Shown here: positions 1-64,000 of the stretch, in pieces
How the letters are laid out: every line of letters begins with the position of its first letter
Numbering within the stretch: position 1 is the first letter of the stretch
From: Squalus acanthias
Taxonomy: Eukaryota
NCBI GenBank assembly: GCA_030390025.1
Contig: CM059431.1
Coordinates: 124,746,001-124,810,000 of the forward strand
DNA length: 64,000 nucleotides
Direction of reading: 5' to 3'
The notes under the pieces: generated by a model
Databases searched by the model: none
Told to the model about the DNA's origin: nothing
What the model saw: the letters and a program-made list of their open reading frames with translations, nothing else
Position numbers and translations under genes: made by a program

Positions 1-991
1 GGCTGAACTCTGCAGGACGAGCAGCATTCTGTGTTTCTCTGGACTCTGTTGACTCTGGACTTTTAGCCGCACTGGACGGTTATTCGAATTGGAACGAGTC
101 GCCCCGACGAAGGCCAGTGACCGGGTGCACCATCCCGAGAGTCGGTAAACGGTGTTTGGACCTGAAGGCCCAACAAGGCGAGACGAAATGACAAGAGAAG
201 AAGAAGAATCCACGTGCCGCCGCGGTCAGTAAACCCCGACCGTGCCCGAAAATATACGACCCATTTCTTGAACTCTACAGGTTACTGCACGAACTGGTCG
301 AAGACTCTTCTTTGAATTCTGCCGGTAACTGGTGTCGGTCCAGGAAGACTTTTCTTTGAGTTCTACATCCGGGCCCGAGCACTGTCGAGTTCTTCATGAC
401 AACGGGGAGCCCAGCCTGCTTGCAGCAGCAGCGAAAGTAAACAAGTGGGGTACAGAGACCCCTCAAAACACGTGACAGTCAGGCGCTGCAGCGAAACGAG
501 CCAAGCGCCTCACCTTAAAATTCTCCGAAGTATCACGAGTGGTGAGCATGTTTCCCGATCCTACAAATCTAGATGTAGTGTAGGTATTGATAGGGGAGGG
601 TGGTTTTATTAAGGATAAAGTATAATGTGTTCCCCTTTTTACGATGTGCCGTGCGTTCTTCATTACCATAGACCAAGCTTTATGAATGTATCTATACTTG
701 TACTGTCGTTAATTTGTGCCTATGACATGTACTTAATGATTTTGGACGCTATGCAATAAAGATTTCCATTTCGTACTATTCAACCGGGTCTATTTGAGTT
801 TCTCTCTGCATTATTGCTCTCGCACCTAAGTCCAGTGTTAGAACCGTAAGGGCGAGTGAGTCGAACCACTCACAGGTGCTTATTGCAACAAGGCTGGCCG
901 GAGACCAGAGCAAGCAATAGTATTAGGCAACGAAGGCCTAACCCCGCACCAGCACCGTCTGCGATACAAGCACGACACACAACCCCTTACA
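1..991 (+). repeat. 5' LTR of element A (partial, R-U5 part)
   Basis: Ends CCCCTTACA followed by GAAAA and the PBS; homologous to the LTRs at 4956, 8500 and 15600; AATAAA at 755. Confidence 0.93.
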
Positions 992-995
992 GAAA

Positions 996-2794
996 ATGGT
1001 GACCACGAAGGGACTCTGGCAGCGAGAGAGTAATATTTCAGACCCTGGTGTGAATAGGCGAAATGTGATGGATGAGAGGGTAGCCGACTATGTGTTTGGG
1101 AAGGTTCACTTAACCAAAAGGTGGATAAGTGACCTACTGATGGATAAGCGTCCGCTAGACATAGCCATCAAATGGACAGGCAGTAAAGAGCATAAGAAGT
1201 CGGTGGAGAAAGCGGTCTGGCTGATGTGCTACAAGAAGCAGGTCCAACTTTCGGACCAGGTCATTGTAGCACAGGCAGCTCAGATCAGGGACTGTGAAGT
1301 TGAGATGGAGGAAAAGGTCACGGGAGGACAGAAACTCATTGCATCCTTGAATGCGTTACATCAGGAACGCCAGATAGTAGCCAACCACCATGAGGCTAAA
1401 ATTGATTACCTAGAGTGCCAGGTCACGGAAGCAAAGTTAAACGAGGGTAGGATTAGAGAACGGTGTGCCCGCCTAGCTAACCAAATAAAAGCCTAGGAAG
1501 AAAGCTTGAAGGGAGTTAGGGCGGCATACAAAATGGCCCTCGAGGATAGGCATGAGGGAGCCGACCACAGTGTTTGTCAGAAGGAGATAGGGAGCCTAAG
1601 AGAGGCCCTGAATAAGGCAAACGGCTTGGTGTGCCTCATCAGCCCGTCAGCAAACCAGCCACAGGTGGGTAGGGAATTCCCAAAATCCCTACCAGACAAA
1701 GCAGAGGAGGTATTTGCCACTGCGCCCTCCGCGCCACCCAGCTATACGGCAACCTGGGTAAGGGAGGAAGTGGTGGAAATAGAGAAGTAGGTTCCCGAGG
1801 TAGGACAATCCCCAGAGGTAGAGTCGAGCCCGGGACCGATGTGTCCGCTCCGAGGTCACAAGAGAGGCCCGAACGCAGCCAATGGGGATGACGGGGATGT
1901 CCTGAACCAGCTGGTATTGCCTCACAGCTCACACCAGCTGAGAGCAATGATTAGCCATGTACGGAAGCTGTCCGAGTCAGACGACCCTTCTGTACACTTC
2001 AGGGAGGTAGAACAGACCGCAGCAATTAATGGCTGCGACGATGAGGAAAAGACCAAAATGTTGCTGTTCTCTTCAGATAGCTCGATCCTTCAGCGTCTCT
2101 CCGACGAGAGCAAGAAGGGGAATAAAACTTATGAGGAGTTACGGGACGAGGTCCTAGAAGTGTTAGGGACGGATGACGAAGGTCCGTTCGTCAGATTGAG
2201 TCAAACCATACAGATGGAGGGAGAACCCCCGAAGGTTTTCGCCGACAGGCTGTGGCCAGTATACCAGCGTAGCTGCCCAGGTGCGCCAGCATGCACCTAT
2301 CCGAACGGTGCCGGTTTAACTCATTGGCTCAGGTGTTTAGTAGCCAACAGTTTGCCAGCCGTCAGGGAACAGGCCAAAGCGTGGTTTGATCCCACTAACC
2401 CCGCCACAACAGAGGAGTCTGTCCTAAATCGACTCACCATAGGGTATCGTAACACTAGGAGCACGGGAGCGCGTCCCCTTAAGGGAAAGGTGCATGAGGC
2501 ACGGCCCGCAGCCCCAGCTCAAAAGGAGTGGCATCAGGAGGGAAACCGCGTCCCACAAGCCAGTGGTGCTTGTTACGGGTGCGGGAAGACAGGACACTGG
2601 CGTAAGAACTGTAGGAACCCCTGGAAGGACCCCAGGGACAAAGCTCCCGCATCCGAACGCAAGCGCCTGTCTCTGAGAAAGGAGCCGGTGTGCCTATCCA
2701 TCCCGATGCGATAGACTCAATGTTAGGAGCCATGCGGTCTCTCATGACCTCACACGGGGAGGTAGCAACAGCCCCATACCACCCAGGCTTCTGA
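996..2794 (+). pseudogene. gag: gag of element A, disrupted (in-frame TAG at 1494 and 1788, 1-nt frameshift near 2650)
   Basis: ORFs 996-1496, 1506-1790 and 1839-2714 share one frame and align to Gag of B; CYGCGKTGHWRKNC zinc knuckle; PSAPPSY motif. Confidence 0.92.
997..1014 (+). promoter_or_regulatory. Primer binding site, tRNA-Arg(TCG)-like
   Basis: TGGTGACCACGAAGGGAC is complementary to the 3' end of a vertebrate tRNA-Arg(TCG) isodecoder (...GTCCCTTCGTGGTCG-CCA, recalled from memory) with one C>T change. Confidence 0.75.
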
Positions 2795-3811
2795 CTGGGA
2801 CCGGTGCAGCCTGCCTACCTGTGTCCCCTTGAAAGACACGCCCAGGGGGAGGTCTCCTGTAGGGAGGCCAGGTTAAAAGAGCAGGCCTTGTGGGAGGAGA
2901 ACGCCCGCTTAATGGGGAAAATAGATGGGCTAGAAGGGCAGCTTAGAGACATAAAGGCAGCCTGTAGGGTAGCCAGAAGCAAGTTGTATAAACCGGGTGC
3001 ACAGGGGCCAATCACAGGGGCCAAACCTGCGAGTGGGGACTCTCAGCCCCGGGTAGAACCGCAGGGCACACAGGCCGGTAAAGCAGCCTGCTTGAGGGGA
3101 GAGGACATTCTAGAAAAGTGTAGGATCTCTTCTTGGGGTTGGGATTCAGATGAGTAAGAGCTCGAGGAGCTCGACCAAGGTAGTGACCCGATCGGAGAGG
3201 TGCTGGGGTCGGAAGACAAAAGTTTCGTCCTCGACCCAAGCTCAGGGAAGACAGGGGCTGTGAGTGGAGATCCACACAGGGTGGAATCAGAAACTGCAGA
3301 TCCCGAGCCCAGGGGGGCGGGGCCAGGGGAGACAGAGCCAGCGGCTGTGGTAGGACCACAGGTCGTGACGGTGGAAGTCTCGGTACCCGGTCCGTCGGCC
3401 CTGGAAGTCTTGCCCTTGGGGGAGGTAGGGATTGCGAGTGGAGGACCACATACTGGGCCAAGTAGGGTGGAGCCAGAAACTGCAAATCCCGAGTTCAGGG
3501 GGGCGGAGCCAGGGGAGACGGAGCCAGCGGCTGTGGTGGGACCACAGGCCGTGACGGTGGAAGTCTTGGTTCCTGGTCCGTCGGGCCTGGAAATCTTGCC
3601 CAAAGTAGCCCTCCGTAGATCAAGTCGGACACCCCAGCCCAGAAAGCCGTGGTCAAGTCCCCCGTACGCCCCCAGGCGTAAGTTCAAGGTCAAGGCAGCC
3701 CAGGGAGATCCCAGTCCCAGCGCAGCGGCGACAGGCTGCGGCAGATCAAAGGAAGGGGTCAGTGCCCTCCCACCACTGGGGAAAGCTCGTAGCAGCCTTC
3801 GCAGAATTTAG
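2795..3811 (+). pseudogene. Residual pol-frame ORF: pol N-terminal stub + coiled coil + pol C-terminal tail (one internal TAA at 3155)
   Basis: QPAYLCPL matches QPVYLCPL in B; KLYKPGAQG...ARSSLRRI matches KLYQPGAQG...ARSSLLRI in B; ORFs 2804-3157 and 3200-3811 are in frame. Confidence 0.85.
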
Positions 3812-4090
3812 GTAGGCCGCCCTGGGAACGGGCGGCGCTGTACAGTTTAAGTTTAGGATAAGTTTATAAGTTTAAGTTTAAGTTTTGTAAGTTTGGTAAG
3901 TTTGTAGTTTAATTTTAAAAGTAAATGATGAAGTGATGGGAGTTTTAGTGATAGGAATAGTTAAAGTCTATCCAGCATACATGCCGTTATACGTGAGACG
4001 AGGTCAAGGGACCCACTCACCCTTCACAAAAGCCAGAGACTCTTGGGAGGCTGGCTACATCATTTTATCTGATCACAGGAACCAGGAAAG

Positions 4091-7000
4091 ATGGAACGGA
4101 TTCTGATAGTGCTCGCAACGATCGGATATGGATTGGCCTATCGAGGCCTCACTAAGGATGTCGTTGTGTTTGGTTGCTCCGGGGACACGGCCCCCATCGC
4201 GACGGATGGGACCGGGGAGCGAGAGGCTGAGGAGACCGCCACTTATTTCCACAAGGGAAGGTGGCCGGGATGGCTGGGAACGAATTCGACGGAATACTCC
4301 AGCGCATCCGGATTTGCCTACAAAGAGACTTCTTTGCTGTGCCCCAGGGTGAGCATCATTGCACCCAGAATCAGCGTCACCGTCGGCAAAAGGATTTGTT
4401 TGACATGCAATGGGAAGGTCCCATTGAGCCGATGGTGGTGGTTACGGAAGTTAAGCAAGACTATGAGAAATTCCTCTGTCGAGTGGGAGCGATTGGGTAA
4501 CAATACCCATCGGACAATTACGGGGACTAATGGACAATTGAAAGTCTGTTGGGACAAATGGTGGGAACCGGATGAGGGAATATATGTTTGTATGTGGGGA
4601 TCGAAGTACGTTTGCCCCAAGGGTATATCCATATTTTTCCTACAACAGTGGCAGGATAACAGGAAAGTGATGAGGTGGGATGTCAGCACAAAGGGGTGCG
4701 GAGCTCCATTCTCCCCGATCCTGGTAAACGCCACTGAACTCATCACGCGCCAACGCAAGTCTCCGCCCACGATTCCGGTGGCTTTGGCTCAGGAGGAAGG
4801 GTGCCCAAAACCCACTAAGGGGCCCGGGAATGGTCTGGTACTGGTGCCAACAGATCAGATACTATTTCAGGGGCTACATTACGCGGTGGCTTCGGTGATT
4901 CTAAATCTCACCGAGGTGCATTTACCAGAGTGGTGTCCCAAAGAAACGGAACAATTGTAAAGTTTTGCAATTATCGCGATTCAAAATAACAAGATAGAAG
5001 CAGATTTGTTTGATCAGTTTTATTAAACAAAATGCTGTCATGATATACAGGACACAGAAGCCTGTAAAATGGCCACCACGCATCGTGGCAGAAGCTTCCA
5101 GAAATATAGTGGGCAGACAAGATGGCGTCGAATAAACATTCGATATAAAATTGGATCATACTCGATAAACACTGATAAAGACAGGATGCAACCTGTTTGC
5201 ATTTGTGACAATAGCAAAGATATAAGTGCTGGAATCGTTTTCCATGCACAAGTATGGACCATTGTACTGGGCAATCGAAGGCCCATCCAGACACATCAAT
5301 ACACAAATACCCCCACGGCTCTACAATGAGAGAGACATCGACGGGTGATTAAGCAAGTATTCGGGGGCCCCCAAAACCAGTCAGGGAGACAATTCATTCA
5401 ATCCTGGCTGGGTCAACAATGGGGAAAACATTAACGGGTAGTTGGCCAGTTTCAGGTGCTACCGAAACCCGTTAAAGAGAAGAATCGCCCCATGCTGGGA
5501 GTTTTGAGTGCCAATATTACACAAAGGACAAACATTAAGATTTGAGCGGGAGATAAGGGTACACAGCACTATAACTATAGTGAACAAATGTCCATCGCTC
5601 TCTTGACTCGTGCTGGACTCTTATGCCCTGTATTCGGTCTCTTATCTGACTGCTGAACTCTTTTTTCTCTTGACTCGCTCGACCGCTGGCTGAAGCTCTT
5701 CTTTAGGGCTGGACTCTGTTGACTCTTGACTTTTCGCCGCATTGGTCGAATGTTGGGTGGAGCTCAATCGGGACGAGCCACCCCGACAAGGGCAAGTAGC
5801 ATGGTGCACCATCCCGAGGGTCGGTAAACGCTGTGTGGACCCGAAGGCCCGAAAAGACAAGACGAAACGACAAGAAAAGAAGAAGAATCCACGTGCCGCC
5901 ACGGTCAGTAAACCCCGACCGCGCCCGAAAATACAAGAAAGACTCTTCATTGAAATCTACCGACAACCGGTGTCGGGAACAGGAAGACTCTTCTTTGAGT
6001 TCTACAACCGTGTCCGAGTTCTGTCAAGTTCTTCATGACAACAGGGATTCTGGCCTGCTTGTCGCAGAAGCGAAAATAAACAAGTGGGGTACAGAGACCC
6101 TTCCAAACACGTGACAGTCAGGCGCTGCAGCAAAACGAGCTGAGTGCCTCACTTTAAAATTCTCCGAAGTAACATGAGTGGTGAGCATGTTTCCCGATCC
6201 TACAAATCTAGATGTAGTGTAGGTATTGATAAGGGAGGGTGGTTTTATTAAGGATAAAGTATAATGTGTTCCCCTTTTTACGATGTGCCGTGCGTTCTTC
6301 ATTACCGTAGACCAAGCTTTATGAATGTATGTATACTTGTACTCTCATTAATTTGCGCCTATGACATGTACTTCATGATTCTGGATGCTATGCAATAAAG
6401 ATTTCCATTTCGTACTATTCAACCGGGTCTATTTGAGTTTTTCTCTGCATTATTGCTCCTGCACCTAAATCCAGTGTTAGAACTGTAAGGGCGAGTGGGT
6501 CGAACCACTCACAGGTGCTTATTGCAACAAGGCTGGCCGGAGACCAGAGCAAGCAATAGTATTAGGCAACGAAGGCCTAACCTCGCACCAGCACCATCTG
6601 AGACACGAAACCCTTACACAATTGTACCTGGTCCTGTTAACAAACATGTTCAGGCAATTTTATGAGTTTGATTTTGCAGAGGTTGACTAAACAAGCTTAT
6701 ACACCACACCACACGAAGTTTTGGGTCAGGTGGGGAGACAAAGAAGGGGTGTTGTGAATGATGTGTTCACTGCTTTTAATACGGGAACATCTGTGGTCAA
6801 CGCTCTAGACAACGTGAAGCTGCAGACCCAGATCAACGGTTAAAAAACACAGTTAAAAAGCATCCTCACAAACGAGAACAAGGTGGTAGGGTCTGAGTTA
6901 CATGAGGACCAGGCCATGACACTACACTTAAAAGAGATTATAGCAGAGCTGGAGAAGCATGCGAGAACGGTAAATACCCTGATCAGGGAAGATCGAAATG

Positions 7001-8109
7001 CATCCGATCAAGCTGCGCAGAACGAGGTGTGTGTACTATACGGGGCGTGGTTACTGGCCGAGGGCCGCAGTAATTTGGAGGATTTAAAACAAGGTTTGGT
7101 CCCGTCCTGGATAAGCAACAAACACCTGCAGGCGCTCCACCCTTTTCAGAACGCATTAAGCCTGTGCCAGCTCAGGCTAGCCTCAGAGGCATACCCAGTC
7201 CCAGTGGACTGCGGACGGTCAAATCATACTATCATGGGGATAGTAGTACGGATGCTGGTGTTGGGCGACACAGCAAAGCCCGCCCTGGTGTACCGGGTGG
7301 AGAACATTGGTGTCATTCAGGGGGGAGCCCACATTTGCTACGCAGCGGTCCCACCTTACATCATCTGCTGGGAGCAAACGATGACAGGTACCGACCTATC
7401 GGGTTGTCGTGGCCGGGGAGCACACATCATACTGTGTCCCCAGCACTTGAATGCCTTTTTAACACCACAATGCGGGTTCAGAACGGCTGGCGCGAAGCCC
7501 ATGAATTGCACCATGGAAGCAATGACACAAGATCATGTGCCCCCACAGGTGGCATACATAGGCGGTGGAACGTATTGCGTTACCACTGCAGCGCAACACT
7601 ACCAGCATGGACAGCACAGCCGGTGTCCGGTGAGTGACAGCAGTTTCTGTTTTAAACCCAGGGCTGAAGTTCAAGTGGCACAACAGCGAATTGTCCCGAT
7701 CCCTGAACCATCCACTGTTCACCTCACAGTAAAAGAGAATTTCACAGACTTGCAGCGATTCGTCGCGCATTTCGGGTACATCATTCCTCCTCTCCCTGAA
7801 CACCTCACCAAGATTTTAAAAGCTGTCATGGTATCACAGAAACATTTTTAAACCCTGGATTAGAAAACTGTAGAGATAGGGACAGAAATATTGGACACAG
7901 TAACCCCACCGTGGTGGGATCTGTTCACTAATATTGAAGTCCCGTCCTGGATCAGGATAGCCTCCCACATTTTGGTAGTGTGTCAAGTTGTAATTGTAGT
8001 GTACCTATTGGTCGTACACTGCAAAAGAGGCAAACGCCTCACAAGGCAGGAGAACACAGGGGAGTGGAGAGAACGTTACGTGCGCGTGAACGAGGAAAGT
8101 ACCGCGTAA
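4091..8109 (+). pseudogene. env: env of element A, split by a solo LTR at 4956-6618 and carrying several premature stops
   Basis: ORFs 4091-4960, 6883-7851 and 7891-8109 are nearly identical in protein to B env; EQL|YLVL is continuous across the insertion. Confidence 0.93.
4956..6618 (+). mobile_element. Solo LTR inserted in env of element A
   Basis: TGTAAAG...CCTTACA termini; 4-bp TSD CAAT at 4952-4955 and 6619-6622. Confidence 0.95.
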
Positions 8110-8499
8110 ACGGACAGGATGACGCCGCTCCATTTTACCATGTGTGTTTTTGTAGTTGTTGTTAGTTATGAGTATTTGTGATTAAGTTTGAACTTTTGTA
8201 TTTTTAAAATAGTTGGTTTGATTATTTTTCCTTTTATAATAAAACATGCATATGCAGGTGGTGCGAGAGGCATCGGCCTTTTGCACCTGGAAGGCGTATA
8301 CGCAGTGTAAGTTTAAAGGCAATGCTGCCTACGGTTTGTCCAAGTTTAGACAATGAGTTTTCTCTGGGAAATGAGGACTGCATGGAGTCCCTAGACAGTT
8401 TAATTACCGGGAATGTTTGGATGTGGAGAATTGGGATAATTTGCTCACCAGCATTTAATTGATACGATAAGCGGAGTTATTCGCATCAACAGGAGGGAC

Positions 8500-10149
8500 T
8501 GTAAAGTTTCGCAATTATCGCGATTCTAAATAACATAAGAGAAGCAGATTCATTTGATCAGTTTTATTAAACAAAATGCTGTCCTGATAATAAAGGACAC
8601 AGAAGCCTGTAAAATGGCTGCCGCGCATCGTGGCAGAAGCTTCCAGAAACACAGTGGGCAGACAAGATGGCGTCGAATATACATTCAGTATAAGATTGGA
8701 TCATACTCGGTAAACATTGATAAAGACAGGATGCAACCCGTTTGCATCTTAAACAATAGCTAAGATATAAGTGCTGGAATCGTTTTCCTATGCACAGTAA
8801 GGATCATTGTACTGAGCAATCGAAGGCCCATCCAGACACATCAATATACAAATACCCCCCTGGCTCTACAATGAGAGAGACATTGACGGGTGATTAAGTC
8901 GGTATTCGGGGGGCCCCAAAAACCAGTCGAGGAGACGATTCATACACATCCTGGCTGGGTCAACAATGGGGAAAACATTAACGGATAGTTGGCCAGTTTC
9001 AGGTGCTACCGAAACCCGTTAAAGAAGATAATCGCCCCATGCTGGGAGTTTTGAGTGCCAAATATTACACAGAGGACAAACATTAAGATTTGAGCGGGAG
9101 ATAAGGAGGACACATCACTATAACTATAGAGAACAAATGTCCATCGCTCTCTTATTCCCCGGGCTGACTCTTATTCGCTTGCCTCTTCATGAACTCGCTT
9201 GACTTGTGGGCTCTTGATTTTCTCTCTGGACTTTGTTGGCTCTTGACTCTTAGCCGTACTGGTCGGTTATTCGAGTGTTGGGTGGAGCTCAATCGGTACG
9301 AGCCGCCCCGACAAGGGCAAGTAACAGGGTACACCATCCCGAGTGTCGGTAAACGGTGTCTGGACCCAGAGGCCTGAGGAGACGAGACGAGAAGAAGACG
9401 AGAAGAAGACGAGAAGAAGTTTCACGTGCCGCCATGGTCAGTGAACCCCGACCGCGCCCGAAAAATATAAATACAGGACTCTTCTTTGAGTTCTACCGAC
9501 TACAACCTGTGTCGAACACAGGAAGACTCTTCTTTGAATTGTATCCGAGTTCCGTCGAGTTCTTCATGACAACAGGGAGTCTGGCCTGCTTTTCGCAGCA
9601 GCGAAAGTAAACAAGTGGGGTGCAGAGACCCTTCCAAACACGTGACAGTCAGGCGCTGCAGCAAAACGAGCTGAGTGCCTCATTTTAAAATCTCCGAAGT
9701 AACACGACTGGTGAGCATGCTTTCCGATCCTACAAATCCAGACGTAGTGTAGGTATTGTTAAGGGAGGGTGGTTTTAAATAAGGTTAAGAGATAATGTGT
9801 TCCCCTTTTTACGATGTGCCGTGTGTTCTCCATTTCCATAGACCAAGCTTTATGAATGTATGTATACTTGTACTATCTTTGATTTGCGCATATGACATGT
9901 ATTTCATGATTTTAGACGCCATGCAATAAAGATTTCCATTTCGTACTATTCAACTGGGTCTATTTGAGTTTTTCTCTGCATTACTGCTCCCTGCACCTAA
10001 GTCCAGTGTTAGAACCGTAAGGGCGAGTGGGTCGAACCACTCACAGGTGCTTATTGCAAAAAGGCTGGCCGGAGACCAGAGCAAGCAATAGTATAGGCAA
10101 CAAAGGCCTAACCTCGCACCAGCACCGTCTGAGACACGCCCCCCTTACA
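8500..10149 (+). repeat. 3' LTR of element A
   Basis: Preceded by AGGAGGGAC (PPT); TGTAAAG...CCTTACA termini; 1650 bp. Confidence 0.95.
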
Positions 10150-10708
10150 CTGGAGAATCTCCGCTGAAAACCCTTAGAAATCTTACGCCTGGTACGCGTA
10201 AGGGCTGCTTTTACCAGCATAAGAGTTGAAAAAGAGTAAAAAAAATGTTTTCACTCATTTATCATTTAAAAATACTTTAAAAAAGGTAAGTTTATTTTTA
10301 GCCCCGTAAAAAACTTTAATTATTTTTTTCAAAAAATTAAATGTTTGTTTAAAATAATTAATTTTTTGTAATTTCAACTCATTTTAAAAATGTGATTTTA
10401 AATAATATATATTTAATGTTTTACAGTGTTTTTGGCATGATCTCCATTCATATATTTGACAGGTCTATCTGTCAAGTGTATGAAGGGAGATTCCCTTCTC
10501 CTATTGGCTCCCCATGGCCCACGTGATCCCAGGGACGCTTGCGAACCGCATGCACCTCTGGGATACGTGGGCCCTGCACATTTCGAGTTGGAGAGGCCCA
10601 GGAACTGAAGTATATGCACCTCGGGAGCCCTCAGGTAAGTCCATAGATTTTTTCCAGATCGGAGGCCTCCGCACGCAGGAAGCCTCCGATCGGAAAATAC
10701 GGGCCCAT
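10150..10708. mobile_element. Non-autonomous DNA transposon (MITE-like) fragment with internal palindromes
   Basis: 10449-10705 is homologous to 37556-37810; palindromes TTGACAG...CTGTCAA and GAAGGGA...TCCCTTC. Confidence 0.5.
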
Positions 10709-11282
10709 ATCATTGCTAGAGTTTCTTTCTTGTATTAAACATCTGAAACTATATCCTGGATATTACTGCAGTGCTGATTAAAATTATATTTGTGTAAGTG
10801 TTAAATACTCTGTTTGTGTGGCCTGAACCTCTGTCAGCAATTTTTCACCAATGGAATAGCTTGTTTTTGAATAAGCGGCTTTCTTTATGGCTTAACGAGT
10901 TGCTTCACTAAGTTATTGAGCCAGACATACCAGGAAGATCATAGGTGTAGTCCCTAGTGCTGAGTTCGTGAATCGCTGCTGGGGTGATAGTAGTGATACT
11001 AGATTTGGCCGCAGGCCCCTCCCCCTGCTTCCCTGTTTGAAAGGGGGAAAAAAATCAACATGTGGCTTATTCAGCAACCTGTGCCAGAAGTCGGTATTTG
11101 TGACAATAGGATTGGATTTGGTTGTGATGCCATTTCTGATCAAACAGATACAGTCGAGACACATAAGCATAATGAATGGCCAATTGGTGAAATATCAGAG
11201 GAAACCTTGTGCCAGTGAAGCCATACCGCAGAAAACGCTCAATGCATTCAACAGATGATGGGCGAAGAGACAACTAGGAGGG

Positions 11283-11820
11283 AAACAAAGGAACAAGAGT
11301 GGGCCATTTAGCCTCTCGAGCCTGTTCCGCCATTCAATGAGATCATGGCTGATCTGCGACCGAACTCCATTTACCTGCCTTTGGTCCATATCCCTTAATA
11401 CCTTTGGTTAACAAAAATCTATCAATCTCAGATTTAAAATTAACAATTGATCTAGCGTCAATTGTCATTTACGGAAGAGAGTTCCAAACTTCTACCAGCC
11501 TTTGTGTGTAGAAGTGTTTCCTAATTTCACTCCTGAAAGGTCTGGCTCTAAATTTTAGACTATGTCACCTAGTCCTAGAATCCCCAACCAGCAGAAATAG
11601 TTTCTCTCTATCTACCCTATCTGTCCCCCTTAATATCATGAAAACCTTGATCAGATCACCCCTTAACCTTCTAAATTCTAAGGAATACAAGCCTCATTTG
11701 TGTAATCATTCCTCATAATTTAACCTTTGCAGTCCGGGTATCATTCTGGTAAACCTACGCTGCACTCCTTCCAAGACCAATATATCCTTCCTAAGGTGTG
11801 GAGCCCAGAACTGCTCACAA
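11283..11820 (-). mobile_element. CR1-type LINE 3' fragment
   Basis: Reverse complement of the CR1-like 3' UTR also seen at 21745-21900 and 58605-58765, continuing into RT C-terminal coding remnants. Confidence 0.75.
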
Positions 11821-12170
11821 CTGAAAATGATCAAAAAAAACATTTCTGACCAACAATCATCCAATACACTACTCGTCACAGGATAAAATCACTCAGACTT
11901 GCAGTAATTAACTGAAATAAAAGTGGTGAAGATATAAAGTTGGTAACATCTCCTTTAGTATTCTCTTATATATTTTCTATTGAATCTGTCCTTTTTCATT
12001 CTGTGTGTTTTCAGAAGCTGATTCACCGGTTTTATCAGTTCAATTATCTTTTCAATAAACTGCCCACATTAATTTTTAAATTACCAATAAAAAATATTTT
12101 TGCTGGCAATTTTTCCTAAATATTTTTTACGGCTTTTTCACTGCTCAATTCATTTTGTCTTGAAATAAAT

Positions 12171-15100
12171 CAACTTTGTTCTGAATCTCATGCTATCATT
12201 GAACATTGCTCTGAATCTCATGCTATCATTGAACTTTGCTCTGAATCTCATGATATCATTGCACTTTAGTCTGAATCTCATGCTATCAGTGATCAATGCC
12301 CGGAATCTCAAGATATCATTGAACTTTGCTCTGAAACACATGCAATCATTGAACTTTGCTCTGAATCTCAAGCTATCGTTGAACTTCACTCTGACTCTCA
12401 TGCTCTCATTGAACATTGTTCTGAATCTCATGCTATCGTTGAACTTTGCTCTGATTCTCATGCTATCATGGAACTTTGTTCTGAATCTCATGCTTTCATT
12501 GAACTTTGCTCTGATTCTCATGCTATCAGTGATCAATGCTATCAGTGATCAATGCCCGGAATCTCATGCTATCATTGAACTTGGCTTTGATTCTCTTGCA
12601 ACCATGAACTTTGCTCTGAATCTCATGCTATCATTGAACTTTTTTCTGAATCTGATGCTATCATTCAACTTTGCTCTGAATTTCATGCGATCATTGAACT
12701 TTTCGCTGAATCTCATGCTATCATTTAACTTTTTTCCGAATTTCTTGCTATCATTGAACTTTGCTCTGAATCTATTGCTATTGTTGAACTTTGCTCTGAA
12801 TCTCATGCTTTCATTGAACTTTCCTCAGAATCTCATGCTATATTGATGTTTGCTCAGAATCTCATACTATCATTGAACTTTGCTCTGAATCTCATGCTAT
12901 CATTGATCAATGTCCAGAATCTCATGCATTGAACTTTGCTTTGATTCTCTTGCAAACATGAACTTTGATCTGAATCTCATGTTATCGTTGTACTTTGCTC
13001 TGAATCTCATTCTAACATTGAACTTTGTTCTGAATCTCATTCTAACATTGAACTTTGTTCTGAATCTCATGCTGTCATAGAAATTTGCTCTGAATCACAT
13101 GCAATTATTGAACTTCGGTCTGAATCTCATTCTCTCAGTGAACTTTGTCCTGAATCTCATGCTATCGTTGAACTATGCTCTGAAACTCATGCTATCATCG
13201 AACTTTGTTCTGAATCTCATGCTCTCAGTGAACTTTGATCTGAATCTTATACTATCACTGAACATTGCTCTGAATTTCATGCTATCATTGAACTTTGTTC
13301 TGAATCTCATGCTATCATTGCACTTTAGTCTAAATCTCATGCTATCAGTGATCAATGCCCGGAATCTCACGTTATCATTGAACTTTGTTTTGATTCGCTT
13401 GCAAACATGAACTTTGCTCTGAATCTCACGCTATCATTGAAATTTGCACTGAATGTCAGCTACCACTAAAATTTAGTCCGAATCACAGTCTAACATTGAA
13501 CTTTTCGCTGAATTTCATGCTATCATTCCACTTTAGTCTGAATCTCATGCTATCAGTGATCAATGCTCGGAATCTCATGCTATCATTGAACTTTGCTTTG
13601 ATTCTCTTGCAACCGTGAACTTTGCACAGAATTTCATGCTATTGTTTAACTTTGTTCTGAACCTTATGTTATCATTGAATTTGATCTGAAAGTCATGCTA
13701 TCATTGAACTTCTCTCTGAATCTCATGCTATCATTGAACTTTGCTTTGATTCTCTTGCAAACATGAACTTTGATCTGAATCTGATGCTATCATTGAACTT
13801 TGTTCTGAATCTCATGCTATCATCGAACTTTGTTCTGAATCTCATGCTCTCAGTGAACTTTGCTCTGAATCTTATACTATCATTGAACTTTGCTCTGAAT
13901 CTCACGCTATCATTGAACTTTGCACTGAATGTCAGCTACCATTGAAATTTAGTCCGAATTTCAGTCTAACATTGAAATTTGCTCTGAATCTCATGCTATC
14001 ATGGAACTTTGTTCTGATTCTCATGCTATCATTTGACTTTAGTCTGAAACTCATGCTATCATTGCACTTTATTCTGAATCTCATGCTATCAGTGATTAAT
14101 GGTCGGAATCTTATGCTATCATTGAACTTTGCTTTGATTCTCTTGCAAACATGAACTGTGCTCTGAATCTCATGCTATCATTGCACTTTAGTCTGAATCT
14201 CATGCTTTCATTGATCATTGCTCGGAATCTCCTGCTATCATTGAACTTTGCTTTGATTCTCTTGTAACCATGAACTTTGTTCTGAATCTAATGCTATCAT
14301 TGAAATTTATTCTGAATTTCATGCTATCATTGAACTTTATTCTGAATTTCATGCTATCAGTGATCATTGCCCGGAATCTGATGCTATCATTGAATTTTGT
14401 TTTGATTCTCTTGCAAACATGTACTTTGCTCTGAATCTCATGCTATCATTGAAATTTAGTCTGAATCTCATTCTATCATTGAACTTTGCTCTGTATCTGA
14501 TGCTATCATTGAACTTTGCTCTGAATCTTACACTATTGTTGAACTTAAGTCTGAATCTCATGCGATCATTGAACTTTGCTCTGAATCTCATGCGATCATT
14601 GAACTTTATTCTGAATTTCATGCTAACATTGCAGTTTAGTCTGAATCTCATGCGATCATTCAACTTTGCTCTGACTTTCAAGCTATCATTGAACTTTGTT
14701 CTGAATCTGATGCTGTCATTGATCATTGCTCAGAGTCTCATGCTATCATTGAACTTCGATCTGTATCTCATGCTATCATTGAACTTTGCTTTGATTCTCT
14801 TGCAACCATGAAAGTTTCTGTGAATCCCAAGCTATTGTTGAACTTTGCTCTGAATCTCATGCTATCATTGAACGTTAGTCTGAATCTCATTCTATCATTG
14901 AACATTGCCCGGAATCTCATGCTATCATTGAATTTTGTTTTGATTCTCTTGCAAACATGAACTTTGCTCTGAATCTCATGCTATCATTAAACTTTGCTCT
15001 GAATCTCATGCTGTCATTGAACTTTAGGCTGTATCTCATGCTATCATTGATCACTGCCAGGAATCTCAAGCTATCATTGAATATTGCTTTGATTCTCTTG

Positions 15101-18100
15101 CAACCATGGACTTTGCTCTGACTCTAATGCTATTGTTGAACTTTGCTCTGAATCTCGAGCTATTGTTGAACTTTGCTCTGAATCTCATGCTATCATCGAA
15201 CCTTGCCCTGAATCTCATGATGTCATTGAACTTTGCTCTGAATCTACTGCGATCTTTGAACTTTGCTCTGAATCTAATTCTGTTGTTGAACTTTCCTCTG
15301 AATCTCATTCAATCTTTGAAATTTGCTTTGAATGTCATGCTATCATTGAACTTTGCTCTGAATCTCATGCTATCACTGAAATTTAGTCCGAATCTCATGC
15401 GATGATTGAACTTTGCTCTGAGTCTCGTGCGATCATTGAAATTTTGTCTGAATCTCGTGCGACCATTGAACTTTTCTCTGAATCTCATGAAATCATTTAA
15501 CTTTGCTCTGAATCTCTTGCTGTCATTGAACTTTGTTCTGAATCTCAAGCTGTCATTGTACTTTATTCTGGAGCTCCTGCTTTCATTGAACTTTGCCTTT
15601 GTAGAGTTTCGCAATTATCGCGAATCAAAATAATATGAGAGAAGCAGGCTCAATTGATCATTTTTATTAAACAAAATGCTGCCCTGATAATAAAGGACAC
15701 AGAAGCCTGTAAAATGGCCGCCGCGCATCGTGGCAGAAGCTTCCAGAGACACAGTGGGCAGACAAGATGGCGTTGAATATACATTCATTATGAGATTGGA
15801 TCATACTCGGTACACATTGAAAAGGCAGGATGCAACCCGTTTGCATCCTGGACAATAGCAATGATATAAGTGCTGGAATCGTTTCATACGCACAGTAAGG
15901 ATCATTGAACTGGGCCATCGAGAACCCATCCAGACACATCAATACACAAATACCCCCCCGGCTCAACAATGAGAGAGACATTGGCGGGTGATTAAGCCAG
16001 TATTCGGGGGGCCCCAAAACCAGTCGAGGAGACGATTCATACACATCCTGGCTGGCTCAACAATGGAGAAGGTATTAATGGATTGTTGGCCAGTTTCAGG
16101 TGTTACCGAAACCCGTTAAGAAGATAATCGCCCCATGCTGGGAGTTTTGGGCGCCAAAATCACACAAAGAATAAATGTTTAGATTTGAGCGGGAGATAAG
16201 GCTGACAAAGCAGTATAACTATAGGGAACAAATGTCCATCGCTGTCTCTCTTCCTGGGCTCTTCCTTGACTCTCTCTCTCTCAGGCTGGACCCTCTCGGG
16301 CTCTCTTGGCTCTTGACTTTTCGCCGTGCTGGTCGGTTATTCGAGTGTTGGGTGGAGCTCAATCGGAACGAGCCGCCTCGACAGGGCAAGTAACAGGGTA
16401 CACCATCCCGAGCGTCGGTAAACGGTGTCCGGACCCAGAGGCCCGAGCAACCAGAAGAAAGACGAGAAGAAATTCCACGTGCCGCCGAGGTCAGTAAACC
16501 CCGACCGCGCCCAAAGATATAACGACAGAATCCATCTTTGAATTCTACAGACTACTACATGAACCGTTTTCTTTGAATTCTACGGACTACTCCACGATCC
16601 GGTCTGAATCCATCGACCACTTCATGACATCAGGGAATCTGGCTTACCTTTCGCAGCAGCGAGAGTAAACAAGTGGGGTGCAGAAACTCTTACAACCACG
16701 TGACAGTCAGGCGCTGCAGCAAAACGAGCTGAGTGCCTCACTTTAAATTTCCGAAGTGAGCCGAGTGGTGAGCATGTTTTCCGATCCTACAAATCCAGAC
16801 GTAGTTTAGGAATACTGAGGGAGGGTGGTTTTCTAAGGTTAATGTATAATGTGTTCCCCGTTTTACGATGTGTCGTGTGTTCCCCATTTCCATAGACCAA
16901 GTTTTATGAACGTGTGTATACTGGTACTCTCTTTGATCTGCGCCTATGACATGTATTTCATGATTTTAGACGCCATGCAATAAAGATATTCATTTTGTGC
17001 TATTCAACCGGGTCTATTTGAGTCTTTTCTCTGCATTACTGCTCCTTGCGTCTAAGTCCAGGGGTCAGAACCGTAAGGGCGAGTGGGTCGAACCACTCAC
17101 AGGTGCTTATTGCAAAAGTCTGGCCGGAGTCCAGAGCAAGCAATAGTATAGGCAACGAAGGCCTCACCTCGCACCAGTACCGTGACCCCTTACACCTTGA
17201 ATATCACGCTTTCATTTAACATTGCTTTGAATCTCATGCTAGCATTGAACTTTGCTCGGAATCTCATGCTATCATTGAACTCTTGTCTGAATCTCGTGCG
17301 ACCGTTGAACTTTTCTCTAAATCTTATGAAATCATTGAACTTTGCTCAGAGTCTCATGCTATCATTGAACTTTAGTCTGAATCTTGTGCATCATTGAACA
17401 TTGATCTGAATCTCATGCTATCATTGAACTTTGCTCTGAATCTCATGCTATCATTGAACTTTGCTTTGAATCTCATACTTTCATCGAACTTTGCTCTGAA
17501 TCTCATGCTATCATTGAACTTTGCTCTGAATCTCATGCTATCATTGAACTTTGCCTGAATCTCATGCTGTCATTGAACTTTGCACTGAATCTCATGCGAT
17601 CATGCATTATCTTATGAAAGAATTCTGGTCTTGATGAGATGAGACAGTTTTTGAATCTCAATAAATAACCTTCATTGAAACAGCAGAATGCGTGGCTCCG
17701 AATGGGAGGTCTTGTTGGAACAGAACAATGGTTAACCCAGGATAAAAGATCTTGATTAAACTTCTTAAAGATGACACATGAAATAAGGGACATCTGCCCT
17801 TCACAGCTTCTATAAGGTGAACCCTGAACACCTGGAGATGCAGCAGATTCTGGAATATTACAAGCTGATGTGACAGTAAGAATTGCAGAAGTCAGCAGAA
17901 AGATAATTAGTGATTCTCTTGCAACCTTTTACTTTGCTTTGAATCTAATGCTATCATTGAACTTTGCTCTGAATCTCATGCTATCATTGAACTTTGCTCT
18001 GAATCTAATGCTATTGTTAAACTTTGCTCTGAATCTCATGATATCATTGAACTTCAGTCAGAATTTAATGCTATAATTGAACTTTCCTCTGAATCACATG

Positions 18101-21100
18101 CTATCACTGAAATTTAGTCCGACTCTCATGCGATCATTGAACTTTGCTCTGAATCTCATGAAATCATTGAACTTTGCTCAGAATCTCATGAAATCATTTA
18201 ACTTTGCTCAGAATCTCATGCTATCATTGAACTTTAGTCTGAATCTTGTGCCTCATTGAATATTGATCTGAATCTTCTGCTGTCATTGAACTTTGTTCTG
18301 AATCTCATGCTATCATTGAACTTTGCTCTGAATCTAATTCTATTGTTGAACTTTAATCTGAATCTCATGCGATCATTGAACTTTTGTCTGAATCTCGTGA
18401 AATCATTGAACTTTGCTCAGAATCTCATGCTATCATTGAACGTTGCTCTGAATCTCATGCTATCATTAATCTTTGCCTTGAATATCACGCTTTCATTTAA
18501 CCTAGCTTTGAAACTCATGCTAGCATTGAACTTTGCTCTGACTCTCATGCTCTCTTTGAACTTTGCTCTGAATCTAATTCTATTGTTGAACTTTCCTCAG
18601 AATCTCATTCAATCTTTGAACTTTGTTCTGAATCTCATGCTATCATTGATCTTTTCCTTGAATATCACGCTTTCATTTTACCTTTCTTTGAAACTCATGC
18701 TAGCATTGAACATTGCTCGGAATCTCATGCTATCATTGAACATTGCTCTGAATCTCATGCTATCATTGAACATTGCTCTGAATCTCATGCTATCATTGAA
18801 CGTGGCTCTGAATCTCATGCTATCATTGAACATTGCTCTGAATCTCATGCTATCGTGGAACTTTGCTCTGAATCACATGCTATCATTGATGTTTGGTCAG
18901 AATCTCATGCTGTCATTTAACTTGGCAGTGAATCTCATGCTATCATTGTGTGAAGGAATAAACTATATAAGCTTTTTAGAAAAAGCACTAACTTATGAAA
19001 GAATTCTGGCCTTGTTGAGATGAGACAGTTTTTGAATCTGAATAAATAACCTTCATTAAAACAGCAGAATGCCCGGCACCGAATGCGAGGCCTTGTTGGA
19101 ACAGAACAATGGTTAACCCAGGATAAAAGATCTTGATTAAACTTCTTAAAGATGATACATGAAATAAGGGACATCTGCCCTTCACAGCTTCTATAAGGTG
19201 AACCCTGAACACCTGGAGATGCAGCAGATTCTGGAATATTACAAGCTGATGCGACAGTAAGAATTGCTGAAGTCAGCAGAAAGATATTTAGTGATAATTA
19301 ACTTTGCTTTGATTCACTTGCAACCTTGAACTTTGCTCGGAATCTCATGCTATCATTGAACTTTGCTCTGAATCTTGTGCATTATTGCACATTGATCTGA
19401 ATCTCATGCTCTCATTGAACTTGGCTCTGAATCTCATGCTATCATTGAACTTGGCCTTGAATCTGATGGTATTGTTGAACTTTTCTCTGAATCTCATGCT
19501 ATCTTTGAACTTTGCTCTGAATCTAATTCTATTGTTGAACTTTCCTCAGAATCTCATGCTATCATTGAACTTTGCTCTGAGTCTTGTGCATCATTGCACA
19601 TTGATCTGAATCTCATGCTCTCATTGAACTTGGCTCTGAATCTCATGCTATCATTGAACTTGGCCTTGAATCTGATGGTATTGTTGAACTTTTCTCTGAA
19701 TCTCATGCTATCTTTGAACTTTGCTCTGAATCTAATTCTATTGTTGAACTTTCCTCAGAATCTCATTCAATCTTTGAACTTTGATTTGAATCACACGCTA
19801 TCACTGATCTTTGCTCTGAATCTGATTCTATGAATGAAGTTTGCTCAGAATCTCATGCTATCATTGAACTTTGCTCAGAATCTCATGCTATCATTGAACT
19901 TGGCTCTGAATCTCATGTTATCATTGATCTTTGCCTTGAATATCATGCTTTCATTTAACCTTACTTTGAAACACATGCTATCATTGAACATTGCTCTGAA
20001 TCTCATGCTATCATTGAACTTTGCACTGAATCTCATGCTATCATTGTGTGAAGGAATAAACTATATAAGCTTTTTAGAAAAAGCAATAACTTATGAAAGA
20101 ATTCTGGTCTTGTTGAGTTGAGGCAAATTTTGAATCTGAATAAATAACCTTCATTGAAACTGCAGAATGCATGGCTCCGAATGCGAGGCCTTGTTGGAAC
20201 AGAACAATGGTTAACCCTGGATAAAAGATCTTGATTAAACTTCTTAAAGATGATACATGAAATAAGGGACATCTGCCCTTCACAGCTTCTATAAGGTGAA
20301 CCCAGAACACCTGGAGATGCAGCAGATTCTGGAATATTACAAGCTGATGCGACAGTAAGAATTGCAGAAGTCAGCAGCAAGATATTTAGTGATAATTAAC
20401 TTTGCTTTGATTCACTTGCAACCTTGAACTTTGCTCTGAATCTCATGCTATAATTGAACTTTGCTCGGAATCTCATGCTATCATTGAACAGGGCCTTGAA
20501 TCTGATGCTATTGTTGAACTTTCCTCAGAATCTCATTCAATCTTTGAACTTTCCTCAGAATCTCATGCTATCTTTGAACTTTTCTCTGAATCTCATTCAA
20601 TCTTTGAACTTTGATCTGAATCACATGCTATCACTGAACTTTGCTCTGAATCTGATTCTATGAATGAAGTTTGCTCAGAGTCTCATGCTATCATTGAACT
20701 TTGCTCTGAATCACATGCTATCTTTGGACTTTGCTCTGAATCTCCTGCTATCATTGAACTTTCCTCTGAATCACATGCTATCATTGAACTTTGCACTGAA
20801 TCACATGCTATTACTGAAATTTAGTCCGAATCTCATGCGATCATTGAACTTTGCTCTGAATCTCATGCGACCGTTGAACTTTTCTCTAAATCTCATGCTC
20901 TCATTTAACTTTGCTCAGAATCTCATGCTATCATTGAACTTTAGTCTGAATCTTGTGCATCATTGATAATTGATCTGAATCTCACGCTAGCATTGAACAT
21001 TGCTCTGAATCTCATGCTATCATTGATCTTGGCTCTGAATCTCATGCTATCATTGAACTATGCTCTGAATTTCATGCTTTCATTTAACTTTGCTCTGAAT

Positions 21101-21559
21101 CTCCTGCTGTCATTGAACTTTGTTCTGGAGCTCCTGCTATCATTGAACTTTGTTATGAATCTCATGCTATCATTGATCTTTGCCTTGAATATCATGCTTT
21201 CATTTAACCTTGCTTTGAATCTCATGCTAGCATTGAACTTTGCTCGGAATCTCATGCTATCATTTAACCTTGCTTTGAATCTCATGCTATCATTTAACTG
21301 TGCTCTGAATCTCGTGCTGTCATTGAATATTGTTCTGAATTTCATGCTATCATTGATCATTGCTCTGAACCTGATGAAATCATTGTACTTCACTTTGAAA
21401 CTCATGCTATCATTGAACTTTAGTTTTAATCTCATGCTATCTTTGAACATTGCTCTGAATCTTGTGTAATAATTGAACCTTGCTTTAAATGTAGTGCAAT
21501 AATTGAACCTTGCTCTGAATCTTGTGTAATAATAGAACCGTGCTCTGAATCTCATGCAA
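12171..21559. repeat. Tandem satellite, 30-bp unit CTGAATCTCATGCTATCATTGAACTTTGCT, interrupted by a solo LTR and three copies of a ~300-350 bp spacer
   Basis: Hundreds of degenerate 30-bp copies; 10-aa periodicity in the ORF track (LNLMLSLNFA / MRFRAKFNDS). Confidence 0.97.
15600..17194 (+). mobile_element. Solo LTR inserted in the satellite
   Basis: TGTAGAG...CCTTACA termini; TSD CCTT at 15596-15599 and 17195-17198; homologous to the A-type LTRs. Confidence 0.95.
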
Positions 21560-21744
21560 TCCCTGCTAAGATTATGACTAAATAATTCATTTTTTACTTT
21601 GTGAAATTACAATTTTCCATCTTTTGGCAAATACCATATCTAACAGTTGAGCTGGACTTTTTCTTTGTCCAATACATTAATCAAGATCTTCTAATGGGTG
21701 CAAAGGATAAGGAATTCATATATTCAAGACATAGATCGCTAGAT

Positions 21745-21900
21745 TTTTGAATATTACGGGAATCAAGGGATATGGGGATAGTTCAGGAAAGTGGAGATGA
21801 GGTAGAAGATCAGCTATGATCTTATTGAATGGCGGAGCAGGCTCGAAGGGCCAAATGGCCCACTCCTGCTCCTATTTCTTATGTTCTTATGTTCTTATGA
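21745..21900 (+). mobile_element. CR1-type LINE 3' end
   Basis: CR1-like 3' UTR ending in (TTCTTATG)n repeats. Confidence 0.75.
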
Positions 21901-23269
21901 ATACCCTCTGAATAACTTCTAGTTGATTAGACCCCATGCATTTTCTGTTTGAACATAGCAGGAATGGCCTTCAAGCTGGAAGTCATCATTTGATTTGATA
22001 TAGTTACTCATGTGAGAAAAAATATGATTTTAGCTTAACAGATGTAATCTACCAGTATTCACTGTACAAATACATTTTGCTACAATACTCAGGCCCACAG
22101 AACCATGCACAATATTTTGGATGTTTGCCATGGGTAATGTATCCAACTGTACATACTCATTCAAGTGTCTGTAGGCCACATAGAACCCTTCACTTCCAGC
22201 TTTCCTCAGTATTGCTCCTGGGGATACAAAAGCTGGCCAAGGAGATTGGGATTGTCAATGATGTCTTGTTTCAGCACTTCTATTTTAAAACCTTATCTTA
22301 GTTTGTTTCTTAGTTGACTAAGGACATGGGTGTTGACACTTTGGCAGTACAACCCCTCTAATGATGTCATGGTGTATCAACACCATTCAATCACCCTCAG
22401 ATATTACTTCTGAATATGATTGCGGAAATGCACAAAAAGCCCCTCGCCATTTTGTCTGCAACAGAGCTTGTTTCAGTTTCTGTAAAAATGTTCCCCATTT
22501 TCTCATTTGAACTAGCATCCAGAATTACAGTAATTTTATCCATTGCTACTAACATCTGGACCACTGTAAGCTTTTTCAACAACAGCAATTCCCTTTGGTT
22601 TCTATAGTAAATCTTACCAATTACCGAGGCGATTATCAGATCTGCACATTGAATGAAATCAATACCTGGTAGTACAATAAAGGCAACATTTGTCACAAAT
22701 GAGATGGCTTCTGTTTCTGACGCTTTTGTTACCAGTGCTCTGGTTTGTTAAAACTATAGTGCTGATTTTACCTTCCCCCCCACCACCTGTGCCCGATGAG
22801 TACGGGGGCATGCGAGGGGTTAAAATAAATGCAGCTTCCTGCCCTCTAGCTTGCCACTGCATTCATGTCAGCCACGATTTTTACTGAAAAGTTTTGGGAG
22901 GCATGTGACCGGTCTCATTAAAATGAAAACATAATACAGACCCAGATGCCATTTAGGCAAACAGTTGCATGTTTGGTGCCCAGTGCCAGCCTCGCCAGGA
23001 ACACTGCCAGGAACACCGGGTGCCAAGGAACAGCAGACCCAGAGAAGAGCTGAGAAGGTAAGAGAATTTTGATTGTTAAGGTTTCCTTGTGGGCCAGGAG
23101 GATAGGAGTGCTCCATGCTTCCCCTGCTCCCAGCCACCCCCGCGATCACCTCTGGAATCCCCCCTCCATACTTACCATTGCCGAGGACTGTTCCCTCTGG
23201 TCCTCGGCGGCGGCCTCCTGCCACGCTCACTCACTCCTGCCCGCCACCACCACTGCCACCGCAACGCCA

Positions 23270-23700
23270 TTGATGCTGTGTTAATGTTAACAGCATTGAT
23301 ATAGCTGGTCCAGTTAAACTTCTGATGAATGGTGACCCCTTAAGATATTGATGCTGGGGAGTTGGTGATGGTTGAAGGTCAGGGGGAAATAGCTGGGTTT
23401 TTCTTGTTGAAGATAGCCATTACCTGCTACTTAAGTGCATGACCTGCCACTTATTTTCGCAGTGTAATCCAGACCCTCCTGTAGGCTGACATGGGCTGCC
23501 TCATTATTTGAGTTGTGAATTAAGCTAAACACTGTAGAATTGTTAGAGAATAGTCCTACTCCTGACGTGACAGAGAAAAGGTCATTGCTGAATCCAGTGA
23601 AGATGGTTTGGCCAAAGGCACTTCCCTGAGGAACTCCTGCAGCAATGTAATGATTGGCCTCTGACAACACAGCTATGTTCTTTGTGTTAGCCATTGGAGA
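23270..23700 (-). mobile_element. Degenerate L2/CR1-clade LINE RT fragment
   Basis: IAAGVPQGS...NDL motif; homologous to the LINE at 61208-64000. Confidence 0.65.
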
Positions 23701-24629
23701 GTTTTCTCTTTAACACCATTGACCACAGTTTTGTTGAGAATAAACATTAAAAATTAATTCATAGATTATTGAACAGACTAAATTACAGAGGAAACCCATT
23801 GAAGCAAACAGTATAAATCGCTTTGAGAGATAAACAGTTATTTCTGAGGTGACTGAGGTTGAAGGATATAGTGAAAAGGCAGACAGGTAGGGTTGATCCC
23901 TGAAAAGGAGCCAGTTTGTTGGCTCGAATGGCCTTTTCTTGTTCCTATGAATTTCTATGTAACTATCAAGTTCTCTTCTTAGATGCTAAATTTTGCATTG
24001 AATTGTCCTTTGTCCAATGAAGATGGTGTTTGAAACAAAGTGCAGCAAAACAGGTTTTCAACAAATTAATTGGACTAATTATTCAGTTGACCAGATCCTC
24101 ATATACATTTACCGTAATGATTGGTTAATGAGTTCAGAGGATCTCCTGCCATAACTTCAGTGAGAGATTGGCAGAACTCGCAGAGAAGTGGCATAACTGG
24201 CTAAACAGTCATTTGTGCAATTCCCAGTGGGTTCCGCTGGTATCCTGACAAAGTTATGTTAGTGGATCCCAAGAACCGCTGTAGAATTTGAGGGTCACAG
24301 TATATGGAGAGTAATAGCTATCTTTCAAGAATGACAAGCAAGTAACCTCATTGAGGATTCAACTGGATTATGCATAGAATAAGGAATATTGGTACCCTGG
24401 GATTTCTGGCCCTTAATATGTGTTTATGTCAAATTCCACTCCCTGCTATTTTAATGGAGGCATAGCTGTTTATTTTAATGCCTATGTTAAAATAGCAAAG
24501 AGAGGAATTTCATGCAAGTATGTTAAGTGTTTGTAGAAAAAACATCATACATAACTTCCAGATTCAAAAAAGGAAAGTTCTTTCACTTAGCTTGGAATTA
24601 CAGCACAGAGGAGAAATACGGCACAGAAA

Positions 24630-27600
24630 AAAAATAGAAGAAAATCTAGAAACCAAAAATATAATAATGAATAGTCAGCATGGATTGCAAAAGGGAAAGT
24701 CTTGCTTGACCAACCTCATTGAATTTTTTGAAGAGGTAACAGAGAGAGTAGACAAGGTTAATGCAGTAGATGTAATTTATCTAGATTTCCAAAAGGCCTT
24801 CGATAATGCACCACATAATAGACTAATGAATAAGGTCAGAGATTGCGGAGTCAGGGGACAAGTAGCAGATGGATAGCTAGCTGGCTTCAAGACAGAAAGC
24901 AGAGAGTAGGGGTAAAGGGTAGCTTTTCAGAATGGCAGAAGGTGGAATGTGGGGTCCCATATGGATCAGTGCTGGGAACAATGTTGTTCACAATTTATAT
25001 TAATGATTTAGACTTTGGAATCAAAAACACAATTTCTAATTTTTCACAAATTGGGGTGATAGTAAATACTGAGGAGGACTGCAACAAATTACAAGAAGAC
25101 ATTAATAAACTTGCAGAAAGGGCATATAATTGGCAAATTAATTTTAACACAGATAAATGTGAGATATTACATTTCATTAAGAAAAATAAGGAGGTCACCT
25201 ATTACTTGGAAAATAAGAATTTAAATGGGGTAGAAGAGCAAAGAGATCTTGGAGTACAAATACACAAATCACTAAAGTAGCGACGCAGGTTAATAAGGCC
25301 ATTAAAAAAGCAAACCAAGCACTAGAGTTTATTTCTAGAGGGGTAGAATTGAAAACTAAATAAGTTATGCTAAACTTGTATTGAAACTTGGTTAGACCAC
25401 ACTTGGAGTATTGTGTACAATTCTGGTCACCATATTATAAAAAAGGATATAGAGGCACTGGCGAGAGTGCAAAAATGATTTACAAGGATGATACCAGAAA
25501 TGCGAGGTTATATCTATCAGGAAAGGATGAACAGGCTGGGTCTCTTTCCTCTTGAAAAGAGAAAGCCGAGGGGTGAACAAATAGAGGTCTTTAAAATTAT
25601 GAAAGGCTTTGAAAGAGTAGATACAGAGAGAGTAGGCGGAATTTTGCTGGCGCTCAGCGGACCCGATTGGTGGTGGGTCAGCTGTGAAATTTAAAATGAT
25701 TGACAGTGGGTCGGGAACCCGCTGTCAAAATGCGCACACCTGCATTTCCCGATGTCGGGTCTGCCAGCGCTGAGCAGACCTGACAGGCAGTGGCGGGGGA
25801 GCCAATTCAAATCATTAGTGGCTTGTTTACAGACACTTAACAATGCTTGTTTTTCCCAGCTTTTTAACTTTCACAGGTCTCCCACCAGTTTCCCGCTGTG
25901 CCTAGACCTCGTCAGTGAAGCTGAGTCGGGAGTTCAGTTGCGATTGAATGAGCTGATGAGTTGACAGCTTCAAATGTCAACTCAAAGCTCCCAGCTGTAT
26001 CAGATATTTTCCCTTAAGCACTAGCATGTCTAAACTGCATTTCTACTACAGATTCAGAATGCTGCAAGTCTTTACATAAGTCTCCATGCAGTCTGACCTC
26101 ATTACCTCTCCCACCATTGACAGATCGCTTCTGTCATTTCATCTTCACCTGCCATCTATTCCATCAGCATGGGCGCACTTTATACTCTCTCACCTTAGTC
26201 CTCAGAATCTGACCATGATCAGCTCCAACACCAGCAGCACCAGGCAGATCAGCAGCACCAACAACCATACTAACCATCTCCACAATCACCTGATGCTGCA
26301 CAGGACACAGGGCATCAGCACCCAAGCACATTGCTGCCCAGGATGCCAGCGATGGCCTCACCATGGCCACATTTACTTCACTTGATGCTGCACAACCTGG
26401 CTGCCACATGATGCACCAGATTGGCACCACCCCACACCAACACCATAAAGCATCCCTACAATGCCCAAGCCATTCCTTCCACACTCATCACCATTGCGGG
26501 GGGTACCATTATGTCTCATTATTCACTGCAACTCACTAAGCCACTTCCAAAGGTGCACACAAATCTGTCCAAGAATGCAAAGTGTTGAAAATAAAGATTT
26601 CCAATGTTTGACAGCACATTAACAGAAACTTCACATGAACATTGGCTAAAACACACAAGTGCCTACCCTTGTGTATTGTTAGTTGGTATGATTGGACTAG
26701 GATGAGGGTGAGTGTGAGGGGTGGCTAGTGAGATGGGGATGTGATAATGTAGATAGAGAGGGATGGGTGGAGGTGCAAGGTAAGTTGGTGTGAGTAAGGA
26801 TGTGCCAGAGTATGGTAGGGAAGACAGAGTGATGGGGATGTAGAGTGGCACAGCAGGATGAGGTTGAATGCGGCTTTGCAGTAACGTTTTGTGATCTACT
26901 TAGATCATTGAAAGGTTTGTGCCACTGCAGCCTGGTCCACCTGATGACATCCCTGCTTGTGCCCTCCTCTGCAATGTGCAACCAGGCTGCGTTGGTCTCC
27001 TGGGGAGGTCTTTTCCGCCCATTGGAAGGGAAGAGAACCTCCCTGCGTGCTGTGACTCTGTGCAGTGCTTGTCAGTGTTTGAAGCACTTCAATGCTGCAG
27101 TACACTGACAGCACAAGTGTCAAAGGAAATTTGCGCATGATCCCTTTAAGGAAACCGGCTGATGACGCGTCATCAAATGATGTCATCAGACCCGCTTCCA
27201 GTTAATTGGTCAGGAAACGCGCTGGGCGGGCTTAACAATCCCAATCAAGGGAAAGTCATGTCAGAGGCCGGGATTAAGACAGGCGCAGGGCTGAGAGCTG
27301 TCACCGACGTCGCCCGCCACGGACTCAACGAGGTCGGAAAAATCGCGGCCAGTGTATCCACTTGTGCAAAGAGCAAAACTAGAAGCCATCAATATAAGAT
27401 AGTTACCAAGAAATCCAATAGGGAATTCAGAAGAAACTTCTTTTCCCAGAGAGTGGTGAGAATGTGGAACTCGCTACCACAGGCATTTGTTGAAGCGAAT
27501 AGTATAGATGCATTTAAAGGGAGGCTAGATAAGCATACGAGAAGGGAAGTGAGGTTTATGCTGATACAGTTAGATGTGGAAAGATGAGAGGAGGCTCAAA

Positions 27601-27680
27601 TGGAGCATAAACGCCGGCATGGACTGGTTGTGCCGAATGGCCTGTTTCTGTGCCATATATCCTATGTGATCCTATGTAAA
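24630..27680 (+). mobile_element. 5'-truncated CR1 LINE (RT remnant) interrupted by a Harbinger-type insertion
   Basis: SQHG..KGKSCLTNL, YLDFQKAFD, GVPYGSVLG..LF.IYINDL and RRNFFSQRVVRMWNSLP motifs; tail of CCTATGT repeats at ~27660. Confidence 0.88.
25634..27350. mobile_element. Non-autonomous Harbinger-derived element
   Basis: Imperfect TIRs AGGCGGAATTTT/AAAATCGCGGCC; 3-bp TSD AGT; minus-strand Myb/SANT remnant (TRLQWHKPFNDL). Confidence 0.65.
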
Positions 27681-28279
27681 TAGGCTGGGAACCTCCTCGG
27701 AGCTGCTCTCACTCCAAGGAAATTCCCGGCCATACAATAATCAAAAAAATCCAATTGATGCACACTGGTACCTTGCATATAGACAGCAATAAGCCATAAC
27801 ATAAAAGAAAAACTTGGCACTGATAAATTTACAGTCCAATACTCGCAAGTAACTCATACATTTATCCTAAAATGTGCAATTCCATGTATATAGTATCATC
27901 AAATGGCAAACTCATTATTAGTTTTAAAAATAGTACATGGATTATTTAAATTGAATGTACTTTTAAGATATCAGAGTGGATAAAGCATCCACTTAAAATC
28001 CTAATACTATGGGAATTGAAAATCTTGAACTATTTACCCTCTCAAACATTTTAATAAATTTGAACAATTTTGTTAGATCTCCCCTTAACCTTCTCTGCTC
28101 CAGTAAATATAACTCCAGTTTTTACGTCTGTCATCATAACTATAGCTTCTCATTCCTGGTATCATTCTAGTGAATCTACCTTGCACCTTTCCATGGCTTC
28201 AATTTCCTTTCTATAATGGAGTACACAAAACTACAGATCCATTATCATCTTCTTGCTGTGGTATTCAGTGCTCCTCTAG

Positions 28280-28590
28280 AGTTTCAGCTTGGCCCAGTTA
28301 GCAGAACTCTCACCTTTGAGTTAGAAGGTGGTGTGTGCTAAGCATTACTCTAGGACATGAGCACAAAATCAGCCCACTTTGTTCAGGTATTAAATTAAGG
28401 CCCTGTCTGCCTGCTCTGGCAGTTCAGGTGGATGTTAAACAATACACGGTAGTATTTGAAGAAGTGATGGGTATTTTCCTCATGTTCTAACCAACATTCA
28501 ATCAAAAACAGATTAACTGGCCATCATCTCATTGCAGTCTGTGGAATCTTGCCATGTGCTAAATGGCTATTGTGTTTGCCCACATATCAT
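28280..28590 (+). mobile_element. Degenerate Deu-domain-like SINE
   Basis: tRNA-like head and core ...CAGATTAACTGGCCATCATCTCATTGC.GTCTGTGG.ATCTTGC, also seen at 60200-60400. Confidence 0.5.
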
Positions 28591-28899
28591 AAGTCATTGC
28601 ACTCCAAAGTATGTGAAGCACTATATAAATGCATCCCCTCCCCCCACCCCCGCATGTATCAAAGTCATCACATTTGCCCTTTCTATGACTTTCTTCCCTG
28701 GTATCCCACTTTTAAAGATTTACATCTTTATACTCCAATATCTAACTGTTCCTTTACTTCAGTGAGAATTTTATCATTTAGGATGTATTTATATATATTC
28801 TTTGTACTATTTATTTATTTGTATGTAACTTTTTCTGGCATTATAATAACCCCTAAATGTTAAATAATTTTCATTTCAATGTTTTGTCTCAACCAATTA

Positions 28900-31800
28900 A
28901 GGGAGGTCAGTGGAGCAAAACAGAAAACAGGTAGTGGTAGGGGCCAGAATACCGTCTGATGCCGTGCATACACTTCTGCCGCAAATCGCGCCAGACGCCA
29001 TAATGGTGAAGACATTAGCGCGTGAGCAGCTAACGTCTGCCAGAAGAATGCAGAGCAGGCAGATCATGATGTCAATCAGCATGCAGTGCTGATTTGACGC
29101 CAGCACTGCAATTTTGGAGCTCAACACTCCAGCCGACGCCTTCTCTTAACCTTGCACAGCTGAACACACATTAAGCAGCAGGAAGCATCCTCCACCAGTG
29201 CTATTCAAAGGGATCATCCAATACTTACAGATTAGTTGCTGGTTGATTTCTTCTGGTTGTTGGTATGATTCTGCAAGTGTTTGGTGCTTTCCATAGTTGT
29301 TTCAAGTTGCAAAAGTTTACTGGGAGTGGTTTGGCAAATGCTGAAGGACTTTTTCCTGACTTCAAGACTTCTCCACAAACCAGTTGCTGCCAGACATGAA
29401 TGTACTAGTAGGCCTTCCACTTAGAATAGAGCATGACTGGGAGAATGAGCAGATGCCGCACAGAGCAGGCCAAACTGCTAGAAGAGGGAAGAGGAGGAGA
29501 AGGAGCAAGAGGAAGAGGAGGAAGAGTAAGAGGAGGAAAAGGAAGGTAGGCAGCAACCTAGACAGCCCCTTTCTGCCTGGGCTGTACATAAAGAACTACT
29601 TAGAGTGAGATACCAGTAACCGCAACTCCAATTCCCCATTCACCAATAGTCCCACACTCCTTACCTTCCCCCTGTCACTCACCATCACTTTGTCATCTTG
29701 GCCACAATGCAAAAATACAAGACACCCCAAAATAAACATTCCAAACCAAATTTATAAATGAAATCATATCATATTGCATACAAACGTAAACTAATCACCC
29801 TTGTGCATTCCCTCAGTGCCTGTCTTCCGTGTGCCTTTGCCTGTCCTGGTGCTCCTACATAGTGCTACACCAACGGTTGCAGCATGGCTGGTGGAAGGCT
29901 GCTGACTTTCAGTGGAGGAAACTGCAGATGGCCTTTGAGGATGACCTCAAACAGCTCTGGGACTAGAGGTCCGGCTTTGGACTGCACCATCTCGGCATGG
30001 GCGGCAGCAGTCTGGCCTGGCTGGCTGACAGGCAACAGCAAGGGAACTGGTGGGAACACAAGTGCTGCCATGCTGAGAGAGGACAGCAGGTTCACACTCC
30101 ACGGAGCCACTGCCACTCCCTCAGGACGGCACCTCAGCAATTCTACTAATCTGTTGGAGGACAGATTGCTGGACTGCTGTGACACCCTGCAAGCCCCTTT
30201 GAACACTGGTATCCGCAACCATGATGGCAGCAAGCTGAGCTTGCATGACTTCAGTCTGAGCTTCCAATGCAGCACTCAGACTTCTGGTGGAAGATGCTTG
30301 TGCTGCAATGGAAGCTGAGACATTGACCATCAGATGCAGCATCATGGTTAGGTCCACAAGCAATGTGCCCTGTAATTATTTTTTGGGTGCGTGTGCCCTT
30401 TAACTGGCTGTGTGACCCATTCAATTTTTCGTGCATGCGCGGTTATTACCATTGTAAAGCCAGTGAGTGGCCTATATGGGACTACCAAACCACTGCGTGG
30501 TCACACGGCCGCGCAACTTAACAGGAACGTTGTCCACAAGTGCACTAATGGAGTTGGCCACCACTTCCTTGCTAGAAAGGATAGGCTCCAAGCTCTGCAC
30601 AAAGCCCTGTGCCAAGTTGGTGCCGGACTCCTACATGCTCCTTGACATTGAACGCAGGCTTTCTGGCAGGCTTCCCAATGCACCAAGTATTTCAGTGTGC
30701 ATACACATCAGCCTTCTTCTGTAACCTACCCTATAGAAGTCCTCATCTGAGCCATCTGCAGCAGAACTCGTGTGCGACATCGCCCTCTGGTGAGCTGGCA
30801 CCTGCGCTATCCTTGTCCCCTGCTCTGGCTGAAGGCCACTCGTGCCCGGTGTCTCACCACGTGCAGATCCTGCCTCTATGCTATCCTCTAAATTATGTGC
30901 AGTGTCAGTTTCTGATCTGGTAGCGAGGGACGGTGTGTCTTCATCATCACTGTCTTCTTGCTGTTCCTTCACTGCCTGGCTAGGTTGTACTTCTTGGGTA
31001 TCTGAAAGGACAAAGGCACAAGGGTAAGGTTGTGGTGAGGGGAGATGAGGGGTGGGTGGAGGGAAATTAAGCAGTGCATGCTTACACCATCTGCAGCTTG
31101 TAAGTCAGAAGAGATTGTGGGAAGAGGAGGAAGTGGGATGTGAGAAGGACGTTTAGGTATGAGGATACCGTCATCTTCAATTGATCCAGTCCTGCCACTG
31201 GCTATGGCTTCAGCAATTGCTGTTCCAATAATGGCCAGCACCGTCTCCTCCATGGGGGTTAGGACATGCAAGCGCACCTGCCCCCCTCCGGTTAGTTCCT
31301 GCTGCCTCCAGTTGTGCATCACCTTCTCCTGCAAGGGAGAGGGAAGTATGTCAGTGAGTGACGTGCAATCTGTTGGTTAATGTGGCTGTCGTGGTTGAAT
31401 ACTTGGCAGTGTGTGCAAGCTGTGAGATGTGGGTGTGAGGCTCGCAGTAGTGCTAAGTGTGTGCGGGTGCAGTGGAGCATATGAATGTTAGATATGATCC
31501 TGATTGCTAGAGATTGTTGATAGGTGAGTGATGGAGGTGTGGTGAATTGTGGAGTGTCTGAGGCTAGTGGTGCAGTTAGTAGGATATGGCATTTGATGAT
31601 GCATTCACTGACCTTGACCGCTCATATGAGGTCATTAAACTTCTTGCAGCACTGCATCCAGGTCCTCAGGGCTAGACACCTGGCATTGACCTCCACGGCT
31701 ATCTGCTCCTGGCCCCCTGCAGATACAGGACATCTCTCTTCCATTCCACCTCCTCCACCAAGGCCTCCAGTGTAGCGTTTGAAAACCTTGGAGCCCGCTT

Positions 31801-32094
31801 TCTCCCATTTTGTGCTATTCTTCACTGTTTCCCAGGTCAGGCTCACTTCCTACACAACTCCCAGCACATGCTCCAGCCACAACACACATCCCCTTTAAGA
31901 GGTGCAGGCTAGCTTTAAGAAGTGCCAGCAAGTTATCATTTTGGGACCCCTGCTGATGCGTGCAGCCAATGAACAGCGCGTTTAGCACTGGCTGCACGCA
32001 GCAATCATTCTAATGGTCAGGCAGCATGAAGTTGGCATGCTGCCTGCATTTCAATCTTCGCACCCGTTTTCAAGGGCTATCCAATTTGTCCCCC
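28900..32094. mobile_element. Internally deleted Harbinger element (transposase stub on +, Myb/SANT gene remnant on -)
   Basis: RTWMQCCKKFNDL and LTGGG..LTPMEE.VL.IIG motifs; homologous to 33043-39480; boundaries approximate. Confidence 0.7.
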
Positions 32095-33557
32095 TGTGTG
32101 CCTCCACTGATGGCAGGCAACCTCACCTGCTGGCAGCATAAATTCACAATTTGGGTGGGCAATGCTCATGATTTTCCAACCATATAGGTTGAAACATCAT
32201 TGGTGTTGTGCACCTTCATTTATGATTTGTGCTACTGGCAGGCGTGATTTCCCATCAGCAGCATGGACTCCTAAAATTCCACACTGAATGTCATCATCAT
32301 GTCATATGGATACGATACAGAGTAAAATTTCCTTTACTTTGCAACAATCGGGGTGTAATCATGCTTTGCAATATATCATAAAAAGATATACAAAAGTAAA
32401 AATTTGTCTGTGCTCGACTTTGGGCCCAGACTTGGTGCTGGACAGCTCGCGCCCCAACCGAGAGGCCTGAGGAAGGCCCAAAATTAGGCCTCAGGCAGGC
32501 CCAAAATTAAGCCGCAGGCTCCATCATCATTTTATGAGCGAGCTGCTGATGCCTGCCATGCTTTCACAAGCAGCTCACACATTGTAAATGTTGAATGTTG
32601 GGCCTCTACCCAGGAGAGGCGTTGGAGCGCGCAATGGGGTTGGGGCCTTCATGACGACTCTGGAGTCGGGTTTGCACTCCTGCTCCTCCTGGCTCCACAT
32701 GAAGGTTTTTTCAATGTAAATTTAAAAAATGTACTTTTCATTGGCGGCCACTGAAGAATTCTGAGCTGGACAGGCCCGGCACCTACTTCGCACCATGGAA
32801 ACTACCATTAATGAAGTCCTTCAACAGGAGGTAGACCCCTAATTTACATATGTAAGGGGCCTAACACTTGTTTTAGGCAGCCACCTAGGTCGCCTAAAAA
32901 TTGCGCCTATCAAATTTAGTAGTGTTCCGGACACACGCCCAAATTGAGCCCATCCTGTCCAACTGCAAAACTTGTCAGCTTGTGCCCGTTTTACACCCAA
33001 AAACAGGCACAACGCATACAAATTTCTACCCCAAAAGACTTTGGGGGAAAATTTGGTACCTTAGCGCCTCCAGTTAGGGCCAGCAGATGGCGGTAACAGG
33101 GCACTGATGCAGTAGTGCCGGGGTGAGGCAAATCCAGTGCCGCACTGCAAATCCGCCTCCCCCCCCATCGCCCCCCGCTGCGCCACTGGTATGAGGTACC
33201 GCCGGGGACTTCAATGCCAGGCAGATCGTGATGTCAGTGAGTGTGCAATGCTCACTGGCCGCCCGATCTGCGAAATTGATTGTCGCCACCTACTTTAGCG
33301 CCTCGACCAAACAGCGACAGGGAGAGCTGGCGTGAAGTAGCCAGAAGCCGGCTCCAGGGACGTTATTTCAAGGGATCATGATTAATGAGCCACAGCTGTC
33401 AGGTTAGTGGAGTTTCAGTGCTTTCTTGTCAATTTCACATTGTGCAACCGTTTAATTCAGTAATTTATAGATTATTTTGCATGAGGAGTGTGTGGGAACT
33501 AAAAAGTAGCTACATTTATTCTTAAAAATATCAAACCACTACACTTGGCTTACATTA

Positions 33558-34619
33558 ATGGGGGCTGTACTGGCAGTCGACCTGTCCCACCAGGATCTAC
33601 GGCGGAGGGAGCGGAGGCAGCGAGAAACAGTGGAACATGTGGCCAGATGTAGCAGGAGGGCCATCAGGACTCTCAACAGGAGGCCTTATCCTCCGAGGGT
33701 ATTCCGAGAGCTCTTCTCCTACCTCCAATTAAGCGAGGAGCAGTGTATTGGTAGGTTTCACCAAGGAAGTGGTCACAGAACTCTGCCACCTCCTGCAACC
33801 AGACCTCCAGCCTCAGATCAGGGTGACCATGGTTCTCTCAGTGGCAGTCAAGGTCACCGTCACCCTCAATTTCTTCTCCAGCGGATCCTTCCAGTCTGCC
33901 ACAGGAGACATATCTAACATCTCGCAGTTCGCCGTCCATCGCTGTATCCGGGAGGTCACAGATGCTCTCTACAGTAGGAGAAGGGACTACATTTCCTTCC
34001 CCATCACCAGATAGAAACAGGACGAGCGTGCATGTGGCTTTGCCAGGATAGCGGGATTTCCCATGGTGCAGGGCGCCATTGACTGCACCTACATGGCTTT
34101 GCGGGCACCGCATAACAATCCTGAGAACTTCCGTAACCACAAAGGCTACCACTCACTTAATGTACAGTTGGTGTGCGACCTCAATGTGAATGCCCGCTAT
34201 CCTGGCAGCAGCCATGATGCCTTCATCCTGTGCCAGCACTCTTACAGCCACCACATGAAGCACGTGGCTGGCTGCTCGGAGACAAGGGCGATCCACTCTC
34301 CAGCTGTCTGATGACTCCCCTCCGCAACCCCAACATTCCTGCCCAGCACTCATATAATGACAGCCATGTTGCCACCAGGAACATCATCAAGCAGACCATC
34401 AGCCTACTCAAGCAACGGTTCCGCTGCCTTGACCGCTTGGGAGGAGCCCTCAGGTACTCAGCTGAGCGGGTGTCCCATTTCGGCATGGTCTGCTGCATGC
34501 TCCACAACTTGGCCATCATGAGGGCCCAGCCCTTACCACCAGGGATTGTGGGACCACCTCAGGAGGAGGAAGAGGCAGAGGAGGAGGAGGAGAACGAGGT
34601 GGAGGAGGAACAGGAGTGA
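33558..34619 (+). pseudogene. Harbinger/PIF (HARBI1-like) DDE transposase, frameshifted
   Basis: GFPMVQGAIDCT, KGYHSLNVQLVCD, YPGSSHDAFI, WLLGDKG and LKQRFRCLD motifs. Confidence 0.9.
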
Positions 34620-35426
34620 GGGAGGAGGCAGCCATTCGATTGGCCTTCTGGAAGGACCGTCCTTGATCGTCTCATCAGACTGCGATTCCAATAAATTAAA
34701 GCGCAAGTCCCTGTTGCTCACCAAATCCCCATCATTCCATCCCTGTCACAGGTCATATCACAGCACAAAGCTGAAATGAAACCAACTACAAAAGAATCCA
34801 AACTGAATTAATAAATTTATCAAAAATCAGTGAACACTTATTTACACCAATAATATTAACTACTCACCCTTGTGCAATCCCTTAGTGCCTCTTGTTACTG
34901 TGCCTTTGCCTACTCTAGTGCTCCTATGAAGTGTTGGCCTGGTGGCTGCAGTACGGCTGGTGGAAGGCTGCTGAGTGTCCGTGTGGGAGACTTCAGATGG
35001 CCTTGCAGGACACCCTCCACCATCTCTGGGCCTGGAAGGCCCGGCTGTAGACTGCACCACCTCAGCATGGGCGGCAGCAGTCTGGACTGGCTGGATGACA
35101 GGCAGCGACAAGGGCAATGGCGGAGTGGCAGTGGTGGGAGCAGGAATGCTGTCATCCTGAGAGAGGACAGCGGGTTCCTGCTCCAATGACCCAGTGCATC
35201 TCCCCAGGGCAGCACTTCAGCATCCCCAGCAATCTGTTGGAGCACAGATTGCTGGCCAGCTGCGACACTGTGAAAGCCCCAGTCAATGGTGGTAGACTCA
35301 GCCAAGCTGGCAGCAGTCAGAGCTCATGTGGCATCAAGTTGAGATTGCATGAGATCAGTCTGAGATTGGATGCCAACAAGTACTCACCCGTAGGGACATC
35401 GGAAATGCCGGTTTCAGGCATGCACA

Positions 35427-37145
35427 GTGCATGTGCTGGAAACCGGCATTTCCGATTTGTCAAGAAAGCAAGCCACCGTGTCCAAGACCGTCACTGACCT
35501 CATCTCCTCTGGAGATCTTCCCCCCACGGCCGCCAACCTCATAGTTCCCCAACCGCGCACAGCCCGCTTCTACCTCCTTCCCAAGATCCACAAACAGGAC
35601 TGCCCCGGTAGACCCATCGTTTCAGCCTGTTCTTGCCCCACGGAACTTATCTCTTCCTATCTCGACTCTATTTTTTCTCCCCTTGTCCAGTCTCTTCCCA
35701 CCTACATCCGCGACTCTTCCGATGCCCTCCGCCATTTTAACAGTTTCCAGTTTCCCGGCCCCAACCGTCTCCTCTTCACTATGGACGTACAATCCCTCTA
35801 CACCTCCATTCCCCACCAGGATGGCCTGAGGGCGCTCCGCTTCTTCCTTGAACAGAGGCCCAACCAGTCCCCATCCACCACCACCCTCCTCCGCCTGGCT
35901 GAACTTGTTCTCACATTGAACAACTTCTCCTTTGACTCTACCCATTTCCTCCAAATTAAAGGTGTTGCTATGGGTACCCGCATGGGTCCTAGCTATGCCT
36001 GCCTTTTCGTGGGATATGTGGAACACTCTTTGTTCCAGTCCTACTCGGGTCCCCTCCCTCACCTCTTTTTCCGGTACATTGATGACTGTATCGGTGCCGT
36101 CTCCTGCTCTCGCCCTGAACTAGAACATTTCATTCACTATGCTTCCAATTTCCACCCTTCCCTCACCTTCACATGGTCCATCTCCGACTCTTCCCTTCCC
36201 TTCCTCGACTTCTCCATCTCCATCTCTGGGGATAGGTTATTGACTAACATTCACTACAAGCCCACTGACTCCCACAGCTACCTGGACTACACTTCCTCCC
36301 ACCCCGCCTCCTGTAAGGACTCTATTCCATTCTCCCAGTTTCTCCGTCTCCGCCGCATCTGCTCTGATGATGCCACCTTCCATACCAGTGCTTCCGACAT
36401 GTCTTCCTTTTTCCTCAACCGAGGATTCCCCTCTACCGTGGTCGACACGGCCCTCGACCGTGTCCGTTCTATCTCCCGCACTTCTGCCCTCACCCCTGCC
36501 CCTCCCTCCCGGAACCACGATAGGGTTCCCCTTGTCCTCACCTTTCACCCCACCAGCCTCCACATTCAACGGATCATCCTCCGCCATTTCCGCCACCTCC
36601 AGCGTGATCCCACCACCAAACACATCTTCCCCTCACCTCCCCTTTCAGCATTCCGCAGGGACCGCTCCCTCCGCGACACCCTAGTCCACTCCTCTACCAC
36701 CCCCAGCACCCCTTCCCCTTCGCCCGGCACCTTCCCGTGCACGCGCAGGAGATGCAACACCTGCCCTTATACCTCCCCTCTTCCCACTGTCCAGGGCCCC
36801 AAACACCCCTTCCAGGTGAAACAGCGATTTACTTGTACTTCCTGCAATTTAGTATACTGTATTCGCTGCTCACGATGTGGTCTCCTCTACATTGGGGAGA
36901 CCAAACGCAGATTGGGTGACCGCTTTGCGGAACACCTCCGTTCAGTCCGTAAGGGGGACCCCGAGCTCCCGGTGGCCTGTCACTTTAATTCACCGCTTCA
37001 CTCCCACTCTGACCTCACCGTCCTCGGCCTATTACACTGTTCCACGGAAGCGCAGCGTAAGCTCGAGGAACAGCACCTCATCTTTCGTTTAGGCACGCTA
37101 CAGCCCTCTGGACTCAATATCGAGTTCAACAATTTTAGATCATAA
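35427..37145 (+). CDS. Penelope-like element ORF (RT + GIY-YIG endonuclease), 5'-truncated but uninterrupted
   Basis: FYLLPKIHK, GRPIVS, MDVQSLYT, GVAMGT and FRYIDD RT motifs; NLVYCIRC..CGLLYIGET GIY-YIG domain; true homology starts near 35465. Confidence 0.92.
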   Translation: MHVLETGISDLSRKQATVSKTVTDLISSGDLPPTAANLIVPQPRTARFYLLPKIHKQDCPGRPIVSACSCPTELISSYLDSIFSPLVQSLPTYIRDSSDALRHFNSFQFPGPNRLLFTMDVQSLYTSIPHQDGLRALRFFLEQRPNQSPSTTTLLRLAELVLTLNNFSFDSTHFLQIKGVAMGTRMGPSYACLFVGYVEHSLFQSYSGPLPHLFFRYIDDCIGAVSCSRPELEHFIHYASNFHPSLTFTWSISDSSLPFLDFSISISGDRLLTNIHYKPTDSHSYLDYTSSHPASCKDSIPFSQFLRLRRICSDDATFHTSASDMSSFFLNRGFPSTVVDTALDRVRSISRTSALTPAPPSRNHDRVPLVLTFHPTSLHIQRIILRHFRHLQRDPTTKHIFPSPPLSAFRRDRSLRDTLVHSSTTPSTPSPSPGTFPCTRRRCNTCPYTSPLPTVQGPKHPFQVKQRFTCTSCNLVYCIRCSRCGLLYIGETKRRLGDRFAEHLRSVRKGDPELPVACHFNSPLHSHSDLTVLGLLHCSTEAQRKLEEQHLIFRLGTLQPSGLNIEFNNFRS

Positions 37146-37422
37146 CCTCAGCTCCAATCACATTTATATTTTATTTTTTCCACCCTTTTATTTGCCCCCC
37201 CCCACCTTTTTTTTCCTCCTAGAAGCTGGCAGCTGTCCTTCATTCTGCCAGTGGATTTCACACTTCTTTCAGCCTTAATCTGTCACATTAACACCACCTC
37301 TAGCCTTGCATATCTCTTAATGTCTCTTAATGTCTCTTCTTCTCCCCCTTTGTTCTTTTATCCCCTCCCCCTTTTCCCAGCTTTACTCTGGCCTTAAATC
37401 TATTTGATTTCCGGCTCTTCAC

Positions 37423-37459
37423 AGTTCTGACGAAAGGTCATCGACCTGAAACGTTAACT
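37423..37459 (+). ncRNA. Minimal type I hammerhead ribozyme in the Penelope 3' pseudo-LTR
   Basis: AGTT-CTGACGA-A-AGGTC-ATC-GACCT-GAAA-CGTTA-ACT: core boxes, stem II and palindromic AACGTT stem III. Confidence 0.85.
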
Positions 37460-40101
37460 CTCTTTCTCTCTCCACGGATGCTGCCTGGCCTGCTGAGTTT
37501 TTCCAGCGTTTTCTGTTGTTATTTCAGATTTCCAGCATCCGCAGTATTTTGCTATCATATATTTGACAGGTCTTCCTGTCAAGTGTATGAAGGGAGATTC
37601 CCTTCTGTGATTGGCTCCCCATGGCCCACGTGATCCCAGGGACGCTGCAAACTACCTGCGCCTCTGGGATACGTGGGCCCTGCGCACTTGGAGTTTGGAG
37701 AGGCCCAGCATCGGAAGTGTGCGTGTCCCGGGAGCCCTCAGATAAGGGCATAGATTTTTCCAGAACGCAGTCCTCCGCCCGTGGGAGGCCTACGATCGGA
37801 ATATCTGGGCTGTTGTGTCGCTTCTGCCTGTGCTGCAATGGAAGCTACCAGATCGGCCATCACACATGGTATCAGGTCTGGGCCGCCACGGTCTCTCTGG
37901 GAGTCTACCATCCTTTGCAGACTGGAAATGATGGGCTCCATGGTGTGCGCAGAGCTCGGTGCAATGTTGGAGGCAGACTCCTCCATGCTCCTTACCATTG
38001 CCGAGAGGCTGGTGGCCACCATTGCCATTGCACCTATCATCTCCGTGTGCATGCCCATCACCCTTCTTCTAAAGGTCTCCCCATCGAGGTCCTCATCTGA
38101 GTCCTGTGCAGCAGAACTCGCGCGCAAACCCGCCCTCCGGGGAGCTGGCCCCCGAGCTACCCTTTCCCCCTGGCCTTGCTGCAGCCCATTTATCCCCGGT
38201 GCATCACCCTGTGCAGATCCCGCTACTATACTAGCCTCTAAAGAATGCATCGTGCCAGTATCTGAGCTGGTGCCTGCGGGTGAGACATGCAGTGACGTGG
38301 TGTGTTCTTCCTCCTCATCTTCTCCTGCCTCGCTCTCAACGGTGCCCTCAGGGACAGGCTGCTCAGGTGCTCGCTCATTATCTGAAAGCATAAAGGCACA
38401 AGAGACGGGTTAAGGTGAGGGGAGGGGGGCAGGAAGGGAGAAATGCATGCATACAGCATGATTAGCTAGAAAGTGCGACACGCTTGTGGGGTGAGGGGGA
38501 AGTGGGATGCGAGAAGGAGGAGTAGAGATGAACATACCGTTGTTGTCCCCAAGGCGGTAAACGTCACCAGTGGCCATGGTGCCCACCACCTTGCACCCAA
38601 TAATCTGCAGCACTCTATTCTCCAGATCAGACAGTGGTTGGGTGTTAGCTTGTCCACCGCCTGTGTGATCCTGCTCCCTCCTGTTGTAAGCCACCTTGGC
38701 CTGCAAGAGAAAGGAAAGTCTGTGTGTGAGTGTGGAGCAATGTGTTTGGGTGATGTTCCTGCAATAGTTAAATAGCTGACATTGTGTGCAAGGTGTGACA
38801 TGTGGGTGTGAGTGTTGGTAGGTAGAGATTGCTGGTGGGTGAGTGCTGGCGATGTGGTGCTTTGGGCAGTGTGTGAATACTGTGGTTCTGATGGTGGTTT
38901 GTACCATTTGTTGAAATATTGACTCACCCTGACCACCCGAGTGAGGTCGTTAAATTTCTTCCTACACTGTGTGTGGGTCCTGGGGACCACAGTGCTGCCC
39001 AAGACGTGCTGCGCTACCTCCCTCCACATGGTGCCAAAGACTTGCGGCGAGGGCCTCCTGCCACTTGTCAGGTAGAGCACCGCCCTCCGTCTCTCCACAG
39101 CGAACACCAATGACTCCAATGCTTGATCGCAGAAGCTGCGGGCTCTCTCCCTGGGGTGTGGCTCTGCCATGAGTACAGCTGCTTCAGTCTTCCAGCTCAT
39201 TTTCCTTGACATGCTGCTGCTTGCTGAGCCAGCAATGCTGAGAATGAGGTTCTGCAGCATCAATGAATCTCCCCTTTAAGAACTGGAAAAAGGCTGTGGC
39301 AATGATGACTTGCGATTAGACTGCACACAATATTGGTCTACCCTTTGAGTGTGACGCCAATGAGCTTGGGCTTTAAGACTTGAATTAATGCTCCAATCAT
39401 TTCTTTGAGCATTGAGCATGAATTTTGCATGCAGTCTAAAGCATTAGCGCCTGGCACTAATTCTCCAACTTTTCTAATGATACTGCCCATTCTTGGGCTG
39501 TAATGAATTTCTAGCTCTTAATGCTTTCATTAAAATGGCAAATGCAAATCCTATAGCCAAAAAAGTGAGAAGGGTCTTTTATCCAATTTTTCTCAGCTGG
39601 ATGAAAGCCGAGATGCAAGTGATAGCTATCCATGCCACCCAATCTCAGATGTGCAATTATTTAGTAGCCTTTTCTTTATTAAATTGCATCCCTGCCTTCA
39701 CATTATTAAAAAAACACAAGTGTGATCTCTGAGACTTGAAATGCTGAATCCCAGGGCATAAGGCTTCAAAGGCTGAATAATTTTGGCACCAAAAAAATTA
39801 CAGCACATAAATAATTAAAGCTGCAGCAAAAGGTCAGATCCAGAACATACAATGTTGTGACCTTCTCCATCTGTTACATTCCATAGGCAGGGGCTTCACC
39901 TATCTGCTCGTTTTAGTCTGCTACTGTTCTTCAGAAAGCTGTAATCGCAATGATTTGAGAAGGCTGAAATATGTCACTAATTACCGGCAGCAGATATTCT
40001 CAATAGGGTTGCAATATGGACTTCATATTGTAAAAAGGGCTGTGATGCTGATCAGGAGAATGTCAAACAGAAGTTTAACTTCGATAGAAACCAATGTGCT
40101 A

Positions 40102-41424
40102 GGGGAAAAATTGGGTTGCTTTCCACCTCCAGTTAGCATCCCCGGGGGGGCGCTAATGGGACGCAAAGCCCCTAGCGCCTGGGCGTGGCGCCGCTAATGC
40201 CTCCCGCTCGCGCTCCGGCTGCAAACTTCGGTTGCGCTCCCGACCTACCGCCGGACGCGATGTCCGACAGGGTCAGGGTGGTGTTTTTGCGTCCGTGGCG
40301 GTGCAATTTAAAGGGTAGGTGCCGGGCAGCCATATTTTTTTGGGCCACCTGCCAGCTCCTGCCCCCTTCTGCTTCTTCAAGCGGGGTGCCGGCTGCGATC
40401 GTTCAGCCCGGCATTCCTCTTGAGTGCCAGGCTGTTTTCGCGGCACCCTGCTCCCCAGTGCTCCAGCAGGGCCCTGGTGCGGCTGCGCTAGCCCCTCCCC
40501 TTTAATCAGGGGAGACAGGCCTGTAATACCGCGGCGCTACATGCCGACATGCGTGACGCTGTTGTGCGTAGCGCCGCGATATTAAATGGTAGCGCCCTAG
40601 AAAGGTGGGGGAGCTAACAGTAGGCAATTTACAAAAGAATGCAGACTATGCAAAAGATCTGGGTGGAGAAATTGGGTACCTTTGCGCCTCCCGTTATTGC
40701 CTCCGGGGGGGCAATAATGGGGCGGCAATCAGTTACCGACTGGGTGCAGTGAGAATATCAACTCCCGCGATATTCGGCGGGAGGTTTGCGGTGGCGGTAT
40801 GGCGTTGCACCCCGACCTCCTTCGCCCAGAGATCGTGACATCATCGCCATGCGCATCATCCCGGTAGCGCCCCGGACCCGAACTGCAATTCCGCCCCCTG
40901 CAGCATCGCCGGGTGAAAGTACCGGCAGCTGCAAGAGATGTTCATCGGGAGGGCGGGCGCTTCGGGGGCGATACTTAAAGGCGAGGTGGCCGAGGTAAGT
41001 AATAAAAAATCTGAAATTATGTTCTGTTTTTTTTTAGTTTTATTCTCCAACGATCGATCAGCCCGGCACTCTGCTGCAGTGCATCGATCGGGCTGATCAG
41101 GCCGGATCACGGCTGCCGTCGGGGGCCAGGTAAGCTGTTTCCTTGCAGAGCCTGCAGCGATGGCCCTTTCCTTTAAGGGAGGGAAGGAGCCTTCCAACGC
41201 GGCAGCACTGCTCGGCCCATTGTGCAGCGCTGCTCAGCTACCGCCCCGCCTGCTGCCTGTTGCGCTCCAGGAACGAAGTGGAGTGCTTGATTTAGCGCTC
41301 CACTTCCTTCCTGGAGCGCAAAACCGAATTTTTTAAAAGTTGAAAGACATTAACGCCTGTCGCTAATTTTTTCAACTTTTAAAAGTTACCGCCCCAAACG
41401 GAGCTACAATGAATTTTTCCCCCC
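40102..41424. mobile_element. GC-rich Harbinger-type MITE(s), probably two adjacent or nested copies
   Basis: GGGGAAAAATT...AATTTTTCCCC ends; second 5'-type end at 40661 resembles the end at 33043. Confidence 0.55.
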
Positions 41425-43039
41425 AAAAGTCTAGTAACAATAAATTTCCAATTAATGTTAAAAGTGTGACAGTTTATTAATTTGTATCTATTTGTATCCA
41501 TATATAAATGCTGTATCCATATATAATCCTTCATAAACAAAGGATTGAAAGATGAAAATAAACTTACCTACTAATACTAGGCATTAACAAGCATCAAAGA
41601 TATTATAGGGCTATGTCCTCAACGGTCCTTTGTTTTAGATCAACATCTTGACTCAATGTATGTAACAGCTGGTGTCGTCAAGGTTATTTTTTATTGAGTG
41701 GAGTTGTTATGGATAGTTAACTGTTTATTTAGTGTAATGTTAATGTGCCAATAAATCAGTTTAATAGTTTTTGTACCCAAACTGTACCCAGAAGGTCAAC
41801 GTCAATTTTGCAATACGTGCACAAGAAAATAATCTGTGAGAAATTATTGCACAAGAAAATGGAACTGCTTTATTTCAAAAGCTATTCGGCAAAACATTCT
41901 CTTGTTTACTGTACCATGAAAACTTAAATCTTAATAGTAATTATTATGGACACGCAAAAGTGCAGGCTCTGTTTTCACAAATGCTGTTCAGATATAAGTG
42001 CCTGGGTTTGTAGTTGTAATATTGTGGTTTCCATCACAAATACACTTCAGTGTGATTGCAACAAAGATTTGAGGATTTCTTTTAGTCTTTGATTGCTGAT
42101 GTAATTCACTATTGCTAAGCCTGCGTATCTTGCATTAACATTAACTAATTAATACACTGCTTCCCAGATTCACAGTCTGATTAATGTTTGCTTTCTTTCT
42201 TCTCCATTTATCAACATGATGTATATAAATGATCAAACCGCATTTTCCCATAATGCTTCGGACAATAACCAATCCTAATACAGGTATTGTGTATAAATAA
42301 TGCAGAAATGCTGAGCCATCCTATTCCCACTGTTGTTCTGCATTGGCTGACAGTTTTATGCTTTTTATCTTCTTGTTTTACTGAACTACGTTAGCTAGAA
42401 GTCAGCAATTAGTAATTGTACTGCTCCAGTACCAGAGCTACATTCAGCAATTAATGACATGGAAAAACAATGACTGGTGCTTAGTTGGGAAGTCTTGCCC
42501 TGATGTTAAACTTGCTGGCTGTGGTTTTATTACAAGTATAACAAAGAATAGTATATTTTGGTAAATGTGTCATAGGTCTGCTTGTTTTAGGAGTCATCTA
42601 CGCACATTGAAAGCACCTCAATAATGCGGTCTTTATTTGGAAAGAGGCAGGCTAGCCTCTCGACAATAACTCTCCTTTCATTTTATCAGCAAAACTATGA
42701 TATAGGGATAGATTTGACAGCTGAAGAGCGTAAATATTGCTTCCACTGATATATTTCATAAAGCATTATCTACTTTCTGGTGATGGCCACATTCTCCCTG
42801 CCAGAGCAGGAAAAGTGACTACAAACTCAATGTGGTGTTAAAGAAAATTGCAGACATTGTAATGTATTTTTAAACTTTACATTAGCCATGTACATTTCTC
42901 TTTTAGTAAATGAATTTTACAAAAATAATTCAGTCGCCATGGATCTTTGTATATTGAAATTTCCTTGGACTATTATGAGTTGTTTTAAGTAAAGTAAAAT
43001 TAGGCAGAAATAAAATGAATGTTGCATGCGACTGGTTGA

Positions 43040-44689
43040 TGTAGAATTCGCAATTATCGCGATTTCATTTTAATAAGGAGAAAACACAAGTTTCGTTCAA
43101 AACAGCTTTTATTTCAGCGGAATGCTGTCAGGTTTAAATTGGACACAAGCAGCCTGTAAAATGGCCGCCGCACCGCGTGACAGAACATTCGAGACTTTTC
43201 GGCAGGCAGACAAGATGGCGTTCCAATAAACATTTTTGCAGGATCGATAACGATTCAGCACAGTGAAGACAATACACAGGACATTATGGGTTTACAGTAT
43301 AAACATCGATACTGGAATCGGTCTCCCAGGTACAAAGGAAAGCCATCAAGGGCCCATCCAAAGGACATTAATATGTAAACTCCCAACGGCTCTACGATGA
43401 GAGAACCGTTAGCAGGTAGTTATACAGGACACTTGGAAGCCCCAAACCCCTCCAGGGGGAACACCGACCGATTTGACAATGGGAGAAATATTAACAGGTA
43501 CTCAAACATTCAGGAGTAGCCCCGAAACCCATTAAGGACAGAGATCACCCATACAGGACATTTTTGGGCGCCAAACCTTAAACAAAAGAATGGACATTGT
43601 AGTTGGGCGGGAAACGGAAGAACTGTGCACTATAATTGCAGGCCCAAACCGTCCATTCGCTCTCTTGACTCTTGCCTCGTGTTCGTGACTCTTGCTCTTT
43701 TGCTCTTGACTCTTGCCGCTTGCTGCTGTTATCATCGTGGCTGCTCCTGTGTTTTATCCGGTCGATTCGTAACCTCGTGGCTGCTCCTGGGTAAAAGACT
43801 GTTGCAAAGACCTATGTTGGTAGCTGGCAGCGGAACCGAAGGCCCGGGATGAGACGAGATGAGATGAGATGAGATGAGAGGAGAAGAGAAGAAGACCTTA
43901 TCCATCGCCACGGTCAGTAAATCCCGACCGCGCCTGTAGGTCGATCAGCCAAGTCTTCTCGACAGGAAGTTTTCTTCTTTAACAAGACATATTGCATCGA
44001 TGATAACTGGACTGTGCAAACACATCGTATCAGCGATATTGACAACGGTGCTCCACCATACCCTGTATCCAACCAACAGAGGTCTTCACTACAGCGGACG
44101 GTCCAGCCGACTGACCGAGCAGCAGAAGCAGTAAACAAGTGGGACCAGGAGATCTCCTGACCAACACGTGGGTGCTGCGGTGAAAAACATCCGATCAGCT
44201 ATTCGGGATTTCTCCGAGTTATTACGAGTGGTGAGCATGAGTCTCGGGATCCTACGAAGCTAGTTTTAGGATAGTTATTGATAGGGGAGGGTTTAAAGTT
44301 TAAGGATATTTGTAATGTGTGCCCTATTTACGTTGTGCTGGTCGTTCCTCGTTTCCCTAAGAGTGATTATAACTGTTTGTAAGATTGTACTGTCATTAAT
44401 CTGTGCATATGACATGTATTTCATAATTTTAAGTATCATGCAATAAAGATTTTCCATTTCGTACCGTTCAAACCAAGTCTACATGAGTTTTATCTCCATT
44501 ACTGCTCTCGCATCTAAGTCCAGTGTCTAGAACCGTAAGGGAGAGTGATTCGAACCACTCACAGGGGTGTCTAGTGTTCCCAGACTGGCTGGAGACCAGG
44601 CCTAGACCCGCACTGACATACAGGCTGCACAGAGCCGCGTGAACCTCACAGGCCACGAGACACGCAGGGTCAGGAGAGTATCCCTTACA
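43040..44689 (+). repeat. 5' LTR of element B
   Basis: TGTA...TACA termini; TATAAT at 43631; AATAAA at 44442. Confidence 0.97.
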
Positions 44690-44693
44690 GAAA

Positions 44694-46505
44694 ATGGCGA
44701 CCGCGGCAGGACACTGGCAGCGAGAGGGTAGTGTGTTAGATTTTGGAATGACTGTACGAAATGTGATGCAGGAAAAGATAGCGGATTACGTATTTGGAAA
44801 GGTTAATCTAACGAAAAAGTGGATAAGCGAACTGTTAGCGGATAAGAGCCCCCTAGAGGCAGCTGAAAGGTGGACGGATAGTAAGGAGCATAAAAAGGCA
44901 GTTGAGAAAGCAGTCTGGCTTATGTGCTACAAAAGGCAGGTTCAGATTTCAAACCAGACCAATACAGCGCTAACCGCTCGAATCAAGCAGTTAGAGGAGG
45001 AAATGGAGGAGAAGGTTTCTGGAGGGGAGGCGCTCATTAAGAGTTTAAATGAGTTACGCCAGGAAAGCCAGGAAGTCTCCAGTTACCTTAAAACAAGGGT
45101 AGAGTATCTCGAGTGCCAGATCACTGAAGCAAAATTAAACGAGAGTAGGATGAAGGAAAGATGTAACCGTCAAGCTGCCCAGATAAGAACTCAAGAAGAG
45201 AGCTTAATGGGGGTTAGGTCGGCGTATAAGTTGGCCCTTGAGGATAAGTTTCAGGGAGCCGACCATAGCGCCTGCGAAAAAGAGATAGAGAGCCTCAAAA
45301 AGGCCGTGAATAATGCGAACGGCATGGTGTGCCTTATTAATCCGTCGGCACGCCAGCCGCTAGTAAATGAGAGATTTAGAAATTCCCCACCAAGTAAAGC
45401 AGAAGAGGTAGTAGCCACTGCGCCCTCCGCGCCACCCAGCTATTCAGAAACCTGGGTTAGGGAGGAAGCAACGGAAGAAACAAAAGAGCCCGTTGAAAAG
45501 GAGGTAGAAAAGGGATCGTTGTATCCAGTAACGGGGATTAAAAGGGGCCCAAGCAGAAACGGTGGGGAAGAACCGGGGGATCTCCTCGGACAGCTGGTGT
45601 TGCCTCACAGTTCACATCAGCTGAGGGCTATGATAAACCACGTAAGGAAGCTGACCGAGATAGACGACCCTTCCGTACATTTTAGGGAAGTTGAGCAAGC
45701 CGCAGCCATCAACGGCTGCGATGATGGGGAGACAGCAAAAATGCTGCTGTTCTCTTTAGATAGCTCGGTCCTTCAGTGTCTCTCAGGCGATAGCAAGAGG
45801 GGTAATAAAAGTTATGAGGAATTGAAAAATGAGGTCCTAGAAGTAGTGGGAGCGAACGACGGAGGTCCGTTTGCTAGAGTGGGACAGACAGTGCAGATGG
45901 AGGGAGAACCCCCGAAGGTTTTTGCCGACAGGCTGTGGCCAGTATATGAGCGCAGCTGTCTAGGTGCGCCCGAGCGCGAAGATGTGGAAGGCGCCGCTTT
46001 AATTCATTGGCTTAGGTGCATAATAGCCAACAGTTTACCAGCCGTTAGAGAGCAGGCAAAAGCCTGGTTCGATCCCAATGACCTCAACCTTACGGAAGAG
46101 TCGGTCTTGAATCGACTCACGTTAGGTTACCGTAACATAAGGGGTATGGCAACACGTCCCTTTAAGGGAAGAGTACATGAGGTACGACCCGCAGCCCCGG
46201 CTCAAAGAGAGTGGCATCAGGAGGGTAATCGCGCCCCACAGGCAAGTAATGCCTGTTACGGGTGTGGGAAGACAGGGCACTGGCGCAAGCACTGCAGGAA
46301 CCCTTGGAAGGATTCCAAGGATAAAAATCCCGCGGTCCGAGCCCAGGCGCCTGTCCCGGCTAAGGAAGCAAAGGCACCCACCTCTCCCGAAGACCTCGAG
46401 GCAGTGTTAGGAGTCATGCGCAAGATGGTTTTGAATGCGCGTGGACAGGTGGCGGTCGCAACCGGCCCCGTAGGTGCCGCAGGACCGTCTAATAGTGCCC
46501 CATGA
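44694..46505 (+). CDS. gag: Gag (603 aa): coiled coil, PSAPPSY late domains, capsid-like region, single CCHC knuckle
   Basis: Position directly after the LTR; CYGCGKTGHWRKHC; open ORF. Confidence 0.95.
   Translation: MATAAGHWQREGSVLDFGMTVRNVMQEKIADYVFGKVNLTKKWISELLADKSPLEAAERWTDSKEHKKAVEKAVWLMCYKRQVQISNQTNTALTARIKQLEEEMEEKVSGGEALIKSLNELRQESQEVSSYLKTRVEYLECQITEAKLNESRMKERCNRQAAQIRTQEESLMGVRSAYKLALEDKFQGADHSACEKEIESLKKAVNNANGMVCLINPSARQPLVNERFRNSPPSKAEEVVATAPSAPPSYSETWVREEATEETKEPVEKEVEKGSLYPVTGIKRGPSRNGGEEPGDLLGQLVLPHSSHQLRAMINHVRKLTEIDDPSVHFREVEQAAAINGCDDGETAKMLLFSLDSSVLQCLSGDSKRGNKSYEELKNEVLEVVGANDGGPFARVGQTVQMEGEPPKVFADRLWPVYERSCLGAPEREDVEGAALIHWLRCIIANSLPAVREQAKAWFDPNDLNLTEESVLNRLTLGYRNIRGMATRPFKGRVHEVRPAAPAQREWHQEGNRAPQASNACYGCGKTGHWRKHCRNPWKDSKDKNPAVRAQAPVPAKEAKAPTSPEDLEAVLGVMRKMVLNARGQVAVATGPVGAAGPSNSAP
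44695..44712 (+). promoter_or_regulatory. Primer binding site, tRNA-Arg(TCG)
   Basis: TGGCGACCGCGGCAGGAC is the 18-nt complement of ...GTCCTGCCGCGGTCG-CCA (vertebrate tRNA-Arg-TCG, recalled from memory). Confidence 0.82.
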
Positions 46506-49500
46506 CTAGAACCAGCACAGCCCGTCTACCTGTGTCCGCTCAGCTATGATGCGTGGAGGCGACCTGTGGTGGAGATGGAGGTAGAGAAACAAAAGGGCAG
46601 TTATTTGTTGGACACGGGAGCTTCTTGCACCATAATCCATACAGATGACCCTTTTGACTCGCCGCTATCTACCAAGGTCCCATTCACGCTAGCAGGGTTC
46701 ACAGGGAAAGAACAGGCTGGCACGTTTTCCCTCCCGCTATCCATTCGTTTAGGGACACTTCGCCTTAAGTGGAAGTGTATACTGATGGCATGGCAAAAGG
46801 GGGGTGGAAGAGGTATTCTCGGGTCCGATCTGCTAGCGGGACACGGGATCCTCGTGGACCTCAGAAATCACTGTCTCTGGGGGGCTAAAGGGGAAAAAGG
46901 CGAGGTAATGGTAATTCAAGGGGAGGAAGAAACAGGGGTCCTGTGTACCGTACAGCCATCCGGAGGCTACGACCTCAGGCTTATGGTCGCAGATGTCCCA
47001 ACGGACATGCAAACGTACGTGACAGATAATATGCACGCGTTTGCAACCCACAAGCACGATTGTGGGAGGGTGGTCGGGTTTGAGGTCAGCGTAGATGGGG
47101 ACCCCATGACCCGACCCCAAAAGCAGTATAACTTCCCCAAAGAAGCAGAACCCGATATGGAGGCAGCAATGTCTTCCTTGGTGCAGCAGGGCGTGTTGAG
47201 GCCGATAGCCACACACGTGAACTCCCCATTATGGCCGGTTAGGAAGCCGGATAATTCGTGGAGAGCCACGGTGGACTACAGAGTCCTTAACAGTAACATC
47301 CCCGCCTGCGCGCCCACAGTAGCAGCAGTTGCTGACCTAATAGGGAGCATCCCAGCGTCCGCGACCACGTTCACGGTGCTGGATATCTCGAACGGTTTTT
47401 GGTCCATCCCGCTGCGGCGAGAGGACCAGTACAAGTTTGCCTTTACGTTTAAAGGGCAACAGTACACGTGGAACTGCTTGCCACAAGGTTTCCACAATAG
47501 CCCCAGTATTTTTCACCAGTGTATGGCAGGAAGTTTAAAGGAGTTTAGTCAGCCCAATCAGATAGTACAGTATGTGGATGATTTGCTCCTATTTACGGAC
47601 TCAAGGGAGGAGCACGGACCACTGCTGGACGAGTTATTGGAGCTGTTAGCGAGAAAGGGTTTTAAAGTAAACCCAAAGAAAGCACGTATCGGTCAGCAGG
47701 AAGTAAAATTCCTGGGACTGACCCTACGCGCTGGGGAAAGAGCCATAGACAAAGCAAGGAGGGAGTCGGTACAAGAATTACCGATTCCCAACAACGTAAG
47801 GGGTGTGAGGTCCTTCTTGGGACTGACCGGTTACTGCAGGGATTTTATCGAGGATTATGCGGCCACAGCGGCGCCGCTCCTCCGACTCCTCCATAAGGGA
47901 GTAGAGTGGCTTTGGGACGAGGGCTGCCAAGCAGCCTTCGAGAAGTTAAAAAGGGATCTGCAGACCGCGCCAGCCTTAGGGGCCATAGATGGGGGGAAGG
48001 AGTTTTTCCTGGAGGTAGCTGCCAGCGGAGACAGCTTAAGCGCCGTGCTGCTCCAAGAGCGTCACGGCAAGCTGAGGCCGGTTGTCTATTCATCCAGGGT
48101 ATTAACGGATGTGGAGAGAAGTTTTTCCAATTGCGAAAGGCACCTTTTAGCCACGCATTGGGCTGTGAAAAGATCAGCGATCTTCACAGGGCTCTCTCCC
48201 ATCACTCTCCTCACACATCACACACCAACTAAGATGCTTCTGGATGGGAGGATTAAAGACGGGACCGTAAGCAGCGCACGCATTGCGCGTTGGACCCTTC
48301 TTCTCTCCCAGTTGGACATCAGAGTAAAAGGTCTTTGCGAGCCCAGGCTTGCGGCCAATTTGGTATACCCCGGTACAGCCCACCGGTGTTCGGTGGAGGG
48401 GGTGTGGGAGGTCAACATAGGTTTACGGGCCGGGATACATCCCACTGGGCGCGAGATTTATGTTGATGGGTCTAGCACAGTATCTGCTGGCGAGCGACTC
48501 ACAGGGTGTGGAGTTTATGACCCTGCGGCAGACCTTGCCCTGGCGATCAAGCTCCCTAGCACCATGAGCGCGCAGCAGGCTGAGCTGTCTGCCGTGGTGT
48601 ACGTGGTAACCCACCCAGACATTTTCCCAACCCCATACACGATTTGCTCGGACAGTATGTTCACCTGCAATTCGTGTACGGAATACCTGGCCATTTGGTC
48701 CCGCCGTGGATACACCTCCGCGGACGGGCGACCTTTAACGGTAAAGCCCTTGCTGGAGAAGATCTTAGCAGCAGCAGTAGGGGAGGAAGGGGAGATTTTC
48801 ATCCATAAAGTGAAAGCTCACTCCTCCACAGAGCCCCGTGGGGAGGGCAACCGGCAGGCGGATGCGCTAGCCAGGGAGGGTGCCCGCGACGGTACTTTCT
48901 GGAACCCCTATAGAACCGGACCCATAGCAGCGGTCCGAGGTGGGGACGGGAATACCGGGAACACCAGGGTAGCATTGCCCCTAGACCTTAAGACCGTCCA
49001 AGCCCAGGATCCCGCCCTAAAAGCAGTCCTAAAAACGATTGCTGAGGGGAGGCAGGTAGAAGGTCCGTACAGTACGGCAACCCTCTCAGTTAAGGAAGGC
49101 ATGCTGTTCCGCGAGGAGCAGTGGGTTGTGCCGCAGCAGCACAGGAGGGAATTCCTCCAGTTGGCTCACGAGGGACCAGGGGCAGGGCACCCCGGGCCCG
49201 AGGTTACCTGGCAACGGGTAGAGCAAGCGGGATGGTGGCCAGGGCTCAGGGAACAAGTCCGCGAGTTCTGTGCAAACTGTCTTGTGTGCGCTGCAAACAA
49301 CCCAGACCCCCAGAAAAGGAAGGTGCCCATGGGACACGTAAGAAGGGTAGAGGGACCATGGCAGTCGATACAGATCGACTATATAGGACCCCTGCCCACC
49401 ACCCAGGGAGGTTATAAGTACTGCCTCGTCCTGGTGGATGTGTTTTCCAAGTGGGTGGAAGCCTTCCCTTGTCGAACAGCTACGGCACTGGGTACAGCAA

Positions 49501-51008
49501 AAATCTTGGTCCGGGAAGTGTTCTCGCGGTGGGGACTCCCCCGTTTCGTGGAGTCAGACCAAGGGAGTCATTTCACCGGCCAGGTGATGCAGAACACCCT
49601 CATGCTTTTGGGCATTGAAGGGAAGTGGCACGTAGCACACAATCCCCAGTCATCCGGGATTGTTGAACGTATGAACCGGACCCTGAAGGAGAAATTGAGG
49701 AAAGAGACTAGGAACTCGCCCCAAAAATGGGCGGAAGTTCTGCCTTTAGTCCTCATGGGGGTCCGGGCCAGTCAGTCAAAAAGTACGGGGTACTCCCCGC
49801 ACGAGGTAATGACCGGCAGGCTCATGCGAACCCCCACCCATGTGCTAGCCCCGGTGCTCACTGAGGGTCAGCTTCAAGAGATCAGCAGGGACAAGTTCGC
49901 CCAAACTCTCTTGGAGCGCCTGAAGCAAGTTTATGAGCAGGCGGCTGGGAACATGGGAAGGCAGCACCAGGGCAATCGCTTGTTGCTGGAACCCCGCAAA
50001 ACGCGGGAGTGGGAAGTAGGAGACCAGGTCATGGTCAGAAACTACGCCAGAGTAGGGAGTCTGGAACCACTGTATATGGGACCCTACAACATTGTAGACA
50101 AGGCGAGTCCCATGGTTTACGCCGTAAAAGTACCTCGGCGCACTAAGTGGTTCCACATAAACCAATGTAAACTGTACCAGCCGGGTGCGCAAGGGAAAAC
50201 TACAGGGGTAAATCCCGCCAATGGGAAAACACAGCCCCAGGTAGGACCACAAGGCACACAGGCAGGCGTAGCAGCTTGCATCAGGGGAAGGGACATCCCG
50301 GACGATCATGCAGCGTTTTTCTGGAGTTGGGGGTTAGATGACGAGGACCCCAGGGTACCCTGGTCAGATGAGGATAGTGCAGATGAGCATAGTGATGATG
50401 ACGGGTGGTTTCAGAGGAACGGTCTGGAAGGATTGGGGCCGCTAGGTAGAGATCCATACGGGGTGGACACACAAGCTGCAGGTCCCGACAGCAGGAGGAA
50501 GGAGCTAGAGGAGGCCGGGCCAGCCGCTATGTGGTTCCCAGAGGTGTGGCCGCCCGCTTTGAACGTCCAGTCCTCAGGGGAGGCAGAGTTCGCGAGTGAA
50601 GGGCCGCCTGCTGGGCCGAGCAGGGCGGGGCCCCGAACTGCCAGCCCCGAGGTTAGGGAGGCGGAGTCAGCGGAGGCGGGGCTGGCGCCTGTGATGGAAC
50701 CCCAGGTCATCCCGTTGAAGGTCTCGGGACCCGGTCCGTCCGTCACGGAGCCCCCGCCCATAGCAATTCCCCGTAGGTCAAGCAGAGTACCCCAGCCCAG
50801 GAAGACGTGGTCAGGTCCACAGGCTGCCCCAGGGCGTAAGTTTCAGGTTAAGATAACCCGGGTAGAGACAGGCCACATCGAGGCAGTAACAGGCTGCGGC
50901 AGATCAGAGGAAAGGGTCAGCGCAGCAACAGGCTGCGGCAGATCAGAGGGAAGGGTCAGTGCCCTCCCACCGTCGGGAAGAGCTCGCAGCAGCCTTCTCA
51001 GGATTTAA
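46506..51008 (+). CDS. pol: Pol (PR-RT-tether RH-RNase H-IN-long tail), in frame with gag after TGA
   Basis: LLDTGA; LPQGFHNSP; YVDD (47571); IYVDGS/SAQQAEL/SDS/KVKAH/GNRQAD; HHCC; QIDY...ESDQG...SSGIVERMNR. Confidence 0.97.
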   Translation, partial: LEPAQPVYLCPLSYDAWRRPVVEMEVEKQKGSYLLDTGASCTIIHTDDPFDSPLSTKVPFTLAGFTGKEQAGTFSLPLSIRLGTLRLKWKCILMAWQKGGGRGILGSDLLAGHGILVDLRNHCLWGAKGEKGEVMVIQGEEETGVLCTVQPSGGYDLRLMVADVPTDMQTYVTDNMHAFATHKHDCGRVVGFEVSVDGDPMTRPQKQYNFPKEAEPDMEAAMSSLVQQGVLRPIATHVNSPLWPVRKPDNSWRATVDYRVLNSNIPACAPTVAAVADLIGSIPASATTFTVLDISNGFWSIPLRREDQYKFAFTFKGQQYTWNCLPQGFHNSPSIFHQCMAGSLKEFSQPNQIVQYVDDLLLFTDSREEHGPLLDELLELLARKGFKVNPKKARIGQQEVKFLGLTLRAGERAIDKARRESVQELPIPNNVRGVRSFLGLTGYCRDFIEDYAATAAPLLRLLHKGVEWLWDEGCQAAFEKLKRDLQTAPALGAIDGGKEFFLEVAASGDSLSAVLLQERHGKLRPVVYSSRVLTDVERSFSNCERHLLATHWAVKRSAIFTGLSPITLLTHHTPTKMLLDGRIKDGTVSSARIARWTLLLSQLDIRVKGLCEPRLAANLVYPGTAHRCSVEGVWEVNIGLRAGIHPTGREIYVDGSSTVSAGERLTGCGVYDPAADLALAIKLPSTMSAQQAELSAVVYVVTHPDIFPTPYTICSDSMFTCNSCTEYLAIWSRRGYTSADGRPLTVKPLLEKILAAAVGEEGEIFIHKVKAHSSTEPRGEGNRQADALAREGARDGTFWNPYRTGPIAAVRGGDGNTGNTRVALPLDLKTVQAQDPALKAVLKTIAEGRQVEGPYSTATLSVKEGMLFREEQWVVPQQHRREFLQLAHEGPGAGHPGPEVTWQRVEQAGWWPGLREQVREFCANCLVCAANNPDPQKRKVPMGHVRRVEGPWQSIQIDYIGPLPTTQGGYKYCLVLVDVFSKWVEAFPCRTATALGTAKILVREVFSRWGLPRFVESDQGSHFTGQVMQNTLMLLGIEGKWHVAHNPQSSGIVERMNRTLKEKLRKETRNSPQKWAEVLPLVLMGVRASQSKSTGYSPHEVMTGRLMRTPTHVLAPVLTEGQLQEISRDKFAQTLLERLKQVYEQAAGNMGRQHQGNRLLLEPRKTREWEVGDQVMVRNYARVGSLEPLYMGPYNIVDKASPMVYAVKVPRRTKWFHINQCKLYQPGAQGKTTGVNPANGKTQPQVGPQGTQAGVAACIRGRDIPDDHAAFFWSWGLDDEDPRVPWSDEDSADEHSDDDGWFQRNGLEGLGPLGRDPYGVDTQAAGPDSRRKELEEAGPAAMWFPEVWPPALNVQSSGEAEFASEGPPAGPSRAGPRTASPEVREAESAEAGLAPVMEPQVIPLKVSGPGPSVTEPPPIAIPRRSSRVPQPRKTWSGPQAAPGRKFQVKITRVETGHIEAVTGCGRSEERVSAATGCGRSEGRVSALPPSGRARSSLLRI

Positions 51009-51291
51009 AGGGGCCGCCCTGAGAACGGGCGGCATTGTAAAGTTATTAGTTTAAGGTTTTAAGTTTTAGTTTAAAGTTTTAAGTAGTTTTAATAAGTTTA
51101 AGTTTGTAGTGTTTTTAACAGATAACGACAAATGATGGGAGTTTTAAGGCTAGGTTTAGAGGAAGTCTATTTAGCAAACGTTGAAGTTTACGTGAGGCGA
51201 GGTCAGGGGACCCGCTCACCCTTCACAAAAGCCAGAGACTTTTTGCGAGGCTGGCTACCTCATTCTATCTGATCACAGGAACCAAGGAAGG

Positions 51292-53643
51292 ATGGAACGA
51301 CTTCTAGTTTTGCTCGTGGCAATCGGATGTGGATTGGCCTATCGGGGCCTCACCAAGGATGTCGTGGTGTTTGGATGTTCCGGGGACACGGCCCCCATCG
51401 CGGTGGATGGGACCGGGAGACGGAAGGCAGAAGGGACCAGCACCTATTTCCACAAGGGAAGGTGGCCAGGATGGCTGGGAACGAACTCAACGGAGTATTC
51501 CAGCACATCGGGGTTCGCCTACAAAGAGACTTCTTTAATGTGCCCCAAAGTACGGATCATCGCACCCAGGATCAGCGTCACCGTCGGCAAACGGATTTGT
51601 TTGACCTGCAGTGGGAATGTCCCATTGAGCCGATGGTGGTGGCTGCGAAAGCTGAGCAAAACTATGAGGAACTCTTCGGTTGAGTGGGAGCGACTGGGTA
51701 ATAATACCCATCGGACAATTACGGGGACAGATGGACAAGTGAAAGTCTGTTGGGACAAATGGTGGGAACCAGATGAGGGGATTTATGTTTGTATGTGGGG
51801 GTCAAAGTACGTTTGCCCCAAAGGCATCTCCATATTCTTTATTAACCAGTGGCAGGATAACGGACAGGGGATGAGGTGGGATGCGAGCACCAGGGGGTGC
51901 GGAGCCCCATACTCTCCGATCCCAGTAAATGCCACTGAGCTCATTACGCGCCCACGCAAAGCCCCGCCCACGATTCCGGTGGTTCTAACTGAGGAAGAAG
52001 GGTGCCCTAAAACTAGTAAGGGACCCGGGAACGGTTTGGTACTGGTCCCCACAGACCAGATACTATTTCAGGGAGTGCATTACGCGGTGGCCTCGGTGAT
52101 TTTAAATCTCACTGAGGTACGGTTACCAGAGTGGTGCCCCAAAAAGACGGAACAGTTGTACCAGGTCCTGTTGACCAAGATGTTCAGGCAATTTTACGAG
52201 TTTGATTTTGCAGAAATTGATAAGACAAGTTTGTACACCGCACCGCAGGAAGTTTTGGACCAAGTAGGGAGGCAAAGAAGGGGTTTGGTGAACGATGCGT
52301 TCACTGCTTTTAACACAGGGACATCTGTGGTCAACGCTCTAGACAGTGTGGAGCTGCAGACCCAGATTAATGGTTTAAAAACACAGTTAAAGGATATTCT
52401 TACAGATGAGAATAAAGTGGTAGGGTCGGGTCTGCACGAGGACCAAGCCATGACACTACACTTAAAAGAGATTATAGCAGAGCTGGAGAAACATGCGCGT
52501 ACGGTAAATGCCCTGATTAGGGAAGATCGGAATGCATCCGATCAAGCTGCGCAGAACGAGGTGTGCGTGCTTTACGGGGCGTGGTTACTGGGCGAGGGCC
52601 GCAGTAATTTGGAGGATTTAAAACAAGGTTTGGTCCCGTCCTGGATAAGTAACAAACACCTGCGGGCGCTCCACCCTTTTCAGAATGCATTAAGTCCGTG
52701 CCAGCTCAGGCTAGCTTCAGAAGCTTACCCAGTCCCCGTGGACTGCGGACGTTCAAACCATACTATTATGGGAATAGTATTACGCATGCCGGTTTTGGGC
52801 AACACAGCAAAGCCCGCCCCGGTGTATCGGGTAGAGAACATTGGTGTCATTCAGGGGGGAGCCCACATTCGTTATGCAGCGGTTCCACCTTACGTCATCC
52901 GCTGGGAGCAAACGATGACAGGTACAGATCTCTCTGGTTGTCGTGGCAGGGGAGCACACATAATACTGTGCCCCCAGCACTTGAATGCCTTTTTAACACC
53001 ACAGTGCGGGTTCAGAACGGCTGGCGCCAAGTCCATGAATTGCACCATGGAGGCAATGGCCCAAGATCATGTGCCTCCGCAGGTAGCATACATCGGGGGT
53101 GGAACATATTGTGTTACCACTGCAGCGCAACACTACCAGCATGGAAACCGTAGCCGGTGTCCGGTGAGTGACAGCAGTTTCTGTTTTAAACCCAGGGCTG
53201 AAGTTCAAGTAGCACAACAGCGAATTATCCCAATCCCTGAACCATCCACTGTTCATCTCACAGTAAAAGAGAATTTTACCGACTTGCAGCGATTTGTCGC
53301 ACATTTTGGGTACCTCATTCCCCCTCTCCCCGAGCATTTAACCAAACTTCTGAAAGCCGTCGCGGTGTCACAAAAGCATTTCTATACATTAGAACAGAAA
53401 ACCGTCGAGATAGGTACAGACATTTTGGACATAGTGGTTCCACCGTGGTGGAATCTGTTCACGAATATTGAAGTGCCCTCATGGGTCAGAATAGCCTCCC
53501 ACATTTTAGTCGTCTGTCAAGTGTTTATTGTAGTATACCTTTTGTTCATACATTGTAAAAGAGACAAGCGCCTCACCAAGCATGAGAACACGGGAGAGTG
53601 GCGAGAACGTTACGTGCGCGTGCACGATGAGAGCGCAGTGTAA
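51292..53643 (+). CDS. env: Env (783 aa): signal peptide, Ig-like domain, furin site RQRR, fusion peptide, heptad repeat, Cys-rich region, TM, YxxPhi tail
   Basis: Hydrophobic N-terminus; RQRR|GLVNDAFTAF at 52270; C-terminal TM IASHILVVCQVFIVVYLLFI; splice acceptor ATCACAG at 51278. Confidence 0.93.
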   Translation: MERLLVLLVAIGCGLAYRGLTKDVVVFGCSGDTAPIAVDGTGRRKAEGTSTYFHKGRWPGWLGTNSTEYSSTSGFAYKETSLMCPKVRIIAPRISVTVGKRICLTCSGNVPLSRWWWLRKLSKTMRNSSVEWERLGNNTHRTITGTDGQVKVCWDKWWEPDEGIYVCMWGSKYVCPKGISIFFINQWQDNGQGMRWDASTRGCGAPYSPIPVNATELITRPRKAPPTIPVVLTEEEGCPKTSKGPGNGLVLVPTDQILFQGVHYAVASVILNLTEVRLPEWCPKKTEQLYQVLLTKMFRQFYEFDFAEIDKTSLYTAPQEVLDQVGRQRRGLVNDAFTAFNTGTSVVNALDSVELQTQINGLKTQLKDILTDENKVVGSGLHEDQAMTLHLKEIIAELEKHARTVNALIREDRNASDQAAQNEVCVLYGAWLLGEGRSNLEDLKQGLVPSWISNKHLRALHPFQNALSPCQLRLASEAYPVPVDCGRSNHTIMGIVLRMPVLGNTAKPAPVYRVENIGVIQGGAHIRYAAVPPYVIRWEQTMTGTDLSGCRGRGAHIILCPQHLNAFLTPQCGFRTAGAKSMNCTMEAMAQDHVPPQVAYIGGGTYCVTTAAQHYQHGNRSRCPVSDSSFCFKPRAEVQVAQQRIIPIPEPSTVHLTVKENFTDLQRFVAHFGYLIPPLPEHLTKLLKAVAVSQKHFYTLEQKTVEIGTDILDIVVPPWWNLFTNIEVPSWVRIASHILVVCQVFIVVYLLFIHCKRDKRLTKHENTGEWRERYVRVHDESAV

Positions 53644-54028
53644 TGGGAAAATGGCGTCACTCCCGCTCGCCACGTGCGCCGCGGAAGTTTGTACCCATTG
53701 TAAATACGTTGGAAACTCGACATGTTTAAGAGTCGGGATTTGTTTATTTTGGTGATGGTGTTGATTGTTTGGTTTTTGGGTTTTGTTTTTCCTTCCCTTG
53801 AATAAAAGACAAATATACAGGTGATGCGTGAGGTATCGGCCTGGTTACGCCGGGAAGGAAAACAAGTGGTGTAAGTTTAAGGGCAAATGATGCCTACGGT
53901 GATATAAAATGTGATTTTTTCTTGGGAAATGAGGACGACACAGAGACCCTAGTGAAGTTAAAATTTTATGGGATTAATTTACTGGATTCGGAGTGAAATC
54001 GAGATAAGATTGCTCACCACTGAGATTT

Positions 54029-54069
54029 TTGATACGATAAGCGGAGTTATTCGCATCAACAGGAGGGAC
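54029..54069 (+). promoter_or_regulatory. Conserved hairpin and short polypurine tract before the 3' LTR
   Basis: TTGATACGATAAGCGGAGTTATTCGCATCAACAGGAGGGAC is identical in A (8459-8499) and B. Confidence 0.8.
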
Positions 54070-55719
54070 TGTAGAATTCGCAATTATCGCGATTTCATTT
54101 TAATAAGGAGAAAACACAAGTTTCGTTCAAAACAGCTTTTATTTCAGCGGAATGCTGTCAGGTTTAAATTGGACACAAGCAGCCTGTAAAATGGCCGCCG
54201 CACCGCGTGACAGAACATTCGAGACTTTTCGGCAGGCAGACAAGATGGCGTTCCAATAAACATTTTTGCAGGATCGATAACGATTCAGCACAGTGAAGAC
54301 AATACACAGGACATTATGGGTTTACAGTATAAACATCGATACTGGAATCGGTCTCCCAGGTACAAAGGAAAGCCATCAAGGGCCCATCCAAAGGACATTA
54401 ATATGTAAACTCCCAACGGCTCTACGATGAGAGAGCCGTTAGCAGGTAGTTATACAGGACACTTGGAAGCCCCAAACCCCTCCAGGGGGAACACCGACCG
54501 ATTTGACAATGGGAGAAATATTAACAGGTACTCAAACATTCAGGAGTAGCCCCGAAACCCATTAAGGACAGAGATCACCCATACAGGACATTTTTGGGCG
54601 CCAAACCTTAAACAAAAGAATGGACATTGTAGTTGGGCGGGAAACGGAAGAACTGTGCACTATAATTGCAGGCCCAAACCGTCCATTCGCTCTCTTGACT
54701 CTTGCCTCGTGTTCGTGACTCTTGCTCTTTTGCTCTTGACTCTTGCCGCTTGCTGCTGTTATCATCGTGGCTGCTCCTGTGTTTTATCCGGTCGATTCGT
54801 AACCTCGTGGCTGCTCCTGGGTAAAAGACTGTTGCAAAGACCTATGTTGGTAGCTGGCAGCGGAACCGAAGGCCCGGGATGAGACGAGATGAGATGAGAT
54901 GAGATGAGAGGAGAAGAGAAGAAGACCTTATCCATCGCCACGGTCAGTAAATCCCGACCGCGCCTGTAGGTCGATCAGCCAAGTCTTCTCGACAGGAAGT
55001 TTTCTTCTTTAACAAGACATATTGCATCGATGATAACTGGACTGTGCAAACACATCGTATCAGCGATATTGACAACGGTGCTCCACCATACCCTGTATCC
55101 AACCAACAGAGGTCTTCACTACAGCGGACGGTCCAGCCGACTGACCGAGCAGCAGAAGCAGTAAACAAGTGGGACCAGGAGATCTCCTGACCAACACGTG
55201 GGTGCTGCGGTGAAAAACATCCGATCAGCTATTCGGGATTTCTCCGAGTTATTACGAGTGGTGAGCATGAGTCTCGGGATCCTACGAAGCTAGTTTTAGG
55301 ATAGTTATTGATAGGGGAGGGTTTAAAGTTTAAGGATATTTGTAATGTGTGCCCTATTTACGTTGTGCTGGTCGTTCCTCGTTTCCCTAAGAGTGATTAT
55401 AACTGTTTGTAAGATTGTACTGTCATTAATCTGTGCATATGACATGTATTTCATAATTTTAAGTATCATGCAATAAAGATTTTCCATTTCGTACCGTTCA
55501 AACCAAGTCTACATGAGTTTTATCTCCATTACTGCTCTCGCATCTAAGTCCAGTGTCTAGAACCGTAAGGGAGAGTGATTCGAACCACTCACAGGGGTGT
55601 CTAGTGTTCCCAGACTGGCTGGAGACCAGGCCTAGACCCGCACTGACATACAGGCTGCACAGAGCCGCGTGAACCTCACAGGCCACGAGACACGCAGGGT
55701 CAGGAGAGTATCCCTTACA
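54070..55719 (+). repeat. 3' LTR of element B
   Basis: Matches the 5' LTR except A43405/G54435 by eye. Confidence 0.97.
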
Positions 55720-58604
55720 TTGATTTCTGTGCTGGATTTCTGACAGGTGTCATGTAGCCACTGGAGCAGCGAGGTCCAAGCTAGAGTCTGCATCCGGATC
55801 TGACTTGCAAACTAGGGCTATTGAAGTTGCAGAATCAAAGATTTGAGAACACAGTAGAATTCAAGTCCCCAGCTGCATAGAAAGGGTAAGGCCTCAGCAT
55901 GGAAACTTCATGGAAGCATGTAAAACATGCAATGCCTAACTTTATAGGTAAGTTGGTTGCAGAATGGTGTAATTTCTAATCTATTTATTTTGTATGAATT
56001 TTTAGGAATATGCACTAAGGTGTGAAAGGAAACAACAAGGCCACTCAAAATACTTGAAGCATACAGTTTGAGTTGAAGGGATAATTACAAGTCCTAGACC
56101 TTTCGGACTACCCCAGTTCAGACGTATTCCCCAGACGTTCACCTTCAACTAAAGTTAGCGGTAGCCAAATCCTTGAGATGCTTAATTGGGTCTAAAGGTC
56201 AGACTACCTCTCCCTAAAGGAAAGAAATGGCTTGAAGATGTTACCGTCCTCCGGATAGCACTTTTAAGAAGTTTAACTAGACTGTAACCTTCCGGATATT
56301 ATGAGGGTCCAGAAAACCCCCCAGAATTCTGCAACTCCTCTCTGAAGAGTTTACAGAAATTGAGTTTGCGAGGTTGATACTTGAGACAATTCTAAAAATA
56401 TATAGATTTATTTAAGAGCCGACATTCAGTTAACAGCTGATAAGTCAATCGCGACTTTAACTGTTCAAAATACAAATAGCTTACATTTCTTATCAGAGAT
56501 CCTTATTCTCAAATCTTAACTTGGTTACATTTCCACACTTCTACTTATTTCTTAATCCAGAATATCCACCAAAATCAAATACCTTGATTACCCGAGACTC
56601 AGAGTTGAAAACTTACAGAGCGTGCCTATGAAGTTGAGAAACGCTTGCCCTTCCAGCGACTTCTGACTCTCTATCTGAAAAGCTCTTATTTTTATACTCT
56701 TTTTTAGTGGTATATTCTTTGAAGTTTTCTTTTGATGTAAGCTAATTATCTCTAGTGATTTTTTACTGAATTCTTTTCTATTCTTACTGTCATTTCAGCT
56801 GCCAACTTTTAGAATTCTGTTTCTACCATTAGGTGTTTCAAAAACTTATCATAAAATATGGTATAACAGATTTATCTATTGATGCTATTCTTAGGAAGTC
56901 TTTCTATTGAATTCTTAATATCACTTAACTGCTTGTAAGCCAGACGTCATGACTCCATGGTGTTCGATGTTAAATACAAACACAATGTAATTGCTTGGTG
57001 TCATCTATTGATATTATATTTTCAAAGCCTCTCTGTAGGTATCTTTTACAACTTGTAAATCAAAAATACTTCAACCAGGGTGTTTTTCCATTTCTTAGCT
57101 ATTTCAATTGGTTGCATATTTAATCGTGTTTCCTGTTTCTAAGTTTAACATACAACTATTTTACGGCAGGTATTTCTTTTACTTGATATCATTTTTTCAA
57201 AGGCACTTGTTTTTTTTAATGTTCTGTGCACCTGTTCGATGTGTTAGATTTTGACACTTTACTTGGGCTTTGCTATTGTTTTGTTCCAAACTCTAGACAT
57301 TCTGGAAGCACCAATGGTTTGCTTCAATAGGGGCTTTGTCTCTGTATTTACAAACCAATTCCCATTTCAAAGCTTGTGGTGTTTTACAGCTTTTGTTAAC
57401 ACTTCACCTTATCTCAGAAGCCTGTATTGTGTTTGCAGCCTGTGTCTCCGAGGCTTTCCAGACTTTTAAACTCAGTATGTCTTGTATTAATAACATCAAA
57501 ATCTGTTCATAGGATGATGTATTTCTTGGAATATGGCTTATTCCATTACAGAGTAACTGGATTGGTTGATTTTGTGGTACATGCTGGTTTGTGAATAGCA
57601 CCTTTGAAATAATTAGCAATTTAATTGGTTGGTTTTCTGATAGTTACTACTTGTTGATTGGTGGCTTTCCCTAGCTGACTAATGAATGGATTGGTTCACA
57701 TTTAGTCAATGGGATATTTGAGTCAGTCAGCATGTTCCATATAACATATAATGATTATTTCAGCCAATTACAATTTTTTGCCTCACAGACATACGGGGTA
57801 AATTTTCATCCATTGGTGAATGAAAATCGGACGGGTTCGATAATGGCGTGTGATCCACTCCACCAGATTACCACCCATGCAGTGAAGATGAATAGTTACC
57901 CTGTGATAGCTTTAACATGTGATGCTTTTGAGCTGTTTGATGCTATGGATGCACACTAGATGCAAGACTTTTAATAATATAAATTTCAATTTTGATTGTG
58001 TAGTCTATTCCATGAAATCAAAAAGTGTGGCCTGCACACTCTTTCCAGAGGGAAGTCAGAGGGTAAGGTCGAAAGGATTCAATGCTGCAAAAGTCTGACA
58101 AAAACTTTTAAAACATTTACTTTTGTTTATTAAATTATATAATTAAATTAACCTTTGTTACTATGCAAAGCAATGTAAAGAAAATAAAGGAACAAATCCA
58201 GTCATTGACCTGAAGGATGAAATTTATATGCAGTTACATTGGGCCTTGGAGAGACTTCAGTAGGAGCTACAAATGCCCAAATTTTCCCATTAATAGCAAC
58301 GGCCTTAAAGGGACAGGTCAGATTATAAACTCAACATCATGACCATGCACCAGTCTCGCATAAGCAACAGCACAGAACATCCACTAATAAACTAAAAAAA
58401 ACTTTATTTAACTTTTGTTAGAATTCCATAATAGTGGATTCAAAACTAAATAATTTGAAACAAGTCAATAGTAATGCAAATGTAAAATGTGTGACACATG
58501 GGCCAATATTGAGGACCAACGGCCTATGTCCCAAGGGTGCCTCAAAGATGTCTGACCTGATATTGGGCCAGGCCATTTTTCGGATGGCTGAGGTGGCCAC
58601 CTAA

Positions 58605-58765
58605 ACATAGGAACAAAGGAACAGGAGTAGGCCATTTAGCCCCTCAAGCCTGTTCTGCCATTCAATGAGATCATGGCTGATCTGTGATCTAACTCCATTT
58701 ACCTGTCTTTGCCCCATATCCCTTAATACATTTGGTTAACAAAAATCTCTCAATCTCAGATTTAA
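58605..58765 (-). mobile_element. CR1-type LINE 3' end
   Basis: Nearly identical to 11283-11440. Confidence 0.75.
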
Positions 58766-59286
58766 AACAGGCATTAGGCCTCTTGCATATGATAATGAGG
58801 GGCTTAATGCCAGTTTTAAGACACCACTGGGAAATTGGACTGCCCTGAGTGGAGCAGGCATCGGGTCTGCTCTGGTTTTGCTTGCATGGGAGCAGCCTAG
58901 CAAGCGGCTAGCCACCAAAAACCTAAGTTTAAAAAAATTGTTTTTACTTTTATTGTGGAACCAGATGTAGCAAGAGTGTGCTTAACCATTGCTGGTGAGG
59001 CAGGCGGCCCAAAATTCAAACTGCCTATGGAGGTGCGACAGGTGGCGGCAGCTCACCCAGTTTTTTTAGATGAGGCCCGAGGCCCAACTTCGGGCCAGCT
59101 TCAGGCTCCAGGTTTGGGAGACCGTTGCGGCAACATTGCCAATTTCACGCCCGAATCTGAGCCCCAATGAATTTCTACCAAGAAAGGCTATGAAAAATGG
59201 AAGGAGATATACAATTACGTTGGGGAAATAGAGAATTTAATGGTGGAATGTAAATACGTAACTAAGCCTTACATGCCTCTTAGTCA

Positions 59287-59500
59287 ACCTGGGAAGATCC
59301 TAGATCATCTGTACTGATTATGATTGATATAGCAGGTCTACCTGGGATCATCCTAAATCATCTGTACTGATTACAATTGATGTTGTAGGTCGACCTGGGA
59401 GGATCCTAGATAATCTGTACTGATTACGATTGATATTGCAGGTCTACCTGGGAGAATCCTATATCATCTATCATAATTACGATTGATATAACAGGCAACC
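59287..59500. repeat. Minisatellite, 53-bp unit, ~4 copies
   Basis: ACCTGGG..ATCCTA.ATCATCTGTACTGATTA recurs at 59287, 59340, 59393 and 59446. Confidence 0.85.
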
Positions 59501-59689
59501 TTCCCATCTAATCCATTGTTTTAGTCTGGAGCAGTGATCGGAGCATTTACCTAAAACATTAGGGATGGAGCAAGACAAGTGACCTGGAATCCTCCTACAT
59601 GACTTGTAAATTACAAAAAAATAAAAATATAACTTTTGTATTGCATTTATCCATCCCATGTTTTACATTTGATGCTAACACAGTCTGGC

Positions 59690-60075
59690 TAACGGAAAGA
59701 AAACTGCATGTAGTCTTAAAGGGAGCAAGGTGTCAATGGGACAGGTATTGAGTAGATGCCTCAGATTCCTTGTTGTTTCTGATATGTATAACTCACCTGG
59801 AATGACAGTCTGAATACAAAGTAGTTAAACTCACGGATGACAACAGGCTAGGAAATACCATGGATTCATCAAAGGCAGTCAAGTTCTTATAAAGAGACAT
59901 CAACACGGTTGACACTTGTGTTAACCAGTTGCAAATGAACTTCAGTATGAACCAATGCAAGGTACTTGATATTTTGAGGCATGAATAGGAGGGATGCATA
60001 CTTCACGGATGAGACAGAACTTGACAAGGAGAAAGATAAAAGGAATTTTAGTGAGCTAGTTGATTCATCACTCAA
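59690..60075 (+). mobile_element. Highly decayed CR1 RT fragment
   Basis: Residual similarity to the CR1 at 24880-25280. Confidence 0.45.
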
Positions 60076-61207
60076 CTGGGTGGATTTTCCCATATGGGGA
60101 TTGGACCATGGAGGAAGGAGATGGTACAGGCTACACACCTGCTGATTTTTTGGAGGTTGCCAACATTCAAACTTCCATCGCCTATCTCATTAACATTAAT
60201 AGAGGGAACTCCCAGCATTTAGCCCTCAACTAACACCACTAAATCAGGTTAACTGGTCATTTATCTCATTGTTATTTGTGGGACCTTGCTGTGCAAAACC
60301 TGCCTATAGAACAACATGCTTCAAAAGTAAACATTGGCTGTAAGGTGCCTTTGGACATCTCAGGAATGTCAAAGGCACAATATAAATGCAAGCTCTTTCT
60401 TTCTATGTGTAACATTCTTACTGTGAACTCACAGTTTTGTTTGCTGGAGATTCAGGGGTGAAACTTGTCTTTAACAGTAATGCAAAATGAGTGATTTGGC
60501 AGCCAGTTTTATACCCCTTCCCATTGAAGGCAATTTGTTATTGCCTGTTTTGCACGACCGCCAAAGACTATTTTCACCCCCACTGTGCCTTAAAAGGCTG
60601 CAAATGGATCTTAAAACCTGTTGGATATCTGGAGGCAATTTTATTTAATCTGACATCAAGATATTAAAGACCATGAAAACTGCAATGGGAGTAGCAGAGA
60701 AAGGCCAATTGTTTTCAAATGCTATCCTAGAGGGGGTACTCAAACAGGTCTGGGCCGGATGGACAGCAACATTTGGAACACAAAAACACAAGCTTCACAG
60801 AATTACAGTGCAAAATACATGTCAGGGTTGACAACAAGTCAACTCCGAAAGCAGCACCCACAGAATGTGGCTGCAGATCAGAAAGAAGTCTAAACACTCC
60901 ATTTGCTCTGCAAACATAAGACCAAGAATTAACAACATTGTCTTAGATATGATTGCAAAGTATACATGATACATTGCACTCTTTCAGCCCCCTCACTATT
61001 TTTGATCTTCATGTTAGTGCTTATTATGCATGCCCATTTAACCACAATCCTCTGCAGTTATCTGCAATTCTACCTTCACTCACATCTTTCTAGGAAGCTT
61101 GAAATACAGGAGAACTTTAAGAATTAATGTTAAGTGTTAGCTATTCTCAAGGGAACAGTAGCGTAGTGGTAATGTCACTGGGCTAATAATCCAAAGGCCT
61201 GGACTAA

Positions 61208-64000
61208 TTTTTTTATTCGTTGTTATGTGATCAGGGCGTCGCTGGCAATGCCAGCATTTATTGCCCATCCCTAGTTGCTCTTGAGAAGGTGGTGGTGAGC
61301 CGCCTACTTGAACCGCTGCAGTCCGTGTGGTGAAGGTACTCCCACAGTGCTGTTAGGTAGGGAGTTCCAGGATTTTGATCCAGTGACGATGAAGGATTGG
61401 CAATATATTTCCAAGTCAGGATGGTGTGTGACTTGGAGGGGAACTTGGAGGTGGTGGTGTTCCCATGCGCCTGCTGCCCTTGTCCTTCTAGGTGGAAGAG
61501 GTCGCAGGTTTGGGAGGTGCTGCCAAAGAAGCCTTGGCGAGTTGCTGCAGTGCATCTTGTAGATAGTACACACTGCAGCCACGGTACGCCGGTGGTGGAG
61601 GAAGTGAATGTTTAAGGTGGTGGATGGGGTGCTAATCAAGCGGGCTGCTTTGTCCTGGATGGTGTCGAGCTTCCTGAGTGTTGTTGGAGCTGCACTCATC
61701 CAGGCAAGTGGAGAGTATTCCATCACACTCCTTACTTGTGCCTTGTAGATGGTGGAAAGGCTTTGGGGAGTCAGGAGGTGAGACACTCGCTGCAGAATAC
61801 CTAGCCTCTGACCTGCTCTTGTTGCCACAGTATTTATGTGGCTGGTCCAGTTAAGTTTCTGGTCAATGGTGACCCCCAGGGTGTTGATAGTGGTGGATTC
61901 GGCGATGGTAATGCCATTGAATGTCAAGGGGAGGTGGTTAGACTCTCACTTGTTGGAGATAGTCATTGCCTGGCACTTCTGTGGCGCGAATGTTACCTGC
62001 CACTTAACAGCCCAAGCCTGAACGTCGGACAGGTCTTGTTGCATGCGGGCATGGACTACTTCATTATCTGAGGAGTTGTGAATGGCACTGAACACTGTGC
62101 AGTCATCAGCGAACATCCGCATTTCTGACCTTATGTTGAAGGGAAGGTCATTGATGAAGCAGCTGAAGATGTTTGGGCCTAGGACACTGCCCTGAGGAAC
62201 TCCTGCAGCGATGTCCTGGGGCTGTGATGATTGACCTTCAACCACCACAACCATCTACCTTTCTGCTAGGCATGACTCCAACCAGTGGAGTGCTTTCCCC
62301 CTGATTCTCATTGACTTCAGTTTTACTAGGGCTCCTTGATGCCAGACTCGGTCAAATGCTGCCTTGATGTCAAGGGCAGTCACTCTCAAATCACCTCTGG
62401 AATTCAGCTCCTTTGTCCATGTTTGGACCAAGGCTGTAATGAGGTCGGGAGCCGAATGGTCTTGGTGGAACCCAAACTGGGCATCAGTGAGCAGGTGCCA
62501 CTTAATAGCACTGTCGATGACACCTTCCATCACTTTGCTGATGATTGAGAGTAGACTGATGAGGCGATAATTGGTCGGGTTGGATTTGTCCAGCTTTTTG
62601 TGGACAGGACATACCTGGGCAGTTTTCCACATTGTCGGATAAATGCCAGTGTTGTAGCTGTAATGGAACAGCTTGGCTAGAGGTGCGGCTAGTTCTGGAG
62701 CACAAGTCTTCAGCACGATAGCCGGGATGTTGTCGGGGCCCATAGCCTTTGCTTTATCCAGTACGCTCAGCCGTTTCTTGATATCACGTGGAGTGAATCG
62801 AATTGGCTGAAGAGTGGCTTCTGTGATAGTGGGGACCTCAGGAGTAGGCCGATATGGATCATCCACTCGGCACTGCTGGCTGAAGTTGGTTGCAAACACT
62901 TCAGCCTTGTCTTTTGCACTCACGTGCTGGGCTCCACCATCATTGAGGATGGGGATATTCTTGGAGCCTCCTCCTCCCATTAGTTGTTCAATGGTCCACC
63001 ACCATTCACGACTGGATGTGGCAGGACTGCAGAGCTTTGATCTGATCCGTTGATTGTGGGATCGCTTAGCTCTTTCTATAGCGTGCTGCTTCCGCTTTTT
63101 AGCATGCATGTAGTCCTGTGTTGCAGCTTCCACACCTCATTTTTAGGTACACCTGGTGTTGCTCCTGGCATGCTCTTCTGCACTCCTTGTTGAACCCCTG
63201 GCTTGGTGGTAATATGCCAGGCCATGAGGTTACAGATTGTGGTGGAATACAATTCTGCACCTGCTGATGGCCCACAGTGCCTCATGGATGCCCAGTTTTG
63301 AGCTGTTAGATCTATCCCATTTAGCAAGGTGGTAGTGGCACACAACACGATGGAGGGTGTTCTCAGTGTGAAGACGGGACTTCGTCTCCACAATGGCTGT
63401 GCGGTGTTCACTGCTGCCAATGAAAGATGCATCTGCGACAGGTAGATTGGTGAGGACGAGGTCAAGTATGTTTCTCCCTCATGTTGGTTCACTCACCACC
63501 TGTCGCAGGCCCAGACTGGCAGCTATTTCCTTCAGGACTCAGCCAGTAGTGGTGCTACCGAGCCAATCGTGCTGATGGACATTGAAGTCTCCCACCCAGA
63601 GTACATTCTGTGCCCTTGCTACTCTCAGTGCTTCTTCCACAATGTGTTCAACATGGAGGAATACTGATTCATCAGCTGATGGGTGGCGGTAGGTGGTAAT
63701 CAGCAGGAGGCTTCCTTGCCCATGCTTGAACTGAAGCCATTAGACTTCATGGGGTCTGGAGTCAATGTTGAGGACTCCCAGGGCCACTCCTTCCCGACTG
63801 TATACCACTATGCCGCCACCCCTGGTGGGTCTGTCCTGCCGATGGGACAAGACATACCCAGGGATGGTGATGGAGGAGTTTGGGACATTGGCTGAAAGGT
63901 ATGATTCTGTGAGTATGACTATGTCAGGCTGTTGCTTGACTAGGCTGTGGGACAGCTCTCCCAATTTTGGCACACGTCCCCAGATGTTGGTGAGGAAGAC
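61208..64000 (-). mobile_element. L2/CR1-clade LINE ORF2 (APE + RT) remnant with 3' UTR and poly(A), inserted beside a tRNA-derived SINE head at ~61157
   Basis: PDIVILTESYL..DR..RGGG (APE); KAMGPDNIP, NYRLISLL, LDIKAAFDRVWH, GVPQGSVLGP and FADD (RT); T-run at 61208. Confidence 0.9.

Follow-up and report, generated by a model that had tools for sequence, protein, structure and literature searches.

A probable non-autonomous endogenous retrovirus family of Squalus acanthias with a Gag-derived cassette in place of the pol enzymes

Element A and provirus B

The window analyzed here, a 64,000-nt stretch of Squalus acanthias contig CM059431.1, harbors a broken endogenous retrovirus (ERV), element A, and a related provirus, B. 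Their features are as follows.

1 to 991, + strand: 5′ LTR of element A, of which only the last 991 nt lie inside the window; LTR end motif CCCTTACA at 984-991
996 to 2794, + strand: A-type gag, broken; aligns to B 44210-46420 at 73% and to the gag of the family described below at 87-95%
2795 to 2830, + strand: first 12 pol codons, kept in A (LGPVQPAYLCPL)
2831 to 2980, + strand: insert, the 50-codon truncated form of a 128-codon cassette; a diverged copy of Gag residues ~137-240, a helical region
2981 to 3811, + strand: end of integrase and C-terminal pol extension (the tail), in the same frame as the cassette; TAA at 3155-3157, natural stop at 3809-3811
4091 to 4955, + strand: 5′ part of A env; aligns to B env from 51292 and to family env at 95-96%
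4956 to 6618, + strand: solo LTR of a related subfamily within A env; CAAT on either side; 84-86% identical to the other LTRs of A
6619 to 8109, + strand: 3′ part of A env; aligns to B from 52152 onward at 81%; ORFs 6883-7851 and 7891-8109
8500 to 10149, + strand: LTR closing element A, followed by an AT-rich non-viral flank; no twin of the 5′ LTR
43040 to 55719, + strand: provirus B, the autonomous relative; TTGA on both flanks
43040 to 44689 and 54070 to 55719, + strand: LTRs of B, with 1 mismatch between them
44694 to 46505, 46506 to 51008 and 51292 to 53643, + strand: gag (ending in a TGA stop), pol (in the same frame as gag) and env of B

The ATG at 996 of A gag overlaps a primer-binding-site-like 18-mer (997-1014). 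The gene contains in-frame TAG codons at 1494 and 1788 as well as a frameshift near 2650-2700, because of which its natural stop (TGA, 2792-2794) is out of frame with the start at 996. The 5′ LTR of A starts (TGTAAAG) at position 198 of locus L090, 654 nt upstream of the window and within the pol gene of another ERV, which provides a pol-like flank. It shares no more than 81% identity with the closing LTR (8500-10149), and element A is a locus-level hybrid. The earlier note on this DNA had A producing Env and a Gag-coil-tail readthrough protein. With gag, tail and env all broken and LTRs only 81% alike, copy A is dead and makes nothing.

The codon layout proposed in that note downstream of the gag stop was real and in one frame; its count needed correction, as 12 pol codons (not ~11), identical at 9 of 12 positions to those of B (LEPAQPVYLCPL), precede 50 foreign codons (2831-2980, ERHAQGEV...RVARS) without nucleotide match to B. 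From 2981 onward, the frame of the TGA continues as KLYKPGAQG..., which corresponds to KLYQPGAQG in the pol of B (starting at B 50169). The intervening 3,627 nt of B (46542-50168), which encode protease, reverse transcriptase, RNase H and integrase according to Pfam, have no counterpart in A, in agreement with the ~3.6 kb initially estimated to be missing. B is a relative of A and not its parent: gag nucleotides are 72-75% identical to those of B, and the LTR match to B is patchy. No Pfam family was matched by Gag or Env.

A dispersed family sharing the cassette

A genome-wide search that tolerated up to 2 mismatches located the 5′ junction word at 413 places on many contigs, and its reversed control at none. 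The expectation that the junction of A would recur in multiple copies thus held for its 5′ side, while its exact 3′ junction was found at 3 loci only, the window included. This 3′ junction is a rare secondary form, a 27-nt deletion of the form in which DLN is joined to QCKLYKP (50 places in the genome), itself derived from a longer cassette. The junction of DLN with HGPCEE occurs at 279 places, and the longer, 128-codon insert is carried by most copies of the family. All five recurrent structural forms of the cassette keep the reading frame. With several such forms spread over many chromosomes, the structure is not a simple deletion, as had been argued from A alone. Contigs from four sequencing runs (two studies) also contain pieces of the cassette and further junction forms; they are silent on expression.

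Elements of the family run from an LTR and a primer site through a full gag, the TGA and an ORF of 300-400 codons, in frame with gag, to env and a second LTR. The ORF consists of the 12 pol codons, the Gag-derived cassette, the last integrase residues and a long C-terminal extension. None of protease, reverse transcriptase, RNase H and integrase is present in family members; the counterpart of B 46542-50168 is missing in three copies (L061-L063), and the ORF lists of L062 and L063 contain none of the four enzymes. In L062, gag is open over ~600 codons, and the ORF that shares its frame is open over 369. Among 20 cassette copies sampled without bias, 18 keep the TGA and 9 have the ORF open over at least 290 codons. 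Env was read in two 10-kb copies, L062 and L063, and is present but broken in both. As anticipated for a satellite lineage, family members retain gag, a readthrough-frame ORF and env. When the 369-residue ORF was compared with 5.8 billion proteins, no match of near or greater length was returned.

The likeness of the insert to Gag became significant with the longer form of the cassette. The 37 insert residues of A aligned without gaps to Gag are identical at 14 positions (hand count), and the insert of A alone is not significantly similar to B Gag by BLASTP (E 1.6). The long cassette matches C-type Gag at 38-44% identity (E 7e-16 to 1e-17), A-type Gag at 36-37% (E ~1e-13) and B Gag at 32-33% (E ~1e-11 to 1e-12). 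All cassette-Gag alignments are ungapped, colinear and located at the same Gag position, motifs HGPC and GMVC included. Given this colinear match to the helical region of Gag, with E values down to 1e-17, the Gag origin of the insert is real, and the cassette is a diverged copy of this region. Among 1.84 billion public representatives, 6 matched the cassette, all at E <= 0.001, and the 5 inspected (P0006 was left out) carry the Gag helical region or are Gag fragments. The best public match to Gag pointed to a cartilaginous fish. At 46-59% nucleotide identity to present-day gag genes, and with synonymous differences that amount to 0.58-0.89, the cassette is an old copy taken from a related Gag. 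AlphaFold2 run on the single cassette sequence predicted helices at residues 22-70, 72-92 and 101-118, with pLDDT of 87-98 over residues 21-60 and the remainder disordered. A weak, sub-threshold Pfam match to a coiled-coil domain was also obtained.

Intact autonomous relatives of the B type, whose existence in the same genome had been postulated, are abundant. At least 150 loci encode residues identical to the first 150 pol residues of B (150/150 among the matches listed), and open frames of at least 1,479 codons were counted by hand in 123 of these 150 listed matches. One element, L087, joins integrase to an A-type tail. A genome pattern search for A-type gag together with pol in a full-length element gave 3 matches, all of them cassette copies. 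B, L062 and L063 have identical LTR ends (TGTA...CCCTTACA) and an identical 18-nt primer site. We consider it quite probable that A is a decayed member of a non-autonomous ERV family of ~400 copies that makes its own Gag and Env and borrows Pol from autonomous relatives, which share its LTR ends and primer site. Purifying selection on gag, LTR pairs that are 97.8% (L062) and 99.1% (L063) alike and recombination with helper-type tails are indirect signs of such mobilization in trans.

Between two lineages that carry the cassette, divergence reaches 38% where gag ends and 42% in the tail, but is 7.4% in the cassette itself. By this pattern the cassette has spread by recombination, along a pathway that we infer, and now sits in two or more lineages whose gag and tails are very unlike. 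The shorter cassette forms could have arisen when the template switched to a helper genome at a short motif common to both (LN-H / IN-Q), and the junction of A would then result from a further 27-nt deletion of such a form. Co-packaging with autonomous relatives would explain the mosaic structure of cassette elements.

Selection, readthrough and competing explanations

The gag of the family is clearly under purifying selection, with shared-variant N/S ratios of 0.16-0.31 (Fisher p 3e-5 and 6e-6 relative to singletons). For the insert and the tail, whose selective constraint had been proposed as a test of function, the outcome is equivocal. Shared variants of the cassette give ratios of 0.41 in the unbiased sample of 20 (S 20, N 27) and of 0.43 in 25 type-1 copies (S 11, N 17), neither of which differs significantly from singletons (Fisher p 0.12 and 0.45). 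The maximum-likelihood omega of the cassette in the unbiased sample is 0.68. Pairwise dN/dS was also computed on 33 copies; these were picked by likeness of the insert protein, a choice that biases the cassette ratio of 0.86 obtained from them, and they were used for gag and the tail only. The ratio of the tail, 0.56-0.88, is near neutral. A cassette ratio of ~0.4 is suggestive of selection.

In retroviruses of the murine leukaemia virus type, Gag-Pol arises by readthrough of a single stop codon that separates gag from the next ORF in the same frame. The organization of B and of the cassette elements is similar, with a single stop between gag and the next same-frame ORF in both B and L062. It differs in that the stop is TGA and in that a search of Rfam near the gag stop of B and of the satellites matched no known readthrough pseudoknot family. 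The 12 retained pol codons show very low diversity across family copies. Because the stop is retained, these codons are conserved and the frame is kept, a minor Gag-cassette-tail readthrough protein is suggested. That this protein replaces Gag-Pol and helps the parasite is plausible, although we lean somewhat against it; it could enter Gag lattices through its extra Gag-derived helix.

The same region might instead be kept for a role at the RNA level, as a readthrough signal or in packaging or dimerization, the protein being a by-product; we regard this as possible but rather unlikely. Such a role would be compatible with the nucleotide diversity of 2-5% between positions −5 and +360 against at least 10% in the flanks, a contrast that is partly due to the way the 33-copy sample was selected. 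In the 3′ half of the cassette, synonymous sites are conserved like non-synonymous ones (pS 0.018 and pN 0.019 in the same biased sample), a pattern equally compatible with a recent sweep, an RNA-level role and a protein role. The first 100 nt past the TGA are predicted to fold at −37 to −44 kcal/mol (z −1.2 to −3.0, by a minimum free energy method blind to pseudoknots), and a predicted 13-bp stem connects the pol codons with the cassette. However, Rfam offers no match, and the RNA-level explanation leaves unaccounted for why all recurrent length variants keep the frame. Among 32 predicted pairs, a compensatory double change was found at one pair, in one of 61 distinct sequences, a count that says nothing either way because the stems are nearly invariant.

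According to another explanation, which we hold to be unlikely, illegitimate recombination left the cassette as a neutral scar, which hitch-hiked and passed from lineage to lineage as co-packaged RNAs recombined, the success of the family being due to gag, env and LTRs. Consistent with a scar are the near-neutral tail, the lack of a significant difference between the cassette N/S ratio and that of singletons, and the junk found in the middle of other centre-swapped ERV parasites (PMC10924933). It fits poorly with the shared-variant ratio of ~0.4 in two samples, with the strong conservation of the stop and 12 pol codons, and with five of five recurrent forms being in frame, for which the chance is ~0.4% if they are independent. 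Finally, a one-off deletion at the locus of A with a Gag likeness due to chance coiled-coil composition, which the E value of 1.6 for the short insert and the three loci sharing its exact 3′ junction might have suggested, is refuted by the 413 copies of the 5′ junction and the colinear, motif-sharing alignment of the long cassette with Gag.

Relation to known ERV parasites

We compared the family, read as trans-complemented, with described systems. According to PMC6466679, the mouse IAP I-delta-1 is an ERV with an internal deletion that depends on full-length relatives for Gag and Pol in trans; its novel in-frame fusion protein acts in cis to favor its own retrotransposition, and among new insertions the element outnumbers its helper. 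The cassette family likewise appears internally deleted, trans-dependent and endowed with a novel in-frame fusion ORF. In I-delta-1, as described there, a plain deletion of 1.9 kb joins gag to pol, and env is absent. The cassette family, by contrast, has lost every pol enzyme and gained a paralogous segment of Gag; its fusion lies behind a stop codon, and it carries env sequence. Bovine ERVK[2-1-LTR] D-type, mouse ETn/MusD and koala recKoRV/KoRV-A form parasite-of-parasite pairs in which, in the account of PMC10924933, the centre of a competent ERV was swapped for an old retroelement piece, flanking gag and env (or pol) parts were kept, and helper and parasite recombine. The centre swap, the retained flanking genes and the recombination with a helper are common to these pairs and to the cassette family. 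Unlike the bovine, ETn and recKoRV parasites, which have no functional genes according to the same account, the cassette family includes copies with open gag and cassette-tail frames, with env broken in L062 and L063; moreover, its swapped-in piece is an in-frame, diverged copy of its own kind of Gag helix, and one cassette is common to lineages with different gag.

Missing enzymes, a dispersed shared junction, a compatible autonomous relative and an old retroelement centre probably place the cassette family in the known type of centre-swapped, trans-complemented ERVs. What is new is that the enzymes are replaced in frame, behind a stop codon, by a Gag helix copy common to lineages with different gag, while gag and env sequence are kept. 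In the ERV parasites known from mouse, cattle and koala, the centre has either been exchanged for non-coding junk or simply been deleted. Our limited open-access literature search found no description of this cassette family, and for ERV parasites of skates or sharks it returned general surveys only.

For the family so defined, the cassette could conceivably act as an adaptive hijacking module, a proposal that we advance as doubtful: rare readthrough would yield the Gag-cassette-tail protein, whose helix would enter or bias mixed Gag lattices and bring parasite RNA to helper Gag-Pol, and, since this would pay, recombination would have passed the module among at least two retroviral lineages and made parasites of autonomous backbones. 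A working readthrough protein would be a natural case of a protein module dedicated to the theft of a helper's polymerase, as well as a handle on how Gag-Pol is admitted to Gag lattices. If the hijacking reading is true, the cassette would amount to a transferable parasitism gene, in a genome with a very young and very abundant helper family. With well over 100 near-identical intact copies of the autonomous relative, the genome offers one of the rare cases of a helper and a parasite that may both remain mobile.

Two related proviruses in the window

The window holds two related proviruses, a decayed copy in the first 10 kb (element A) and a second at positions 43-56 kb (provirus B), with the following features:

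43040-55719, provirus B, LTRs of 1,650 nt each differing at one position, TTGA at both flanks
A 521-2736, first aligned block, matching B 44210-46420
A 2985-4959, second aligned block, matching B 50173-52160
2831-2980, insert of A, 50 codons (ERHAQGEV...RVARS) after 12 pol codons
46542-50168, 3,627 nt of B absent from A

The gag, pol and env frames of B are all open, gag and pol sharing one frame with a single TGA between them. Pfam matched protease, reverse transcriptase (RT), RNase H and integrase in B pol and gave no match for B Gag or B Env; among public proteins, B Gag is most similar to an uncharacterised protein from a skate (51% identity), which makes a cartilaginous fish the probable host. 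The first 150 residues of B pol recur without change in all 150 genome matches listed for them, and 123 of these sit within open frames of at least 1,479 codons (most about 1,500). The B family is autonomous, very young and very abundant.

About 250 nt of A between the aligned blocks are without any match in B. Read in frame with the gag stop (TGA at 2792), A gives LGPVQPAYLCPL, 12 codons of which 9 are identical to B's LEPAQPVYLCPL; after the insert the translation continues as KLYKPGAQGPITGAKPASGD..., which corresponds to B pol residue 1222 onward. At that residue the integrase SH3-like domain ends, and B pol goes on for about 280 more residues. This reading and the missing stretch of B bear out the earlier note's description of A, in which novel codons join the start of pol to the integrase end in frame and about 3.6 kb is gone.

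Copy A is dead: its gag contains two TAG codons and a frameshift ahead of the gag stop, its tail (integrase end plus C-terminal pol extension) an in-frame TAA, and its env is interrupted by a solo LTR with CAAT on either side. Nor is A a single integration, as its 5′ LTR begins within pol of another endogenous retrovirus (ERV), its closing LTR adjoins AT-rich non-viral DNA, and the two are only 81% alike. The 5′ LTR lies in the RT-coding part of that other ERV (L090:1-197, directly upstream of window position 1; translation ...EVSVDGDPMTRPQKQYNFPKEAEPDMETAMSSLVQQGVLRPI), which makes the region a nest of insertions.

In A, B and the 10-kb pol-less copy L062, the gag ATG lies five bases past the LTR end, an almost leaderless spacing, and its TGG is the first triplet of a primer-binding-site-like 18-mer (window 996-1014 and 44693-44712; L062 about 3070). 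The 18-mer of A differs from that of B, L062 and L063, a second 10-kb copy. The tail of A carries a 138-nt stretch twice (3278-3415 and 3464-3601; spacing 186 nt, 90% identity), one unit of which is missing in some family copies. The window also contains:

12172-15596 and 17198-21561, 30-bp-period satellite array, >200 units in total
15600-17194, solo LTR of the same superfamily, splitting the array
35427-37142, plus strand, 572-codon ORF with weak RVT_1 and GIY-YIG matches, resembling a Penelope-like retroelement
38466-39260, minus strand, ORF with a Myb/SANT-like DNA-binding match, probably another mobile element
62255-63130, minus strand, ORF with a reverse-transcriptase match, probably likewise

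A pol-less family across the genome

In a search of the 3.7-Gb genome, window 2700-3100 matched over almost its full length at 26 places, its own locus among them (85-100% identity), and 14 additional places carry about 237 nt instead of the stretch 2980-3016. Junctions were counted as exact words with up to 2 mismatches (reversed control, 0). The 5′ junction (pol codon 12 into the insert) occurs at 413 places and A's own 3′ junction, RVARS/KLYKP, at 3 including the window, so that the arrangement is not unique to this locus; DLN/QCKLYKP and DLN/HGPCEE occur at 50 and 279 places, respectively. Structural forms were defined from translations of 63 loci and of an unbiased sample, made up of the first 20 loci on contigs C1 and C2 that match the 5′ junction word exactly.

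Structural forms and their share of the 20 unbiased copies
Type 4: C-type gag, then a cassette of about 128 codons and a tail of its own; 10/20
Type 2: A-type gag, same cassette as type 4, A-type tail joined at ...ACHRG/GAKPASGD; 5/20
Type 3: as type 2, plus an internal duplication of 23 codons; 4/20
Type 1b: cassette ending at ...EYEDLN, joined to the integrase end QCKLYKPGAQG; 1/20
Type 1a (form of A): 1b less nine codons (27 nt); 0/20

A further form, with a 46-codon deletion, is seen at L029. The reading frame is intact in all recurrent forms, and 18 of the 20 unbiased copies retain the TGA. Downstream of it the frame is open for at least 290 codons in 9 of 20, with about as many disruptions per codon as the gag end, as expected for post-insertion decay. 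With regard to a possible RNA-level role, the 100 nt 3′ of the stop in these satellites give a stable predicted fold, for which we found neither covariation support nor an Rfam family match. Two type 1b loci on contig C10, L004 and L005, about 186 kb apart on opposite strands, are near-identical, flanks included, over the 3.4 kb compared and are probably a segmental duplication and not two insertions; one was left out of the type-1 selection counts.

Origin and exchange of the cassette

The earlier note had likened the insert to the Gag coiled coil. The 50 codons of A by themselves have no significant likeness to Gag (E 1.6), but the 128-codon cassette aligns without gaps to one Gag region, residues 145-217, in all three lineages.

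Cassette compared with Gag (amino-acid identity; E; nucleotide identity)
C-type Gag: 38-44%; 7e-16 to 1e-17; 59%
A-type Gag: 36-37%; about 1e-13; 46%
B Gag: 32-33%; about 1e-11 to 1e-12; 47%

Over this stretch the gag genes of A and B differ at only 25% of nucleotides, and both are about as distant from C gag as the cassette is. Among 1.84 billion public protein representatives, six matches were obtained at E <= 0.001 (29-45% identity), and the five inspected (all except P0006) are either Gag fragments or proteins that contain the Gag helical region. On these colinear alignments and public matches, the cassette is an old or fast-evolving Gag-helix paralogue, closest to the C-type lineage; the search for a donor found no close one among C-, A- and B-type Gag or the public representatives. 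AlphaFold2 (single sequence) predicts long helices for the cassette.

Past its Gag-like part, the cassette closes with a short piece copied from the tail start and since diverged, which would fit an origin in two steps: a deletion running from mid-gag to the integrase end, after which recombination may have set the resulting piece downstream of a complete gag and its first 12 pol codons. P0005, a 203-residue predicted public protein from another assembly, runs from a Gag-helix-like start directly into an Env-like N-terminus and hints at larger gag-to-env deletions in related viruses.

The cassette has also moved between lineages by recombination, as type 4 diverges from types 2 and 3 by 38% of nucleotides over the final 600 nt of gag and 42% in the tail, but by only 7.4% from the stop to the cassette end and 2-3% in the cassette 3′ half. 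Elements such as L087 and L088, in which integrase is joined to an A-type and a C-type-like tail, respectively, are plausible tail sources. Compared with B, the family is 87-88% identical in env and only 72-75% in gag.

Selection and likeness to known elements

Variants were split into those shared by at least two copies and singletons, the latter serving as a neutral control within the data.

S/N counts and ratios of shared and singleton variants
gag, 25 type-1 copies: shared 137/75, 0.16; singleton 130/155, 0.35; Fisher p 3e-5
gag, 33 type-2/3 copies: shared 144/153, 0.31; singleton 131/286, 0.64; Fisher p 6e-6
pol codons and cassette, unbiased 20: shared 20/27, 0.41; singleton 22/55, 0.75; Fisher p 0.12
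pol codons and cassette, 25 type-1 copies: shared 11/17, 0.43; singleton 17/17, 0.28; Fisher p 0.45

These counts indicate clear selection on gag. For the cassette they are suggestive but unproven: the shared ratio is about 0.4, but neither Fisher test is significant. Tested against site counts, its shared type-1 variants reach a binomial p of 0.027, and the unbiased sample has an ML omega of 0.68; the cassette ratio of 0.86 in the 33-copy sample is biased, those copies having been picked by insert protein likeness. The tail (0.56-0.88) appears to be under little selection. The readthrough protein of the earlier note, with insert and tail as parts, is a possible product of the family.

The family fits a known kind of ERV whose centre is swapped for an old retroelement piece, a pattern common to ETn/MusD, IAP I-delta-1 and recKoRV as listed in a cattle ERVK study (PMC10924933); I-delta-1 is reported, in a mouse review (PMC6466679), to make a gag-pol fusion acting in cis. 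Unlike the cattle, mouse and koala elements as these papers describe them, the cassette family keeps gag and env sequence (env is broken in L062 and L063, the two 10-kb copies in which it was read), carries past a stop codon a Gag-derived cassette that is in frame, and shares one cassette among lineages.

B, L062 and L063 have LTR ends and primer site in common, with LTR pairs 97.8% and 99.1% identical in the satellites versus 99.94% in B. The earlier note's reading of a satellite lineage is wrong for A, dead and composite, and largely right for the family. From the missing enzymes and the evidence of replicative spread, it would follow that the satellites depend on B-like elements for Pol.

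Follow-up and report, generated by a model that had tools for sequence, protein, structure and literature searches.

The window, i.e., the whole 64,000-nucleotide stretch of Squalus acanthias DNA that was analyzed, carries a young endogenous provirus, the features of which are collected in Table 1. Its 5′ LTR (43040-44689) and the 3′ twin at 54070-55719 differ by 1 mismatch in 1650 bp. The element studied here comprises the last 185 nt of the 5′ LTR, at its U5 end; U5 itself presumably starts approximately 20-30 nt downstream of the AATAAA. The gag TGA is followed by CTAG (46503-46509) with pol in frame, which we take to be a known read-through context, and pol encodes PR, RT, two RNase H-like domains, and IN. 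The closest named gag relative is from skate (51%), and the nearest named pol relatives are from frog and coelacanth (44-45%). The env product (51292-53643) has a furin site and an F-protein-like ectodomain, and an atlas comparison gave scores of 0.93-0.94 to clusters with Baculo_F (19-24% of members) or Fusion_gly (21-85%). A Pfam scan of env was blank, and comparison with PDB yielded no useful match; the N-terminal stretch is Ig-like, with weak PDB matches (E about 1). Elsewhere in the window, an older A-type provirus with stops in gag occupies positions 1-10150, and other LTRs end at 6618 and 10149. Repeats of ~30 bp form a long array (12155-21560) that is interrupted by an LTR at 15600-17194, and an open reading frame at 35394-37145 gave weak RT and GIY-YIG matches and is Penelope-like.

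Table 1. Provirus and U5-leader features in the window; names in quotation marks are those of an initial annotation made from the sequence alone
Feature	Position	Strand	Remarks
5′ LTR of young provirus	43040..44689	+	1650 bp; 4-bp target duplication TTGA
Major splice donor	44225..44236, cut 44230/44231	+	Inside LTR, ~210 nt upstream of poly(A) signal
Poly(A) signal AATAAA	44442..44447	+	Read from sequence
Outer U5-leader helix, 5′ strand	44497..44511	+	Pairs with 44720-44733; includes first 2 nt of the "acceptor"
Inner U5-leader helix, 5′ strand ("D-arm")	44520..44527	+	Pairs with 44710-44717
Junction motif TAGAACC	44528..44534	+	Candidate primer-activation signal; GAACC is complementary to G52-C56 of the primer tRNA
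Closing (U5-IR-like) helix, 5′ strand ("GNRA hairpin")	44535..44542	+	Predicted pairing with 44681-44688
8-nt-loop hairpin	44543..44560	+	TCGAACC at 44550-44556 complements primer tRNA G52-A58
Variable hairpin domain within closing helix	44561..44680	+	Window's family only; partners switch between subfamilies
Closing helix, 3′ strand, LTR terminus	44681..44688	+	From folding
gag ATG (44694-96) overlapping 18-nt PBS (44695-44712)	44694..44712	+	Primer host tRNA-Arg(UCG)
gag-pol-env	44694..53643	+	gag to TGA 46503-05; in-frame pol; env ATG 51292, acceptor 51278/79
Leader strands of inner (44710-17) and outer (44720-33) helices	44710..44733	+	Inside gag codons

A GT..AG joint from 44230 to 51279 was found in one contig from one of four runs, presumed to be RNA, with a short side of 25 nt; the env ATG follows 13 nt after the acceptor thus used (51278/51279). 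The window's other LTRs keep the donor motif. Another candidate donor, CCGTAAGG, was rejected because the observed joint uses 44230 instead. With the donor placed ahead of the poly(A) signal, U5 falls within the env intron, and on the evidence of this one contig only unspliced RNA carries it. Such a restriction fits a function in reverse transcription or packaging and excludes one in env translation. The unspliced leader is ~500 nt or more long and holds six upstream ATGs before gag.

The U5-core pattern matched 11,634 times in the genome. The expansion of this endogenous retrovirus is very large and young, with 2,912 LTR-PBS junctions, and 40 of 40 scored copies were identical to the window's U5-PBS stretch. 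Intermediates for the alignments were drawn from 30 U5-core matches, 30 PBS-anchored loci, and 20 gag-anchored loci. Families D (30 loci), E (25), and F (20) were found by divergent-protein searches plus the PBS pattern, with TCGAACC included in the search pattern for family E, while families G, H, I, and J were reached through a frog RT fragment. Identity to the window's gag was 41-43% for D and ~36-40% for the full-length E and F matches. D, E, and F use the same primer and keep the two-part core described below, and the insert that holds the outer stems of the initial annotation is absent from them. The A1-A3 rows of the 26-, 33-, and 34-row alignments are hand-picked representatives, and, under the label C, subfamilies A1, B, and C are taken together in the swap, fold, and duplex comparisons. 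Rows without a PBS call (L114 and L174-L178) or without the core (L071 and L172) and one mis-anchored row (L156) were dropped; L184 and L067 were removed as long branches from the lineage reconstruction of loop states.

The initial annotation had proposed that an outer stem in U5 changed in a compensatory manner from TATTGC/GCAATA (881-886/914-919) in A-type LTRs to GTCTAG/CTAGAC (44569-74/44602-07) in B-type LTRs. All four strings occur at these positions, and so does a GCGTCT variant that it had noted in the LTR at 15600. However, when the stem columns were taken from the 33-row alignment with intermediates, the two stems turned out to occupy nonhomologous columns, 72-77/105-110 for A and 69-74/129-134 for B. 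In terms of homology, CTAGAC and GCAATA belong to different arms, and the window's subfamily has deleted 13 nt that are still present in its closest relatives. On its own columns, the A stem was 78.4% paired with a double change in 0 of 6 pairs; the B stem was 74.7% paired with double changes in 2 of 6 pairs, of which one is supported by a single row, and had a pairing probability (P) of 0.68-0.72 in the window copy folded with the leader. We regard the B stem of the window's subfamily as a local replacement, not as compensation, and according to the folding model the stem may form.

The upstream part had been drawn as a cloverleaf. Its D-arm was 64.4% paired with a double change in 0 of 4 pairs, contained an unpaired C-A in 21 of 26 rows, and had a P of 0.00 once the leader was included in the fold. 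The acceptor stem, the GNRA stem, and the inner CTGG/CCAG stem are pairable in the window's family (99%, 99-100%, and 99-100%, respectively), but none of them showed a double change, P with the leader was 0.00, 0.001, and 0.009, respectively, and the three stems could not be aligned in families D, E, and F. Only the hairpin called T-arm, with its 8-nt loop, behaved as a covarying stem, being 96.9% paired with double changes in 3 of 5 pairs. The broader claim that U5 harbors a conserved RNA structure under selection was nevertheless borne out by matched base changes across families. Folding energy did not rise above that of shuffles (z, -1.2; from -1.63 to +2.18 in 16 copies). A further helix inside the insert (44567-77/44610-19) was tried and rejected: it was 86.7% paired with 2 of 10 pairs double-changed in the window's family, where it outperforms the annotated stems, yet its P was 0.001 in the window copy and it is absent in D-F.

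In the folding models, the strands assigned to the D-arm and the GNRA hairpin, together with part of those assigned to the acceptor, find distant partners in the leader downstream of the PBS and at the LTR end. The inner U5-leader helix was 91.2% paired, with double changes in 4 of 8 pairs (34 rows, four families); double-change cells amounted to 44 versus 12.0 in shuffles, and slid controls were 25-52% paired. In a swap test, the own leader was the best partner in five of six groups, and 0 of 552 gag windows paired as well. This helix was poorly predicted in the free RNA of A2 (0.21) and F (0.35). For the outer helix, P was 0.79-0.97 in the window copy, the own-family leader was the best partner in six of seven groups, and 2 of 276 gag windows were as good. 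On these sequence comparisons, the U5-leader helix is very probably real. The closing helix was predicted with a P of 0.87-1.0 in the window copy and with a median of 5.7-8.1 pairs in six groups, with shifts in register; in fixed columns it was 71.4% paired with a double change in one of seven pairs, and the swap test found the own partner best in just two of six groups. An invariant TAA at 44515-17 has no partner, and primer pairing gives no explanation for it.

The covariation of the 8-nt-loop hairpin was measured over 26 rows from four families. The hairpin had a P of 0.99 in the window copy folded with the leader, and G-U intermediates assign it to the + strand; one of its double changes sits on a CpG, on both strands. 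Loop positions 3-9 are fixed, and positions 1-2 differ between lineages (AT, GG, or AG), as expected if tRNA positions 59-60 are already taken by the PBS. The loop is predicted to be open, and TCGAACC was exact in 63 of the 79 elements fetched by the PBS pattern or gag protein. Starting from a GG/GTCAG ancestor, the lineage of the window has recovered both AT at loop positions 1-2 and GTCTAG, and hence these positions are not neutral; pairing with the primer leaves this unexplained. At 44528-29 and 44548-49, the youngest lineage returned stepwise to the D-F states, by reversion or recombination. A sublineage of D lacks the hairpin altogether (10 of the first 100 of 611 D1 LTRs); the deletion is found in both LTRs of one D provirus (L269/L270) and at other loci (L105, L115, L126, and L271-L278). 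The strands of both helices were kept in 10 of these 10 copies and GAACC in 9 of them. As this sublineage spread with the frame intact, the hairpin is accessory and can be dispensed with.

The PBS is perfectly complementary to a host tRNA-Arg(UCG) gene (L091), and a second PBS variant matches a second isodecoder (L092). Both variants occur in the same subfamilies (L061-L152), as would follow from renewal of the PBS by copying of the primer. The genome also holds tandem ~1.6-kb arrays (L093-L102) of intron-bearing tRNA-Arg(TCG), tRNA-Ser, and tRNA-Pro-like genes, with 438 pattern matches. At the junction between the helices, GAAC(C/T) is present in 73 of 79 elements, all retrieved with queries that lacked the motif. 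Its duplex with the primer T-arm comprises 5 bp at about -6 kcal/mol, and the motif is mostly unpaired in the predicted free RNA; with the PBS blocked in folding, GAAC was unpaired with a probability of 0.53-0.76, and the inner helix dropped to 0.1-0.4 in the A-D groups. The tRNA T-arm is near-palindromic, so its complement resembles a T-arm itself, which accounts for the tRNA look of U5. Complementarity of U5 loops to the primer anticodon or D-arm, noticed by eye, was confined to single subfamilies and dropped.

The two TCG isodecoders have the same T-arm positions 52-58, which are nearly universal; this leaves hardly any room to test covariation of U5 with the primer, family G offering one case. 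This family has an RT of 60% identity, a tRNA-Arg(CCG) primer, and a U5 that cannot be aligned with that of the window. Four of six fetched copies showed the layout and were folded, the predicted order being a long U5-leader helix, an unpaired TTGAACCC, and a closing helix. TTGAACCC complements positions 51-58 of G's own primer, extending by one base, an extra C, beyond the match of the window's family. The PBS of G (L231-L235) is one base longer than the tRNA-Arg(CCG) gene L267 predicts. In families H, I, and J, no GAAC was present within 130 nt of the PBS (five copies).

We propose that the U5-leader frame probably serves as an ASLV/HIV-like platform on which host tRNA-Arg(UCG) initiates reverse transcription, a reading drawn from sequence comparison and folding, in which the tRNA would contact the U5 motifs. 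The PBS would take tRNA positions 59-76 and thereby free the T-arm, which is complementary to both motifs (52-56 for the junction and 52-58 for the loop), and the predicted closing helix would bring both motifs beside the PBS even though the insert ranges from 24 to 147 nt. The incoming tRNA would displace three U5-PBS pairs, and its freed T-arm would then pair with the junction GAAC(C/T), the kept contact, while the hairpin loop would provide a second, accessory T-arm contact. In elements of the window's family, docking of the tRNA would also leave the gag AUG covered. A more elaborate version is conceivable, although we hold it only tentatively and consider it unlikely to be right as a whole: junction motif and hairpin loop would form a twin primer-activation device, each gripping the T-arm of tRNA-Arg, either that of one primer or those of a dimer's two primers, and the docked tRNA would bury the gag AUG and so divert the RNA from translation into packaging and reverse transcription.

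The conserved loops of the frame could alternatively act in packaging or dimerization, either by the hairpin loop (core UCGA; UUCGAA in four lineages) kissing its counterpart on the second genome or by Gag reading the GAAC motifs. That the element is restricted to unspliced RNA would suit such a role, and so would the near absence of a leader between PBS and gag, owing to which packaging signals must sit in U5 or gag; moreover, the youngest lineage regained the six-base palindrome in a loop that is predicted open. A dimer initiation site, however, maintains its loop palindrome through matched changes, whereas numerous GG lineages here break the six-base palindrome with no matching change and keep the 4-nt core. 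The C's that are not part of the palindrome stay fixed, the hairpin-less sublineage spread, and TCGAAC is predicted to be paired in G. We consider this role unlikely.

Control of gag translation, through a shunt, an IRES, or a switch of the U5:AUG type, would give a function to the long unspliced leader with its six upstream ATGs and to the gag ATG, which overlaps the PBS in 77 of 79 A-D elements; in F, the outer helix ends at a downstream ATG. Yet E and F have no ATG overlapping the PBS (0 of 40) and keep the frame all the same, so the helices frame the PBS and not a fixed AUG. Since this control would also leave the two anti-T-arm motifs unexplained and cannot serve env, we think it quite improbable.

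A true tRNA mimic with a cloverleaf, an elbow contact, and a site for RNase P had also been suggested; such a mimic might form on transcripts without the leader. In its favor, all changes in the 99% pairable acceptor of the window's family are wobble tolerant and the acceptor is predicted in an isolated A copy, the invariant G of the "D-loop" and C of the "T-loop" could pair, and the loop has returned to TTCGAAC. Nonetheless, the covarying acceptor, the D-stem, and the T-loop pattern expected of a mimic were all lacking: no double change occurred in acceptor or D-arm, the D-stem carries the C-A mismatch, and the acceptor is absent in D, E, and F and has a P of about 0 with the leader. The T-loop of a tRNA has 7 nt, with U54 fixed and positions 59-60 free, but the loop here has 8 nt, varies at the place of U54, and is fixed at that of 59-60. 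ARAGORN found no tRNA in the window, and Rfam had no match in U5. A mimic is therefore very unlikely.

Finally, it is most improbable that the minus-strand GGTTCGANNC acts in DNA as a Pol III B box (TFIIIC site), even though it would predict the same seven fixed letters and tRNA-derived A and B boxes are known in Helenus-type LTRs (PMC10886601), because no A box was found on either strand (best matches with 2-3 mismatches to the consensus, like background), the wobbles place the stem on the + strand RNA, and long-range covariation with the leader needs RNA.

The primer initiation platform, which we favor, is a known retroviral design, present here as a variant in a little-studied lineage. In ASLV, a U5-leader stem is followed by the U5-TΨC interaction and a U5-IR stem. 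The arrangement here is alike in that a U5-leader helix is followed by a short anti-T-arm motif, a helix ending at the LTR terminus, and then the PBS. It differs from ASLV in the arginine primer, in a closing helix that encloses an insert of up to ~120 nt and a hairpin bearing another anti-T-arm motif, in leader strands that lie within gag codons, and in the AUG that overlaps the PBS in A-D; support here is phylogenetic. The U5-TΨC pairing has been proposed for Rous sarcoma virus, and a PAS/anti-PAS pairing for HIV-1 (PMC3185550; for HIV-1 also PMC1865047 and PMC11181671); the HIV-1 pairing is described in PMC3185550 and PMC11181671 as disputed and as absent from the cryo-EM initiation complex. 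In the HIV-1 PBS segment, which has a PAS stem, a TLE hairpin, and a three-way junction (PMC11181671, PMC1865047), a U5-leader stem and a U5 hairpin domain likewise meet around the PBS, together with an anti-T-arm motif. However, the 8-nt PAS of HIV-1 is masked inside a stem, whereas the motifs here are predicted open, and its TLE mimics an anticodon arm, whereas the hairpin here is the complement of a T-loop.

Other likenesses are more partial. Helenus TRIMs also carry tRNA-like letters within the LTR but are short and nonautonomous and have boxes A and B (PMC10886601); the element here lacks an A box, forms part of a complete provirus, and resembles tRNA in antisense. The position of the major splice donor ahead of the poly(A) signal, seen here in one contig, recalls foamy viruses (PMC3694450), but unlike in foamy virus, gag and pol lie in one frame across the TGA. 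Lokiretroviruses and SnRV-like ERVs share the gag-pol-env order, the tether plus RNase H (two RNase H-like domains), and an F-like Env with an RXKR-type furin site (PMC7947760, PMC4977317). The RT motifs here, however, looked different from those of Lokiretrovirus by eye, and, with a tree that contained no named Loki sequence, we leave the lineage unassigned. Loki is reported in 0 of 3 chondrichthyan genomes (PMC7947760), and among the 7 of 8 TGGCGACC places listed from the supplement of that paper, the published Loki sequences include no arginine PBS. A literature search of titles and abstract openings, with subscription literature thinly covered, returned no description of this fold in fish ERVs.

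Even for HIV-1, the contact that activates the primer is under dispute. If the twin device proves true, the natural occurrence of elements that have the hairpin and of others that lack it would allow a direct test of the disputed U5-TΨC pairing. With thousands of natural copies that show matched changes, a hairpin-less sublineage, and a differently primed sister family, this lineage is an unusually clean comparative case for the two-helix frame being old and general among retroviruses.

What the first reader, a model, noticed from the sequence alone, without database searches (positions are those of the whole stretch)
44683..44712. Gag start codon overlaps the primer binding site, leaving no post-PBS leader
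Seen in both elements: LTR end CTTACA-GAAA-ATGG, where the TGG of the PBS supplies the TG of the gag ATG and the PBS encodes MATAAG (B) or MVTTKG (A). Established: retroviruses normally have a psi-containing leader between PBS and gag. Inference: tRNA annealing and gag initiation are mutually exclusive (a translation/packaging switch), and psi must lie in R-U5 or gag. The terminal CCCTTACA+G also forms a possible 3' splice acceptor that exists only at the 5' LTR, 3 nt before the ATG.
Basis: partly seen in the sequence, partly recalled or inferred. Interest (0 to 1): 0.75.

Follow-up and report, generated by a model that had tools for sequence, protein, structure and literature searches.

The report
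Retroviral start codon inside primer site
In a young endogenous retrovirus of a probably shark- or skate-type genome, an ATG in frame with the capsid (gag) gene overlaps the site where the primer tRNA binds, and the next 53 bases are predicted to pair with the terminal repeat, so they likely do the job of the usual untranslated leader while likely also being translated.

Summary
Observation confirmed. In intact provirus B, ATG 44694-96 overlaps an 18-nt tRNA-Arg-type PBS (44695-44712), in frame with gag; element A is the same. In 8 of 10 close Gag relatives that reach this region (skate, catshark, unnamed; down to 34% identity) the protein carries the PBS-coded start and a second Met exactly at codon 25. 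'No leader' is only half right: the 53 nt after the PBS show suppressed synonymous change (pS 0.28 vs 0.73) and are predicted, in A and B, to pair with U5 in a long duplex that begins 8 nt after AAUAAA and ends 2 nt before Met25; it can form only at the 5' LTR. The LTR-end acceptor is unsupported; the tRNA/ribosome switch is untested; Met1 versus Met25 is unresolved. Nearest labelled-by-features relative: a snakehead-retrovirus-like record with a 234-nt leader. The scan noted this overlap before at element A of this window, and similar layouts in retrotransposons of other genomes.

The parts
43040..44689 (+). 5' LTR of element B (1650 nt, TG...CA)
   Evidence: 99.94% identical to 54070-55719, TSD TTGA
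43631..43660 (+). Candidate TATA box (TATAA 43631) and initiator-like TCCAT near 43656; would make R about 810 nt (inferred)
   Evidence: TATAA and GTCCAT invariant in 4 of 4 LTRs aligned; start site not measured
44226..44236 (+). Splice donor G|GTGAGC inside the LTR, upstream of the poly(A) signal
   Evidence: GT-AG joint to 51279 in 1 contig of run X1; GGTGAGC invariant in 4 of 4 LTRs
44438..44447 (+). AATAAA poly(A) signal (44442-44447), overlapped by a 2-codon ORF ATG CAA TAA (44438-44446)
   Evidence: Only AATAAA in the 3' half of the LTR; ATGCAATAAA invariant in 4 of 4 LTRs
44455..44528 (+). 5' arm of the predicted long-range duplex (R/U5 border and U5)
   Evidence: Six helices at pairing probability 0.85-0.99 in three folding windows
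44535..44688 (+). Predicted U5 domain closed by helix 44535-44542 : 44681-44688 at the LTR end
   Evidence: p 0.98 in B; same helix 846-852: 984-990 p 0.97 in A
44690..44694 (+).
   Evidence: Sequence
44694..44696 (+). AUG1, first in-frame gag ATG (context A at -3, G at +4)
44695..44712 (+). 18-nt primer binding site, tRNA-Arg type (UCG likely); codes residues 1-7
   Evidence: A's PBS matches the zebrafish 3' tRF-Arg(TCG) at 17 of 18; tRNA genes ending like B's PBS: 4 Arg, 1 undetermined, 3 uncalled of 8 loci
44709..44763 (+). 3' arm of the predicted duplex = gag codons 6-24 (post-PBS segment)
   Evidence: 45 of 53 post-PBS nt paired to U5 in B, 41 of 53 in A; pS 0.28 vs 0.73
44766..44768 (+). 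Met25 ATG, 2 nt past the base of the duplex; candidate second or main start
   Evidence: Met at this column in 10 of 10 close relatives that reach it
44694..46505 (+). gag, 603 aa from AUG1, ends TGA-CTAG in frame with pol
46506..51008 (+). pro-pol with tether plus second RNase H and integrase
   Evidence: Pfam
51279..53643 (+). env exon: acceptor at 51278|51279, ATG 51292, 783 aa
54070..55719 (+). 3' LTR; its U5 has no pairing partner downstream
767..1070 (+). Same unit in decayed element A: duplex 767-833 : 1011-1065, LTR end 991, ATG 996, PBS 997-1014, Met25 at 1068

Best explanation
The ATG that overlaps the primer binding site is in frame with gag and is likely a real but not the only start, and the 53 bases after the site are predicted to pair with U5 and so likely serve as a compressed leader that is also read as a flexible 24-residue Gag extension ahead of a second likely start at Met25. 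Shown: the overlap, the frame, the recurrence of both methionines in relatives, the low synonymous divergence. Predicted: the U5 duplex. Inferred: the duplex forms only at the 5' end of unspliced RNA, where it would present the PBS in a loop, mark the genomic RNA for packaging (as U5-gag pairings do in MPMV and FIV) and cover the region just after AAUAAA, lowering poly(A) use at the 5' LTR. The real untranslated leader lies upstream, in a long R-U5 that also holds the env splice donor. A ribosome on AUG1 and an annealed tRNA cannot share the site, but nothing here shows this is used as a regulated switch.
For: AUG1 kept: 8 of 10 close Gag relatives that reach Met25 carry MAT[AT][ATK]G followed by exactly 18 residues and Met25 (P0004, P0006, P0008 skate; P0028, P0030 catshark; P0005, P0009, P0175 unnamed), although residues 7-24 are only 11-17% identical between B and the catshark-type group. 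Strong context at AUG1. RNA constraint: codons 7-24 have pS 0.28 vs 0.73 in codons 26-160 (Fisher p 0.002 on rounded counts), pN 0.28 vs 0.20 (p 0.23). Duplex: p 0.85-0.99 in B in three windows and 0.69-0.99 in A; energy better than 0 of 923 (B, z -5.2) and 0 of 383 (A, z -4.8) other windows of the same elements match or beat it, and 0 of 500 shuffles each; own arms pair better than crossed arms (-53.2 and -54.3 vs -46.1 and -48.6). Bases +13 to +22 after AAUAAA are paired at both 5' LTRs (unpaired probability 0.01 and 0.11) and much less at the four other LTR copies (0.41-0.74). Donor-in-LTR to env joint. Residues 1-22 are below pLDDT 50 in a 200-residue model. Distant Gags P0048, P0038 and P0047 begin near the Met25 column.
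Against: No initiation data at all. Relatives were seen only as predicted proteins, which favours copies with an open frame; 2 of 10 start elsewhere (P0007 at Met25; P0026 at a different Met 14 residues before it). pN/pS of 1.0 in codons 7-24 gives no sign of selection on the peptide. 13 AUGs lie between the candidate cap site and AUG1, and AUG1 sits inside the duplex, which a scanning ribosome must open. Covariation rests on two sequences: of 29 pairs shared by both folds 24 are identical, 5 change on one side, none on both; 3 both-side changes appear only among pairs predicted in A alone; 8 of 20 pairs predicted only in B are broken in A. The whole 44465-44800 region does not fold better than shuffles (z -1.33; A z -0.25). 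The env joint is one contig, 25 nt on its short side, in 1 of 3 runs whose RNA nature is the tool's guess.
Confidence: 0.5

Rival explanations
1. Gag starts at Met25 only. The 53 nt after the PBS are a short true leader; ribosomes reach Met25 by jumping or re-initiating across the duplex (shunt, as in foamy virus and plant pararetroviruses) or by internal entry, and AUG1 is skipped like sORF D of prototype foamy virus.
For: Met25 is in 10 of 10 close relatives and lies 2 nt past the duplex base in both A and B; a conserved 2-codon ORF ends 8 nt before the duplex; substitutions in codons 7-24 follow the pairing rather than the peptide; PFV skips an AUG inside its leader hairpin (PMC2761275 passages); in L010 a long-range pairing predicted at p>0.5 ends 1 nt before the gag AUG.
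Against: Does not explain why A-before-TGG, frame, openness and length survive complete turnover of the segment. Known shunts use a cap-proximal short ORF; this one lies about 780 nt and 11 AUGs downstream of the candidate cap site, and its conservation can be explained by the overlapping poly(A) signal. The L010 pairing is not above background (162 of 946 windows as good). U5-gag pairings with coding sequence are known, so the duplex does not itself mark the segment as untranslated.
Confidence: 0.3
2. AUG1 is the sole gag start and competition between the initiating ribosome and the primer tRNA (or its 18-nt 3' fragment) is the switch that sorts RNA into translation or packaging.
For: Steric overlap is direct from the sequence; strong context; conservation of AUG1; an 18-nt 3' tRF-Arg(TCG) complementary to this PBS type exists in zebrafish and 3' tRFs repress LTR elements through the PBS (PMC12853362 abstract).
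Confidence: 0.14
3. gag is translated from a spliced mRNA that uses the AG at the LTR end (44689-44690) as 3' acceptor, removing most of R-U5.
For: The AG exists only at 5' junctions, in both A and B; a donor upstream exists; splicing would remove 5 or more upstream AUGs and the 5' arm of the duplex.
Against: Pyrimidine fraction 0.43 (env acceptor 0.71), 6 other AGs within 45 nt, 153 of 434 YAG sites as good; no joint in runs X1, X2, X5 (weak, since the env joint itself showed in only 1 of 3); no AG possible within 12 nt before the ATG in P0009 if its DNA is contiguous.
Confidence: 0.06

Closest known systems
Snakehead-retrovirus-like record L010 (10,688 nt; named from recalled length and layout, not from a label)
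   Same: Arg-type PBS right after TTTACA, coiled-coil Gag with one CCHC knuckle (profile match probability 97%), gag-stop-pol in one frame, Pol 32% and RT 38% identical.
   Different: 1-nt spacer G, so no ATG at the PBS; 234-nt post-PBS leader; its internal AUG (nt 180) is out of frame with gag; 83-nt R-U5. Env similarity is not significant.
U5-gag long-range interactions of MPMV and FIV (PMC4878616, passages)
   Same: U5 pairs with 5' gag sequence in a structure restricted to unspliced RNA and needed for packaging.
   Different: There the pairings are 7-13 nt and bracket a full leader between PBS and gag; here about 45 nt pair and start directly after the PBS.
Prototype foamy virus leader (PMC5035957 passages; PMC2761275 part 1 and passages)
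   Same: Major splice donor inside R; long leader with several short ORFs folded into a hairpin; cis-signals running from R-U5 into 5' gag.
   Different: PFV gag starts at nt 446, downstream of the PBS; Lys primer; no CCHC knuckle; pol not in frame by readthrough; shunt ORFs are cap-proximal.
XtERV-S, class III ERV of Xenopus (PMC8278194, passages)
   Same: Splice donor in the LTR so env mRNA lacks the PBS; TGA between in-frame gag and pol.
   Different: 158-nt leader, described as short; Ser primer; class I-type env.
Ty1 of yeast (PMC8396678 passages; PBS lying inside GAG is recalled)
   Same: PBS and packaging signals inside the first few hundred nt, overlapping coding sequence.
   Different: Retrotransposon; its AUG lies well upstream, not built from the PBS.
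Lokiretroviruses (PMC7947760: text parts 1-2 of 4, supplement passages)
   Same: Dual RNase H, F-like env layout with RxRR site, NYNRIN-like labels on best Pol hits.
   Different: Of 8 Gag or Gag-Pol N-termini seen, none carries M[AV]T; five begin or first reach Met as MS, which cannot come from an ATGG; RT motifs seen in the passages differ from B, which shares them with L010; not reported from cartilaginous fish in the parts read.

Membership tests
Endogenous retrovirus (Retroviridae-like provirus) | Paired LTRs with TG...CA, target duplication, PBS, PPT | tested here: met
Endogenous retrovirus (Retroviridae-like provirus) | gag-pro-pol-env with tether and second RNase H | tested here: met
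Orthoretrovirus 5' layout | Untranslated leader of >100 nt between PBS and first in-frame gag AUG | tested here: not met
   0 nt to AUG1, 53 nt to Met25; L010 234 nt; XtERV-S 158 nt
Orthoretrovirus 5' layout | Major splice donor downstream of the PBS | tested here: not met
   Only GT-AG joint seen starts at 44230, inside the LTR (one contig)
Snakehead-retrovirus-related clade | RT groups with SnRV | tested here: inconclusive
   B and L010 fall in one 100/99 set of 12 rows, unresolved inside; no labelled foamy, ERV-L or loki rows in the tree
Snakehead-retrovirus-related clade | Arg primer, coiled-coil Gag homologous to SnRV Gag, in-frame gag-pol | tested here: met
Lokiretrovirus | RT inside the loki clade, sister to other retroviruses | not tested
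   No loki sequence was held as a stored protein; motif comparison by eye with supplement passages disfavours it
Lokiretrovirus | Env detectably similar to PF00523 fusion protein | tested here: inconclusive
   No PF00523 hit at E<=0.1 and no solved F protein at E<=1 by single-sequence search; layout is F-like by eye
sORF-dependent ribosome shunt (CaMV, RTBV, PFV) | Short ORF ending just before a stable stem, start codon after its base | tested here: met
   ATG CAA TAA ends 8 nt before the duplex; Met25 2 nt after it; structure is predicted
sORF-dependent ribosome shunt (CaMV, RTBV, PFV) | That ORF is the cap-proximal one | tested here: not met
   11 AUGs precede it from the candidate start site; at least 4 lie between the donor and it
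sORF-dependent ribosome shunt (CaMV, RTBV, PFV) | Translation bypasses the stem and depends on the ORF | not testable with these tools
   Needs translation data
U5-gag long-range packaging interaction (MPMV, FIV, HIV-1) | U5 pairs with 5' gag in unspliced RNA only, kept across isolates | tested here: met
   Predicted in A and B, above background; two sequences only
U5-gag long-range packaging interaction (MPMV, FIV, HIV-1) | Pairing is required for packaging | not testable with these tools
   Needs experiment
3' splice acceptor at LTR end | Polypyrimidine tract, first AG after branch point, junction reads, conservation | tested here: not met

The most novel reading that the evidence does not exclude
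A lineage of cartilaginous-fish retroviruses has deleted the post-PBS leader altogether: Gag is initiated on the primer binding site itself, the host tRNA-Arg sequence dictates Gag's first seven residues, the first 24 codons double as the packaging and poly(A)-masking arm, and occupancy of the site by primer tRNA or its 3' fragment directly shuts off Gag initiation.
Probability: 0.25. Interest if true: 0.75.

Novelty: new variant of a known kind. Interest (0 to 1): 0.5.

Why it matters
Retroviral packaging models assume a structured leader between PBS and gag. This lineage has at most 53 nt there and possibly none, and appears to fold those bases back on U5. It would be a natural minimal 5' end in which primer site, start codon, packaging mark and poly(A) masking share about 300 nt, in a young, intact, apparently transcribed family where native RNA can be probed. 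If AUG1 is used, host 3' tRNA fragments would land on the start codon. The parts have precedents (U5-gag pairing, donor in R, coding PBS in Ty1); their combination in an env-bearing retrovirus did not appear in my searches, which cover open-licence papers only.

Tried and rejected
No whole genome is held, so copy-level tests of stops and frameshifts in codons 2-24 could not be run. No DNA of relatives was found in viral or metagenome contigs with Gag alignments (0 confirmed of 61 and of 361 pattern matches). Run search: no RNA holder listed on record; raw-read run X15 laid 0 reads, so no start or end sites; contig depths were not used as expression evidence. Two non-GT-AG internal joints (45755-45910, 47459-47566) and two in the LTR repeat tract were set aside as deletions or copy variants. 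My first classification as lokiretrovirus was dropped. An SnRV-style spliced leader peptide starting at AUG1 was considered: env has its own ATG and signal-like start 13 nt after the acceptor, and no joint leaves the 5' gag region. Rfam: only 2 weak matches far below gathering score in 43040-45000. The L010 structural parallel failed its background test. One paper passage reports that a tRNA database labels the 18-mer of A's PBS type as Trp while RetroTector labels it Arg (PMC4724089); I kept Arg on the zebrafish tRF and ARAGORN calls. The single viral-contig tRNA ending like B's PBS had an undetermined CAT-type anticodon, and the metagenome tRNAs are probably microbial, so B's isotype is not confirmed in the host. 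The supplement of PMC7947760 was read by the tool to page 300 of 318 and only through search passages; I did not locate the PBS of published lokiretroviruses. The original SnRV paper was not in the library; PMC9040795 had no PBS or tRNA passage.
Full report
Setting. The finding lies at the 5' junction of an intact provirus, element B: LTRs 43040-44689 and 54070-55719 with one mismatch, target duplication TTGA, gag 44694-46505, pro-pol 46506-51008 in the same frame, env from 51292. A decayed relative, element A, starts the window. Named Gag relatives are from a skate and a catshark, so the host is probably a cartilaginous fish; no genome is held.

Observation. After the LTR end come GAAAA and then the PBS. 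The last spacer A and the first two PBS bases form ATG 44694-44696, the first ATG of the gag frame, with A at -3 and G at +4. Element A has the same junction. The PBS is 18 nt and Arg-type: A's matches the zebrafish 3' tRF-Arg(TCG) at 17 of 18 (PMC4688932 passage); of 8 metagenome loci ending like B's PBS, 4 are tRNA-Arg, 1 undetermined and 3 uncalled. One paper notes a database that labels A's type as Trp. That A and B use two Arg(UCG) isodecoders rests partly on recall.

Conservation. Of 10 close Gag relatives that reach the Met25 column, 8 carry MAT[AT][ATK]G, then exactly 18 residues, then Met; P0007 starts at Met25 and P0026 at another Met 14 residues before it. Identity to B runs from 52% to 34%, and residues 7-24 are 11-17% identical between B and the catshark-type group, against 44-56% for residues 26-43. 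For one lineage the layout has a chance near 0.03 (1/4 x 1/3 x 0.41). These are predicted proteins, so open frames are favoured and no DNA was seen. More distant Gags begin near the Met25 column. Record L010, whose layout fits snakehead retrovirus, has no ATG at its PBS and a 234-nt leader; none of 8 lokiretrovirus N-termini seen in a supplement carries the motif. The trait is lineage-specific.

The post-PBS segment is an RNA element. Between A and B, codons 7-24 have pS 0.28 and pN 0.28; codons 26-160 have 0.73 and 0.20; the drop in pS is significant (p 0.002), the change in pN is not. Folding predicts six helices pairing 44455-44528 with 44709-44763 at probability 0.85-0.99 in three windows up to 1245 nt, and the matching duplex in A. 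45 of 53 post-PBS bases pair with U5 in B, 41 of 53 in A. No other window of either element pairs as well (0 of 923; 0 of 383), nor any of 500 shuffles each. Covariation is modest: 29 shared pairs, 5 with one-sided change, none two-sided; 3 two-sided changes among A-only pairs; 8 of 20 B-only pairs broken in A. The region as a whole is not more stable than shuffles. The duplex starts 8 nt after AAUAAA and ends 2 nt before Met25, with AUG1 and the PBS partly open in its upper part. It needs the gag arm, so bases +13 to +22 after the signal are paired at both 5' LTRs (0.01, 0.11 unpaired) and less at four other LTR copies (0.41-0.74).

RNA evidence. Four runs were laid on 43040-54069; the raw-read run gave 0 reads, three contig runs covered all 30 bins. 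The only GT-AG joint links 44230 to 51279: a donor invariant in 4 of 4 LTRs and an acceptor 13 nt before the env ATG. It is one contig, 25 nt on the short side, in 1 of 3 runs, and the runs are RNA only by the tool's guess. If real, env mRNA lacks U5, PBS and gag, as in foamy viruses and XtERV-S (passages), and the cap lies upstream of 44231. A conserved TATA and initiator-like pair suggests about 43656, which puts 13 AUGs before AUG1. No joint ends at 44690/44691; that site is a weak acceptor and cannot have an AG in P0009 if contiguous.

Mechanism. Best reading (0.5): two in-frame starts, AUG1 and Met25, around a dual-use 72-nt stretch whose sequence is set by pairing with U5. The extension is predicted disordered (residues 1-22 below pLDDT 50), which would let the RNA constraint dominate. 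The duplex would mark unspliced RNA, as the shorter U5-gag pairings shown to be needed for MPMV packaging do (passages), and mask the 5' poly(A) site; both functions are inferred. Rival (0.3): Met25 alone, reached by shunt or internal entry, AUG1 skipped as PFV skips sORF D; a 2-codon ORF does end 8 nt before the duplex, but it is not cap-proximal and overlaps the poly(A) signal, and the L010 parallel fails its background test. Rival (0.14): AUG1 alone with a tRNA switch; sterically true, untested, and it leaves Met25 unexplained. Rival (0.06): spliced gag mRNA.

Placement. Pol is 32% identical to L010 and Gag matches it by profile (97%); the RT tree puts B with amphibian and coelacanth proteins and L010 in one supported but unresolved set, without labelled outgroups. 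I describe it as snakehead-retrovirus-related and do not file it as a lokiretrovirus.

Literature seen. PMC7947760: parts 1-2 of 4 and supplement passages. PMC2761275: part 1 of 6 and passages. Passages only: PMC8922424, PMC12440569, PMC4724089, PMC4688932, PMC5035957, PMC5210030, PMC3291615, PMC8396678, PMC4878616, PMC8278194. Abstract and outline: PMC12853362. PMC9040795: term search, no hits. SnRV's original description and the position of Ty1's PBS in GAG are recalled. Searches listed no paper whose title or opening describes a retroviral gag AUG overlapping the PBS; I did not open most listings, and subscription journals are missing.

Verdict. New variant of a known kind; interest 0.5.

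Noticed in passing
window 46503-46509: gag ends in TGA followed by CTAG, in frame with pol; UGA-CUAG is a recalled readthrough context, so Gag-Pol is likely made by stop suppression.
   Followed up: no
window 44690-44694 and 54068-54069: The spacer is 5 nt at the U5 end but only 2 nt (AC) between the purine tract and the 3' LTR; such unequal ends would ask integrase to trim differently at the two sides.
   Followed up: no
window 43040-43240: The start of U3 is well kept between A- and B-type LTRs and holds AAAATGGC and CAAGATGGCG motifs that look like YY1 sites (recalled motif).
   Followed up: no
window 44545-44563: Hairpin GAGTG...CACTC inside U5 is invariant in 4 of 4 LTRs and has a TCGA palindrome in its loop, a candidate dimerisation site.
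   Followed up: no
window 43687-43712 with 44216-44243: In the fold from the candidate cap site, the first 60 nt of R pair over the splice donor region (p 0.72-0.99).
   Followed up: no
window 51400-51800: Env has an immunoglobulin-like stretch ahead of an F-like part; weak match to junction adhesion molecule (E 0.99); the scan noted this before.
   Followed up: no
window 4957-17195: Three more A-type LTRs follow element A, with env fragments between two of them and a 30-nt satellite inside the last.
   Followed up: partly
window 35394-37145: ORF with RT and GIY-YIG matches below cut-off, Penelope-like.
   Followed up: no
L001 96-174 and L005 46-124: A phage-contig tRNA with a CAT-type anticodon ends in the same 18 nt as the complement of B's PBS; probably coincidence.
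   Followed up: no

Follow-up and report, generated by a model that had tools for sequence, protein, structure and literature searches.

Retroviral and paramyxoviral entry proteins are the textbook cases of how a receptor-binding part is joined to a fusion machine. The paramyxovirus F protein works with a separate attachment protein (HN, H or G). In gammaretroviruses, the receptor-binding domain forms the N-terminal part of SU and is built on an Ig-like beta-sandwich; a proline-rich region connects it to the C-terminal domain, which is bound to TM. Herpes simplex virus gD is a receptor-binding protein with a V-like Ig core, and herpes- and poxviruses carry IgSF genes. For lokiretroviruses, the supplement of the published screen places a [PG]GPxxG[IV] motif directly after the signal peptide in all 22 Env consensus sequences that include the N-terminus, with an RxKR site ~87 residues beyond it, and its table lists these elements in 0/6 cartilaginous-fish genomes screened (PMC7947760).

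Here, we analysed a 64,000-nucleotide stretch of the Squalus acanthias genome (the window), which carries a provirus with an intact env ORF (Table 1). We lean towards reading its Env, as a whole, as an F-like fusogen with an added Ig-like head that serves as a built-in receptor-binding part. Gag, pol and env were the only genes found and lie between LTRs flanked by a target-site duplication, the layout of lokiretroviruses; this likeness rests on gene layout and Env motifs rather than on RT phylogeny. The LTR pair differed at one of 1650 positions (blastn and direct reading), and an identical, stop-free 783-residue Env was present at 57/57 scored genomic places. The element is thus a very young, many-copy endogenous retrovirus that was recently active, and these identical intact copies and near-identical LTRs indicate that its Env was functional in the recent past.

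By Pfam, pol contains a protease-like domain followed by RT, a tether-type domain resembling RNase H, RNase H itself and integrase, giving the dual RNase H arrangement (RT_RNaseH/RT_RNaseH_2, RNase_H and integrase). The PDB neighbours of pol were near-tied (Ty3, 246 bits; XMRV/MLV RT, ~240; foamy PR-RT, ~217), which would fit a deep branch without placing the element. The gag protein had zero Pfam matches and weak zinc-knuckle-like matches in the PDB. No second glycoprotein gene was found: from pol to the 3' LTR, the + strand held no further ORF of at least 80 residues except one overlapping env. A joint from 44229 to 51278 with GT..AG ends occurred in one contig of one run, its shorter side (25 letters) being too few for bridging. 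The sequencing-run matches to this sequence (n = 14) were all contigs of unrecorded or guessed kind, none listed as RNA.

Table 1 Features of the provirus and of element A in the window.
Feature	Positions	Strand	Basis
4-bp target-site duplication TTGA, flanking both LTRs	43036-43039 and 55720-55723		ends read directly
5' LTR, TG...CA ends, 1650 bp	43040..44689	+	blastn self-match to 54070-55719, 99.94%
gag ORF, 603 aa	44694..46505	+	TGA stop, frame shared with pol
pol ORF, 1477 aa counted from first ATG	46575..51008	+	Pfam matches
env ORF, intact, 783 aa	51292..53643	+	ORF reading
Predicted signal peptide, residues 1-16	51292..51339	+	hydrophobic N-terminus MERLLVLLVAIGCGLA; putative cleavage point
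Pre-Ig segment, residues 17-83	51340..51540	+	alignments
V-type Ig-like domain, residues 84-190	51541..51861	+	motifs, profiles, model
Linker, residues 191-243, Pro-rich from ~204	51862..52020	+	sequence and alignment
F2-like segment, residues 244-330	52021..52281	+	alignment; motif and spacing by eye
F1/TM-like subunit, residues 331-783	52282..53640	+	sequence, conservation, ESM-Atlas features
3' LTR	54070..55719	+	purine-rich tract (AACAGGAGGGAC) immediately before
N-terminal part of env in element A, 87% identity (residues 1-289)	4091..4960	+	stop at insertion
C-terminal part of env in element A, 90% identity (residues 288-781)	6619..8100	+	4 in-frame stops

A preliminary description of this DNA had placed an Ig-like domain at positions 51544-51846, which are residues 85-185 of the Env ORF, and every hallmark it named is present. 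This included ISVTVGKRICLTC with C103 and C106, W115-W117 at 9-11 residues after C106, and DEGIYVC with C167. The C106-C167 spacing of 61 residues falls within the 55-75 residues between the B- and F-strand cysteines of Ig domains, and D161-E-G-I-Y-V-C167 conforms to D-x-G-x-Y-x-C, with G163 and Y165 nearly invariant. C106 and C167 were both kept in the nine full-length members (9/9) holding the region; in a 14-row alignment C106 and W117 were invariant, and C167 was replaced by Tyr at one locus (L043). Additional conserved cysteines occur at residues 84, 103, 153 and 175, and the predicted disulfide pairs are C106-C167 and, probably, C103-C153 and C84-C175. The domain was also present in the N-terminal part of the element A env, at 92% identity over residues 84-186, in agreement with its described conservation there, and the hallmarks were kept in three diverged subfamilies of the same genome as well as in skate and sawshark copies.

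The flanking parts of the N-terminal half were likewise distinctive. The pre-Ig segment holds a conserved GRWPGW-LG-NST-YSS motif and C29, with AlphaFold pLDDT < 40. Downstream of the domain, the Pro-rich stretch with TRPRK (residues 219-223; TRQRK in element A) precedes GLVLVP (from residue 248) as described; this linker includes an N213 sequon (10/10 aligned Envs), the invariant R222-K223 and the cysteines C203 and C238.

Resemblance to Ig domains was greater than expected by chance, yet never rose above curated cut-offs. Pfam Ig_3 (PF13927) matched residues 77-193 alone with E = 0.019 (15.9 bits, below the cut-off of 30), and also matched nine of ten diverged full-length Envs at sub-threshold scores (best E = 0.0028); the ORF of the tenth starts at residue 168, and the Ig region is missing from it. 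Among the Ig models tried on Env, no curated profile exceeded its gathering score. When a profile of residues 73-200 (14 sequences) was compared with the PDB, the CRTAM Ig-V domain provided the two top matches (E = 0.009 and 0.016) in a whole-domain alignment. The JAM alignments also spanned the whole domain and, as for CRTAM, set C106, Trp and DxGxYxC on their canonical partners. The same list included the ARFGAP1 zinc finger, LRRC8A and CIDRa, which are not Ig (E = 0.05-3). When the 14-sequence profile (A4) was compared by hhalign with six V-set exons from this genome, the probability was 0.5% over 17 aligned columns. A profile (A2) still carrying foreign portions from chimeric gene models produced a meaningless match in the PDB (phage gp26, E = 2.2).

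Structure prediction pointed in the same direction. An AlphaFold2 model built on the 14-sequence alignment, whose low diversity goes with a moderate confidence (mean pLDDT 63, pTM 0.58), contained 10 beta strands, whose succession (A', B, C, C', D, E, F, G) is that of V/I-type domains. The anticipated beta-sandwich was recovered in this model as a two-sheet Greek-key arrangement of ~100 residues. Foldseek of the model against the PDB returned no match at E ≤ 0.001; judged by their titles, the rows listed were V-type Ig chains (best, VNAR 2i27_N, E = 0.017, TM 0.41/0.47). Structural neighbours were nearly all of this type with ~90 residues covered, and the leading cellular ones were the innate immune receptors TREM-1, NKp44, TREM2 and CD300a. 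The leads for residues 20-235 in ESM-Atlas were also Ig families, with scores ≤ 0.80. A larger AlphaFold2 construct (residues 20-259, 11-row alignment) was unusable (pLDDT 34.6). On these grounds residues ~90-185 are predicted, with moderate confidence, to form a V-type Ig-like beta-sandwich.

The preliminary description had further assigned the region from about GLVLVP onwards to an F-type core. Architecture and ESM-Atlas features lend support to this part of the claim without establishing it, whilst PF00523 found no match. The F2-like segment starts with GPGNGLVLV (244-252), contains C282 and ends in a furin-type site, RQRR (52270-52281), that was kept in 9/10 aligned Envs, with RQRS in the other; R329 and G331 were invariant, R327 and R330 nearly so, and C282 and C425 were both invariant among the aligned Envs. 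The F1/TM-like subunit runs through a fusion-peptide region, a long helical-repeat region, a Cys-rich beta region, a membrane-proximal repeat, a transmembrane helix at residues ~731-755 (~53482-53556) and a short tail. In ESM-Atlas, the core scored 0.92 and shared 195-201 features with Baculo_F and Fusion_gly clusters, in which these families made up 61% and 83% of the members, respectively. Neither PF00523 (Fusion_gly) nor PF12259 (Baculo_F) matched at E ≤ 10 in 10 Env members, and the full-length Env profile retrieved no F protein from the PDB. A genome search for PF00523 was also without a match, which does not imply absence as this first look was strict. For a fusion peptide, the stretch after RQRR shows only weak hydrophobicity, and the N-terminal subunit exceeds the usual size threefold. 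In a complex prediction of a six-helix bundle, with residues 345-425 and 676-722 entered in triplicate, the score was 0.01 against a mark of 0.34, which speaks neither for nor against. The core may thus be described as a putative class I fusion glycoprotein of F-like kind, its presumed F fold resting on architecture and language-model features, in which C282 and C425 probably form the disulfide joining the subunits.

We compared this Env with the published lokiretrovirus sequences by eye, counting spacings by hand. Its [PG]GPxxG[IV] motif occupies residues 244-250, with RQRR 85 residues later, so that the signal peptide and the F2-like motif are set apart by ~225 extra residues (leader segment, Ig-like domain and Pro-rich hinge). 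The mature N-terminus of this Env is therefore not the F2-like segment with which all 22 published Envs begin, and the module appears to be an addition specific to this cartilaginous-fish lineage. None of the 22 consensus sequences in the supplement contains an Ig-like stretch (PMC7947760), and the module hence does not belong to lokiretrovirus Env universally or as a component described before, a possibility that had been left open at the outset. Likewise, no Env of F-type or lokiretrovirus kind is mentioned as bearing an Ig-like domain in the available text of PMC7947760, PMC9040795, PMC13524379, PMC13709493, PMC11089739, bioRxiv 10.1101/2021.11.23.469661 and 10.64898/2026.05.06.723177.

Rates of change differed along the protein. 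Relative to subfamily R, N-terminal parts diverged faster than the core (dN: pre-Ig, 0.41-0.44; Ig, 0.24-0.25; linker, 0.29-0.34; F1, 0.12-0.14). The Ig domain was under purifying selection (dN/dS 0.05, element B versus A) and no positive selection was found in Env. Mean entropy within the domain was greater in loops (1.04 bits, 36 positions) than in strands (0.61 bits, 65 positions), loops and strands being assigned from prediction (one-sided Mann-Whitney, p = 0.002), and hot spots of variation were located in the C-C' region and FG loop. A faster-diverging N-terminus, variable loops and purifying selection are the behaviour expected of a binding head. In the mechanism we propose, removal of the signal peptide followed by a furin-type cut at RQRR330 would produce two subunits, an N-terminal SU-like subunit (residues 17-330) and a membrane-anchored F1-like subunit (331-783). 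The former would be modular, consisting of a ~65-residue leader, the V-type Ig-like domain (~84-190), a proline-rich hinge (~204-243) and a ~87-residue F2-like strand. The Ig-like module would most likely act as a built-in receptor-binding head, carried above the fusion core by a flexible hinge; its engagement of a receptor would release F-like refolding. Such a head is not needed in principle, as published lokiretrovirus Envs evidently work without one.

Three alternatives bear on this reading. That residues 85-185 are not an Ig domain at all, but carry chance motifs in some other Cys- and Trp-rich beta domain whose model drifted to the commonest beta-sandwich, would account for the uniformly sub-threshold sequence scores, the negative hhalign result against host V-set exons, the zinc finger, LRRC8A and CIDRa in the profile list and the poorly modelled larger construct. 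We regard this as unlikely, since four independent kinds of evidence agree on Ig, including whole-domain CRTAM/JAM alignments with hallmark residues correctly partnered, a V/I-type strand order and neighbours that are almost exclusively V-type Ig chains. A real Ig-like module could instead serve immune evasion or shielding, either by offering host IgSF receptors a decoy ligand or by covering the fusion core with a glycan-bearing cap, with the F-like core binding the receptor. The published lokiretrovirus Envs, which have no head yet must bind cells, are compatible with this, as are the innate receptors leading the cellular neighbours, the best viral structural neighbour (BFVD; HCMV UL6 membrane protein, E = 0.015) and the sequons N65 and N137 in or beside the domain (each 9/9). 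However, the neighbours are tied within a Z of 1 and indicate no particular immune receptor, phmmer found no cellular sequence relative, and decoys are usually separate secreted or membrane proteins rather than the tip of a sole fusogen. The position, hinge and faster-evolving loops suit a binding head equally well or better, making evasion or shielding an improbable main role.

Pneumovirus F, from which two furin cuts remove a peptide, provides a model for the remaining alternative, namely that the N-terminal module is a shed, fusion-regulating clamp and that a second cut at R222-K223 removes the Ig part and primes the F-like core. R222-K223 is invariant in 10/10 aligned Envs and lies in an exposed Pro-rich linker. 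Nevertheless, the P1 residue of the TRPRK-type motif is Lys instead of Arg and P1' is Pro in 9/10 aligned Envs, which together disfavour cleavage; Pro at P1' is unfavourable to both proprotein convertases and trypsin-like enzymes. The motif is flanked by C203 and C238, which may tie the parts together, and the Ig domain is under strong purifying selection, as would suit a function that goes beyond being shed. We consider a shed clamp very unlikely, and retain the built-in receptor-binding head as the preferred reading.

The preliminary description called the module captured, which our searches did not substantiate: an exhaustive phmmer search with residues 1-253 as query, covering 1.84 billion representatives, gave no cellular donor, and the 10 proteins retrieved were nine ERV-like fragments and one bacterial repeat protein. 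The latter (P0010, 5014 aa, 16 weak repeats against residues 21-89) was regarded as probably spurious. Apart from it, word-index searches and phmmer, aimed at a donor and at wider relatives, yielded nothing but ERV fragments of cartilaginous fishes, several of them inside chimeric gene models, and none of 40 pattern matches from an IMG/VR scan was confirmed. Identity to the V-type domains of innate receptors (TREM-1 1u9k, NKp44 1hkf, TREM2 5eli, CD300a 2q87, pIgR and NITR) and of CRTAM (4h5s) was 12-19%, and no donor family can be named because the scores of antibody and TCR V domains are no more than 1 Z unit away. It is possible, albeit doubtful, that a deep-branching shark/ray retrovirus lineage, which the published lokiretrovirus screen did not pick up, acquired a V-type Ig domain from a host surface receptor and fused it via a proline-rich hinge to a paramyxovirus-like F fusogen. 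If so, attachment and fusion, split over two paramyxovirus proteins, would have merged in one chain, and the head-hinge-fusogen design of gammaretroviral Env would have been reached independently. Given dozens of identical intact env copies, such a lineage would very recently have been transposing in the germ line or infecting it, and an exogenous virus of this kind may still be in circulation.

In comparison with known systems, lokiretroviruses are closest. They share a retrovirus-like organisation of gag, env and a pol with dual RNase H, and an Env with signal peptide, RxK/RR site, fusion-peptide region, coiled-coil regions and TM helix, in which, by eye, [PG]GPxxG[ILV] lies ~85-88 residues before the cleavage site and a G-x-S/T-x-x-N-A/S-V/L motif follows it (PMC7947760). 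The language-model features of the core here also point to Fusion_gly and Baculo_F. Loki-Str is reported to match PF00523 at E = 2.2e-7 (PMC7947760), whereas the Env here had no match. The element would represent a retroviral lineage that is new and apparently very young, in the cartilaginous fishes from which the supplement of the lokiretrovirus screen reported none (PMC7947760).

With paramyxovirus and pneumovirus F, this Env would share the plan of a class I fusogen, in which cleavage separates a small N-terminal subunit from a large one anchored in the membrane, a heptad region after the fusion peptide and a second one adjoining the TM helix, and a disulfide between subunits, here probably C282-C425. 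It differs in that the provirus holds no second glycoprotein gene and that the N-terminal subunit has ~315 residues, with its own Ig-like head, instead of ~100. Gammaretroviral SU offers a similar succession of beta-sandwich head, Pro-rich hinge and part holding the fusion subunit, and a CxxC (here C103-L-T-C106). However, this CxxC lies inside the Ig B strand rather than in the C-terminal SU domain, the fusion subunit (F1, ~450 residues) is not of the gamma type, being without CX6CC or immunosuppressive-domain motifs, and no sequence similarity was detected. HSV gD and viral IgSF proteins also present a V-type Ig fold at a cell-entry or host-interaction surface, but are separate proteins of large DNA viruses, whereas here the fold shares one chain with a retrovirus-like fusogen. 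Similarly, the V domains of innate receptors and CRTAM belong to cellular receptors, whereas the one described here sits in a viral fusogen. An F-like fusogen appears to have gained a self-contained Ig-like head, which would be a natural experiment in the modular evolution of entry proteins and a means of asking how an appended domain could trigger an F-type core in cis. The many identical intact copies make this Env easy to express and test.

The candidate immunoglobulin (Ig)-like domain lies in an intact 783-residue env ORF that follows gag and pol in a complete provirus (element B), in which ORF inspection found no second glycoprotein gene. Gag ends in a single TGA, and pol lies in the same reading frame; read-through of this stop is therefore the probable source of Gag-Pol, a mechanism shared with gamma- and epsilonretroviruses. 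The tail of Pol that follows the integrase SH3-like domain (~275 residues, rich in Pro, Gly, Ser and Glu) gave no family matches. In one contig of one sequencing run, 44229 was joined directly to 51278; the 7048 bases left out have GT..AG ends, and the joint lands 14 bases 5' of the env start codon. A spliced env mRNA whose donor lay in the 5' LTR would look like this. The shorter side of this joint is 25 letters and the run's RNA label was guessed, hence it is only a hint of such an mRNA.

Features of the proviral elements and other repeats, in window coordinates
Feature	Position	Strand	Remarks
LTRs, element B	43040-44689 and 54070-55719		1650 bp each; start TG, end CA; differ at one position
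4-bp duplication TTGA	both sides of LTR pair
gag ORF	44694-46505		ends with TGA at 46503-46505
pol ORF	46575-51008		protease-like, RT, tether-type RNase H-like, RNase H and integrase domains
Pol tail	49950-51008		pol residues about 1200-1477
env ORF	51292-53643	+	783 residues
Ig-like domain	51544-51846	+	Env residues 85-185
CxxC	51598-51609		Env residues 103-106
Element A	1-10100		older relative
Element A, gag-like part	521-2671
Element A, env N-terminal part	3723-4959
Element A, env	4091-4960 and 6619-8100
Element A, env insertion	4960-6617		5045-6562 matches 8590-10094
Other repeat	35781-37142	+
Other repeat	38469-39260	-
Other repeat	62258-63109	-

Every hallmark named in the preliminary description was found in the Env sequence: ISVTVGKRICLTC, holding C103 and C106; W115-W117; DEGIYVC, ending at C167, 61 residues past C106; TRPRK in the Pro-rich linker; and GLVLVP, beginning at residue 248. 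TRPRK is an unlikely processing site, as its P1 is Lys and its P1' is Pro in 9/10 aligned Envs. Retention of the domain in element A was likewise borne out (92% identity, reading TRQRK). This element has lost nearly all of pol, its gag-like part joining the env N-terminal part almost directly, and its env is disrupted by five in-frame stops and a 1.66-kb insertion in which LTR-like sequence of the element itself is repeated. The domain also occurred in two more subfamilies of the genome (N-terminal parts 49-61% identical to the query, cores 69-78%) and in protein fragments named as skate and sawshark in public sources. The sawshark gene models Niban 1-like, ZFP2-like and cadherin-related 5-like enclose fragments of this ERV env and look like chimeric mis-annotations.

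Sequence evidence for an Ig fold was consistent, yet never reached a curated cut-off. Pfam Ig_3 matched Env residues 77-193 with E 0.019 (15.9 bits, below the cut-off of 30). It also matched nine of ten full-length Envs from diverged members, with a best E of 0.0028; the ORF of the remaining one begins at residue 168. The best three matches of a single-sequence PDB search were JAM and two antibody light chains (E about 1). A profile of residues 73-200, built from a clean 14-row alignment, aligned end-to-end with the CRTAM Ig-V domain (E 0.009 and 0.016), and four of its nine PDB matches at E <= 10 were Ig-type and five were not. The CxxC (C-L-T/S/V/I-C) is invariant, lies in the predicted B strand and probably explains a sub-threshold PDB match to the ARFGAP1 zinc finger; gamma-type SU carries a CxxC linked to thiol exchange. 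Cysteines 84, 103, 153 and 175 are extra conserved positions of the domain and, from strand neighbourhood in such a fold, may pair as C103-C153 (B-E) and C84-C175 (A-FG/G).

Support for the claimed domain from structure prediction was moderate. AlphaFold2 gave no usable model for residues 20-259 (pLDDT 34.6); for residues 73-200 it returned ten strands ordered as in a V/I-type domain (pTM 0.58), although at a moderate mean pLDDT of 63. Among the Foldseek rows listed, the neighbours were V-type Ig chains by title, the best being a shark VNAR (E 0.017, TM 0.41/0.47), whereas no PDB entry reached E <= 0.001. A rival reading, in which residues 85-185 adopt a non-Ig fold, would accord with a negative hhalign comparison to six of this genome's own V-set exons (probability 0.5%). 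Taking sequence and predicted structure together, we nevertheless consider an Ig-like fold very probable. Across 14 sequences, mean entropy was greater in predicted loops (1.04 bits, 36 positions) than in predicted strands (0.61 bits, 65 positions; p 0.002), with the C-C' region and FG loop being the most variable parts.

The module had also been described as captured, a claim that found no backing: when residues 1-253 were searched exhaustively with phmmer among 1.84 billion representative proteins, no cellular donor came up. The ten proteins recovered were nine ERV-like fragments and one 5014-aa repeat protein of bacterial type. The latter, the sole non-ERV match for the pre-Ig segment, aligned with Env residues 21-89 by way of 16 weak repeats that sum to E 3.3e-11; it is probably spurious, an artefact of composition or of the repeats. 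Among structural neighbours, V domains of innate receptors, antibodies and TCRs were tied within one Z unit, making it impossible to name a donor family. Synonymous sites were saturated between subfamilies, and the module is therefore old within the lineage.

As the only envelope gene, Env must both bind and fuse. Its N-terminal subunit (residues 17-330) would follow the plan of a retroviral SU: a proline-rich hinge connects a beta-sandwich head to the segment that holds the fusion subunit. The Ig-like head would bind a receptor, and engagement would set off the F-like core. Of the two roles proposed earlier, receptor binding or immune decoy, we lean cautiously towards the former, with the module as a putative built-in head triggering the core. 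Immune evasion or shielding by the Ig-like module, or an N-terminal module acting as a shed regulatory cap, are the other rival explanations; the receptor-binding head is favoured because of the sole envelope gene, the SU-like logic and the faster evolution of the N-terminal parts. Relative to one subfamily, dN was 0.41-0.44 in the leader, 0.24-0.25 in the Ig domain and 0.29-0.34 in the linker, compared to 0.12-0.14 in F1. All regions are still under purifying selection, and dN/dS of the Ig domain between elements B and A was 0.05.

That the Env core is F-type was less well shown. In ESM-Atlas features, residues 240-735 scored 0.92 against clusters made up mainly of Baculo_F and Fusion_gly, and the layout comprised a furin-type site, helical region, Cys-rich beta region, membrane-proximal repeat and TM helix. 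However, PF00523 had zero matches at E <= 10 among 10 members and zero in a strict first look at the genome, which does not prove absence, and the full-length Env profile retrieved no F proteins from the PDB. We rate the evidence as moderate for the Ig fold and weak to moderate for the F fold.

This ERV family comprises at least three subfamilies and is very young as well as very large. An identical stop-free 783-residue Env occurred at 57/57 scored places, drawn from 12,907 first-look candidates in the 3.7 Gb genome, which dates the family's activity to the very recent past; a second genome query with a related N-terminal domain gave 5,830 candidates. At least half of the 31-letter env words sampled from 51200-53700 were present in 14 public runs (8 studies, 7 different organism labels), which suggests that several of the labelled organisms carry near-identical env. 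The window's other repeats include one ORF that is Penelope-like in appearance, with weak RT and GIY-YIG matches, a second with a Myb/SANT-like DNA-binding domain and a third that is an RT fragment. Pol scored near-equally in the PDB against Ty3 (246 bits), MLV/XMRV (about 240) and foamy-virus (about 217) enzymes, and this similarity would fit a deep-branching lineage rather than a classical ERV class. The literature searched gave neither an account of this lineage in cartilaginous fishes nor a report of a lokiretroviral or F-type retroviral Env bearing an Ig-like domain.

In layout and motif the Env core resembles that of lokiretroviruses, putative relatives of the element; the table in PMC7947760 records them in 0/6 cartilaginous-fish genomes. 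All 23 consensus Env proteins in its supplement were compared, 22 of which include an N-terminus. In each of these 22, [PG]GPxxG[IV] directly follows the signal peptide; in Loki-Xla a hand count puts the RxK/RR cleavage site 87 residues past the motif, the other entries being alike by eye. The counterpart here is GPGNGLVLV at residues 244-252, which therefore leaves about 225 residues between signal peptide and F2-like part; the near-invariant RQRR site ends at residue 330, 85 residues past the Pro of this motif. The CxxC...WWW...DxGxYxC stretch was in 0/23 of the consensus Envs, so that, as far as this set represents them, lokiretrovirus Envs do not share the domain as a general, previously described feature, and this ground for refutation, named in the preliminary description, falls away. 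Where those consensus Envs are empty, the Squalus acanthias Env carries a leader segment, an Ig-like domain and a Pro-rich hinge.
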